A stretch of DNA of 64,000 bases from Octopus bimaculoides (lineage: Eukaryota). The notes below the pieces were generated by a model. That model made no database searches and was not told where the DNA came from. It saw nothing but the letters and a program-made list of their open reading frames with translations. The position numbers and the translations under genes were made by a program. Location of the stretch: the NCBI RefSeq assembly GCF_001194135.2, contig NC_068981.1:197011072-197075071 (forward strand), given 5' to 3'. Below are positions 1-64,000 of this stretch, in pieces; within the stretch, counting starts at the first letter, position 1; the number at the start of each line of letters is the position of its first letter.

Positions 1-513
1 TAACTGATCGGAAGTGTTATCATGAACATTGTTTTGTCTTGGTATAAAAAGATGGGCTACAGCAAATATTCTGCTCAATACCACAGATTTGCTTGTCAGT
101 TGTTTGACTGTAACCAGTTGAGCATGTCCCTTGGTGGCTGACGATATGTGCATCTCCGATCATGAGAAGAAGTGTGGGGGAGCATCATAGTCATGTGTTG
201 AGAGGAATCCTTTGGGGTTTGGAGAATTTCTCCTCTGGAAACATGGGTGTTTCATTCAACATCCTTAAACAACCCTTATTCAGGGACCTTTTGAGGGAGA
301 TGGGCTACTCGACCTGAAGAAAATTCTAACTGAGTTCCACCTACAAGGTCATGCGCTGTTTATCTTGATATGAGATCCCCATGTCACACACATATGGTTG
401 TGATGCATGTGCCTGGTGTACCTTTATCAGACAGGTAGTCATGATGGGTATAATGGGCTTCGTATATTTTACGCCAGTGTCACTTTGACGGCATGCACTG
501 CTCTCTCACTCAA
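1..513 (+). mobile_element. Retroelement 3' end ((TAA)n-tailed family), copy 1
   Basis: Closely similar to the reverse complement of 55926-56470; ends ...GCATGCACTGCTCTCTCACTCAA; (TAA)n tail at 719-750. Confidence 0.75.
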
Positions 514-718
514 CCTCGTCCCAATTTTTATCAACCTGGAAGTCAGGGCCAAACCAGACCCCAAGCAGTGTAAGTGGTCTGTAAGTCCAGCGTCTGATGG
601 CATCATCCTGCCTCTCCGATTTGTCGGCGTTGATCTTAGCCCCTGCAACCGACTCGTATTCCTTTAGGATGGTGCCGTCCGTCTCCACTTCGGAGGCGTC
701 TAAGACACTGCCCTCCCT
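514..718 (-). mobile_element. Tx1/L1-clade reverse transcriptase fragment
   Basis: ORF 506-688 reads LKEYESVAGAKINADKS...LLGVWFG, typical of the RT segment after YADD in L1/Tx1 ORF2. Confidence 0.65.
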
Positions 719-752
<34 letters not shown>

Positions 753-1928
753 GGAATTTGGTTGATTGACTCACCAAGAACTTGAAGGATCTAAACACGG
801 CGGTTACTTGGACGTGAACGATGTAAGGGAGATAACTCTGTTATAACAACCTTCACAGTTAAGACTACGTCACTTCAGAGTAGATAAAATGATGTGTGGA
901 CCGAAATATATTACTGGTATTCACAGAATGATTTAGCCTGGTCATGAGAGAGATGGGACACTATGGCCTTAACTGTGACATAAGTATGACCATGGGGAGG
1001 TCTGGAAGGGGGCTGTAATGTGTGCCTGGTGTGTGAGGGGTTTACTAATGACTGTGATGCGAATCTAATTATGATGGCAATGTTGTTTGTCATCGTCATC
1101 GGAGTCGTCACCATTTGTCCTTTAACGCCCACTTTTGCGAGCTTGTATGGGTCAGACAGAGTTCTTATCTGAGGTAAGTTGCCTGCCCTGATGCCAACCG
1201 TCAGCGGTTTGCAAGTGAAGGAGCATTTCTTCCTGGGCCAAACATGTTTAGTTGGAAATGAACAACACTGCTTGTGTGGTGGTGACACTTGTTTACAACA
1301 ATCACGCAATGTCAAGACACACACACACACGCATGCATATATGACAGGCTTCCTTCAGTTTCCACTCACAAGTCTTTCATCGACCTGAGAATACAGAAAG
1401 AGACGCTTGCCCAAGGTGCCATGCCGTGGAACTGAACCTGAAACCATGAGGCTGGAAAGCAAGCTTCTTAACCACTCAGCCATACACTTCCATCTTCTGG
1501 AATTTGTTGTGGTTCCACATCAGGAGACCTATCATCAAATGTGTTCCATCCATGACTATCCTGCCTCAGTCTAGGACTACATCATTTAGTGTGTCCTTCT
1601 TTATTTTAATAAAATAAGCTGTGATTTGAGGGAGATTTTTTAGTTATTTCTAGCATAGTCTCTCCTTCCTTGGCTCGATGATGATGATGATGATTATCAT
1701 TATTATTAAAAGGGTATGAGTGGTAGTAACAGTGTATATGTACAAGGTAGCAGTTCAGGAAGTAGTTGTAGTGTTAAAGAGGTAGTGTGGCACATGTGGT
1801 GTGGGTGAAGAGAGAGAGAGAGAGAGAGAGAGAGAGNNNNNNNNNNNNNNNNNNNNNNNNNNNNNNNNNNNNNNNNNNNNNNNNNNNNNNNNNNNNNNNN
1901 NNNNNNNNNNNNNNNNNNNNNNNNNNNN

Positions 1929-2012
<84 letters not shown>

Positions 2013-2060
2013 GAGAGAGAGAGAGGAGAGAGAGAGTGGAGAGAATCGAGTGCCACTCAC

Positions 2061-2143
2061 TGTTGTGGGTCATCCATTGGGTGAGGGATGATGATGAGAC
2101 GAGAGTTTGGAATGACAGACGTCCATTCACGGGTTTCACATTT
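2061..2143 (-). CDS. ITFG1: ITFG1 internal exon (last visible)
   Basis: [27 protein letters not shown]; phase 0-2, donor GTGAGT; the transmembrane/cytoplasmic exon(s) are not seen in 1-2060. Confidence 0.92.
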
Positions 2144-4002
2144 CTGCAAAAGACAAGAGAATTAATGGTCAGTCACACAAGACAACAGAACCAGGAAGAA
2201 GAAACGGTCAGTAGTTACACTGGGCGCCAAACTAGGCAGAACCGAACCCCAAAACCCCTTGGATGGAAAAACACCTTAAGCACAGACATGCCAGACCTGC
2301 TAATTATTACCATAGCTAATTGATTATCATAGTTGATTTATAATAATTATACTAGTATACTAACAGGCATAGGAGTGGCTGTGTGGTAAGTAGTTTGCTT
2401 ACCAAACACATGATTCCGGGTTCAGTCCCACTGCGTGTTACCTTGGGCAAGTGTCTTCTACTATAGCCTCGGGCCAAACAAAGCCTTGTGAGTGGATTTG
2501 GTAGACGGAAACTGTATGTATGTGTGTGTGTTTGTCCCCCCACCAACGCTTAACAACCGATGCTGGTTGTCAAGTGTTTACGTCCCCGTAACTTAGTGGT
2601 TCGGCAAAAAAGACCAGCTTGACTAGAAGTGGTGCTCTAGCATGGCTGCAGTCCAATGACTGAAACAAGTAAAAGAATAATCCTTCTTCAGGATCTCACC
2701 TAAAGAGAAAACCATTTAGCAGATTAGCCCAAAAAATCCCTCACCAACATACTACAAGCACACAGACGTACGTCATCTATTCCCTTGAACTAGTAATCTG
2801 CATATTACTCCTACCCAACCCAACTGATACACTCACCTCTTCTTTCCCTATGTCTTGACCATATCAAAAATAGACATGAAATTATGAAGTTTTGGCCTTA
2901 TTTTGGTTCTCTGAGGTCCACAGAAAATTTGAATCATTTCAAAATTATGTTCTTCAGATTCCATTCAATGTAAAATTAACAAGTGATAGTTTATTTTCGT
3001 ATTTTTAACACTGAAATTTAGCTTTCAGAAAAAAAAAGGAACAGAAAAAAACCCAGCTCATCTTTGATATCAGTTCAAATTTTGTTCATTGTTCCAATGA
3101 CATTGTATGTATAAAAATTTGTGAGGAATGATTTTCGTCTTGCAAGGTACTTGGTAACCCTGTCAGTACTGGTGCCACTTAGAAGCATCAAGCCCACACT
3201 GTAAAGTGGTTGGTGTTTGGAAGGGCATCCAGCTGTAAAAACCATGCCAAAACAGTCACTGAAGTCTGGTACAGGCTTCGGCCTGGCCGGCTCCTGTCAA
3301 ACCGTTCCACCCATGCCAGCATGGAAGGTGGATGTTAAGCAACCATGATGATGATGATTACAAGAGAAGCCAAATTATAGAAGCTTAAATAAAGAGAGGG
3401 ATCACCCACCCTGACCCTCTCTTATCAGCATCAGCATCATGATGTAACATCCATTTTCCCTGCAGGAGTCAGATGGTTTGACAGGGGCTGGCCAAGTGGA
3501 AGGGCTGCACCAGGCTCCAATTGTCTGTTATGGCAGAGTTTCTACAGCTGGATGCCTTTCCTAATGCCAACCACTTTACAAAGGGAACTGGGAGCTTTTT
3601 ATGTGGTGCCAGCACCATTGCTTTTAATGTTGCACAAAGATGGGCACCAGCGCCAGAGCTTTTTACTTGTTAGCCATGTAAGCTCCATGCCAACATGCAA
3701 CATGGATGTTAAATGGTGATGTATCAAATACGCTCCTACTGAAAACTAGATGACCTGACATCAAACAACAACAACAATAATAACAATGGTTTCAAATTTT
3801 GCTACAAGGGCAGTAATTTTGGCGGAGTGGTTAAGTCAATTACATCGACCCCAATATTCAACTGGTACTTAATTTATCGACCTCAAAAGGACAAAAGGCA
3901 AAATCAACCTCAGCGGAATTTGAACTCAGAATGTAATGACAAATGAAATACCGCTAAGCATTTTGTCTAGCGTACTAACGATTCTGCCAGCTCGCTGCCT
4001 TC

Positions 4003-4037
<35 letters not shown>

Positions 4038-6038
4038 GAGTAAGAAGGTATTCTACTAACGTCCTTGGGGTAGCAGGCAATACCAACTTTGAGATTGTCA
4101 ATGTAGTTTGGTGATTGACCGAGTCCAAATACAGTGTAAGGCAGTTGCAGTGAATAGTGAGCTGACTGACTCAGTTGGGTTGCTGAAAAACACAAAAGAG
4201 AAAGAGATGGATGGATGGATAGATAGATAGATAGGTAAGTAGGTAGGTAGGTTGGTAGGTAGACAGACAGACATAGACAGACATAGACAGAGATAGACAG
4301 ATAGATAGATAGATAAAGAGGTAGAGATAGATAATTTTCTTTATTAGCGACACAGGGTCAAACACGGAAGGGACAAAATACAATGTAGAGCTTTTCTTTT
4401 CAAAAAACAGAAAAATAAAAAATTTCCGATCAAAAGGGATCGTGAGAAAAAAAACGCAATCAAAAGGGATCGTGTATCACAGAAAAATTTTAAAAGTGTA
4501 AAAAGCAAGATCAGGTTTATCCGTGGAAAGAAAAGCCTACGGAAAAGACCACGGTAACCTCAGGCAGGGAAGGAATAAACACATGAGAGCAAAGTGCTAT
4601 CTCTCTCTCTCTTTTGGATTTACAGGATCATGCTCAAAGTGGTTTCATCACTCGCACGCACCATCTTTGCTACATTCACCCACCTTTTTTTGAAACTTTC
4701 ACGAGACAAAACCTGCCTCTCCATTCTCACCTTCCTTTTCAAGTGGTACTTGAAAAAGTTGATGAGTGATTGGCCACAGAGGTAAGTGTTTGTCTCTAAT
4801 CCTTTCGCTCGAGTCCACCACACACATTCTTTCACCATGGCCACCAGTACGATGAAGACTGCCTTGCCTTCCCGGTGTGTGTGCGTGTGTCTCCTTGTCT
4901 TGACACAATGTGATAGTTGTAAAATGATTGTCATGCAAACAGCATCGGTCATTTCCTTCTGTGAAAATATATCTGGCCGAGGACAAATATTACTTTGCTT
5001 GGAAACAACTACCAAATAAATTCCTACCACAACCACTTAGACATTGAGTGTGTTACACACCTGGCTCTATAAACATGATGGGGATTACACACATAAGGAA
5101 ATAAGTGGGGGGTGGTTTCCACATGTATGTGTAAAGTGTTGGGGGTGGTTACATGGATTTGAAAGAGTGGAGGGTTACACAGGAGTAAATAAGAAAACTG
5201 GGAAGAGTCTACACATAAAGTGGTTTTGATTATTTCAATTTAATCTCTAAAGCATAATTTGCTTACTTTGTACAAAATCAAGGTGGAGGCGCAATGGCCG
5301 AGTGGTTAGGGCAGCGGACTCGCAGTCATAGGATCAAAGTTTCGATTCCCAGACCGGGCGTTGTGAGTGTTTATTGAGCGAAAACACCTAAAGCTCCACG
5401 AAGCTCCGGCAGGGGTTGGTGGCGAACCCTGCTGTACTCTTTCACCACAACTTTCTCTCACTCTTACTTCCTGTTTCTGTTGTGCCTGTAATGCAAAAGG
5501 GTCAGCCTTGTCACACTGTGTCACGCTGAATATCCCCCGAGAACTACGCTAAGGGTACACGTGTCTGTGGAGTGCTCAGCCACTTGNNNNNNNNNNNNNN
5601 NNNNNNNNNNNNNNNNNNNNNNNNNNNNNNNNNNNNNNNNNNNNNNNNNNNNNNNNNNNNNNNNNNNNNNNNNNNNNNNNNNNNNNNNNNNNNNNNNNNN
5701 NNNNNNNNNNNNNNNNNNNNNNNNNNNNNNNNNNNNNNNNNNNNNNNNNNNNNNNNNNNNNNNNNNNNNNNNNNNNNNNNNNNNNNNNNNNNNNNNNNNN
5801 NNNNNNNNNNNNNNNNNNNNNNNNNNNNNNNNNNNNNNNNNNNNNNNNNNNNNNNNNNNNNNNNNNNNNNNNNNNNNNNNNNNNNNNNNNNNNNNNNNNN
5901 NNNNNNNNNNNNNNNNNNNNNNNNNNNNNNNNNNNNNNNNNNNNNNNNNNNNNNNNNNNNCCGGCTGGTTGGTGCCATAGGGCTGCGGAAAAAATGCAAC
6001 GGTCAAATATGATATCAGGAAACAACTACAACACTCAT

Positions 6039-6092
<54 letters not shown>

Positions 6093-8073
6093 TCAAACAT
6101 TCACATACACATTTACACGCACACACTGACATTTATAAATACACACACACACATAAACACACTCAAATACATTCAGACATTAAAACACACACAAGCATGC
6201 ATTCTCACACACACACAATTTACAAACACACTCATTTACACATACATACACACATGCACACACATACATTCACAAACAGACATTAAAACATACACACATT
6301 TACAGACACTCACTCGGACATTTACACATACATACATATGCACACACACACAGATACATTCACACATACATACATACGCACACACACACACACATACACA
6401 CACAGTAGTTATTGTTTCGGTGCCCACAATTCCACCAGACAGCGATGGTATTGGTCATCCTTCTCAGACCCATCCCTCAGGGACGTCCATACGTATACAT
6501 GGTCCAAACAACAACTGACCAACCTACCACAAACACACACACACACAGGGGCCACAGTCAATTACATTGATTCCAGTATACAACTGGTACATCAAAAGGG
6601 CCTTGGTAGGATTCAAACTGCCATGAGCAAACAGCACAAAGCAAGCTGTCGGATGCTCTCCCGATTTTTCTCAATCCACCACGACCACCACCAATGATAT
6701 AAATAAATGGTCAAACTTACCGCCACGTTACAGTCTTCTCCACACAGACCACTGACCACTGAAAGAAGACAACAGAAAATTTGGTCAAACTCAACATAAT
6801 GTGTGAGTGTGTGCAGGTGTGTATAAGTGGGTATATGTGGGCCTGGGTTTGTACCTGAGATTGTATGTGTGTGCGTGTGTATAGGTGTGCATGTGTGTGT
6901 GTATATGTAGGTGAGTGAATGTAAGTTTGTGTGTTATAATGTGGATCCTCTTCCACTTGCTGTCGGCACTGGAATGTTCTTGCTGTTACTATTATGTCAT
7001 GGCAAGATTTTGTGTCTTATTATCTTTGACTCGTCTCCATCATGCAATCGCTGATAACTCCACAAGACAATGACTACGAATGTCTGCTTTGACGGTTAAC
7101 TTGAAATATATGTCACTGACTGGCTCCCCGTGCCGGTGGCACGTAAAAGGCACCTTCCGAACATGGTCAATGCCAGCAGAACCTGACTGGCTCCCATACC
7201 AGTGGTATGTAAAAAGCACCATCCGAACAAGGTTGATGCCAGCCCCCTCACCCCGTCTGGTTCCTGTGCTGGTGACACGTAAAAATCACCCATTACACTC
7301 TCGGAGTAGTTGGTGTTAGGAAGGGTATCCAGCTGTAGAAACATTGCCAGATCAGATTGGAGCCTGGTGCAGCCATCGACCACATTCATATGGTGCTTTT
7401 TACATGCCACCAGCACAGGAGCCAGTCAGAGGGCACTGGCCCCAGCTACGATATTGGTTTTACTTGACTCAACAGGTCTTCTCAAGCATATCATATTGCC
7501 CAACGCATGTATGTATGGCACCAGATCCCATCATGTCTACTCTCCACCCCAACTGGTTCTGTAATCTCTCTCCCTCCCTCAAAACTTCACCTTAAACAGA
7601 AAGGAGGACCCTTAAGAAGCAATGACAGAAAAATCTCTCATTCAAAACGATTTACTAAAATATAAAACAAACAAAAAAAACAGTTGTTGGGTGAAGTATC
7701 AACCACATCCCTCTGGAGCAGTCCGGAATGGTTATGGACAGTTTCACATCCCTCCAAGGCGAATTGGAAAAAGAAATTTAAACACATATTACCTTCTTTT
7801 TTTATTCACTAAATGGTTGCATCCTTCTGCTTTTATAACATGTATCTGCTCATACAAATGCTTCAATTTGTAGGTCCTTCAAACCCACAGTAATAAATAA
7901 GAAAAAGGGGATAATATCACATGTGAAACAATCAGAACTTACCCATCACTTTCAAAAAATAAGCATCTTCAAGAAATTTGTTCTTGAAGGTCTGAAGTTT
8001 GGTTTTGCTGTCTGTCTGTCTTGAAGTGATGAAGACATCCAATACACCCTGAATAGCAATATATGGAATAAAC

Positions 8074-8108
<35 letters not shown>

Positions 8109-11100
8109 TAATAATTTAGGCACATCATCATCATTTAACATCCACTTTTCCATGCTTACGTTTTTGATGCAGATTTTTGTATGGTTGGCTGCCCTTCCTG
8201 TCACCAAGCATGAGCTGTTTCCAAGCAAGGTTCCAGACATGTCTCAGAAGACTGGGAACAAAGGACACTGCTTGCATGACGGTAACACTTGATTACAACT
8301 GTCAAGTGATGTCAAGGCAAGGAAACAGTAACATGCACACACGCACACACTGTGAGGCAACAATTCAGCACCTGACAATTCGGTGCCTGACAATTCGGTG
8401 CCTGACAATTCGGTGCAGGGCATCATATTGAAATTAGGTAACCGTTATTTTGGGGATGGAAAAAAAAAAACAAGATGAAAAATTTCAATTATTTATTTAA
8501 AAACATGTAAAAATAAAAAATACAAAAAGAATTGAAAATGCTAAATTATATTCTTTGAACCAGTAGTTAATTAAATTTTCATTGGAGATTCAAAAGGTGT
8601 AGTTATCGTTTCATATGGGCGTGTGTATGTTTATGTTTTTTTGCTGGTGTTTTTGTTTCATGTATACGTATGATTTTTGCTTATGTAGAGTTAATCTATT
8701 GTATGACTGCTGTGTTTGCAGGTCACATGTGCAAGTGTTTTAGATATACAGCCAACACCAATATAATGTAATAAAAAAAATTACATATGTCAGATGCGTG
8801 GAATTGTCTTGGCACTGAATTGTCAGTGCAGAATTGTTGGTATAGATTCACACACACATGCTTCTTTCAGTTTCCATCTACAAAATCCACTCACAAGCCT
8901 TTGTTCAGCCTGAGGCATTAGCAGAAGACATTCACACAAGGTGCCACACAGTGGGATTGAACCCAGAACCATCTAGCGACACCTGCATCTGACAATAACA
9001 ATTTCTAACAGCAACACAATGGAATGACAAGGGGGGAAGATCAACTGAATTTAACTGCCAACCCCCAGTTCACCACTGATACTAGAGGATCTCAATGACC
9101 ACCTAGAAACAGCAGTAACTCTTCCTCAAACCACGACACACTGTCCTTAGTCAAACACAGGACTGACACATCAGACAAATATTTTCCCCACATACTCCTG
9201 AAACGATGAGGTGGTTGTGGTTAGAATGTTTGGATCTTTTTTAAAACGGGGGCCACAGTTTTCATTAATGTTTTACGTAGTGTTTTTGGTACCGAAAGAC
9301 TTTCAAACTTCGTAAACTTATCTATTTTGTGTTATAGAACAGAAAAATATTTTTGTATTCGAATTTATTTCATGTAAAAAATTGTCTTATTTCGATAATT
9401 TCAACCAATCACTGACAAGTATTCAGTTGTTTATATTTACTCCTTTGGCTCATTAAGCGATGTAAAGCGTATTTAATCTCCATACCTTCGTTTTATTTGC
9501 TTTTTTCATTTTAAATTTGCTTTAACCCTAACCCTAACCCTAGGGTTAGGGTTAGGGTTAGGGTTAATTGTTTCAGAATCGTTTGTTTATGTAGTCGGCA
9601 CTTAATGTATATCGGCTGAATGGACGTCAGTGATTGGTTGAAATTACAGAAATACGACAACTTTAACATGGAATAACTTATGGATTTCTTTTTTTTTTAA
9701 GAAGACTAAGAGAAAAAGATGTTTTATATGACACATTCTACCAGTGTTCCAAGTTTCAAAGTGTTTCGTTAATGAAAAATGTGGCCCCCGTTTTAAAAAA
9801 GATCCGAATGTTTTACTTACATCTTCATCGATGTCAAAAAAGGCGGCCAAAAAGGCAGATCCTGTTGGTTGGGTGAACGAAGCTTTGTAATCGATACTGA
9901 AGGTTCGGGTGAAATTGTCCTGCGTAAAAGCTACGTTCTTCAGTAAAAACACCTTCTGGGTGTGATTCCTGCAACAGACAAGAAAAAGGGTTCAAACTTT
10001 TACAGTAATATTCCTCTCTGCTTCATTCTGCTTTCTTTCTCACTCTAGATATCAATCTTTCACGTCTGTTTTCTGTGCTGGCATGGGTTGGACAGTTTGA
10101 CAGGAGGTGGCAAACCAGAGAGTTACACCAAGCTCCATTTGTCTGTTTTGGCTCAGCTTCTATGGCTCAATGCCCTTCCTTAATGCCAACCACTTTACAG
10201 AGTGTACACCAGATGCTTTTTACATGGCACCAGCACCAGTGCCTTTACATGGCACATTGTGTGTGTGTGTGCGCATATGACTCAGGTGATTGGTGATTTG
10301 TTATGCTTGAGAAGACCCATCCAGGTAAGTAAAACCAAGACCCTAAAAGCATGTTGCCTATGTCCATGGCCCTGCACACAATCTGTCCACGATAAACCTC
10401 TCCGTTCACCTCCCCACTCGCTGTATTCCCCTCCCCTCGAATTCCCATGCTCCCTTTGTACCCTTGCACACAATGTGTCCCTATCAAATCTCTTCCTCAC
10501 AACATATCCTCCTAAGACCTCCCCCTCCCTCTATTTTTATCCAATCGCTACAACTCCTCCCACCTCCTGTTCTCCTTTCACCCTCCCCAATCCTTCATTC
10601 TACTTCCCTATATACATTTCCTTCTAACTTCAGTAAACACCTCCCCTGCCCCACTAGTCACCACTGGCAACAACTATGAGTAGGATTCCAATTGGCTTCT
10701 CAAGCACAACATATCACCTAAGGTCTCAGTCACTGGTCATCACCTTTCTAATGTCCAACGTTTGAAGACCATGCTTCACCAACTCATCCATGCACATCAC
10801 ATGACCATACCAGTGCAGTTTTCTCTCTTGCACCACCACATCTCAGGCCTCTTACGCCCAGCTTTTCTCTCAAGACACTTACACTCTGTCGTACATGCAC
10901 ACTGACATTGCACATCCATCAGAGCATACTGGCTTCATTTCTGTCAATCTTTCACATGTCTTCTGCAGTTACAGCCCACGTTTCACAGCCATGTAGCATG
11001 GCTGTTTGCAAACAGACATCATACAATTTGCCTTCCACTCTGAGGGAGAGGCCCTTAGTTATCAACAAAGGTACAAAACTCTCTGAACTTTGCCCGGCCT

Positions 11101-13850
11101 ATTCTTATTCTAACAGCTACACTCTCAGAGCATCCACCTCCACTGCTGACCTGGTCACCCAGATAATGGAAGCTATCAACTACTTGGCATTTGATGAAGT
11201 ATATTTTCTGTACATTCCTAGTGTCTATTGTACCTGTGCATCTGCCACACACAAAGACTAATTTCTCTGTTAACCTTCCTTTGATATTGCTGCACCTCTT
11301 ATGTGTCCATAGCTTACGCCAGGTACATCTTATGGAATTTCTACCTATGCCTTTTCTACACATCAAGCAGGGCCATCTATCAGAAGGGATTTGTGAGCTG
11401 TCCACTTTCTTACTTACTAAGACTTTGGTTTTTGCTAAATTAACTCTAAGGCTTTTGGATTCTTGACCTTGCCTCCACACCTGAAATTTCTTCTCCAGTT
11501 CTGGTAGTGATTCAGCCATAAGAGCAAGGTCATCAGTATAGAGGAGCTCCCAGGGGCATCCTGTCTTAAATTTCTGTTATTGCCTGGAGGACTATGATGA
11601 ACAAGAGGGGGTCTGAGGACTGATCCTTGGTAAATCTCCTCGCTCAATACTAGTCCCCCACCCTCAGTTGAAGAGGAGGAGGGTGGGGGAGTTCTTGGCT
11701 TGTAAGTTAGTTGGAGAATTCACTGCTGCCAGTGCCACTAAAACAACAACACCTCATTCACTTGTTACACCCATGAAGTGTAACATCCATCAGGTTACAG
11801 TCAATTTACTCAAGCATATGACCTCTGATAGCCTGAAGGCCACTCACTCACACACGCCTGTAACATCTTGCAAATGAGAGCCACATAAAACATCCACCCA
11901 CCCCCCAATCTTTACAATGCCCCATGCTTTTGCTAAGAAATCCATTGAAGGAATCTGTTACTTACTGGTTTATGAGGACAGTTAATAAATCTGGATATCC
12001 ATCAAGGTTGTAATCACCAGCACGCAGAGTAATTGGAGGTTTGACAAGTTTGTCAGCATTTTCAGGAAGAACAAACCTCCATTGTGCCTGAGCAAAGTCA
12101 ACAGACAGATTGTGCCACTGTACCAAAGATAGAAAAAAAAATTAGGCAAATATTAAACAATTTATCATAATATTACTAATTGTACATCATTTAATTAATG
12201 ATTTCTAACACAGGCTACACATAAGGATGGGGAGGAGGTGTTGATTTAATGAACCTCAGTATATGACTGGTACACACTTGATTCAACACCAGAAATATGA
12301 TAAAAATCAACCTCTACAGAATGAAGTCAAACAAGGGATGTAATAACACAACATATTTCATTCATTGCTCCACCGATTTTATCAAAATCATCATCATCGT
12401 TTAAAGTCCGCCTTCCATGCTGGCATGGGTGGAACAGTTTAACAGGAGCCGGCCAGGCAGAAAGAAGCCTGCACCAGACTTCTGTGTTTGTTTTGGCAGG
12501 ATTTTTACAGCTGGATGCCCTTCCTAACACCAACAACCCCAGCAGAGTAGACCGAGTGCTTATTACATGGCACAAGCACAGGCGGGGTCAGTTTTGACAG
12601 GGTTTTTACAGCTGTATTCCCTTCCTAACGCCAACCACTTTACAATGTGGACTGGATGTTTTTTAAGTGACACCTGCACTCACAGGGTCACCAAGTACTT
12701 TGCAAAACAAAAAAGAATTTAAATAGTAACGTTATCTGCATTTATTGCATGGGTTGGCTGGTTCCACAGAATCCGACAGGCAAATGGGTTGTGTATTGCC
12801 TGTCTGCTTGCATTGATCGCATGGTTGATAGATCTTTGAAGGGAGACAACTCAAACATTTTTACAAAGGGAGACTACCAAACGAAAATGTTATTTCCCTT
12901 CTACTAACAAAAAAAAAAAATAGAAGTGCATCTTGGAATTAGAACCTTCATCCGGTCAAGCTTTAACAGACGCCATTCCAGTCTTGCGTTAATTGAGCAA
13001 AGTCTTCAAGGAGACATCCAATGTCTCCGGTCAGTCGATCTCCATACGCTGTGTTCGGACAACCTGCTTCAGTATGTCCATGAGTTGGCAGGCGGCGGCG
13101 TGGTTGGAGAACAAACTACTTACCACACAGCCATGCCTGGTTGAATCGTTCGAGGGCCAGGAAAAAACACCTGGCAGTGNNNNNNNNNNNNNNNNNNNNN
13201 NNNNNNNNNNNNNNNNNNNNNNNNNNNNNNNNNNNNNNNNNNNNNNNNNNNNNNNNNNNNNNNNNNNNNNNNNNNNNNNNNNNNNNNNNNNNNNNNNNNN
13301 NNNNNNNNNNNNNNNNNNNNNNNNNNNNNNNNNNNNNNNNNNNNNNNNNNNNNNNNNNNNNNNNNNNNNNNNNNNNNNNNNNNNNNNNNNNNNNNNNNNN
13401 NNNNNNNNNNNNNNNNNNNNNNNNNNNNNNNNNNNNNNNNNNNNNNNNNNNNNNNNNNNNNNNNNNNNNNNNNNNNNNNNNNNNNNNNNNNNNNNNNNNN
13501 NNNNNNNNNNNNNNNNNNNNNNNNNNNNNNNNNNNNNNNNNAGAGTTAATATAATCAACTAACCCTCATTCCTCTCTCCAGAATTGCTGGCCTTGTGCCA
13601 AAATTTGAAATTATCATCATTATTATTGTGAAGGCAGTGAGCTGGCTGAACCGTTAGTACGTCAGGCAAAATGCATTGTGGCATTTCAACAGTCTTTACA
13701 TTCTGAGTTCAAGTTCTGCCAAGGTCGACTTTGCCTTTCATCCTTTTGAGGTCAATAAATTAAGTACCAGTTGTGTACTGAGGTCAATCTAACCAAGTGC
13801 CCCCCCCCCACCTTCCCAAAAATTTCAGGCCTTGTGCCTAGAGTAGAAAA

Positions 13851-13883
<33 letters not shown>

Positions 13884-14390
13884 CAAAGCAAGCCAGCTGG
13901 TAGAATCATTAAGATGTCAGGCAAAATGCTTACTGGCATTTTGTCCTCCTTTATGTTCTGTGTTCAAATTCTGCCAAGGATGATTTTTGTCTTTTAGCCT
14001 TTTGGAGTTGATGAAATAAGTACCAGTTATGCACTGGTGAACAATGAAATTGACTTGCTCTCTCCCTCCTAAAATTTCAGGCTTTGAGTGGGTGTCGAGC
14101 AAAGTAAAACCAGAGGATGAAAAAGAGTTGTGCCTATAGCACAATAGGATTATTATTATTATTATTATCATTATTCAGGTGGTGAGCTGGCAGAATCGTT
14201 AGCATGCTGGGTGAAATGCTTAGCAGTATTTCATCTGCTGCTACGTTCCGAGTTCAAATTCTGCCTAGGTTGACTTTGGCTTTCATCCTTTCGGAGTCAA
14301 TAAATTAAGTACCAGCTGTGTACTGGAGTCAATCTAATTGACTGGCCTCCATCTCCCAAAATAACAGGCCTTGTACCTATAGCAGAAGGG

Positions 14391-14431
<41 letters not shown>

Positions 14432-17400
14432 GAAGGCCGCAAGCTGGCAGAACCGGTAACACACCGAGCGAAATACTTTGTCTGTCTGCATGTTCCGAGT
14501 TCAAATTCCACTGGGGTTGACTTTGCCTTTCATCCTTTTAGGGTCAATAAATCAAGTACCAGTTATGTACTGGGGTCAATGCAATCAGCTATCACTTTCC
14601 CTGAATATTTCGGGCCTTGTGCCTATTCTAGAAAGGATTATCATCATTATTATCAAAAGGCACTGAATAGACAAAATGCTTAGCACCATTTTGTCTATCT
14701 TTATGCTCTGAGTTCAAATGCCGCCGGGGTTGACTTTTCCTTTCATCCTTTTGGGGGTCGATGAAATAAATATCAATTGATCACTGGGGTCAATGTAAGC
14801 AACTTCCCCACCCCTCAAAATTGCAAGCTGTATCCCTTCACAGCTGCATGTGTATGTGTGTCAGATCACTAAGAACCACAACATACAGCAACAACATGTC
14901 ATGAGACTTGGGCCTCTCACAGGCAATGACTTAGTGACCAAGACCTCTGGCGATATGCTGGGCTTGAGAAGAAGACCCATCAAGACAAGTGAAATTGTAG
15001 TCGTGGCTGGTGCTAGTGTCACGGTGGCACAAAAAAAAGCACCCTTTGAGCATTGGGTCTCATGGAGGCAAAGTGGCTGAGCTCCTTTCGAGAGCTGGGC
15101 TTCACAGAGGCAATGACCAAGACCTTTGGCATTATGTCGTACTTGAGAAGAAGACCCATCAAGCTGAGCAAAATTGCAATCATGGCAGATACCGGTGTCA
15201 CACAAATTGGCACCTGTGCCAGTGGCACATAAAAGCACCTATTACACTCTCAGAGTGGTTGGCATTAGAAAGGGCATCCAGCCGTAGAGAACTAAGCCAA
15301 ATCAGACTGGAGTGCGGTGCAGTCTTCCAGCTTACCAGCCCTGGTCAAACCATCCAACCCATGCACGCATGGACAATGGACATTAAAGGATGATGATGAT
15401 AAAGATCTCACTACACTCTCGGAGTGGTTGACATAAGGAAGGGCATCCAGCTGTAGAAACTCTGCCAGATCAGATTGGAGCCTGGTGCAGCCATCCGCTT
15501 CGCCAGTCCCCAGTCAAATCGTCCAACCCATGCCAGCATGGAAAAGACGTTAAAACGATGATGATGATGAAAGATACCAGTAGGAGACAAAAAAAAAGAT
15601 GTAAAACAGTGATGCTGGCAATGTTCTTCATCATCATCATCATCATCAACAGAAACACATCCTAAAAAGCTGAGAGACTGCCAAGTGGTGAAAAAAATCA
15701 TTACCTGTTCCTCAGAATAGACGTAAATACCACTGTTATGACACTCGGTGTCTTCGCAAAATGGCAGCAACAAGTCCATCTCGTCATCACCATCTGAAGA
15801 GAAGAGTCAGGAAAGGAATATGAAATGGCAGCAGTGATTTACCAATTTTATTACAACCCAGAACCATTTCATCCATTCATATGGTTCTCTCCACCCACGT
15901 TTTCACTGGTCACTCCTTCCTCCCCACTGCTGCCCCGAAAAATTACCTCCTCCCTTATCACCATCCATCTCTCACCCTTCCTCATGGCTTACACCTGCTT
16001 CTCTCCTCCCCACGCACTCCTACAACCTGACCAACATCATCTCTCTCTCCCTCTCTCTCTCTCATTCGTTAGCAGGCAAGGCAAAATGCTTGGCAGTATT
16101 TCATCTGTCTTTATGTTCTGAGTTCAAATTCCGCCGAGGTCAACTTTACTTTTCATCCTTTCGGGGTCGATAAATTAAGTACCAGTTGCGTACTGGGGTC
16201 GATCTAATTGACTGGCTCCCTCCCCCAAAATTTCAAGCCTTGTGCCTAGTGTACAAAAGATTACTATTCTGTTGCTCAGCACAGTCAGTCATCTCCTACT
16301 CCCCCCTCTCACACTCATCCCTACCCACCTCATACCTTGAACGTCCACCCTAACACATCATTGCCATTATATTTTTTTATCACTTTCTACCTCCACCCCA
16401 GTTACTCCTACCCTCTCTTCTAAAATGTATTCATGTAGCTCCTCAGCAGCAACACACCTATCCCACTCTGGCCCCTTTTCTCATGCTTTTATCCTTTTTT
16501 AATTACTCCACATCTCCTTGCATAATCTTTCGTCATCAAGGTTTTGTATTCTTGCAAACTGCATGATGGCCTCACTAGTATGGACAGCACAAAAAAGAAA
16601 AAGACACCCGGCACATTCTGTAAAGTGGTTGGCATTAGGAAGGGCACCCAGCAGCTCAAATGGTGCGTTTTACGTGCCACCGGCACAGAAGCCAGACAGC
16701 TGCTCTGGCAATGATCCCGCTCAGATCATGCTGTTAGCACTCCACGGGTATAGGTGCCAGTCATCGAATTTGGTTCAGTTTCGATTTCACTTGCTTTATA
16801 TATGTATATATCATCATCATCGTTTAACGTCCGCTTTCCATGCTGGTATGGGTTGGGCGGTTTGACTGGGGACTGGCAAGCCAGAAGGCTACACCAGGCT
16901 CCAATCTAATCTTGCAAAGTTTCTACAGCTGGATGCCCTTCCTAACGCCAACCACTCTGAGAGTATAGTGGGCGCTTTTTACGTGCCACTGGCATGGGGG
17001 CCAGTCAGGCGGCACTGGCATCTACCACGCTTGAATGCAGCTTTTTATGTGCCACTGGTACTGACATCAGCCACACTCGATTGATGCTTTTTACATGTCA
17101 CTGGCACAGGTTCCAGTCAGGTGGCACTGGCATCAGCCATGGCTACAATTTTACATGACCCAAGCACAGTATATTGCCTAACAATTGAAGGGTACTTCTA
17201 AACGGCCCAGTTATGCTGCACTGGCATAAGCCATAGCTACAATCTCACTTGGCTTGACAGGTCTTCTCAAGCACAGCATATCTCCAATGGTCTCGGTCGC
17301 TTGCCATTGCCTCACTGAGGCCCAACGTTTGGAGGTCGTGCTTCACCACCTCATCCCAGGTCTTCCTGGGTCTACCTCTTCCACAGATTCCCTCCACTAT

Positions 17401-20400
17401 TAGGGTATGACACTTCTTCACACGGCTGTCCTCATTCATACGTAACACGACTATACCAGCGGAGTTGTCTCCCTTGCACTCCGCATCTGCTGCTTCTTAC
17501 GTCCAACCCTTCTCTCGGGGCGCTTACACTCTGTCGTGTGTGCACGCTGACACTACGCATCCAGCGAAGCACACTAGCTTCATTTCTTTCACACATAAAC
17601 ACACACCATTGAGCAACAGTGCAACAACAGTACAATTACATGAGCTCCAGTAAAATCCAACTTACCAACGTTGACAAATGTTGCCTGGCCAGACACTTTC
17701 ACAGCATCAGGAACATCTAATGTTTTGTTCAACTGAAAGCCATCATTCTGGAAAGAGAGAGAGAGAGTAACACAAGTTATAAGGTACTTAGTTTGGTGGG
17801 CAGACATAAACACCTCCACAAGACCCCTTATCTGAGTGGGGCTGTAGCAAAGAGGGAGGTGGCTTTGTGTTAGGTGTTGAAAGGTTAAAGTATGATAGAG
17901 GAACAGGAAGAGGTTGTCTTGCTATAGGGGAGGTAGATGGCTACACTGCATTATATGATGGTGGGTGGGATTCGCTGGAAGGAAAGATGGTGGTGGTGAG
18001 GTGTCAGAGCAAACTTTCAAGGTACCCAGTGAGCGGAAAAGGGAACAGATACTGGGGATCAGGAAGAGTGGGTAGATAAGGTTGTAGGAATGTGAGAGGA
18101 GAGTGACAGGTGGTTGGAGATGGGGGTAGAGATGAGAAATGGGTTGAGTTGGGATAGACAAAAAATACAGGATGGTCACAGCTGGACTGTCACTGATCAT
18201 TTATCTGATTGATTAGTACTGACTTTAACACTATGAATCTCATTGTATCCTTCTATGGTAGAATGTGATTTGAGGTAGTTAAAATTTGAAGAATACATTG
18301 GTTAATGTACTGCAGAGAACATCATATCAGAGCCAGACCGGCCTATAATCATAGGTCTGTTTGTCCCTTAATATTGCTCCCTGCTGCCACAGTGACAATG
18401 CCATGCAAAATACATGCTGTGAAGCGGTTGGTGATAGGAAGGACATCCAGTCGTAGAAACTAAACTAAAACAGACCCAGGAGCTTGACAGTCCCCTGGCT
18501 GGCCAGCTCCTGTCCAACCATCCAACCCAAGCCAGCATGGAAAACAAACATTAAATGATGATGATTAATGAAGATTCTGAGCTGTGAGGGATAATCAGAG
18601 GTTATGCATCTCTCCTTGCTAAATATACTTAACATCAAGCATCCCTTATTCATTCCTTGCAACCATTCTTTACCCAGACGCAACTCTTAGCTTCTGCAAC
18701 TCCATTAAACACACCATTCCACCATTGCATCACTTGACCACCTGACTGGAACCTTGACCCATCCATAGATCTGGTCTTCTGCATTAGTTGTCTTCCACAC
18801 TTTAAGTCTTTATTTCTTCCTCTTTCTTGACATATGCATCATACTTCTCAGAAGCTGTGTTTGGCCAAGAGCTCTTTCTACTTCCATGCTGTACTTTCAT
18901 CATCATCATCATCGTCGTTGTTTAACATTCACATTTCCATGCCTGCACGGATTGGATGGAATTTGTCGAAGGAGATTCTCTAGGGCTGGATGCACTTCCA
19001 GCCACCAACCCTTCACCTGTTTCCAAGCAAGGTAATATTTTCAGATAGCCAGACATGTCTTTGTAGAATATTGGAAATGAATGACAGTACTCATACATCA
19101 GAGATGCCAGTGCCATCTGATTGGCACCCATGCCAGTGACACACAAAAAGCACTGTTCGAGCATTGGGCTTCATGGAGGCAGTGACATCAAGCCAAGTGA
19201 GAGCGTAGTTATGGTCAATGCCAGTATTGCGTAAAACACCCGTTTAACGATGATGATGATGATGAATGAGCTCATACTGCATGTTTACCAAAACTGAAAT
19301 AAGAAAACACCAACAAAAAGAAAGTGTTGATGCTTACCAAGTAGTACCAGTATTCTAACTGGGTTTTACCATTCTTCACAGACACAACACAAAGATCTAC
19401 AAAGAAAAGAAGACATAAAAACAGATGAATACCTCAAGGCACAGTTTATCAACACACTTTTCTACACATTTTCATAACAGCTCCACCAGATAGAAATAGC
19501 AGCCAAGTATCCTTCAAATTATACCTGCCATTTTAAAGAAGCACGGTCACATTTGATAAAGTAATCCTAAATACATTAATATCATTAGAAGACTGGATGG
19601 TGTGTTGGGCCTCACAGAAGCAAGGACCGGGACCATTTGGCATTGTGCCAGGCTTCGAGCATTGGGCCTCACAGAGGCAATGACTGAGTCCATTTGGCAT
19701 TATGCTGTGCTTAAGAAGACCCATCAAGCCAACTAAAACTGCAGATATCGGCTTTACTGCCACGTAAAACCACAGATACTGGTGTCACACAAATGACACC
19801 CATGCCAGTGGCACATAAAAGCAACCATTGCACTCTTGGAGTGGTTGGCGTTAGGAAGGGCATCCAACCATAAAAGTCATGCCAAATTAGACTGGAGTCT
19901 GGTGCAGCCTTCCGGCTTGCCAATCCTGGTCAAACCATCCAACCCATGCCAGCATGGACAACAGACATTAAATTATCATGATGGTCATAGTTGGAACACC
20001 TTGGTTATAGGTCTGAGTCATCAGGGTAATATAAAACATCAACTTTATAATCACTGCTATCAAAGTCAAACACAAGAAAGTCATAAAAATGTGAAGTAAA
20101 TCCTTCTTGAGCCCCATGAGGGGAACTGAGGAGTTTCCTGGTGTTAAGCAGATGAGAAAAAGGTTTCCCACTGGATAGGAGCTAGTCACCCACATTGAAA
20201 AAATCCCATTAACTTGGGTCACAACTATTTCATTTGGAGAGTTTTATTTATTTTTTTCAAACCCATCCTTCCACCTCATTCTGCAAAAGCAACCAATTGT
20301 CAGCCACTGTCCATCCTAGCTCCCTGTTTTGCAAAACTGACCAGCAATGGATCGAGGCTGACCTGAGGCTAACCCTCAGTGTTACATTGAGTGGAAGTAA

Positions 20401-23400
20401 TTACAACAACCATACCACTAGCAACTTCAGCAACCATACCATCCATACTTTCACCAGTAATGAAGGAACTTGTACATGTCACCTAACCCCTACCCCATAT
20501 CATTACACCACCCCCACCCTGTCCATTTCACGTTCCACAAAGTCCCTACCAGCTTTCCCTCCTCTATGAAATCCCTAACTAATCCATACCATCTATTTTC
20601 TTATGACAACTAAACACATTATCTCTAGCAATACTAATTAACAGTGCTAATTAACCCATTAACTGCCAAATTATGTTAATTCATATTTTGGGGCTTTGCC
20701 AGGTGTCTTGGGAGTTAAAATAATATATAGTATTTAAATTTTCTTCATTTGTGAATTATTTTGGAAATTATGATAAATTTTTCGAAAAGTCCCAAATGGG
20801 GATCGCTGAAAAAAAAAGCATATTTATCCTTTCCTATTCAATTGCAATAATAAACATTTTAGTTTTTTTGAAACTATAATATCAAATGTGAATGTGTATG
20901 AAATATCAATGAATGATATAAATGGGAAATGCAAAAATAAACAAAAACGTTTTCAAAACCGTTAATATTTTTGTAGTTCAAAAATTGCGATTTATGACAT
21001 AAAATGTCCTCCAAGATTAGCCAGAGCTAATAATGACAAACTTTGATTACTAAATATTGTTAAACATCCCTCTGCAAATGCAACAATGTCCATAAGCAAT
21101 TCCCTTTAAATACAGCAAGCAACTGGCAGTGAGACTGTTCTTAGCAGGTCCCCAAATGGGGCCCATGGCAGACAAGGGGTTAACAACAGTAATTACATAC
21201 CAGCACAGAAATCATAATTGAGGTCCACAAAAGCACTGGACTGTGGTTTTTTCAATGGATCAAAAGTGGTCTGGGTGTTGTTCTTGGGGAAATCTACCAT
21301 CTTCATGATTCTTTGAGAGCTGCACAGTATAAAAGAAAAAAGATACAGATCGTAAAAACAAGCACTACACAGATCAACTGTCAACCGGAAGGTTGACTGC
21401 TGACCCCAAATTTAAGGACACAAATGCAGTAAGGCTGTTTTGTCCTCCAACAATTCTACCAGATCACCACCCAATTTGGTTGTTACAGAAGAGATGTAAG
21501 AATTATTATGACAATGTTCCATTTTAGTAGTAGTAGTAGTATTGAGACGTGTGCTGTGGCAGTGCGTTGCTACATCTACCATTTCTTGACAATAACCACT
21601 CAGGCAATAACCCTCCAAACCATAGGGCTGTTTGAGTAGTCGTTGCTGATGAGGGTTTAATGAGGTTGGAATGTAATCCCTACCTCAATGTCTTTTAGTT
21701 GTAAATAATGTACATAATTCGTCATCTCTTAAATATAGAACTGTATGGATGTTAAATGATGATTTTTAAGGGGCTTCTCAAAGAAATAGTTTCTGGCACT
21801 GCAGACAAGACTCGGATGTGAGTCTCGTCTTCAATGATGTGGTCTTCACTCGGGTATGTTGAGTCTACATAACCTGACATACCTTCACCAAGGTATGTTG
21901 CGTTATAAAAGGCGTCTTCGCTAAGATATGTTGAGTCTCCATCAGAGGTTCTCACAGATTCTTAAACTCAGTATGTAGAAGTGGGTGTCACAGAAAATTA
22001 CCATTTTTAAATTTCACGAGAGATATTCAGCAACAGTACTTTGGAATAAAGATTGTTTGCCAACATAACATGGCAGTCCTGCTTTAGGACAAATGTTGCT
22101 GACAAATGTTGCCCCAGGAGACATCGTCTCCAACTGGCTATACGACACGATCTGAGTCCTTATATTTTCGAACAAGAGAATAAGGATACAGATCGTGTGG
22201 TACAGCCAGCTGGAGACGATGTCTCCTGGGGCAAAATTACAGCAACATTCATCCTAAACCAGGAGTGCCATGCTATGTTGGCAAACAATCTTTACTACAT
22301 GGGTGTAACAGGTTGTCATATGGATGGTGCTGTGTGGGGGATTTCACAAGATAGAAGGAATGACAACATATTTCCACAAATACAAACTCTCACCCCACCC
22401 CCACTACCCCCATCTTCAGTATGTTTTGGAAGAAATCCATTCAAAAAGGAGTGACAAAGGATGAAGGAGAGAAAAAAAGAGTAACAAATACCTTCCAAAC
22501 CAAAATTTCCTTTTCCCATCAGAATTTTCACCAAATAAATCTGAAACCATGTCAGCATTGGCACTGAAAGGGAAGAGAGAATTGGAAAATGACAAAGTAT
22601 TATTAAAGTCCAAAGATAGAATTAAAGGAAAATATCGATGGGATGATAGAGCTGAAAGTCTGCTAGAACTGTCCAAGACATGATGGTACAATATGGCTCT
22701 GATTTGGTGGATATCCAACATATGATGATGATGCAGTTGTTTGAGCAAGTGAATTATTTACCCCTGAACAGGTAAGGGTATAGGCACCTGTACCTTTAAT
22801 GTAATTCTCAGGCAGAATTGACAGGACATGGTGTGTGACAAGGTATGCCTTTTGAAATACAGGTACAATCCAATTAGATGGGCTTCTTCCCAGTTTCCTC
22901 TGAACGTAATGGGTCGACCTGAAACTGTGAAACAAAATGACATTTGTCCAAGATGGCATGCAATGAGATTGAACCTGGGACCCCAGGACTGCTAAGCAAA
23001 CTTCTAGACCATACAGCCAGTCAGGCAGCACTAGCATCAACCACACTCGAATGGTGCTTTTTACGTGCCACTGGCATGGGAGTCAGTCAGGCGGCACTAG
23101 CAACAATCACACTCGAATGATGCTTTTTACATGCCACCAGCACAGGAGCCAGTTAGACGACACTGGCAATGATCATGCTCGAATGGTGCATAGGACCAGT
23201 CAGCCAGCACTGGACAGTAAGTCATGATGATGATGATGATGACACAGAGTTCAAATCCCAGGCAGCTGATAAAAGTACCAGTGGTGTAATTTGAACAATT
23301 CNNNNNNNNNNACAAGCCTCTTTTATGCCATCATCTTCCAAATGAGGTTCTTTGGAGAACTGTGAAATGTGGTTCTTAAAGAAGATATTGAGGAGAGCAT

Positions 23401-26400
23401 GGACTGATGGAGCATCTAATGAAGAAGGGATGACCTGGGTTATGGTAAACCGGGAACTGCTTCATGAGATAAGGGCCAAGCAACTGAGATCTGTTAGTCA
23501 TGTGATGAAGAAAGAGGGCCCGGAAATGACCAGAAAGATTGAACGGAAAAGGAGCAGTGGGCAGAGAAGGACAATATGGATGTGAAGGCGGCGGTGAGTT
23601 GGCAGAAGTGTTAGCATGCCAGGCAAAATGCTTAGCGGTATTTCTTCTGCTGTTACATCCCGAGTTCAAATTCTGCCAAGGTCGACTTTGCCTTTCATCC
23701 TTTCAGGGTCGATAAATTGAGTACCAGTTATGAACTGGGGTCAATGTAATCGACTTAATCCCTTTGCCTGTCCTTGTTTGTCTCCTCTATGTTTAGCCCC
23801 TTATGGGCACTAAAGAAATAAATATGGATGTCAAGCTTGAAGAAATGGTTGGAAGGAAGAGGTATTAAACATCAGGAACTAGAACTGTTACAAAGAAAAC
23901 AAAGAACAGTATGGCAGGACATGACTGACTTATGTCCTGCACTCTGGACATGGTACCTGAAGAGATTGCATGCAGGACATTCAGAGGTGCTCAACGACAA
24001 CTTAGAACATATTAAAACCTCTCTCTCTCTCTCATGAAGATGGTCTCAGAGCAGATAAGTTAGGCAAATAATTACTGGTATTGTCATTAAGGCCTTGAGC
24101 AGGCTGAATCATTAGCATATCACATGAAATGCTTAGCAGCATTTCTTTAGCCTTTTTATGATTTGAGTTCAAATCTCACAGAAGCCAACTTGCTCTTTCA
24201 TTCTTCTGGGCTCGATGAAATAAAGTACCAGCCAAGTGCTAGAGCCAATGTAATTGACTCCAGCCCCTCTCTTCAAAGCTGCAGGCCTTGTGCTCATGTT
24301 GGAAAGTGGTGTGGATACATGGCTATGAAGCTTGCCTCTTGATGATGTAGTCTCAGGTTCAGTCCCACTGCACAGCACCTTGGGCAAGTGTCCTTTACGT
24401 CAGCCCCTGGCCAACCAAAGTAGCTAGGGTAGATGGTGGTGGTGGTGGATGGAAGCTAGAGTAGAGGTAGGAGATAGAGATGTGTGATGGTAGAGGATGG
24501 TGGCGGCAGTAGATCAATGTCATGTTATGAGTGTAGATAAAAGTTTGTACAGACACAACCGAATGAAATAAAGAGATGAATCAAACATAACGACTGTCCA
24601 ATGGTCAATGAAATGAACAGACCAACAAGAACTCATTAAATTTAAAGGATGTACACAACATCAATAATTACCTTGGTTCACAGTGTAGCCATTACCCCAG
24701 TAAATCTCAATGAAAATGTTTCCTGAACGATCGTTCTCCTTTTGGCGGCACAGCAGCACATCCATGTGGACATCACCATCAAAGTCTGCTGGTACAATAC
24801 TAGTTATGATAGTGTCCGTCAGATTACTAGCGTTGGCTTCAATCAGAATTTGGGATGTGTAAGGTTCTTCAGATTTATCGGCCAAAAGTAATTTAACTTC
24901 TTTCCCTGTGAATGAAAAGAAACCAACTCTTTAATTAAAACAAATTACCAATCAGAGTGACACAGTAGCTATAGCCAGATTTGAACTCGTTACCTTGTTG
25001 TCTGTTATCTAATAGATACAAAATTAATGTTGTTTCTACACTCAAGCTTTGTGTTGTACTGTCAACAGCCTGTTTCAGCCTGAAACAATAACTAGTTCTT
25101 TCAAACTTAGTGCACTTGAGTTATCACTTATGAAGGCATCCCCCACATTGCACCAACACACACCCCTGTGTTACTCTTCAACACAACAACAGGTCTGCTA
25201 AGTCATTGCCAAGCTAACAAGAGAACCTCTATGAACTGATGCTCAACCTGCTGAAAGATCAGACAAATTCTACCTAAAATCACATTTTACTGTCTTAAAA
25301 GAAAAACAAAAAGATACAATTGAGAATGTCGTCTGAGGTAAAGAATGTCTTGGAACCAAAAAAAAAAAAAGGCTAGATGGTCACAGTTGAAACAGTTTTG
25401 ATCATAGAGTTACTGGATTGCCCAGGATTGCCCTAGGGCTAAAAAAAATTACTACATACTGAAATATTTTATCTTTTACTCGTTTTAGTTACTGGACAGC
25501 GACCATGCTGGAGCACTACGTTGAAGAGTTTCAGTCAAACAAATCAACCTCAGTACTTATGTCTTTCAAGTCTGGTATTTATTCTATCAATATCCTTTGC
25601 AGAACTGCTAGGTGATAGGAACATAAACAAACCAACACCAGTTGTCAAGCAGCAAAAGTCACAGACACAAAAATACACACACGCATACACATATATCATC
25701 AATTATCATCATCGTCGTCGTTTAACGTCCGCTTTCCATGCTGGCATGGGTTGGATGGTTTGACTGAGGACTGGAGAACCAGGAGGCTGCACCAGGCTCC
25801 AATCTGATCTGGCAAGGTTTCTACAGCTGGATGCCCTCCCTAAAGCCACCCACCCCAAGAGTGTAGTGGGTGCTTTTACGTTCCACCAGCACAGGACCAG
25901 TCAACCGGCACTGACATCAACCATGCTCGAATGGTGCTTTTTACGTGCCACCAGCACAGGATCCAATCAGATGGTACAGTCATAGGCCACAACAATTACT
26001 TCACTTGACTCAACAGGTCTTCTCAAGCACAGTTAATTGCCCAATGATTGAAGGGTACTCTTAAATGGGCCAGTCATGCTGCACTGGCACAGGCCACAGT
26101 TACAGTCTCACTTGGCTTGCCAGGTCTTCTCAAGCACAGCATATATATATATTAATTTATAATCAAGGATACAAGGTAGTACACAGCATTGCTAGAAATA
26201 AGAGTGAAAATTATTCGAAAGCCAGAGCTATCACTTCTACACACTGCATTCAAAAAGTCGATACACAGATGGTGACACAAGTATCTTTAGCCCTCGGCAG
26301 TAATACTCACTGATGAGAAGTAAGTATTTATCACAGGGTTTGAAATCACATGATTTCCTTTTTCCGAAGTCTAGTGGTGAATGTAAGCAAGGCATTATTG

Positions 26401-27305
26401 CCGACAATGATCTGTGTTGGACAACCTGCATTTCTAAAATCATCAGAAAGATCAAACCTGTCTTAGAATCATCACTCAGTAAGACCCTTGTCAGATGCTC
26501 ACCCGCTATCTATTTATCTGTTTGAAGTTATACATGGCTAAGGTACATTTGCACTTAAAGTTGGCATATCTAGTTTGGAACCCCCAGATTGTATAGAATA
26601 TTGATCTACTGGAACCTATCCAGAGACGTACAGCCAGATGAATACCCTGTCAGCTGCTCACCATATCTTGCTTGTCTGGACACTGATACAAGTCCACAAA
26701 ATTACCTTGCCAACAACCACGGCCACCATTTTTCTCTTTAATTCAATGCCTCTACCACCCACGGACATGCTTATAAAATGAAAAACAGCACAGCACCCAC
26801 GAATTTCAGAAACATTCTTTTCATGCTCAGAATTGTTGAAGCAGGGAACAAAGTCCCTGAATTGACTGTTAAATGTCAGGACGTTGCATCCTTTGAAAAC
26901 GCCATGCTTCCCGAAACTTGCCAACGCTACTCTTGATATGCCCATCCACCCTTACCTCTTTATGACTCTTTTAATGTTCAATTTTATGCCTGTTTTGTGT
27001 TTTATTCTCTGTACTGTGTAAATACTTACTTGAAGCCTTCATTACTGTACTTTCTTTACTTGACTTTTAAGCCTGCTTGTTTAACTTTATCCAACAAGCT
27101 CTCTAATGTAGCTGAGCACTGAATGTATGTCACAGTACCAGTAATACAGCAGGGTACCACTATTATATGACCAGTAGTATGGTTATACTGCCACTAATAT
27201 GCTACAGAACCACCAACAACATTAGTATCAGAAATCTGTTAGCAGGAATTTTATTTCATGAAACAAAGCCAGCATAAAAAAATCTACTAATACATCAACA
27301 CACAG

Positions 27306-27356
<51 letters not shown>

Positions 27357-28760
27357 CACACACACACACATCAATATTAATCACTCTCAAAGCGGTGACT
27401 TGGCAGAATCATAAACACACCGAACTAAATTCTTAGAGGCATTTAATCCATCTTTACGTTGTGGGTTCAAATTTCATCGAGGTCGACTTTGCTTTTCGTC
27501 CATCCAGGGTTAACAAAATATGTACCAGCTGAACAATGGGGGTCGATGTAATCGAGTGACCACCTCCCCTGAAACTGCGAGCCTTGTGCCAAAATGTGAA
27601 ACCAACATTACTCACTGACTTATACACACCACATCTACCCATCAAATCTGTCTCATTTCTCTCCACATCCACACGTTGTTTATACAGACCACTTCTACAG
27701 ACCATGTTATTGTAACCTACATCTACACACTGTCCATATATATCCACTCCACATCTATACATTGTGTTTATCATATACAGCTTACATCTACACACGCGTC
27801 GTCAATACATTGTCTATTTTATACACTCCACATCTACATATAGTGTATATCATTAAATCACAACACCCCAATATAAATGAGATGAAAGGTCTTTCTATTC
27901 GACATTACTGAACGTGTGTGTGTTTGTGTGTGTATATGCATATTCGAATGTGTGCTTAGATTTGGTTTAATTACTGGCAACTGAAGTCAAGTTTAACATA
28001 CTTTAGTTCTGAGACACACCCACAACTAACATTTAACCATTTTCTTATCGGGCAACTTTGTATTACGACGCTCGTTCACATGCTTAGACACGTCCCTTTG
28101 TTGTACTAAAACCACAGCAATGGCGTTCCAGGCGTGGTCGTCCCGTCTTTTTTGTATATCTAGGAGTATATTGTTCGATGTGACATCCATTTTTTTTTAG
28201 GGCAGTAGTGCATGATTTGTGGGAATTATTTGTATTGGGAAAAGAGAGGGGGGTGAGTTTATTGCCTCGTCACACAAGTCACCTGCCTCTGAACAATAAA
28301 GGTTTGGCGGAAGTCAAACTTGTAAAAGTTTCAAGTTATTTAATTCGATGCACTTATTAGAGCAGAACTGAAACTCAAGAGACACTGAGAAAGTGACATT
28401 AAAATATTGTAAGTAGACGAAATAACATTTCTAAAAGAGAGAGATTCAAGACAAAATGATATGAGAAGAAGTTCTGGACTTACCTCCGTCCGTCAAAAGA
28501 AATATGTCTGTATGTTTATCAGCATTAAAGTCACCGAAGGCAGACACAACACCCCTGTCGTTGCTGTTCACTAGAATGGCACTGCTAATATCTGAAAACT
28601 CTGTCAATTCACAAGAAACCAAGTTGATATGAAAGAAGAAGACAAGAACGGCCAAGAGGAAGACGTACAGCTGTTTCCTGACATTGTTGTGTCTGGTCGT
28701 CGTTTTTAACTCCACGCACGGCCGCCGTCTTTTCATTCTGGCTTCTGAATACATATTCAT
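2061..28760 (-). CDS. ITFG1: ITFG1 / T-cell immunomodulatory protein (TIP, LINKIN), multi-exon gene span, 3' end outside window
   Basis: Spliced translation gives a signal peptide, FG-GAP motifs ([55 protein letters not shown]) and the C-terminal conserved block [20 protein letters not shown]...[16 protein letters not shown], matching recalled human ITFG1; 14 exons with GT-AG boundaries. Confidence 0.95.
2366..2680 (+). mobile_element. tRNA-derived SINE, family C
   Basis: A box GGCTGTGTGG, B box GGTTCAGTCCC, internal (TG)n, tail ...GAAACAAGTAAAAGAATAA; further copies near 25470-25690, 32500-32690, 33838-34229, 41300-41650, 47910-48410, 48600-48890, 60185-60408 and 62090-62300. Confidence 0.8.
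4061..4182 (-). CDS. ITFG1: ITFG1 internal exon
   Basis: (A)[40 protein letters not shown]; phase 1-0, donor GTTAGT. Confidence 0.94.
4330..4900 (-). mobile_element. Tx1/L1-clade ORF2 C-terminus and 3' UTR remnant
   Basis: ORF 4620-5036 contains VKECVWWTR...[26 protein letters not shown], an L1/Tx1 C-terminal pattern; ends next to a (TATC)n tract. Confidence 0.6.
5285..5586 (+). mobile_element. tRNA-derived SINE, family B (cut by gap)
   Basis: GGAGGCGCAATGGCCGAGTGGTTAGG A box and GTTTCGATTCC B box followed by a non-tRNA body over 200 nt long. Confidence 0.8.
5961..5982 (-). CDS. ITFG1: ITFG1 internal exon, truncated by assembly gap
   Basis: ccgcag|PYGTNQP(G), compare recalled human PFGVNQPG; runs into N gap 5587-5960. 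Confidence 0.85.
6721..6758 (-). CDS. ITFG1: ITFG1 small internal exon (38 nt)
   Basis: (V)[12 protein letters not shown]; tttcag acceptor, GTAAGT donor, phase 1-0. Confidence 0.88.
7943..8048 (-). CDS. ITFG1: ITFG1 internal exon
   Basis: GVLDVFITS...[14 protein letters not shown]; phase 0-1, donor GTAAGT. Confidence 0.92.
9232..9805. mobile_element. Non-autonomous DNA transposon (MITE) with 37-bp TIRs, 8-bp TSD and central telomeric palindrome
   Basis: TIR GGATCTTTTTTAAAACGGGGGCCACA(G/T)TTTTCATTAA at 9232-9268 and 9769-9805 (1 mismatch); TSD GAATGTTT at 9224-9231 and 9806-9813. Confidence 0.9.
9821..9968 (-). CDS. ITFG1: ITFG1 internal exon
   Basis: [12 protein letters not shown]...RTF...[12 protein letters not shown]; phase 2-0, donor GTAAGT. 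Confidence 0.92.
10690..11680 (-). mobile_element. RTE-clade LINE remnant (RT motifs to C-terminus), frameshifted
   Basis: [40 protein letters not shown] in adjacent frames; the C-terminal region matches the other RTE copies in the window. Confidence 0.85.
11966..12117 (-). CDS. ITFG1: ITFG1 internal exon
   Basis: WHNLSVDF...[24 protein letters not shown]; phase 0-2, donor GTAAGT; not in the ORF track, translated by hand. Confidence 0.93.
13630..14830 (+). mobile_element. Head-to-tail cluster of five family A tRNA-derived SINEs
   Basis: Repeated GAGCTGGCAGAA...GAGTTCAAATT...GACTTTGCCTTTCATCCTTT...GGGTCGATAAA..AAGTACCAG units, most separated by (ATT)n; more copies near 3781-4000, 16075-16262, 23590-23820, 27390-27605, 34995-35475, 41878-42065 and 50683-51115. 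Confidence 0.85.
14865..15400 (+). mobile_element. 5'-truncated RTE LINE 3' end with (GAT)n tail
   Basis: ...[13 protein letters not shown]-terminal codons, then the 3' UTR GGAAGGGCATCCAGC...CAACCCATGC...GATGATGAT; this 3' UTR is the most abundant repeat in the window (dozens of copies on both strands). Confidence 0.85.
15705..15793 (-). CDS. ITFG1: ITFG1 internal exon
   Basis: (D)[29 protein letters not shown]; phase 1-0, donor GTAATG. Confidence 0.92.
16812..17590 (-). mobile_element. 5'-truncated RTE LINE (C-terminus plus 3' UTR)
   Basis: ORF 17245-17448 [41 protein letters not shown], followed by the 3' UTR and (GAT)n tail. Confidence 0.88.
17666..17747 (-). CDS. ITFG1: ITFG1 internal exon
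   Basis: [27 protein letters not shown]; phase 0-1, donor GTAAGT. Confidence 0.9.
19338..19396 (-). CDS. ITFG1: ITFG1 internal exon
   Basis: (D)[19 protein letters not shown]; ttgtag acceptor, GTAAGC donor, phase 1-0. Confidence 0.88.
20655..21179. mobile_element. piggyBac-like MITE (TTAA target)
   Basis: TTAA|CCCATTAACTGCCA ... TGGCAGACAAGGGG|TTAA (11/14 TIR match); AT-rich interior. Confidence 0.55.
21201..21319 (-). CDS. ITFG1: ITFG1 internal exon
   Basis: [10 protein letters not shown]...[19 protein letters not shown]; phase 2-1, donor GTATGT. Confidence 0.9.
22047..22294. repeat. Long fold-back inverted repeat (about 120-bp arms, almost no spacer)
   Basis: TAAAGATTGTTTGCCAACAT...CCAGGAGACATCGTCTCCA / TGGAGACGATGTCTCCTGG...ATGTTGGCAAACAATCTTTA; about 15 mismatches or indels counted by hand. 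Confidence 0.92.
22492..22563 (-). CDS. ITFG1: ITFG1 internal exon
   Basis: [23 protein letters not shown]; ttcag acceptor, GTATTT donor, phase 2-2. Confidence 0.88.
23302..23311. other. 10-N assembly gap (probably unsized) inside an ITFG1 intron
   Basis: N run; other gaps at 1837-1928, 5587-5960, 13180-13541, 48150-48262 and 61360-62034. Confidence 0.99.
24672..24905 (-). CDS. ITFG1: ITFG1 coding exon 2
   Basis: cag|GG AAA...; [10 protein letters not shown]...[19 protein letters not shown]...[11 protein letters not shown]; phase 1-1, donor GTAATT. Confidence 0.92.
26520..26665 (+). mobile_element. Degraded CR1/L2-clade LINE C-terminal remnant
   Basis: Translates approximately [28 protein letters not shown], resembling the CR1 motif HLEY..VWNP...LE.VQRRA. 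Confidence 0.5.
28484..28760 (-). CDS. ITFG1: ITFG1 coding exon 1 (signal peptide, first FG-GAP)
   Basis: MNMYSE...[20 protein letters not shown]...[19 protein letters not shown]; donor GTAAGT at 28483, phase 1; the true start ATG among several is uncertain. Confidence 0.9.
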
Positions 28761-29045
28761 TTCCTAACAATCTACAACACAAGGAAATATTTCTCTATAT
28801 CACTACCTATATATATCAATATTCGATTCTAAATATTATAGCAACAGCCTTAACTTGTTACACATGTCCCGACCAAACAAGAAGTGACTGCCGTAAACAC
28901 AAACGTATGACGACGTCTTAAAAAAATACGAAACTCACTTAATATAAAAACCATTAAAATATCATCGAAATTTATATTTTCGGTTTTAAAAATAACTAAT
29001 TATTTTATTTTTGTAAATTTGATACTTAAAACACGTAATATCAAG
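28761..29045. promoter_or_regulatory. Compact divergent (bidirectional) promoter and 5' UTR region shared by ITFG1 and PHKB
   Basis: Only 285 nt separate the two oppositely oriented start codons; the stretch is free of repeats in an otherwise repeat-saturated window; TATAAAA at 28943-28949 and TGACG at 28908-28912 are present but weak evidence. Confidence 0.75.
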
Positions 29046-29169
29046 ATGAGTCTTTATAAAATGGAAAATTGCGACGATCGTCTGACACCGAGGGATATCA
29101 CAATGGCGGAGATTAAGAGAGAAAATTATGAAGCAACCGTTAAAAAACTGGATACTTATTATTTTAGAC
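29046..29169 (+). CDS. PHKB: PHKB coding exon 1
   Basis: MSLYKME...[10 protein letters not shown] (compare human LWDKLDHYYRI); donor GTAAGT, phase 1; alternative ATG at 29061. Confidence 0.85.
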
Positions 29170-31341
29170 GTAAGTATTTCATTGAATCTTATCTATTCAT
29201 GACTCCTTTATCAATTGCCTGTGTAAATAGAGCGATTCAATATCTTGTTGTTTTTGTATTCACCTACTTTTCCCACCTGTGTCACACAAATGTCGTTCAG
29301 TTACCTTGACCTTCATATTTTCATGTCCTCGATTAAACACAGCTGTTTCTTGTTATTCTACACATTGCTGCACATTATTATGTACACTCTACATTATTAT
29401 ATATACACTCTACATTATTATATGCTCTACACTATCATACATTCTACGCATAGGCTTTTATACACACCACGAATGTTGGATTGTTGTTGTTCATGATGAT
29501 GCTGTTTAGCCCTAGGTAAGTCCTGATCATAAGCAAAGGCGTTCTAATCATGACCATCCCGTCTCTTAGACGGGATATTTCAAATAACATTATTTAACAT
29601 GGCCTTCCTTCTTTTAAGAGAGCAAGGTGTGATTTGAGACAGATTTAGCTGTTATTTGTAGCAGGTCGAACAACTGCGTAGAGGCTCCATCGTCATGATG
29701 ATGATGATGCTGATGATGATGATGATGCTTTGTGTTGTTTAGCCCCAGATCATCCTTGATCCAGCTAACCTCCCTTCAAAGACGTTCCAGCCATAACCAT
29801 TTCGTCTTATTTTCAAACATAACGCATCCGTAAGACAACATTACCCGAAATGTTTTACTTTTTAATAAAGGCGATTTGACTGCTATTTCTAGGAGATTGA
29901 GCAATAACATAACGTCTCCCCTTAGGTTGGCCTTGATCGAACAGACTTTCGACTAAAGACAATCCAACAGTGACCTTCATACAGCATGTCCATCAGCATG
30001 ACATGAAGGAGATTTAACTGTTGTTTCCAGCAGACTGAGCGACCACATAGGTGGATCGATGGCCAACAGGAATGAAATCAACAATTGACAAGAAGAACAC
30101 AACAATGGTGATTCTATTTGGTCTTTTCTTACAAACGTTTATTGTTTTGAAATGGTTTATTGTCACCTTTCACATTTTCACAAATGGTATGGTCGGTGGG
30201 GGTGGTCGTGGTGGGGCATATGTTAGTGTGTGTGTGTGTGTGTGTGTGTCATGCGCGCAAGTGTGTGTGTGTGCGTATGTGTTTACGTGCTTGTGTGTTT
30301 ATGTGCGTGTGTGTGTGTGTGTCATGCGCGCACGTGTGTTTGCTTGTTTATGTAACAGGAAAGACAAAAGTCTGTGCACTCGAATTTAAGTGTGAGAAAA
30401 TATAGGATACTGTATTTTAAGCGTGTATAAGGAAAACCCCTCATTTTAGGGGGGGGGCTTAAAATTTGGGGAAAAAGGTTTTGTAAGGGATTATAATACT
30501 ATCCATGTATAAGAAACTCCCATGTTTTTTAACCTAATCTTTGACAAAAATGGGTTCCTTATACATGTTAAAATACGGTAGGTAAGCAGACAGGTAAATA
30601 GATAGGTAGACAGACAGACAGACAGGTAGGTAGGTAGATAGATAGATAGATAGATACAGTTCTATATTTAAGAGATGAGGAATTATGTACATTATTTACA
30701 TTTGATGGATATTTGTCCTCATCTTGCTTGTTGTTAACGTTTCGGCTGATATACCCTCCAGCTTTCTTCAAGTGTCTTGGGGAAATTTCGAACCTGGGTT
30801 CTCATTCCTAAGGAATTCTTCGTTGTTGTTGTTATTATTATTATTATTGTCCATGGGCATATGGTGTGGTGGTTAAGAGCGCGGGCTACTAACCCCAAGA
30901 TTCCGAGTTCGATTCCAAGCAATGAACTGAACACTAATAATAATGATAATAACATCGAAAAATACCTTAGGAATGAGAACCCAGGACACCTGAAGAAGGC
31001 TGGAGGGTATATCAGCCAAAACGTTGTGTTAACAACAAACAAGATGAGGGCAAGTATCCATCAAATGTAAATAATGTAGATAGATAGATAGATAGATAGA
31101 TAGACAGGTAGTTAGATAGTTAGGTATATAGACAGGTAGGTAGGCAGACAGGTAGATAGATAGATGTTCATCATCGCCGTCATCAGCATGAACATCCAAC
31201 TTCCATGCTGGTATGTGATGGACAGTCTGACAGGATCCAACAAACCAGAAGACTGCATTGAATTCTTATGTCTGCTTTGGTAGGGTTTCTATGGCCAGAT
31301 GCCCTTTCTAACACCAACCACTCTACAAAATATACTGGGTG

Positions 31342-31373
<32 letters not shown>

Positions 31374-32756
31374 TGGTACCAGCACATAAGACCTCTCAAC
31401 TGAATGAGGTTGTGGTAGAGGGGGAAATGGCTTTATGCCAGATGTTGAGGGGCTAAAGTATGATAAAGGAACAGGTCCACGTATCTTGCTGTAGGGGAGA
31501 GACAGGGAAACACCTGGTTAATGCAAGTACAGTCAAGTGAAAACTCCACAAACTAGTTGCCAGAAAGTTTCAGGGGTCATCAGGAGAGAATGTGCACCAT
31601 TTCAGGGCCTTCCTCTTCGTGGCTTTACAGCACACCAGCCAACTGCCCTCACTGATGTGGAGCCCCACCTATTGTTTTGACTGTTTAGTATTTGACCTCA
31701 TGTCCATTATGGGATTATCACCTTTTGAATACTAGTCTTGCTATAGGGGAGATACATGGCTACCTTACATTATATAAAGGATGAATGGGAGTGGCTGGAA
31801 AAAGGATAATAAGAGAATACAGATGTATGTATGCATATATTAGTACAGTGGTTCCCAAACTTTTTCAGGCTGCTGCCCCCTTGGTTTTAGACCATTCTTT
31901 TGCTGTAAATTCAAAATAACAGTATTTCGCAAATAAAACTTAACCTAATTAATGGATTTTACAGTGTTTTTTGATGGTTTTAGAGCAAAAACTGATTAAA
32001 AAATTTTTTTTTTCTTTAATAAAAATTAACATTAACAGTTTATCGATAACTTCTGTTATATTTTTAAAGAATTAAATGATCAACAGTTATCACAGTTAAC
32101 TTTTTGGTTAACAGATTAACAATTAACAGAGTTAGCTTTTCGATTAATGGTGCCCACCCCTACCTGTTCTTCTATCCACTTCCCTCTCTACTACAACCTC
32201 ACTCAATCAAAGAACTGGTTGCCTTGGCAACCTCACTAGTGTTGGTGTCACAAAAAAAACTACTCAGAACATTCTGTAAAGTGGTTGGCCTTTGGAAGGG
32301 CATTCCAGCAGTAGGAACCATTGTGAATCCAGCATTGGGGCTCAGCACAGTTTCCTGATTCGTTGAATCTTCTCAAACTATTCAACCCATGGCAACACGG
32401 AAGAGGAACATTGAATGATGAGGATAGTGGTGGTATGGTGATGGTGGTGATGACAATGATGATGAGTAAGGTGATATGGTGATGGTGATACTTTACACTT
32501 TACTTTGTTTTGGTCATTTTGACTTTGGCCATGCTGGAGCACCACCTTAAAGTGTTTTTAGTTAGCGAAATCGATCCCAGCGCTTATTCTTTTGTAAGCT
32601 TAGTACTTATTCTATCAGTCTCTTTTACCAAACTGCTAAGTTACGGGGACATAAACACACCAACATTAGTTGTCAAACGATAGTGGATGGGGTAGAGTTA
32701 GCGGTTATAGTAACCGACTAAGGGATAAAAATATCTGTGTATATATATATATATGC

Positions 32757-32806
<50 letters not shown>

Positions 32807-35800
32807 ATATAATCATCATCATCCTTTAATGTCCATTGTTCATGCTGGCATGGGCTGGACGGTGGCATGGGCTGGACAGAGGTGTGCATCATTACAGCCA
32901 CAACATTACTCCCTACTTTCAGCAGTCTAGGATGTGTTGTACTTTTCAAAGATTGTGGAGTGTGATGTGAGATGTATTTGGCTGCTATTTCTGCCAGGTA
33001 GGCCAAGCAACCACATTGGTGGTAGTAGTAGTGACTGTGTTTGTGTGTGTGTGTATTTGTTTTATGTGTGCGTGTGTGTATGGTGTATATTATATGTTTA
33101 TTTATACATGTATATTATATACGTTAATTTTTATATATTTATATATTACATGTTATATATAGGACAGATAGATGGAGGGAGAGAGAACTTGCCTTCTACT
33201 CTTGCTACCTCCTGGCAGCATATATACGAAGTGTCGCAGTTCTACCTAATTGAAGGATAGATTACATTAATGTGTGTGTGTGTGTGTGAGAGAGAGTGAA
33301 AGAAAGAAAGAAAGACAGAGAGAGACTGTCTCTATAAATAGTCAAATGTTGGTAGGAAGGGGTAAGGGAGAGAGAAAGGAAGAGGAGGGAGACAGATGTA
33401 ATGCAAAGACCTTGGAAAGCTATATATACACACATACACACATTACATACATACATACAGTCTAACAAGGTATTTACTGAAATTGCTAGAAATAGCAGCT
33501 AGATCTGTCACCCTATGCACAGGCATCTTAAATACCTTTACTTGAAGGTACCAGCTGTAACAGTACCTGAGTGACAACTGGGGGTACCTTTCTACAACCC
33601 AGGTACCCATCCTCTACATCACTTCGTGGTTGTAACATTGGCAGGATGACAGCAGATGTATCGCTGTAGTACCCGAGTACTCTACCTACATATAGAGAGA
33701 CTTAAGTAATGTCGAGTGTGACCTTGGGAGAGTCACAGTTGAGGTGGTGTCATTGTAATATGACACAGGGGTCACCCTATAAGACAAGCTGTATCACGGA
33801 ACCTGTCTACCCTGAAGAGGATCAAAATATTCTTTCATACTCTTTTACTTGTTTCAGTCATTTGACTGTGGCCATGCTGGAGCACCGCCTTTAGTCGAGC
33901 AAATCAACCCTAGGACACTTATTCTTTGTAAGCCTAGTACTTATTTTATCGGTTTCTTTTGCCGAACCGCTAAGTTACGGGGGACGTAAACACACCACCA
34001 TCGGTTATCAAGCGATGTTGGGGGGACAAACACACACACACACAAACACATATATATACATATACACGACGGGCTTCTTTCAGTTTCCGTCTACCAAATC
34101 CACTCACAAGGCTTTGGTTGGCTCGAGGCTATAGTAGAAGACACTTGCCCAAGGTACCACGTAGTGGGAATGAACCCGGAACCATGTGGTTGGTAAGCAA
34201 GCTACTTACCACGCAGCCACTCCTGTGCCATGTTTATTTATTTTTAATTATGACAGATTATTTTGAAGCTGAACAACAGAGAAAAGAGGAAGAAAAACAA
34301 GAAGAAAGAGAATGGAGGCTGCGGCACCAAAGCCTCCGTTCCTTCTGAACCTTGCAGCAGATATTTCCATGCAAGAATCGGCCTCATTAGTCATCAGAGG
34401 CATAAACACGGACAGAGAGGAAGAAGTGGTCAAGAAAAAACCAAATAAATTATTGGACACACGATAGAACGCTGACGATTGTTAATTAGTGTTAAGACTA
34501 TATTTTACAAGAAGGGAGACATAAGATGTTGTGATGTTCATGTCTCTCCAAGAGATACTATTAGCTCAAGTAGAGTAAAAGTAGGGAGCTTATTAAACCT
34601 AGCGATGCCATTCCACCTGAGACCACTTCTCATCATCATCTTTTAATGTCCATTTTCCATGCTGGCATGGGTTGGACAGTTTGACAGGAACTGGTGAGGC
34701 CAGGAGCTGCACTAAGTTTCATTGTCTGTTTTGGCAGGGTTTCTACAGCTAGATGCCCTTCCTAATGCCAACCACTCCACAGACTGTACTGGGTGCTTTG
34801 TGGCTGTTGCATGTTACTGCTAGTTTAACCCCAGGCAGATTCTCCACCAGCTGGTTATCGGTGCAACACTCTGCACCCTTTATGTACAATATAGTGCTAG
34901 CAGGGGGAACAAACCCTCTTGTAGCTAAAAGGACTGACTCAATCTAGAGCTATTTATGATAAGAAGAAGAAGAAGAATGATAAGATTAATAATGATTTCA
35001 AATTTTTGCCACAAGGGCAGCTTGGGAGAGGGGATTAAGTTGATTACATCGACCCCAGTGCTTAACTATTTAATCAACCCCGAAAGGATGAAAGTAAAAT
35101 CAACCTCGGTGGAATTTGAACTCGGAATGCTGCAGCTGATGAAATACCGCTGAGCATTTCGCCCGGCATGCCAACGATTCTGCCAGCTGGCCGGCTTAAT
35201 AATAAGGATTAATAAGGATTAATAAGGATTAATAACGATAAGGAAAATAATGATAAGAATAATGCCAGTAATTTCAAATTTAGGCAGAAGGCCAGTAATT
35301 TCAGGGTAGGGGCTAAGTCGATTACACCGACCCAAGTGCTCAACTGGCATTTACTTTATCGACCCCGAGAGGATGAAAGTAAAGTCGACCTTGGGTGGAA
35401 TTTGAACTCAGAATGCAAAGACAGATGAAATGCCACTAAGCATTTTGCTCAGCGTGCTAATGATTCTGCCAGCTCACTGTCTTCCATGATAATAATAATG
35501 GCTTCAAATTTTGACATAAAGCCAGTAAGTTCAGGGGACGGTGTAGTCACTGATATCAACTCCAATGCCCAATCTGTCTGACATGCTCTTTTTGTATTTC
35601 ATTCTTGTCCTTTTCTCTTATTATGTGCTTCATCACCTGTTCTTTATTCATTGTTTTTAGTAGTTTTTCTCTGCTGCTCTCTAAATACTCTACTAGACTT
35701 CTTCTTTCCATCTGTACACATTCTTCTACTGCTATTAAGCCTCTTCCACCTTGGTCTCTCCTCAAGTACAGCCGGTTGATATCAGCTTTCAAATGGTGGG

Positions 35801-38800
35801 CTCCATACATCATCAATAACTTTCTACTTTTTCTGTCAAGTTACTTGGGGGCAATATGTCACAATGTGTGCCACTGACTCATTCCAAGTTGCACAGACTC
35901 TACATTTTTCTGACACCTCCTCTCCACATATATTTTTTCTCAAATTGCTTGCTTTTATTGCATTATCTTGAGTTGCTACAATTAGGCTCACTTTTTTCAA
36001 TTGCCCCTTTCATAACCAAGCCCAGAATTTTGTCCCACCTACATCTTCAATGGCTCTCCAAAACTGTCCCTGCACAGGTTTCTCTTCGATCTGCCTGACA
36101 TGCTCTCTTTCTATTTCATTCTTTTCTCCTGTCACGTGCTTTCTCACCTGTTCTCTCTTAACTGGTTTTAGTAGTTTTTCTCTGCTGCTCTCTAAATACT
36201 CTACTAGACTTCTTCTTTCCATCTGTACACATTCTTTTACTGCTATTAAGCCTCTACCCACCCTGGTCTCTCTTCAAGAACAGCCAGTATTTATCTCATT
36301 TATGCAGTCCCCATCCATTGTTGTTTTGCTGCCTAGATAGTTCAATTCGTCAACATTTGCGATTGGTTTGTTATTGAAAGTCACATGGTCAGCCTCTGTT
36401 ATGTTTTTACAAAGAGTGGACGTTTTCTTCTCGTTCCTTTTGAAACCCATCATCAATTCTCAGCAGGAGCACCGAAAAATACGATTTTACCAAAGCAACA
36501 TACTTAGGATCCTCCTCTCTGGTTCTGAATGTTGGAAAACAACCAAAAGTATTGAAAAGAAATTGGAGGTTTTTTCAAAATAAATGTTTACGAAAAGTTT
36601 GAAGGTTTTTACAGGCCGAATATGATCTCGAATAACGAACTACACACCATGGCTAACGTGAAACCAGTAAGAGAAACTATTGAAGTAAGGAGATGGAACT
36701 GGCTGGGTCGAGTTTGTTGCTATAAACTGAACTCAATTGTCAGGATTGTTTGGCAATGAGTTCCACAAAATAAAAGACGTGGTCGACCAAAGGAAACATG
36801 GCAGAGAACAATAACAAAAGATCTTAAAAGCAGAAGGGTTAACAATGGAACAAGCTGTCAAGGACCCTTTCAGTGTTAGAAGGTGGGATGATCTTGCTGT
36901 CGCCTCAAGTGCCACAAGGCACAATGAGAACCGAATGAATGTACCCTGATCTGTGTGTCCAACACATGCCAGTGTGGAAAACGGATGTTAAAGAATGATG
37001 ATGATGATGATGATATGCGTATATTTGTCCTTGTCCTTGTCTTGGTATTGTTGTCTGATAGTTGTGTTTCTCACTGTCATACAAACCATGTCATTCCCAA
37101 TTTTCTACAAGAAATTACTTGGTCCTGGGGGAAATATTACCTTGCTCAGAAGCAAGGGTGGATTGGCAACAGGAAGGGCATCCAGCTGTAGAAAATCTTC
37201 CTCAATAAACTCCATCCAGTCTATGCAAGATTGGAAAAGTGGACCTTAACAAACTTTGCCAGATCGGATTGGAGCCTAGTGTAGTCATCTGGTTCACCAG
37301 TCCTCAGTCAAGCCGTCCAACCCATGCCAGCATGGAAAGCAGACGTTAAGCGATGATGATTATATATCTGGTAATGAATTAATTGAACCTCAGATTTTTT
37401 TTATGTCCTCTGCTAAAAATATGGTCAGTGAAAGTTGAAACAATTTCTATGTCAATCCAACATGGAAGCTACTAAATGGTTGATTGACTTGCTAGAAATA
37501 GCAACCGAATCTTCCTTAAATCATAATCTTCAATCGCAATCTGGTAAAAGAACGTATTGGATGATGGATTCCAAATTGTGTGCAGGGAAAATACAGTATG
37601 GCTAAGCCTTGTACTCCATTGCTAGATAATCCCTCCCTCACAAGAATGATTTGGCAGATAAACGCTAACAATTTCAATGTCTCCCTGACGACTCGTTTTT
37701 TTCTGTTTTCGTCTCCTTAATGACTTATTTACCTCTCTCTCTCTTTCTCGCCTCGTAGTGAAATGTGAGATTTCCAGATACCAAAGCCTTTCTCTTGGTC
37801 TCTACCCGGAATGTGGTACACCTGATCCTTACAAAGCATCCAACCATGGCCACATCCGAGACAGTATTTATTGTGCGGCAGCAACATGGTGTCTCTCACA
37901 GGCATACAGGTACGTCTTTCCCACTCTAATTCTGAATAGCCACTGACCTCTCATATTAGCAGCACTGACTCCAGATCTAGGATGTTATGCAGCAGCCATG
38001 TACATAGACATCCTGGTGACCATCACCCTGATAGACAACCTTACTGCATCCCTCCCACTCACACTACACAGTCTTTCCTTCTCAGAACTAACAAACTCTC
38101 CACCACACCTGTCCATATCTATTCAACTCTTCTCCTCCTCCTACTTTTTCTCCTTTTGCACCTTCTTCTTCTCCTCCTCCTCCTCTTCTCTTTTCACCTC
38201 TTTATTCTTCACCTCCTCCTTCTTTATCCTCCTCCTCCTTCTCCTTCTCCACATCCTCATTCTTTTCCTCCTCTTCTTCCTTCTCCTCCTCTTCCTTGTC
38301 CTCTTCCTTCTTCTCCTCCTTCTGCCCCTCCTCCTCTTCCTTCGTCTTCTCCTTCTCCTCCTCCCCCTCCTCTTCCTTCTCTTCCTTCTCCTCCTTCTGC
38401 TCCTCCTCTTTCTGCTCCTCCTACCTGTTCTCTTCTTCTCTTCCTCCTCCTCCTCTTCCTTTTTCTCCTTCTCCCTGTACTACAACACCACTCTGGAACC
38501 TCTTCCCTCTCCCCACCACTCTCCAATAGTCATCAAATCCCATCCTTACCAATCTGTCAACATCTGCAAAGGTTATGGATCCACACCTTTCTTCTTCATT
38601 AAAATAATAGCATTGCACAAGGCCATACACATTTTTATCAACCCCAGTACATGACTGGTACTTTACTTTCATCTACGTCAACTTCATCCTGGCAGAATAG
38701 GAGTAATAGAGAAAGAAATGTGAATTAATATTACTTTTGTTGAAAGGAAAGGAGAGAAAACCAGTTTAATTAGCAGTGTTAATAGAAGTGGGACCAAGTC

Positions 38801-39225
38801 TGTGATTATAATTGCAATTTTATTACCAATTGTAGTGGCATTATTATATACTTCCAGGTTTATGTTTGGTTGTTTGTCATGTGTGAATATAAAATTGAAG
38901 AAATTGGAGTCAGCAATTTAAAAAATAATTGTTGTGATTAAAATATAACTGTCCCACCATACTCCTTATTCACTCCAATTTCCTCAGTTTTATACATATA
39001 TATATATATATATTTATTATTTTTTTGATGATATGTATATATATATATATATATATACACATACATACATACATACAATGAGTTTCATTCTGTTTCCATT
39101 TTCTAAATCCATGCACAAGGCTTTGGTTAGCCTGAAGTTAAAGTAGAAAACCTTTTCAACAGTGAGACTGAACTCAAAACCACTTGGTTGGGAAGCAAGC
39201 TTCTTAACCACACAGCCACACAGCT

Positions 39226-39267
<42 letters not shown>

Positions 39268-42200
39268 AGTCGATGTTATTGTTGCTGCTGTTGCTGTTAC
39301 CCTTGTTAATTTTCTTCTTACAGACACATCGATGATGACCAGGGGCGGTGCCAAGAGTTGGCACATAATGCCATCAAAACCATGCGTGGTGTTCTCTACT
39401 GTTGGATGCACCAAAACACGATAACACAGAACGTAAGAATTCTCTGGCCTTGTTGGCATTTGGAATGTTCACTAGTTTCCCACCAACACAACTGTTGACC
39501 TAGTTGGGTGGTGGGTAAGGTTATAGTCTTCTTATTACCTCATGGTCATAGGCTCAAATCTTACTGCAGCCATTGTATCGTGGCCCTTGAGCAAGACAGT
39601 CAAGTCTTGCTTTTGTTGACATGAAACAGGCTCCTTGCCACCAACACCACCATCATCTACCTCTGCTCTACCTCCCATCCACCACCATCACATGTCCAGG
39701 CCGTCACCTCCCATCCACCACCATCACATGTCCAGGCCGTCACCTCCCATCCACCACCATCACCTATCTTTATACAACAGCTTCGTGATAGTTTCCACTT
39801 TACCACTTTTCAACCAAATGATTGACCTTCTACTCGGTCACTTAACCTGTAAGAAACAACAGCTAAACCTTCCACTTATCAGATGCTATTATGCTAAAAG
39901 CAAAAGATGCATTGGTTGATATATATATACATCCAGCATCCTAATGAGAAAGGATTTTTGGATGCTGGGCCTCACTGAGGAAATGACAAGGGGCCAGGAG
40001 AGGTGGGAATTTGCTGTACCTGATAAGACAGGTCAAGCTAAGTAAAACCAGTGTCTTCCCTAAATACAGGTTTGTCCTTTACAGGTGCTGGGGCCACATG
40101 AAATGCACTTGTGCTGGTGCTGTGTAAAAAGCATGCAGCACACTCTGTAAAATTGGTTGGCGTTAGGAATCAGAAGGACATCCGACCATAGAAACCATGC
40201 CACAACAGACAATTGGAGTCTGGGCAGGCTCCCTAGCGGGCCAGCTTCTGTCAAACCGTCCAACCCATGCCAGCAAAGAAAACGGATTATCATCATCGTT
40301 TAATATCTGATTTCCATGCTGGCATGGGTTGGACGGTTTTACTGGAGACTGGCAAGCCAGGAGGCTGCACCAGGCTCCAATCTGATCTGGTTATGTTTCT
40401 ACAGCTGGATGCCCTTTCTAATGCCAACCACTTCGAGAGTGTAGTGGGTGCTTTTATGTGCCACCAGCACAGAGGCGAGAGGAGCTGCCATCGGCCACAT
40501 TCGGATGGTGCTTTTTACGTGCTACTGGCACGGGGCTCACAACTACAGTTTCCATTTGATTTGCTGTTGATGTTGCATTTTCTTGGATTTCCTCAGAATC
40601 TTGAAATTTGTTCCTTTCAAGTGGGATTTGAATTCTTAGAAAGATTCTTGGCTGTAATAACCTTCAAACCATTTCTTTTTCCCACACATGCGAACGCACA
40701 CACACACACATTTTCTCTTGCCATGGTCACTGATGGAACCTCTGTGGTGTGGTGAGATGACCACACTCTTATGAACAACAGAAGTGAGCCAAAACATTAT
40801 CACTTAGTGTGCATGCAAGACGGAGTGCAAGGTCAGTTTGTGCCAAGCAGCTTCACTCTGCATACTATAACTCTGTTACCATAGCAACAGCCCCTACACT
40901 TTTGAGTCGGACCTCATAGATGTGTGTGCATGCACGTGGGTGTGTGAGTGTTTGTTTGCATTTCTTTGTCTTGACGTAGCATGGTAGTCGTAAACGAGTG
41001 TCACTGTCATGCGAGCAGTGTCATTTACTTGCAGTATTCTGCAAAAACATGTCTGGCCCTGTCGAAACATTACCTTGTATGGAAGCCGATGAAGCTTAAT
41101 GACAGGAAGACTATCCAACCATTAGAAGATCTGCATCAGTAAACTTCCATCCAACCCATGCCAACATGTGAAAGAAGACATTAAACCAATGATGAAGACC
41201 ATTCAGCTGCTGTTTCTAGCGGGTCAAGCAGTTGTATAGAGGCTCGCTTATGTTATTATGTTAATTTTGTCTCATCCCTAATTGTTATTCTTTTGTTCTT
41301 TTACTTGTTTCAAATCGACCCCAGGGCTTATTATTTTTTGTAAGCCTAGTACTCATTCTATCATTCTCTTTTGCCAAACCACTAAGTTATGGGAATGTAA
41401 ACACACCAACATTGGTTGTCAAGTGATGGTGGGGGGACAAACGTAGACACACACACAAATATACATATATATATATATAAACACACACACGACAGGCTTC
41501 TTTCAGTTTCCATTTACCAAGTCCACTCACAAGGCTTTGATCGGCCCAAAGCTATAGTAGAAGGCACTTGCTTGAGGTGCCATGCAGTGGGACTGAACTT
41601 GGAACCATGTGGTTGGGAAGCAAGCTTCTTACCACACAGCCACGCTGCTCCTATATCATCATCATCATCATCATCATCATTTTCTGTTTGAGTGCAGTTC
41701 CTAATTATCGTTCATGTTCTCTCCATTTATAACAGATCGAAAAATTCAAACATGACCAAAATCCCATCAATGCTCTCCACAGTGTGTTCGATATCGTCAC
41801 TGGTGACCCTGTCTTCAAGAAGGACGAATCAGGGCACTTACAGGTCAGTGGTCTCTTCTTTACCAATACTCTTCATAAGGCGGCAAGCTGGTAGAAACGT
41901 TAGCATGTTGGGCGAAATGCTCAGTGGTGTTTCGTCTGCTGTTATGTTTCTGAGTTCAATTTCCACCAAGGTCGACTTTGCCATTCATCTTTTCGAGGAT
42001 CAATGTAATCAACTTAATCCCTATTTGTTCCCTCTGTTTAGCCTCGTGTGGGCAATAAAGAAATAAATATTCTTCATTTGGCGTCATAAATTGTGCTCCC
42101 ATCAGAGACAGAGTAGTACATGGAATATGTGGCACTCATGCCTTTCCCAAGAGAATTTAGTGGAATCAGTGAAGGGCAAACCATAATTTAAGTTCTTTTA

Positions 42201-45200
42201 TTGCTTAAAGATCTGAGGTTTGTGAGGAGGGAGGTGGTCGATTACATTCATCTCATTTCCTCCCTCTTCAGTGTTTAACTGATGGGATGAAGGTCAATAC
42301 TGACCACCAGAGGAATAGATCTTGGACCATAAGGGTCCATACTGCAAATATCTGAGACATTTAACTGCTTCTCATGACTAAGGGCAGCAAAAGGTGTTGC
42401 TTTTTAGCCGGTGGTCAGCCCTGACCCAACAGACCTATGGTTAAAGGTGTTCAGGCTGTGACCATTCCATTCTTTTATTCAGGCATCGTACATCTAGGAC
42501 TACATGACACAGAGTGACTTGAAAGAGATTTGGATGCTAATTCTAGCAGGTCAAACAACTACACAGGCACTGTTATTGCTTGGGCTGTTGTTGTTGTTGT
42601 TTTACCCCAGGTCAGCTCTCATGCAGAAGGCATATAATCAGAGACATTCCAGCTATGGCAATCTAGTATATTTTTATTCAGACATTGTGTCTTTTTTTTT
42701 TTATATATATAACAGTGAGGTGTGATTTGGTGGTGATTAATTTGCCATTTCTAACATATCCGGACATATACACTATCCAACAGAACCTTTTGGTATAGTT
42801 TGGTGGAGATTTGGTTGTCATTTCTAGCATATAAGGTCATCCTGTAAATATCTGAATCTAACAGAAACGTTTTCCTTTCTCTTCAGCTTGATGTTATTGG
42901 TCTCTACCTCATCTTCCTTGTCCAGATGATAACCTCTGGCCTCCAGGTAAGATAGCATTCAGATGGAATTTCTTTTAATATTTATTTTTATTTTTTGTCA
43001 GGAGGGAAAGGGACATGTGTATGGCTTTTTACTTTTGGAAGGGAGGCAGAGAGTTGAGGGGGTGGGGATTTCGTCAAACTAGAAACCCGACCCAAATACT
43101 TGCAACAGTGAGGACTCTGTGAGAGGGCGACAACCATCCCCATCTGTCTCACTGGGCTTTAATTTACTACAAAGCCATGTCTTCCTCCTCTCTGATCAAG
43201 TCATCATCATCATCGTTATCATCATCATCGTCATCATCATCATTTAACATCCATCAGCCATGCTGCCATGGGTTTGATGGTTTGACAGGATCAAACAAGC
43301 TGCAGAGTTGCACCAAGTTGCAGTGTCATCTTTGGAATGGTTTCTACAGTTGGATGCCCTTCCAAATGCCAACCACGTTATAGAGTTCACTGGGTGGTTC
43401 TTTTTTTTGTCTTTTTTCCCATGCCAACAGCACTGGTGAGGTCACTGAATAACTTAGAAGGCAAAAAGGGAATTGGAGGAAAGGAGGAAAAAGAAAGACT
43501 AAATATGGAGAGTGTTTGATAGGTGGGGGGGGGGCTTTGTGCTAGGTCTACCTTTCGAAATATAAAATAAACAAAATAAATTTCTCATCATTGTAATCAT
43601 TTAATCATTTTCCATGCTGGAATGGTTTGGATGGTTTGACAGGGACTGCACCAGGTTCCATTGTCTGTTTTGGCAGAGTTTCTATGGTTGGGTTTCCTCT
43701 CTGATACCAACCACTTCACAGAGTGTACTGGGTGCTTTTTACGTGGCACCATCACCAGTGCTTTTTACGTGGCTCTGGTAGAAAAAAAAAAAACCCAGAT
43801 AAACTGATAAAAAAATTCTTGTCTCCTTTTCAGGTGATATTTTCATCTGACGAAGTGAACTTTGTACAGAATCTCGTGTTCTACGTTGAGCGTGCCTATC
43901 GCACTCCTGACTATGGCATGTGGAAGAGAGGAACGAAATATAACAATGGTAGTACGGAAATACATGCAAGGTAAGTGCTTTCTGTTCAGCTGATCTCTTC
44001 TTCATTTTCTCATTTCATTCATCATCATCATCATTGTTTAACATTCTCTTTCCCATGCTTGCATGGCTCAGAAGGAATCTGTTGAGGTAGATTTTCTATA
44101 GCCAGATGCCCTCCCTGTTGCTGACCCTCATCTCTGTTTCCAAGCAACAAAATAGTTCCCCATGGCCAAACATTTTCATCATATAAGGGAGTTACGAGGA
44201 CGATTGATAGCAAAAATAAAATGGAAAAAGTATGTGTCAATATATGGTGTGTGTGATTATTTTGTGGTTACTGAAGTGTGTCTGTCTCGAGCAAGATTCA
44301 AAGCAGCTAATCGAAGCAGCTAGATTGTGTAGGTGTATTTTTACCCACTCCGTTGTTTACACATGGCCAGTTATACGTCGCTATGTGTAGAGCAACGGAC
44401 ACCAGTTATTTGAAAATTTGTGTCGAGCAAACAGAAAATATTGTCTACAAAGAAGCTTTGTAATCATATTGATATTATCGAAAGGAATATGATTCATAAT
44501 TGAAATAAGGAAATTTGTCAACTTTGAATATATAAGTGTATAAACAAGCGTAAAATAGTGTAAACAACTAGAATAAAAGTATATCTAAATAACATTTGTT
44601 TCTTAATACTTTTTATGTAGTGGTCAAAAGAAACTCTGGCTTTCATTAGGAGTGGTCCACATAACCATTCATGATACAGAGGCTGGGAGCCTATTTCAGT
44701 TCAGGGGTGAATCGTCATCACATGTCACTTAGTCACAGACACATGTCATATAGCCGCAATAGAATGCTGTATCACCAATAATAATGTGATTTCTCCAAGA
44801 CATCTCCCACTAATCTATCAAATCCATTTACACATTTCTCAATACATACAGCTGTTATGACTTCCCTCCCACATTTTATGCCTCCATTGTAGATGGGTAG
44901 ATTTGCCAGGATATACAATAGACTTATTTTCAGCTTCCATCAACTAAATCCACACACAGGGTTTTGGTTGACTTTGGGCAATAGGAGAAGACACTTGCCC
45001 AAGGTGCTGTGCAGTGAGACTGAACTCAAAACTACATGGTTCTTAACCACACAGCCATACCTGCATCTATGCTACACCTGCACCAACAACCATGCCCTAT
45101 TTAACCCTTTCATTACCAACCCGGCTGAAACCAGTTCTGGCTCTGTAGTACAAATGTCTTGTTTACATAAGTTTTGAATTAAAATCTTCCACCAAACCTT

Positions 45201-48200
45201 AGTCACAATTTATGTTCCTAACACTAGCTTAATGATAACAAAGTTATTTTACTAAATTCTTTGTTATATTTAAAATTAATTGAAAGAAACACAGAACATC
45301 TCAAAATAAATAGAGTAACAAAAGGATTAAGTGGATTAAGCCTTAAACCATTTATTATCCAACGTCTCTATGTTCTTCCGTTTCATTCCTTCTAGTTCTA
45401 TCGGTTTCTGTAAAGCTGCTTTAGAATCCATAAGTGGAGTGAACCTGTTTGGAGAATATGGTGCTTCCTGGTCTGTCATTTATATTGACATAGATGCCCA
45501 CAATCGGAATCGAACTATTTTTGAAACCATCCTACCTCGAGAGTCAAATTCCAAGGTTTGTAAAAAGTTTCTTCTTTGATGTACTAATTCTCATATCTTT
45601 CTTTACCATTTACTCTTTCATTATCATCATCATGTCTGTTTTCCATGCTGGCATGGGTTGGACGGTTTGACTGAGGTCTGGAGAGCCAGTGGCTGCACCA
45701 GGTTCCAATCTGATCTGGCAAGGTTTCTACAGTTGGATGCCCTTCTTAATGCCAACCACTCCAAGAGTGTAGTGGGTGCTTTTTACATGCCACCAGCACA
45801 AGAGCCAGTCAGTGGGTACTAGCATCAATCACATTTGGATAGTGCTTTTTACATGCCACCGGCACGGGGGCCAGTCAGGGGGTACTGGCATCGGCCACAT
45901 TTGGATGGTGCATCTTACATGCCACTGGCATGGGAGCCAATCAGGCAGGCCTGGCATCGATCACATTCAGATGATGCTTTTTACATTCATTAAATTAGTT
46001 TCAACGGTTTTTTTTTTCCAAGAAATTTGTTAATAATTTTCATATACATGCACATATACATACATGGATGTATACAAGCATGTGTGTATGTATACATCCA
46101 TCCATATATATATATATATACATACACACATGCATGTATACATACATCATCATCATCATCATCATCATCATCCTTTAACGTCCGTTTTTCATGCTGGCAT
46201 GGGTTGGACGGTTTGACAAGAGCTGGCTCCAATTGTCTGTTATGAGATGGTTTCCATGACTGGATGACCTTCCTAATGCCAACCATTTTGCAAAGTGTTC
46301 TTGGTGCCACATAGTTATACATCAATCAACTATTATTCTAATGTCTCCTTTTCCATGCCCATTCCACCATTACCATCCACCTGTTATTGCCCACCCATTG
46401 ATTAGCTAAACACAAACCCCTAAACTAACAAAATACAATGTTCTAACCACAATAATGTGTCCCTTTCAGCCAATTTCCATAAAAATCTCTTTCCCACCAA
46501 TTTGCTCTGCATTTCCTTGACTCTTCTTTCTCTTCTCCTCCTCATTTCATCTTCTCCTCTCCTCCACCTTTTATTCCTCCTTCTCCATGACCATCATCAG
46601 CATCAGTCACCTTACAGACATCATCATCATCATCATCAGATTTTCTCCAGCTGGATGCTCTTCCTGTCACCAACCCTCCTCTGTTTCTAAGCAAGGATGT
46701 ATTTCTCCATGGCTGGAGATGTTTCCACAGAAGTTCAGAAATGAACAACACTGCTTATGTAATGGTGATATATATCACAACAAGAAAATGCCAAAACACA
46801 CACACACACACACACATCCATTAGTATGTAAAACTACGAGAAAAAATACTCAGCACAAATTTTAGAGATCATTTCATTTAAAGCTGATAAGTCAGTTCAT
46901 TGCGTTGCCACTCAGAGTTTTCTCAGTATGTCATCTCTCAGGATCACAAAACTATGGTCTTCATCTTTTTTTTTTTTCCTTTCCATAGCCTGAACTGACA
47001 CCCATGCCAGTGACGTGTAAAAAGCACCTTTAGAGCATTGGGCCTCTTAGTGGCAAAGTGGCTGACGCCGGTGGCACATGAAGAGCTTCTTTCGAGTGTT
47101 GGGTCTCACGGTAGCAATGGCCAAGACCTTTGGTATTATGTCGTGCCTGAGAAGAAGTCCCATCAAGCCAAGTAAAATTGCAGTCATGGCAGATATCAGT
47201 GTCACACAATGGGCTTCTTTCAGTTTCCACCCACCAAACCCACTCACAAGGCTTTGGTCAGCTGAAGGTTGTGGTAGAAGCACGTAAAAGCACCCCTTAC
47301 ACTCTCAGGGTGGTTGCCATTAGGAAGGGCATCCAGCCGTAGAAAACCATGCCAAATCAGACTGGAGTCTGGTGCAGCCTTCCAGCTTACCAGCCCTGGT
47401 CAAATCATCCAACCCATGCCAGCATGACCAATGGACGTTAAATGATGATGATGATGAGGAGGATGAAATGTTGCTGATGTGTAAATGTCTATCTTATTTT
47501 TGTTTACAGAATACTGATGCCTCCCTTCTTCCAGCAATTAGCTGGCCAGCATTTGGCATCCACGAGACATACCTGCGTGAACGAGCAATCAGCAAAGTTC
47601 TGCGCAAACTCAGTGGCAGCTACGGATTAAAACGCTACCTCCGTGACGGCTATAAGACTGTTCTAGAAGATGAAACTCGTAAACACTACGTGCCAGCAGA
47701 GATTAAGGTTAGCAGTCTTTTATGTTGTTTTGTTGTTGTTCAGCCTCAGACTAACCCTGATTAAAGCGACTAATGACTAAAGACATTCAAGTTGTGACCA
47801 TCACTCATTTTGTGTATCAAAGTCATTTTCTAATGATTCTTTTCTACTGTAAATGTGATTTGCAGGAATCTGGCTGCTATTTCTAGCTGGCTAAGGGACT
47901 GCACATATTCTTTTGCTCTCTTATTTGTTTCAGTCATTGGACTGCGGCCATGCTGGAGCACCGGCTTTAGTCGGACAAATCGACCCCAGGACTTATTCTT
48001 TGTAAGCCTAGTACTTCTATCGGAACCTTTTGCTGAACCGCTAAGTTACGGGGATGTAAACACACCAGCATCAGTTGCCAATCGATGGTGGAGGGACAAA
48101 CACAGACACACAAACATACGCACACACACACACACATGTATTCATATATNNNNNNNNNNNNNNNNNNNNNNNNNNNNNNNNNNNNNNNNNNNNNNNNNNN

Positions 48201-51200
48201 NNNNNNNNNNNNNNNNNNNNNNNNNNNNNNNNNNNNNNNNNNNNNNNNNNNNNNNNNNNNNNATATATATATATATATATATATATATACAACGGGCTTC
48301 TTTCAGTTTCTGTCTACTAAATCCACTCATAAGGTTTTGGTTGGCCTGAGGCTATAGTGGAAGACACTTGCCCAAGGTTCCACACAGTGGGACTGAACCT
48401 GGACCCATAATTTTTGCTACAGTATATTTCAATGTCTTAATTACAATTCTCTTTACAAAATGGTTAATGACATTTACATATTTTTACGTCATTAAATAAT
48501 TCCTTTGTTATCCATTTTGGTCAGTTGTCTTGGACATGGAACCACCACATGGGGTACATTTTTGGGTATGTGACTCTTTAACTCTGCTGTCCATGTGGTG
48601 TCTTTTATCTTTTACTTGTCTCAGTCATTGGACTGTGGCCATACTGGGGCACCACATTGAAGGGTTTTCAGTTGAATGAATCAACCTCAATTTCTTTAAA
48701 GCTTGTTCTAGCAGTCAGTTTTGCTGAACCGCTAAGTTATGGGCGACATACACAAACAACACTGGTTGTCAAGTGGTGGTAAGACACATACACACACACA
48801 ATGGGCTTCTTTCAGTTTCCACCCACCAAACCCACTCACAAGGCTTTGGTCAGCCAAAGGTTGTAGTAGAAGATACTTGCCCGAGGTGCCACTTTGGTGC
48901 ACATTAATAACCTACATGACATTACATTAACAAACTATATTGCATCACATGACCCTACATGTATCTATTGGTCAGTTACTTTAGACCATGGTGGCACATC
49001 TATGACCTGGTCACTGATATAATGCCACTTTATCTATTTATCTATAACTGACCAACAGAATTTCCTGTGGGTTCTTACTGGAACTGTTGTGATATCAGTG
49101 AAGGATTCAGTTTTATACAAGAATGTGCCAAGTATAGACCAGCATGACATTGGTAATTCCTCTCTAGGCTATTTACAATGAGACTGTCCAATAACACATA
49201 TCTGACCACTGTCCAACAGTAACAACAGAGTTATCTACTATCAAACTATACTCATAATTGACCACTGTCCAACAGTGACACATAGCTGACCAGCATCCAA
49301 TAATTTCCCCACATAACTAACTGCATAAATGTCCATCCATAACCATACAGAGTTGACCACTGACCAACAAATAATCATACACATCAACTATGTTTTTACT
49401 AAAAGAAATATTGACCAATTTTTTTCTTTCTGTCTTTACAGAACTTTGATGGTATTGAGTGTGAGTGGCCAATGTTCTATGCCTACCTCATGATTGAGTG
49501 TAAGTACCACCTTCACTTCACACACACACACACACACACACACATGCACTGTGACAGCCAACTCATGATAGAGTGTAAGCAGCACCTTTACTTCACACAC
49601 GAGTGCACACACATACACACACACACACACACACTCATACACTGTCACAGCTAACTCATTACTGAGTTTGGCATTGGTTCCTACAACTGGATACCCTTCA
49701 TAGCGCCAACCACTTTACAGCCTGTACTGAGTGCTTTTTCATGTGACACCAGCACTTGTGAGATCATCATACAGTTTGTAAGACTACAAACCCTGTGAGA
49801 GGTAGCATTATGTAAGGAACAGAGAGGTTGAGAGGCAGCCAGAGCAGAACAGGATTCTTGGTGTAGAGGGGTTGCATTCATGACTCATCATCATCGATTA
49901 ATGTCCGTTTTCCACGCTGGCATGGGTTGGATGGTTTGACTGAGGTCTGGAGAGCCAGCGGCTGCACCAGGCTCCAGGCAGCGATGGCATCAGCCACAAC
50001 TACAATTTCCATTTGATTGTGGTGTGATTCGATTATGTTGGTGATGTTGATGCACTTGACTCAATAGGTCTCCTCAAGCACAGCATGTCGCCCTACAATC
50101 CAAAGGTACTTTTTGAGTGGGCTGGTTATGCGACACTGGCATAGGGGGCTACACATTATTTGCCAGGTTTTCTCAGTCACAGTATATCTCTACAGAGATC
50201 TCGGTCTTTCGTCACTGCCTTTGTGAGGCCCAACATTCGAAGGTCATGCTTCACCACCTCATCCCATGTATATGTATATACATACATACATGCTTCAATG
50301 TAGATTGATAGATTGTGTCGTTATTGCATTTTGTGTTATGTTCGCAATGTGTACCTCATAAATATTGTTTGTTAATTATCTTTGTAATTATTTTTCAGAT
50401 GAATTCAAGGGCAATAAGGCATTGGTTGAAGAGTATTATCAACGCCTTAAACCTTTATTGAAACAGACTGGATATGGTGAGTTGTTATGTATCTTTCTTC
50501 TTCTTCTTCTTCTTCATTATATAACATCCATCATCATCATCAACATCATCATTTTAATGTCCACTCTTCCATGCTTGCATGTGCCAGATGTAATTTGTTT
50601 AAGCAAATTCTTTTCTACAGCTGGATGCCCTTCCTGCTACCAACCTTCACCTATTTCCAAGCAAGAGTAATATTTGTGCCCATGAAGGCAGCGAGCTGGC
50701 AGAAACGTTAGCACCCCAGGCGAAATACTTAGTGGTATTTTGTCTGCCATTACATTCTGAGTTCAAATTCCGCCAAGGTCGACTTTACCTTTCAACCTTT
50801 CGGGGTCAATAAATTAAGTAACAGTTATGCACTGGGGTCGATGTAATCAACTTAGTCCCTTTGTCTGTCCTTGTTTGTCCCCTCTATGTTTAGCTCCTTG
50901 TGGGCAATAAAGAAATAAGAAACGTTAGCATACTGGGCAAAATGCTTAGAGGTATTTCGTTTGTTTTTACGTTCTGAGTTCAAATTCCGCCGAGGTCAAC
51001 TTTGCCTTTCATCCTTTTGGGGGGGTCGGTAAATTAATTACCAGGTACCAGTCAATCAAATCGACTAGCCCCCTCCCCAAAAATTTCAGGCCTTGTGCCT
51101 CGAGTAGAAAAGAATATTTCGTCCCATGGCCAGAAAATGGGTTTCACAGAATATTGGAAACAAATAACATAGCTTGTATTGTGCTGATGCTCGTTTTTCT

Positions 51201-51665
51201 AATTATCATGGGAACACCGACACACACACATCGTTTTTATAATCATCAAGGACACATACACACACACGGAAAACAAGAATGGGCTTCTTTCAGTTTCCGT
51301 CTACCAAATCCACTCACAAGGCTTTAGTCAGCCTGCAGCTAATGTAGAAGATGCATGTTACAGGAGCCCCGCAGTGGAATTGAACTCGAAACTACATGAC
51401 TGGGAAGCAAGTTTCTTAGCCACACAACCACACTTTATCTTTGGCTTGTTTCAGTCATTTGACTGTGGCTATGCTGTGGCATGTCATAATGTAAGAGTTA
51501 TAAAGTATATGAAAATATTTATTTACATAGTGCAAACATTATCTGTTGTACAACTTGATATATTGGGTACTCAAGGCTAGGTTTTCTCCAGCCTACAGTT
51601 GTGAGCAGCGCAGCCAAGCTCAAAACTCAGAGCAGGCAGCCAATTTTTCATATAATCAACATATA

Positions 51666-51741
<76 letters not shown>

Positions 51742-54700
51742 AATATAATTTGAGTGGAGGCAATACGAGCGGAAAACTAGAGGGACATGACTTATTATCC
51801 AGCAGAATATACAATATATATATGCACACTTACTTTGACATTAATAAAGTGGCATAAAGCTCAACATAACAGAAGTATTGCCTCCACTCAAATTATAAAT
51901 TGGAACTTAGTTCAACTTGAGCACTTCGAGTCTAGCTTGTCTATGAGTATTGTTAATTAATAATATCTATAAAATAATATAATATATATATATAGATAGA
52001 TAGATATATAATAAATTAAAAAAGGAAAATACACACACTTTACATTGTTTTAATAGAATTTTTAATATATCGACAGGTTTCGCTTTCGCCATTCATGATA
52101 TTAAGGTTTACTTATTTGAATAAGTATTTTCTTAAGAAGAAATTTTTGTCCATGTTCTGTGTGATCATATTTACGAGTGAATGACTTTACAAGTAGAAAA
52201 ATAAGGGGAGGTAATTGGTTGTTGCTGTTGTTGTTGTTGTTGGCAAGGGAGATAACTGTTCAGCTTTCGGTAAGGGGAGGGGAATATATATGTACACACA
52301 AAAAAAAGTTTCGAAAAACTTGCTTGGTGAGGGGATTTATGTACAGTGATGTAATCGTGAATTGAAATATGTAAAAAGATAAAAGTTGGTTATGCGTGCA
52401 TATTAAGACGTGTTCTGTATTTTTCAATGAAAAAAGTTTCTTTATTTAAACGTTCTTGTGGAGAGATTGTGTCTTTGCACTGGTAGAAGGGGAAGACTGT
52501 AAAATTTGGTTTGATGTTATCTGCACATTTTTCTATGTGTTCGCTGAGAGGAATTTGCCTGTATTGTGGGAAACGGATTTGCTCTTTATGTGGAGTGGTT
52601 CTCCTTCACAAGGTCATTACTTGTATGTCCAATATAGTTGTGTCCACAACCCGAGCAGGTTATTACATAAATTAGGTTCTCAGAGGCACAAGTGAAATCA
52701 GTTTTAATTGTGAACCTCTGTCCTTGTTTGAAAAGGAAATCCGAGCCTTCAAGTAAGTTGGGGCAGGTTCTACAGTTTGAACGTCCACATTTTTTAACCA
52801 TTGGTTTCGTGGTTGTTTTGTAAAGCTTCGCATTTGTTAGTAGTCTCTTTAGCGATTTGTGTTGCTTTTTGCATTTGATGAGTTTATACGTTTTCAGGAT
52901 GTCGTTCATTTTTGGATCTCTAATTAGGAAAGGAAGATTTTGCACAATAGTGTTGACTGCCTCACTGTTTCTGGGTTTGTGTGTTGATATAAATAGTAGT
53001 GTTTTGAGATGAGGTATGGTGTTATGTTTTGTTGTTCTTAGTGTTTTTATGTCTGTTTTTTTGGCACGTTTAATTCCCTCGTCTATAAGTGAGGGTGGAT
53101 ATTGTCTTTCAGTAAGCATTTCAAGACCTCAAAATAATGCTTACTGAAAGACAATGTCCACCCTCACTTATAGATATGGATTGACAACATTATCTAATTT
53201 AAATTTTGGAATTACCTCCCCTGTGTTTCTTGCTTAGAATTTAGCACTAAACTAATGATTTATTCCCCCCTGCATTGCATGTGTAATTTTTGTTATTTAA
53301 CGTATCTTCATCATCATTTAACGTCTGCCTTCCATGCTGGCATGGGTGTGACAGTTTGACACAAGAGCTGGCCAAGCTTCTGTAACTGTTTTGGCTGGAT
53401 TTTTACAGCTGGATGCCCTTTCTAACACCATCCACTATGCAAAGTGGCCTTGGTTCGTTAAATATGTCAGCACTGACTTTTCTATTGTTTGCATAACACT
53501 GAGTGTATACCTGGGGCTTGAACTCTGAGTACATTGACAACTCTCCCGAACAACTAGCATGGCTGTAAGGTTAATCAGTTTGCTTTGCAACCACATGCTT
53601 ATAGGTTCAATCCTAGTGTGTAGCATGCATTCAGTACCTTGAGTAAGAGTCAGTCTTGTAGCTAACTGAAATTTGATAGAAGGAAACTGTGTGGAAGCCT
53701 GTTAGAAATACCATTGTTATTCTTTGGTGGTAGATGTAATCGGTCACTTGGTTTAATGCTTTTACCTTCTGTTTGGGTACCTACAGCCAGTCCAGGTTTG
53801 TATTCTAAGGATAACGTTTTCCTTCTACCAGTCTTCGGGACCCTAAAGGGCTCTGTAGCCCCTGATTTTTAATCTCTACTCTTTTCCTCGTTAAGCCATT
53901 AAAAACAAAACCAGTTCAGAATGTCACTAGTTGCCAAATCTTACTAATCCACGGACATGGTTGTTCTCTGTTCTTCAGGTTGTCTGATACCAAAGTATTA
54001 TTATGTTCCAAAGGAAAACATTGAGAAGGAAATAAAGAATCCTGGCAGTACTGAAAAGATCCCTAGCCCTGAAGGTTCGAGTGATGGAGTCTTTCTCTGG
54101 GGACAGTCAGTCCTCCTTATCGCTGAGATGCTCCGTAAGTAACAGATATTACTTTTGTTGTTGTTGTTGACTCCAGCTGTTGACATTGTTCTGGTTATGG
54201 GGGACAATCTGTCTTTTTTATCACGGAGATGCTCCCTAAACAATATATTGGTAATTGATAACCAGATCTGGGTTCAGTCCCACTGCATGGCATCTTGGGC
54301 AAGTGTCGTCTACTATAGCCTCTGGCCAACCAAAGCCTTGTGAGTGGATTCCAGCCATGACCACCCCATCAGCATTGCATATTGAGAACTACATTATCAA
54401 ATGTCTTCTTTTCTCTTTCTAAAATGGTACGATTTGAAGATGATTTGGCTGCCATTTACAGTGGGTCAAAGTAAGAATATGTTATGTAAGGATGAAGAAG
54501 TGTGGTGGTGAGGGTTAGGGTCAGTGTTGGATGTAGTCAAGCAGACCATGTTTAACTGACCATTGAAACGATCTGTTGTGGTCAGTCCTGATCCATCATA
54601 ATTATAATGAAAGCTATTCCAGCCTTGGCTATCCTCCCTTTTATATCAGAAATTCTGTACTCCACATTATATAAAGCTATCTTTTATAACAGGAATACTG

Positions 54701-55876
54701 ATGATAGTGCATATTCTGAGGTTGATTCGCTGTTATTTCTAGCTGATCAAGCAACCACATAAAGACCTCCTTCTTTGCTCAAGATCTAAACCAGCCATCA
54801 ATGTAGTGATCTTCTATATACAATACCTTTGATACTTTCTTTACAGGAGAGGATTTAATCCATATCAATGAACTGGACCCTATTCGTAGGTATCTCCCTG
54901 CACCAGAAAGACCACGGTTCAGTTCTCGATACAGTGCATTCCAGGTATGTATATTTTGGGTCATCTTTATCACAGCAGTGAACAGATCAAATTTCACTCT
55001 CGATGTGTTTGTATATCCATTAACTGTTGTATTTGTGTATCCATTAACTGTTGTGTTTATATGTCTGTTCACTGTTGTGTTTCTATATCTGTTAACTATT
55101 GTATCTATGTGTCTGTTAACTTGTGTTTATGCATATGTTAACTGTTGCGCTTATGTGTTTGTTAACTGTTGTGTTTATGCATGTGTTAATTGTTGCGCTT
55201 ATGTGTCTGTTAACTGTTGTGTTTACGCGTCTGTTAACTGGTGTGTTTATGCATCTGTTAACTGTTGTGCTTATGCATATGTTAACTGTTGTGCTTATCC
55301 ATCTGTTAATTGTTGATGTGTTTAATTCACAATTAGGGCATCAACCCTTTATTTGTATAAAAGTTCCCTCAGATTACATTGTTTTGTTTTTTTTTTTCTT
55401 TCTTTCCAAACAAGTTTTCTTAAGTTTCTCTTGATTTTTGTGTTTTCTTTGTACAGGGCACCCCTGATGACCTCGTCATTCAAATGGTACTCATCTCTGA
55501 AAGTGCCGAACTTCAAAAGCTGTTGGGAACCTATGGTATTGAAACCCAAACTCCAAGACAGGTGGAACCTATCCAGATTTGGTCACCAAAAGAATTAACA
55601 AAGGCTTATGAGTACCTTGGTCAGAACAAGAAGCTCCAAATATCAGGAAGGCCGTCTCGTCCATTTGGCGTACTTAGTACTTCAAAGGTACTCCTCTTTC
55701 TCTTAATTCCCTTGTTTCTTTTTATTTATACCCTTATTATAATGCACTGTGTCAGCAGAATGGGTTCTCCTATTTTCTCTTGTTTTAACACAAACATCAA
55801 TTTTTTTAAGGATTGTCAGCTGACATTAAAGAGGTTTCTAGAGATTATTATTTACTAAGATATAACTTATTGTTAT

Positions 55877-55927
<51 letters not shown>

Positions 55928-58900
55928 GAGTGAGAGAGCGGTGCATGCCATCAAAGTGACACTGGGGTAAAATATACGAAGCCCATTATACCCATCATGA
56001 CTACCTGTCTGATAAAGGTACACCAGGCACATGCACCACAACCATATATGCGCAACATGGTGATCTTGTATCAAGATAAACAGGGCATGACCTCGAAGGT
56101 GGGGCCCAGTTAGAATTTTCTTCCGGTCGAGTAGCCCATCTCCCTCAAAAGGTCCCTGAATAAGGTTTGTTTAAGGATGTTGAGCAAAACACCCACGTTT
56201 CCAGAGGTGAATTATTCAAACCCCAAAGAATTCCTCTCAACACATGGCTTCTCCCACTACTTCATCTTGTGATCACAGATGCACATATTGTCAACCACCA
56301 TGGGACATGCTCAACTGCTTAAGGTCAACCCACTGACAAGCAAATCTGTGGTATTGAGCAGAATATTTGCTGTAGCCCATCGTTTTATACCAAGACAAAA
56401 CAATGTACATGATAATGCTTCCAATCAATTAAGATCAGAAGCCATGAGAGCCATTGCAAGGTACTGCATCCGGGCATTTATTATTATCAGTTAAAGATAC
56501 AGTCTGGTGCCTTGTAAAATGCACATGGTACACTCTGTAAAGTGGTTGACATTAGGAAGGTCATTGAGCCATAGAAACTATACCTAAAAAGACAACTGGA
56601 GCCTGGTGCAGCCCTCCAGTTTGCCTGCTTCTGTCAAACCACCCAACTCCTGGCAGCATGGCATGGGTTGGATGGTTAATTACAGATCCATACGTGTGCC
56701 ATTATAGCTGAATAAAAGACATGATGCTAATGCCAACCACTTTACAGAGTGTACAGTGTCTTTTATGTGGCACCAGCACCAGTGCCTTTCGGATGGCACT
56801 GACACCAGCAGGGCCACCAAGTAATCTGAGACATCTTCGTCTCACAAGTTACTTGACATCCTTGCTGGTGTTGGTTCCACATGAAAAGCACACTGGACCC
56901 TCTGTAAAGGGGCTGGCATTAGGAAGGGCATCCAGTTATGGAAACCAAGTCAAAGCAGACATTAGGGCAGAACTCAGTCCTTGGACCGTTGAATTCTGTC
57001 AAACTATCCTACCCATGCTAGCATGGAAAATGGACATCAAGTGATGTTAATGATGTTCCAAATGGAACAATCTTTGATCATAGAATCTAATCAAGCAGGT
57101 CCAACATGGAGACAAACAACATCACCAATGATAACCTACTCTTGGCCCCCTACCACTATGACCTTTGACACTTCTAACTATATTCATCTCAAATTACAGT
57201 CTCATTAATTCATTAACCTCCAAAATAAATCTAACAACTTCTGTATCATACTAAAATTACCCATCTACTATTATTTTTATTATTATTATTTTTTCTTACA
57301 GATTTACCGTATCTGTGGCCAAACTGTGCTGTGTTACCCTCTGTTGTTTGAAATCAGCAGTTTTTATTTGGCCCAAGATCTGTCATTAGTCGTGGATAAT
57401 TGCAAAGTGAGTTTTCTTTCCTATTTTACTTACTTTTGTGTGGTGGGGGAGGAGGCACGGTGACCCAGTGATTAGGGCATTGCACTCCCGATTGCACGAT
57501 TCCCAGGACAAAGGGTGCATTGTGTTCTTAAGCAAGACACATCACTTCATGTTGCTTTGCAATCACTTTCAACAATGCACCTGTACATCATCATCATCAT
57601 TTAAACGTCTACTTTCCATGTTGGCATAGGTTGACTGAAGACAGTTTGACTGGGGTCTGGGACACCAGGTGGTTGCACCAGGCTCCAATCTTGATCTGGC
57701 AGTGTTTCTACAGTTGGATGCCCTTCCTAACGCCAACCACTCCGAGAGTGTAGTGGGTGCTTTTTACGTGCCACCAGCACAGAGGCCAGTCAGGTGGCAC
57801 TGGCATTGACCACACTCGAATGGTGCTTTTTATGTGGCACTGGCACAGGAGCCAGTCAGATAATCTCAATTTGATGGTGAGTGCAATGGCGATGATGATG
57901 ACGACGACGACGGCGGCGAAGCAGCAGCAAGTTGCCAGACGTTGGGGCTTCAATGTCTCTATGCTACTCAACAAACAATTCAGCCAGCTCACTGCCTTGA
58001 TCTTGTTTATTGATAAGAAGTTGTTGTTTTCTTTTCTAGAATGATCTGGCTTTTGTAGCTAAATGCTGGAAGTTGTATGGAAGGCCGACATTCTGTATGG
58101 TGATTCGACAGGATATTGTCCAGTAAGTTTTTTTTTTTGTTTTTTCTTCCTACTATATCATTTTCAACTAAAGAATTTTTGAATAATATTCTCCCATAGT
58201 TGCCACCAAATTCTATGGCTTGTTTCCTTACTCTTTCAGGAACGGAGATTTCAATTGCTTTTTGGATCTCTTATCTGAATTAAAAAGAGGGGATTGTAGT
58301 GGCCTTCGAGTACGATTTGGAAGGCTTCAGGTAAGTGTTTTCCTATTTCATGTTATGTAGTATTGTTAATTTATTAATGTTTCAGCAGCAGCAGTAGTAG
58401 CAGCAGCAGCAAACATCTGTTTTCTATCCGGGGGGGGGGGGGTCTCCCTCAATTAATTACTGAAATTGTTTTTCTGGAACACCATTGTTTCTTCCTTCAC
58501 AACAATAGTCAGAGACATTTCTACAGGGTCACTTCTCTTGCAAAAAATAGCAGCTAAATGTCTATCATCATCATTATCATAATCATTGATTTAACTTATG
58601 CTCGCATTATTACCTTTTCAATGGCCATTCTCTTGCGATTGGCTTTTGGTGAAGGAGGGATATTGATATTGCTACCTTCCTCTGAGTTCCTTGCTGTGAT
58701 ATAGGTCCATCTGGGGGTCTTGGACAGCATCTGTTAATCACCATGATTATACACACTGATGAAGGGTAACCACCCAGAAACTCGAGTTCGTATGTATCAC
58801 GTAAAGCTAGAGATGGGAGCAATGACCTCCCCTCGCAAATACTAATCAAACACAGAACTGTGTGTCGTGAGCCAGCTGGAAGAGATGTTTTCCTGGGGCT

Positions 58901-61900
58901 ATAAATGTCAGTAACACTGCCCCTTATACGATGCCACGCTTAGTTGGCAGTTATATGTTACGATTCTATATTGCTACTGTTTATATCTCTCTGAGATTTA
59001 ATATGGTATATATACATATATACAGAGTGTCCACAAAATCTCAATCATTTGGCTTATGAAATGGTTCAAATAAACCAGTATCAACAACATTCATTCTACA
59101 ACCAAAATGGTTAAGAATTGTTTCTCTATTATATATTTTAACCCTTTTTTTTTTTTTTTTACCATATTTCTGTTGAGATGTTCTGTGTTTCTTTCAATTA
59201 ATTTAAGATATAACAAAGAATTTAGTAAAATAACTTTGTTATCATTAAACTAGTGTTAGGAACATAAATTGTGACTAAGGTTTGGTGGAAGATTTTAATT
59301 CAAAACCTACGAAAACAAGACATTTGTACCACAGAGCCAGAGGTGGTTTCAGCTGGGTTGGTATGAAAAGGGTTAATGACATGTTATTGAATTTTATATT
59401 GATTTAGCTCTTAATTATTGTGGATATATTCTTTAATGTTTGTACATCAATTCCCTTAATGGACACACACACACACACACACGTCTAAGTGTGTGTATAT
59501 GTCTAAACATATTTCTACATAAATACTGGCTCCTGTAGGATTTTCGAGCGAGATCGTTGCCAGTGCCCCTGGACTGGCTTGTGCGGGTGGCACATAAAAG
59601 ACACCATTTCGCGCGTGACCGTTTTCGTGCGGGTGACACGTAAAAGCACCCACTACACTCTCTGAGTGGTTGGCGTTAGGAAGGGCATCCAGCTGTAGAA
59701 ACTCTGCCAAATCAGACTGGAGCCTGGTGTTGCCATCCGGTTTCACCAGTCCTCAGTCAAATCGTCCAACCCATGCTAGCATGGAAAGCGGACGTTAAAC
59801 GATGATGATGATGATGATGATGATGATACCTGTCTCTAACACCGTATGTAAAAAGTGCCACCATTCATTCCTATAATATTTCCGCATATTACAGCATTGC
59901 AGTTTTGATATCTTAATTCTGCTCAACAATGCTTCTAGACTACAATATCTACATGTGTGTTTTATCTCACCTTCAGGCAATGATATCCTCTGCATGCATT
60001 GAACATTTGGACTTCCTACATGTGCTCGATGACTTGGAGATTTTCCAACCATTTCAAGAGAAACCTTCTTCACTGAACATTTCCAACATGTTGGCAATCC
60101 CACCTCCTGCACATGTAGAGGAAGAAGAAGCAGACATAAAGGTAAATATGTCCCATGGTTGTTTTATTTTTAACATTATAGACACAGCAGTGGCTATGTG
60201 GTAAGAAGCTTGCTTCCCAATCACATGGTTCTAGGTTCAGGCCCACTGTGTGGCACCTTATGCAATTGTTTCCTACTATAGCCTCAGGCTGACCAAAGCA
60301 TTGTGAGTGGATTTGATAGACAGAAACTGAAGGAAGCTTGTCGTATATGTATGTATTTGTGTGTCTGTGTTTGTCTCCCCCACCATCGCTTGACAACTGA
60401 TGTTGCTAATACAGTTCTATATATAAGAGATGAGGAATTATGTACATTATTTACATTATTTACATTTGACAGATATTTGTCCTCATCTTGTTTGTTGTTA
60501 ACACAATGTTTTGACTGATATACCCTCCAGCCTTCATCAAGTGTCTTGAGGAAATTTCGAACCTGAGTTCTCATTCCTAAGGTATTTTTCGATGTTATTA
60601 TTATTGTTATTATTTTTATTTGGGTCACTGCCAGGAATCGAACTCGGAGTCTTGGGGTTAGTAGCCCATGCTCTTAACCACTACACCATATGCCCGTGGG
60701 CTCTTAACCACTACACCTTATGCCCACAGGCATATGGCATAGTGGTTAAGAGCGCGGGCTACTAACCCCAAGATTCCGAGTTCGATTCCAGGCAGTGACC
60801 CGAATAAAAATAATAACATCGAAAAATACCTTAGGAATGAGAAGCCAGGTTCAAAATTTCCCCCAAGAAACCTAATGAAGGTTGGAGGGTGTAATCAGCT
60901 GAAATGTTGTGTTAACAACAAACAAAATGAGGACAGATATCCATCAAATGTAAATAATGTACATAATTCCTCCCTCATACACTATGCCTAGCTCTCACTC
61001 CTCAATCCTGTTCTCATAGCCCTGTACCTCTGTATCATTGCTATCCAGTAGCCCCCCCCCCTCCATCTCTGCATATATTCAGATTTACGCCACTCACTCC
61101 CCACCTCCACACTTCTTTCACAATATCCTGCAACTTAATCATATCAAAGGGAAATGGAAATTAATAAAAAATTTTCACCACCAAGTGGCCTTAGCGTATA
61201 AAAGTTTAGTCCAAAGACTATGAATTACTCATAAGGTACAGTGTATATTTAAATACATAAGAGGAATCCACTCACGGGATTCCTTACGCTAGAAAGAACA
61301 GCTAGGTTCTAGAACCACAAAATTAGGGATAAAGTCCCGAAAGAAACTAAATGAAAAATNNNNNNNNNNNNNNNNNNNNNNNNNNNNNNNNNNNNNNNNN
61401 NNNNNNNNNNNNNNNNNNNNNNNNNNNNNNNNNNNNNNNNNNNNNNNNNNNNNNNNNNNNNNNNNNNNNNNNNNNNNNNNNNNNNNNNNNNNNNNNNNNN
61501 NNNNNNNNNNNNNNNNNNNNNNNNNNNNNNNNNNNNNNNNNNNNNNNNNNNNNNNNNNNNNNNNNNNNNNNNNNNNNNNNNNNNNNNNNNNNNNNNNNNN
61601 NNNNNNNNNNNNNNNNNNNNNNNNNNNNNNNNNNNNNNNNNNNNNNNNNNNNNNNNNNNNNNNNNNNNNNNNNNNNNNNNNNNNNNNNNNNNNNNNNNNN
61701 NNNNNNNNNNNNNNNNNNNNNNNNNNNNNNNNNNNNNNNNNNNNNNNNNNNNNNNNNNNNNNNNNNNNNNNNNNNNNNNNNNNNNNNNNNNNNNNNNNNN
61801 NNNNNNNNNNNNNNNNNNNNNNNNNNNNNNNNNNNNNNNNNNNNNNNNNNNNNNNNNNNNNNNNNNNNNNNNNNNNNNNNNNNNNNNNNNNNNNNNNNNN

Positions 61901-62841
61901 NNNNNNNNNNNNNNNNNNNNNNNNNNNNNNNNNNNNNNNNNNNNNNNNNNNNNNNNNNNNNNNNNNNNNNNNNNNNNNNNNNNNNNNNNNNNNNNNNNNN
62001 NNNNNNNNNNNNNNNNNNNNNNNNNNNNNNNNNNTATTATTATTATTATTATTATTATATATATGTATATATGTGTGTGTATGTATGTATTTGTGTGTCT
62101 GTATTTGTCCCCCCCCCCCCATCATTGCTTAACAACTGATGCTAGTATATTTACTTCCTCATAACTTAGCAGTTCGGCAAAAGAGACCGATAGAATAAGT
62201 ATTAGGCATACAAAGAATAAGTCATAGGGTCGATTTGTTCAACTAAAGGCAATGCCCCAGCATGGCCGCAGTCAAATGACTGAAGCAATTAAAAGAATAA
62301 AAGAAAGAATTGTCATTTGTCAGTAATTCTAATTATTTCCTTGACGAACATTACATACCAAGATGTGTTAATTAACAAAAAGAATCTCTGGCTTCATAAC
62401 TACCTCTATATATTTCTACTATTGGCAAAGATATGAAGTCCCATTTACATCATACTCATCCCAACCCCTTAAATTATAAAGTGTTTGTTCCTCATTAAAA
62501 GGTAACCAGTAATTATTTTAGAAATATTTTTCTTGTTTTTTTTCTTTCCTTCACCTGTTTTGCAGGATTACAAAAACGTTTCAACTCCTGAACTTGCAAA
62601 GATGTTGCGATATTCTGAGACGACCAGCAGGACTTTGAAGATTCTTAACATCCTGTTAAACAAGGAAGGAATGGATTATCGTATTGAGGAGTATACAGTA
62701 AAGGAGAGACTGGAGCGTACTCTCCTTATTGCCGGCAACAAGAGGCAGTGGGCTCACGTCAGGCTGTGTGCCGCTCTTCTTGGTAAAGTTGTTGATAGTC
62801 TGGCGCCATCGATAACATCTGTATTGGTACGAGGAAAACAG
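29046..62841 (+). CDS. PHKB: Phosphorylase b kinase regulatory subunit beta, multi-exon gene span, 3' end outside window
   Basis: 18 GT-AG exons join in continuous phase; motifs [87 protein letters not shown] match recalled PHKB better than PHKA. Confidence 0.95.
30410..30578. mobile_element. Tc1/mariner-pogo-like MITE (TA target)
   Basis: TA|CTGTATTTTAAGCGTGTATAAGGA ... TCCTTATACATGTTAAAATACGG|TA inverted termini. Confidence 0.7.
30655..31078. mobile_element. Inverted pair of a tRNA-headed, hammerhead-bearing SINE-like unit (copy 1)
   Basis: Headless minus-strand arm 30655-30848 plus full plus-strand unit 30855-31078 (A box TGGTGTGGTGG, B box AGTTCGATTCC, hammerhead-like motif 30985-31030); embedded in a (GATA)n tract. 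Confidence 0.8.
33838..34229 (-). mobile_element. tRNA-derived SINE, family C, near full length
   Basis: Reverse-complement match to 2366-2680 with an extended central and 3' region. Confidence 0.82.
35570..36290 (-). mobile_element. Non-LTR retrotransposon remnant (R4/Dong-like), internally duplicated
   Basis: [21 protein letters not shown] and KPVQGQFW motifs; a segment of about 200 nt occurs twice; the clade call is from recall. Confidence 0.6.
36290..36945 (+). mobile_element. Second RTE-clade LINE 3' fragment with 5' inversion
   Basis: Minus-strand EKKT...[19 protein letters not shown] (36290-36456) abuts plus-strand [10 protein letters not shown]...RRWNWLG...RRGRPKETW; ends in GAATGAATG. 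Confidence 0.75.
37759..37909 (+). CDS. PHKB: PHKB exon 2
   Basis: [16 protein letters not shown]...[18 protein letters not shown]; phase 1-2. Confidence 0.93.
38127..38475. repeat. Homopyrimidine/homopurine low-complexity tract (CTT/CTC)
   Basis: About 350 nt of almost pure C/T on the plus strand; source of spurious Leu/Pro/Glu-rich ORFs. Confidence 0.95.
39324..39432 (+). CDS. PHKB: PHKB exon 3
   Basis: [36 protein letters not shown]; phase 2-0. Confidence 0.93.
39671..39762. repeat. 36-nt tandem repeat, about 2.6 units
   Basis: CCTCCCATCCACCACCATCACATGTCCAGGCCGTCA repeated exactly. Confidence 0.95.
41736..41843 (+). CDS. PHKB: PHKB exon 4
   Basis: [36 protein letters not shown]; phase 0-0. 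Confidence 0.93.
42887..42946 (+). CDS. PHKB: PHKB exon 5
   Basis: [20 protein letters not shown]; phase 0-0. Confidence 0.93.
43834..43970 (+). CDS. PHKB: PHKB exon 6
   Basis: [45 protein letters not shown]; phase 0-2. Confidence 0.96.
45105..45326. mobile_element. piggyBac-like MITE, copy 1
   Basis: TTAA|CCCTTT...AAAGGA|TTAA; same element in opposite orientation at 59142-59372. Confidence 0.8.
45396..45555 (+). CDS. PHKB: PHKB exon 7
   Basis: [53 protein letters not shown]; phase 2-0. Confidence 0.96.
47510..47707 (+). CDS. PHKB: PHKB exon 8
   Basis: [15 protein letters not shown]...[16 protein letters not shown]...YVPAEIK; phase 0-0. Confidence 0.96.
49442..49499 (+). CDS. PHKB: PHKB exon 9
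   Basis: [19 protein letters not shown]; phase 0-1, donor GTAAGT. Confidence 0.94.
50399..50476 (+). CDS. PHKB: PHKB exon 10
   Basis: [25 protein letters not shown]; phase 1-1. Confidence 0.9.
52000..53174 (-). mobile_element. Penelope-like element, 5'-truncated: RT C-terminus, GIY-YIG endonuclease and 3' region
   Basis: ORF 52586-53119 with [11 protein letters not shown] and [19 protein letters not shown]; continues after a frameshift HKEQIR...FTVFPFYQC...[17 protein letters not shown] to a stop at 52390-52392. Confidence 0.9.
53979..54134 (+). CDS. PHKB: PHKB exon 11
   Basis: [23 protein letters not shown]...[14 protein letters not shown]; phase 1-1. Confidence 0.95.
54847..54944 (+). 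CDS. PHKB: PHKB exon 12
   Basis: [32 protein letters not shown]; phase 1-0. Confidence 0.93.
55005..55312. repeat. Minisatellite with unit of about 24 nt
   Basis: Roughly 13 units of TGTTAACTGTTGTG(C/T)TTATG(C/T)(A/G)T(C/G/A) in PHKB intron 12. Confidence 0.9.
55457..55687 (+). CDS. PHKB: PHKB exon 13
   Basis: [16 protein letters not shown]...[13 protein letters not shown]...[15 protein letters not shown]; phase 0-0. Confidence 0.96.
55926..56470 (-). mobile_element. Retroelement 3' end ((TAA)n-tailed family), copy 2
   Basis: Reverse complement of 1-513; the tail (TTA)n at 55880-55925 directly abuts the element end. Confidence 0.78.
57302..57406 (+). CDS. PHKB: PHKB exon 14
   Basis: [35 protein letters not shown]; phase 0-0. 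Confidence 0.95.
58040..58122 (+). CDS. PHKB: PHKB exon 15
   Basis: [27 protein letters not shown]; phase 0-2. Confidence 0.93.
58240..58330 (+). CDS. PHKB: PHKB exon 16
   Basis: [30 protein letters not shown]; phase 2-0; follows a 117-nt intron. Confidence 0.92.
58748..58797 (+). ncRNA. Minimal type I hammerhead ribozyme-like motif
   Basis: CTGATGA (58756-58762), A, stem II GGGT-AACC-ACCC, A, GAAA (58777-58780), palindromic helix III ACTCGAGT, GTT triplet; stem I imperfect. Confidence 0.55.
59142..59372. mobile_element. piggyBac-like MITE, copy 2
   Basis: TTAA|CCCTTT...AAAAGGG|TTAA; reverse-complement match to 45105-45326. Confidence 0.8.
59555..59826 (+). mobile_element. RTE LINE 3' UTR copy with long (GAT)n tail
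   Basis: Well-preserved ...GGAAGGGCATCCAGCTGTAGAAACTCTGCC...GGACGTTAAACGATGATGAT. Confidence 0.85.
59977..60141 (+). CDS. PHKB: PHKB exon 17
   Basis: [14 protein letters not shown]...EEEEADIK; phase 0-0. Confidence 0.9.
60410..60972. mobile_element. Head-to-head inverted dimer of the tRNA-headed, hammerhead-bearing SINE-like unit (copy 2)
   Basis: Minus-strand unit 60410-60695 and plus-strand unit 60729-60972, each with a tRNA-like head, (AAT)n, hammerhead-like motif and shared 3' end; 25-nt duplicated head fragment at 60701-60725. Confidence 0.85.
62566..62841 (+). CDS. PHKB: PHKB exon 18 (last visible)
   Basis: [10 protein letters not shown]...[37 protein letters not shown]; phase 0-0, donor GTAAGG. 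Confidence 0.94.
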
Positions 62842-63094
62842 GTAAGGGCTTGCTTCAACGGGAGATGACAACTTTCACACTCTTTCATTTATTTTATTTC
62901 ATTACTAGTCGTTACCCATTGCTATACTGCCGGGTAACGACCCAGTCAAAATGAAATGGATCCTGCAGCAAAAGCCGACTGCAACGATCACATTGATAGG
63001 TTCAACAACAACCTGTTTTTTTTTTTCTTGAAACAAATTTTAATCCTATCTTTCACACACACACACACTCTCTCTCTCTTTCTCTCTCTCTCTT

Positions 63095-63157
<63 letters not shown>

Positions 63158-63562
63158 CTCAACATTTATTTCTCCTCCCCTTCTAAATAAACATGTCTAT
63201 ATGTTGGAAGACATACAGAAACACACACACACACACAAACAACCAAAAATATAACTATATGTATTATGTACATGTAGTTATATTTTTGAAGTCTGTGTTG
63301 TGTTGTGTTGTGTTGACAGACTTGCACTTAAAATTCCCACATTTTGAATCAAAACTTGTTAAATACTTGTGACAACACCACCTACCTGGCTATTTATCTC
63401 TGTCTTTCACTTTCTCTCTCTCTCCCTCTTCTCTCTCTCTCTCCCTCATTCTCTTGCTGTATTTCTCTCTCAGCAACAACTTTTTTTCCCCTTCTAAATA
63501 TACACTGTGACGGGGTTATTCCTCTTTTGATTCCTTCCCTTCTCTCCTTCTAATAGATTTTG

Positions 63563-63640
63563 TGAAGGTTAGAAGGTGGAATGATCTTGCTGTTGCCGCA
63601 AGTGTCACATGGCACAATGAGAACCGAATGAATGAATGAT
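63563..63640 (+). mobile_element. Very short 3' end of the second RTE family
   Basis: GTTAGAAGGTGG.ATGATCTTGCTGT...GGCACAATGAGAACCGAATGAATG is shared with 36875-36941. Confidence 0.75.
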
Positions 63641-63843
63641 ATCTGTTCTGGAAGTTCACATGTAGCTAGTATTTAATTACCTTCTGGTTGCTGCTGGGTC
63701 AGAGGAGCAGCACCAGATTTCGTCCAAAAAGACTAAGATTCAGAAAGAGTAAATTGAATAAAATAGATACCTGACGGTTGCATTATTGTTTCAGTGCTTA
63801 TGTAAACATTGTATAATTGTCGTTTCTGTTTCAGTCTTCTAAA

Positions 63844-64000
63844 CAGGGTGTCCATAAAGTTACTATACAGTTAGGCTGAAAACAACTCTATGATATGGTT
63901 GCTGAAGCATTTATAAGAAGCCCAAAGAAATCAATTCGTCATGGTAGTTCAGAAACTGGTATCAAACAAACATCACTACATAAAATACTTACAACGTTCA
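63844..64000 (+). mobile_element. Tc1/mariner transposon remnant, cut by window end
   Basis: TIR-like CAGGGTGTCCATAAAGT followed by LYDMVAEAFIRSPKKSIRHGSSETGIKQTSLHKIL, resembling the helix-turn-helix region of mariner-superfamily transposases. Confidence 0.6.

Follow-up and report, generated by a model that had tools for sequence, protein, structure and literature searches.

Pairs of neighboring genes retained across deeply diverged animals were catalogued by Irimia et al. (2012), who described approximately 600 conserved ancestral microsyntenic pairs (CAMPs). Most of these are arranged 5'-5', and the 5'-5' pairs are enriched for spacers of less than 1 kb. CAMPs consist of unrelated adjacent genes, and their conservation is attributed to shared cis-regulation. 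The ITFG1-PHKB pair examined here resembles them in joining unrelated genes, in its orientation, in its short spacer, and in its presumed shared cis-regulation. Its 5'-5' orientation was found in the octopus DNA analyzed here (64 kb in total, referred to as the window), in a contig of a related species, in a bird, and in a bat, and a divergent arrangement is published for nine vertebrates. The linkage is thus present in the window and in vertebrates, and it is unreported in nine other metazoans. While CAMPs are defined on several lineages, ITFG1-PHKB is documented in two deep lineages.

A second system for comparison is HSPE1-HSPD1 (Hsp10/Hsp60), the textbook example of such a pair. As in ITFG1-PHKB, the genes are oriented 5'-5' with a spacer of less than 1 kb, and the shared bidirectional promoter of HSPE1-HSPD1 has been kept from human to unicellular relatives of animals. 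In contrast to ITFG1 and PHKB, which have no known functional relation, the HSPE1 and HSPD1 proteins are parts of a single chaperonin machine and show strong co-expression. Also, the ITFG1-PHKB linkage is missing in many of the sampled invertebrates.

ITFG1-PHKB itself is already known as a vertebrate-wide divergent pair with a candidate bidirectional promoter. Its divergent layout is listed for nine vertebrates, ranging from zebrafish to human, by Davila Lopez et al. (2010; Tables S4/S5), with 220 nt between the human genes. The vertebrate pair, in which ITFG1 is also called TIP, lies at human 16q12 (see also Fatima et al. 2019; PMC6926186), and PHKB-ITFG1 is included among the divergently paired human genes tabulated in the supplement of a 2025 paper (PMC12672016). 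These lists cover vertebrates only, and the window adds a protostome. The locus described here is therefore a protostome case of a known vertebrate pair, i.e., another old, presumably promoter-sharing pair rather than a novel type of system.

The ITFG1-PHKB locus in the window

In the window, ITFG1 (minus strand) and PHKB (plus strand), two unrelated genes of housekeeping type, start back-to-back. The central features are the following:

28484..28760, minus strand: first coding exon of ITFG1 (92 codons plus 1 nt, phase-1 donor GTAAGT; ATG at 28760)
28761..29045, no strand: divergent spacer, presumed shared promoter region (285 nt, 27% G+C, 10 CpGs, CpG observed/expected [o/e] ratio of 2.19)
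29046..29169, plus strand: first coding exon of PHKB (41 codons plus 1 nt, ending in ...KKLDTYYFR, phase-1 donor GTAAGT)

Translation of both exons bore out the coordinates, the reading frames, and the ATG-to-ATG gap of 285 nt given in the sequence-only reading. Nothing else is encoded between the two genes, which makes them immediate neighbors. The pair is retained in 5'-5' orientation on the contig of the related species (L001; ~87% nucleotide identity), and this single close relative is the source of all pairwise conservation figures given for the region. The first ITFG1 ATG (28760) is missing from L001, where the open reading frame begins at the equivalent of position 28754. Measured from this conserved ATG, the distance between the start codons is 291 nt. 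An equivalent of PHKB exon 1 is encoded in L001 at the same position and in the same orientation.

The product of ITFG1 exon 1 has a basic N terminus followed by a hydrophobic, signal-like stretch and shows 78% protein identity to the orthologous exon (P0001/L001). The remaining coding exons were located by tblastn with a human probe combined with a splice-site search, and they are given as an approximate model (question marks denote uncertain boundaries):

2063..24905, minus strand: remaining ITFG1 coding exons
First half, minus strand: 24905-24672, 22651-22492?, 21235?-21197, 17841?-17666, 15793-15723?, 12117-11966
Second half, minus strand: 9968-9821, 8048-7943, 6758-6717?, 4182-4061?, 2143-2063

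Within the 64-kb window, tblastn yielded 11 collinear exon matches. The human ITFG1 and PHKB probes were used for exon location only, and the conclusions rest on Pfam, PDB, and locus data. In Pfam searches, the joined ITFG1 model carried the family-specific domain C2_ITFG1 (PF23122; E = 1.4e-18, 67 bits versus a cutoff of 27) together with FG-GAP repeats (FG-GAP_3, PF13517, 2.4e-13; PF01839, 7.3e-07). Its C-terminal exons matched the proteins P0002-P0006, among them one named TIP, with which the C-terminal exon shares 70% identity. The terminal exon or exons, encoding the transmembrane segment and tail, were not found within the 64-kb window, and the assembly gap at 5587-5960 may conceal one ITFG1 exon.

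On the opposite strand, the exons of PHKB were likewise located with a human probe:

37759..62844, plus strand: PHKB exons 2-18
Exons 2-9, plus strand: 37759-37909, 39324-39432, 41736-41843, 42887-42946, 43834-43970, 45396-45555, 47510-47707, 49442-49499
Exons 10-18, plus strand: 50399-50476, 53979-54134, 54847-54944, 55457-55687, 57302-57406, 58040-58122, 58240-58330, 59977-60141?, 62566-62844

The joined exons encode an N-terminal glucoamylase-like domain (Glyco_hydro_15, PF00723, E = 1.5e-45). The gene runs past the end of the window (last exon to 62844 of 64000), and its C-terminal third, with the expected KPBB_C domain (PF19292), lies outside. No second, mutually exclusive copy of exon 62566-62844 was detected within the 64-kb window. 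In a PDB sequence search, the joined protein matched human PHKB chains with 802 bits but PHKA1 with only 450 bits, which ruled out that the plus-strand gene is the alpha paralog PHKA. A profile search that included a human sequence returned only tetrapod PHKB proteins.

Judged from these domain and alignment scores, the minus-strand gene is a true ITFG1 ortholog and the plus-strand gene a true PHKB (beta) ortholog, as the sequence-only reading had assigned them. Their Pfam domain families are unrelated, and the two genes are thus not paralogous. The suggestion that exon boundaries fall at equivalent residues held up as well. Comparison with PHKB of the bird Nyctibius grandis revealed the same position and phase for 14 of 17 introns, or 15 of 17 after correction of one donor site. 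The intron following PHKB exon 1 corresponds in residue and phase to bird intron 2, the bird gene having one extra N-terminal intron. ITFG1 intron 1 is in phase 1 in both the window and the bird, with positions agreeing within one residue.

An ITFG1 exon (P0006) and a PHKB exon (P0007) were also found in a single ENA assembly from a relative that is more distant, on separate contigs of 45 and 53 kb. The flank read on these contigs was 10 kb, which is uninformative on adjacency.

The spacer and the shared 5' region

Two larger zones enclose the spacer, and shorter elements were read within it:

28101..29800, no strand: CpG-non-depleted island spanning both 5' ends (top nine 900-nt windows of the 64 kb)
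27614..29586, no strand: longest stretch without intra-window interspersed repeats (1,973 nt by self-BLAST; unique at that length)
28772..28790, minus strand: candidate 3' splice acceptor tttccttgtgttgtag, 11 nt upstream of the ITFG1 ATG, read from the sequence
28808-28814 and 28943-28949: TATA-like elements in the spacer

In 900-nt windows, the CpG o/e ratio reached 1.0 to 1.28 over 28101..29800, with 1.2 to 1.28 at the pair itself, compared to a median of 0.37 and a 95th percentile of 0.71 for the whole window. The spacer had been described as transposon-free in spite of repeat-rich first introns. Indeed, it contains no intra-window repeats, whereas the first introns are covered by them to 27% (ITFG1) and 44% (PHKB). 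By itself this is unremarkable, since 32% of the window's 285-nt segments are likewise devoid of repeats. Neither a match to Rfam at gathering score within the spacer nor any relevant hit in Rfam and tandem-repeat scans of 27.5-30 kb was obtained. Identity of the spacer to L001 is 87% overall and 90 to 92% across the PHKB-proximal 120 nt, which places it level with the coding exons and above the flanking introns (75 to 84%).

The coincidence of the CpG maximum with the longest repeat-free stretch fits one shared, presumably unmethylated promoter island. In octopus, a methylation class is known in which the gene body is methylated and the transcription start site (TSS) and promoter are unmethylated; together with the fully methylated class, it includes genes that are highly expressed across tissues. 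The CpG signature of the pair, found in a cephalopod, would match this class of methylated body and unmethylated TSS and promoter. The start sites of both genes would be expected in this region, and the promoter would be shared.

It is also conceivable, if rather unlikely, that ITFG1 and PHKB are adjacent without sharing a promoter, owing to upstream non-coding exons or alternative promoters, with transcripts that overlap or start elsewhere. The candidate acceptor, whose pyrimidine tract and TAG are also present in L001, points in this direction, and an upstream non-coding ITFG1 exon may exist should it be used. An AG also directly precedes the PHKB ATG. Furthermore, the CpG-rich zone of ~1.7 kb overruns the spacer into the first introns of both genes and offers room for extra 5' exons, and the TATA-like matches are expected by chance at 73% A+T. 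On the other hand, no comparable second CpG o/e peak occurs in the 28 kb upstream or the 35 kb downstream of the pair. Any additional first exon is thus most likely to fall within this island as well, leaving the genes overlapping head-to-head and not unlinked. Short distances between annotated coding sequence (CDS) starts in the bird and between annotated genes in human (see below) likewise argue for a shared promoter.

The pair in vertebrates and other animals

In Nyctibius grandis, the ITFG1 CDS ends at 9776 and the PHKB ATG lies at 10001, i.e., the genes are head-to-head with 224 nt between them. In the bat Pteropus alecto, they are also head-to-head, ~2.8 kb apart by annotation. Together with the nine published vertebrates, including human, these loci substantiate the vertebrate arrangement on which the sequence-only reading had drawn. 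Vertebrates and the window thus share the same orthologs in 5'-5' orientation, similar spacing (220 nt in human, 224 nt in the bird, and 285 or 291 nt here), and coinciding PHKB intron positions. The spacers differ in composition: that of vertebrates is a GC-rich CpG island, while that of the window, with 27% G+C, is distinct only by its non-depleted CpG. No motifs beyond chance were common to the window and bird spacers (one 9-mer shared, ~0.5 expected).

Taken together, we consider it probable that ITFG1-PHKB is a conserved divergent pair with one compact, probably unmethylated promoter region of ~300 nt, an arrangement handed down from a common ancestor with vertebrates. For vertebrates and the window lineage, which the comparison comprises, descent from an early bilaterian is the most economical account. 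Non-vertebrates without the pair mostly belong to lineages with heavy gene-order scrambling. Davila Lopez et al. (2010) did not report it in Ciona, Brugia, Caenorhabditis elegans, Aedes, Anopheles, Drosophila, Daphnia, Nematostella, or Trichoplax, and their survey took in no lophotrochozoan. The view that the pair was kept since the protostome-deuterostome split gains from the identical layout in vertebrates; the 2010 survey reports the pair only in its nine vertebrates.

Thirteen metagenome loci encoding PHKB N termini were searched for ITFG1 with tblastn under a relaxed E-value and with an FGD-N-D motif search, and it was found upstream of PHKB in none of them. The loci with upstream sequence represent four or five organisms, three of which have other named genes there:

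L008/L009, upstream of PHKB: DPH3-like gene and Rpc31
L012, upstream of PHKB: Pescadillo
L004/L014, upstream of PHKB: prefoldin-like gene
L007: 1.5 kb upstream of PHKB, without ITFG1-like sequence

These loci indicate only that the pair is not universal. The gene names ITFG1 and PHKB were absent from the cephalopod, metazoan-density, and sponge microsynteny supplements searched. The cephalopod survey requires blocks of at least 3 genes, and two-gene pairs are invisible to block-based surveys of this kind.

This distribution bears on a further explanation, namely that the genes became juxtaposed independently in the vertebrate stem and in the window lineage and that the resemblance is coincidental. 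We regard this as improbable. It would account for the pair being unreported in all nine metazoans outside the vertebrates that the 2010 survey covered and for the four or five metagenome organisms that lack ITFG1 upstream of PHKB. Moreover, by our own estimate, which assumes two fully scrambled genomes, ~10^4 adjacent pairs and a chance of ~2.5-5 x 10^-5 each give ~0.25 to 0.5 head-to-head pairs shared with human. Given this expectation, a single shared pair is not decisive on its own. However, both orientation and spacing agree (220 to 291 nt in human, bird, and window), which makes the number expected by chance another order of magnitude smaller, and hundreds of ancestral 5'-5' pairs are documented. 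The scrambled gene order of most non-vertebrates without the pair, and the lack of lophotrochozoans in the 2010 survey, also weaken the case for a coincidence.

Retention of the pair

Under common descent, the arrangement would date back to at least the bilaterian stem and would have been lost in several fast-rearranging lineages. The core promoters of ITFG1 and PHKB would lie within, or overlap in, a common interval of a few hundred bases. Any break that parts the genes would then have to hit a very small target and would be likely to damage at least one of the promoters, a state that the sequence-only reading had called promoter-locked. Small target size and promoter overlap could alone hold the pair together through extensive genome reshuffling, and cooperation of the proteins would not be needed.

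If broader sampling confirms the pair, it would enlarge the list of ancestral bilaterian 5'-5' pairs by a clean two-gene example. Its spacer measures ~0.2 to 0.3 kb in a vertebrate and in a protostome, and the pair survives in a type of genome from which much local gene order has reportedly been lost. Pairs of this kind provide natural tests of whether target size and promoter overlap or protein function keeps genes adjacent. What is known about either protein is left unchanged by the finding.

The proposed link between cell adhesion and glycogenolysis was not supported. According to the 2010 tables of Davila Lopez et al., the GO similarity score of ITFG1 and PHKB is 0. That the pair was kept because both genes must be co-expressed and their proteins are functionally coupled appears very doubtful. 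Conserved divergent pairs of metazoans are generally enriched for functionally related, co-expressed genes, and the spacer is slightly better conserved than the flanking introns; against this, several lineages have the genes apart without obvious consequence, and retention is explained by small target size and promoter overlap without any functional coupling. Just as little credence is given to the strongest version, a promoter unit older than the protostome-deuterostome split (>500 million years) and actively maintained through genome reorganization for coordinated expression, which, if true, would imply an unrecognized functional coupling between ITFG1 and glycogen mobilization.

Gene identities, first exons and intron positions

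Translation of both first coding exons confirmed the coordinates and the 285-nt interval between the two ATGs that the sequence-only reading had reported for a 5'-to-5' ITFG1-PHKB pair, and the observation is real.

First coding exons of the pair
28760-28484, minus strand: ITFG1, 92 codons, with a hydrophobic, signal-like stretch near the N terminus and GTAAGT directly after
29046-29169, plus strand: PHKB, 41 residues read, with GTAAGT directly after

Further exons of both genes were located with human ITFG1 and PHKB sequences, used as probes only, and were joined at GT-AG sites. This gave 18 PHKB exons in 29046-62844 (plus strand), with the gene extending past the end of the window. The joined product of 754 residues matches Glyco_hydro_15 (E = 1.5e-45) and scored 802 bits against human PHKB chains versus 450 bits against PHKA1 (PDB sequences), ruling out PHKA, an outcome that the earlier reading had listed among those that would refute it. 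The exon at 62566-62844 (plus strand) resembles one form of this segment, and the human PDB chain has another sequence over these residues (...FTQKFSSSIAPHIT...), which suggests that human PHKB has alternative exons; a second copy of this exon was not found within the window.

For ITFG1, at least 12 exons were identified from 28760 to 2063 (minus strand), several internal junctions being uncertain. In the joined model, C2_ITFG1, a domain specific to this family, was matched (1.4e-18), as were FG-GAP repeats; the database fragments matched by the C-terminal exons include one named TIP protein. The last exon(s) were not found in the window, nor was an exon that should lie between 6717 and 4182 (human residues ~453-486, the start of C2_ITFG1) and may be hidden in an assembly gap at 5587-5960.

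Other assembly gaps (N runs)
1837-1928
13180-13541
23302-23311
48150-48262
61360-62034

Intron positions were compared via protein alignment with the PHKB exon structure derived from the locus of the bird Nyctibius grandis. Fourteen of the 17 window introns agree in residue and phase, a 15th coincides once a poor GC donor is replaced by a GTATGT donor at 54945, and window exon 1 equals bird exons 1 and 2 combined. The remark that many exon boundaries fall at equivalent residues is thus correct for PHKB. Intron 1 of ITFG1 is in phase 1 in both genomes, at positions within one residue. Such intron conservation is usual in slowly evolving animal genomes.

Both first exons recur in the same head-to-head layout, with ~87% nucleotide identity, in a 1.8-kb Logan contig of a related species (L001; run SRR11869391). 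The first in-frame ITFG1 ATG (28760, minus strand; site 28752-28760) reads ATT in L001. The second (28754) is kept, is probably the real start codon, and lies 291 nt from PHKB when the spacer is counted from this shared start. Identity amounts to 87% in the spacer, 90 to 92% in the 120 nt adjoining PHKB, 86 to 90% in the two exons, and 75 to 84% in the flanking intron segments. The spacer is constrained at least as much as coding sequence, although one close comparison lends this little weight.

Signature of a probable shared promoter

The window is strongly depleted of CpG, with an observed/expected ratio (o/e) of 0.39 overall and, in 900-nt windows, a median of 0.37 and a 95th percentile of 0.71. 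The top nine of these windows all lie within 28101-29800 (maximum, 1.28), and the spacer itself (28761-29045) reaches 2.19. TATA-like elements at 28808 and 28943 occupy positions that fit divergent core promoters, but chance alone would be expected to produce such matches where the sequence is 73% A+T.

Interspersed repeats identified by self-BLAST make up 37% of the window; their share is 27% in ITFG1 intron 1 and 44% in PHKB intron 1. The interval 27614-29586 contains none of them and is the longest repeat-free stretch of the window. The spacer had been described as transposon-free; its lack of such repeats is unremarkable by itself, because 32% of 285-nt segments of the window are likewise repeat-free.

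It is rather unlikely that the two genes are adjacent without a common promoter. A pyrimidine tract plus TAG at 28772-28790 (minus strand), 11 nt upstream of the ITFG1 ATG and retained in L001, could be a 3' splice acceptor; this candidate would permit a non-coding first exon of ITFG1 and hints at one overlapping the PHKB 5' region. However, a second CpG o/e peak of comparable height was not found elsewhere in the window, which argues against a distant alternative promoter in the 28 kb upstream or the 35 kb downstream. A secondary peak at 9101-10100 (0.92 to 0.95, with the median at 0.37) takes in the ITFG1 exon 9968-9821; it may reflect an unmethylated element inside the gene or simply the composition of the exon.

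Depleted gene bodies next to a shared 5' end that is spared correspond to the octopus methylation class that combines a methylated body with an unmethylated transcription start site, a likeness valid only for a window from a cephalopod or similar invertebrate. In the octopus methylation study, this class and the fully methylated class together include genes highly expressed in all tissues.

Conservation and origin of the pair

In N. grandis, ITFG1 (612 residues, C2_ITFG1) has an annotated coding sequence on the minus strand that ends at 9776, and PHKB starts at 10001 on the plus strand; a GC-rich island spans the 224 nt between the two ATGs. In Pteropus alecto, the genes are head-to-head, with ~2.8 kb between them according to the annotation. 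Davila Lopez et al. 2010 found the divergent pair, as TIP-KPBB, in nine of nine vertebrates of their set (human spacer, 220 nt; mean, 1,773 nt; GO similarity score, 0) and gave it as number 40 in a table of candidate bidirectional promoters. It is unlisted there for Ciona, Brugia, C. elegans, Aedes, Anopheles, Drosophila, Daphnia, Nematostella, and Trichoplax, in a genome set without any lophotrochozoan. According to a human study (PMC6926186), PHKB and ITFG1 appear to have one promoter in common, and PHKB-ITFG1 is among the entries of a supplementary table in a 2025 study of divergently paired human genes (PMC12672016). The question of prior listing is thereby answered for vertebrates, and the window's pair extends their listed bidirectional pair to a protostome. 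The cephalopod and metazoan block-based microsynteny surveys name neither gene in the supplements examined; blocks in the cephalopod survey had to contain three genes or more, which means that a unit of two escapes it.

The most economical reading, which we consider probable, is that of an old 5'-5' pair from the common ancestor with vertebrates, broken in several lineages. Documented pairs of this type that are truly ancestral number in the hundreds (Irimia et al. 2012). An independent origin in vertebrates and in the window's lineage is quite improbable: by our own estimate, the number of shared head-to-head pairs that chance would yield in a genome-wide scan lies below one, and it drops about tenfold further if both genomes must have a spacer below 300 nt. 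A small target, a few hundred bases long and containing both core promoters, would suffice to keep the genes adjacent, allowing retention without a functional tie between the two proteins; that selected co-regulation keeps them together is highly improbable. Of the earlier interpretation, orthology, the head-to-head layout, and the vertebrate counterpart stood, with ancestry the most economical account, while some probability stays with the rival readings of origin, promoter and co-regulation.

Other loci and minor observations

Scanning JGI metagenome contigs with the PHKB N terminus yielded 13 loci, all lacking ITFG1, which show only that the linkage is not universal. Two of them, L008 (2049-5135) and L009, from an AT-rich eukaryote, encode the beta subunit (124 versus 84 bits) head-to-head with a different partner, a DPH3-like CSL zinc-finger gene at a distance of ~0.9 kb; Rpc31 lies beyond it. 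Pescadillo lies upstream of PHKB in L012, and no ITFG1-like sequence was found in the 1.5 kb upstream of PHKB in L007. In L004 (49-486, 910-4314) and L014 (77-463, 696-1160), related metagenome or metatranscriptome contigs, a prefoldin-like open reading frame (ORF) directly precedes PHKB, with both on one strand. L004 has an unbroken PHKB coding sequence, as does L014 over the short N-terminal part present there, and the arrangement may be polycistronic or operon-like in a eukaryote.

ENA ERZ25073280, filed among metagenome assemblies, holds two contigs (L002, 53 kb; L017, 45 kb) with PHKB and ITFG1 exons at 75 to 79% protein identity to the window and reverse-transcriptase ORFs nearby. This is apparently DNA of an animal host, a relative more distant than the source of L001.

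Within the window, the intronic ORFs 52586-53119 (minus strand, 177 residues, GIY-YIG-like motif) and 11055-11519 (minus strand, 154 residues, cysteine-rich zinc-finger-like tail) look like transposon remnants. One short peptide theme of 12 residues recurs in many window ORFs, pointing to one abundant interspersed repeat family.
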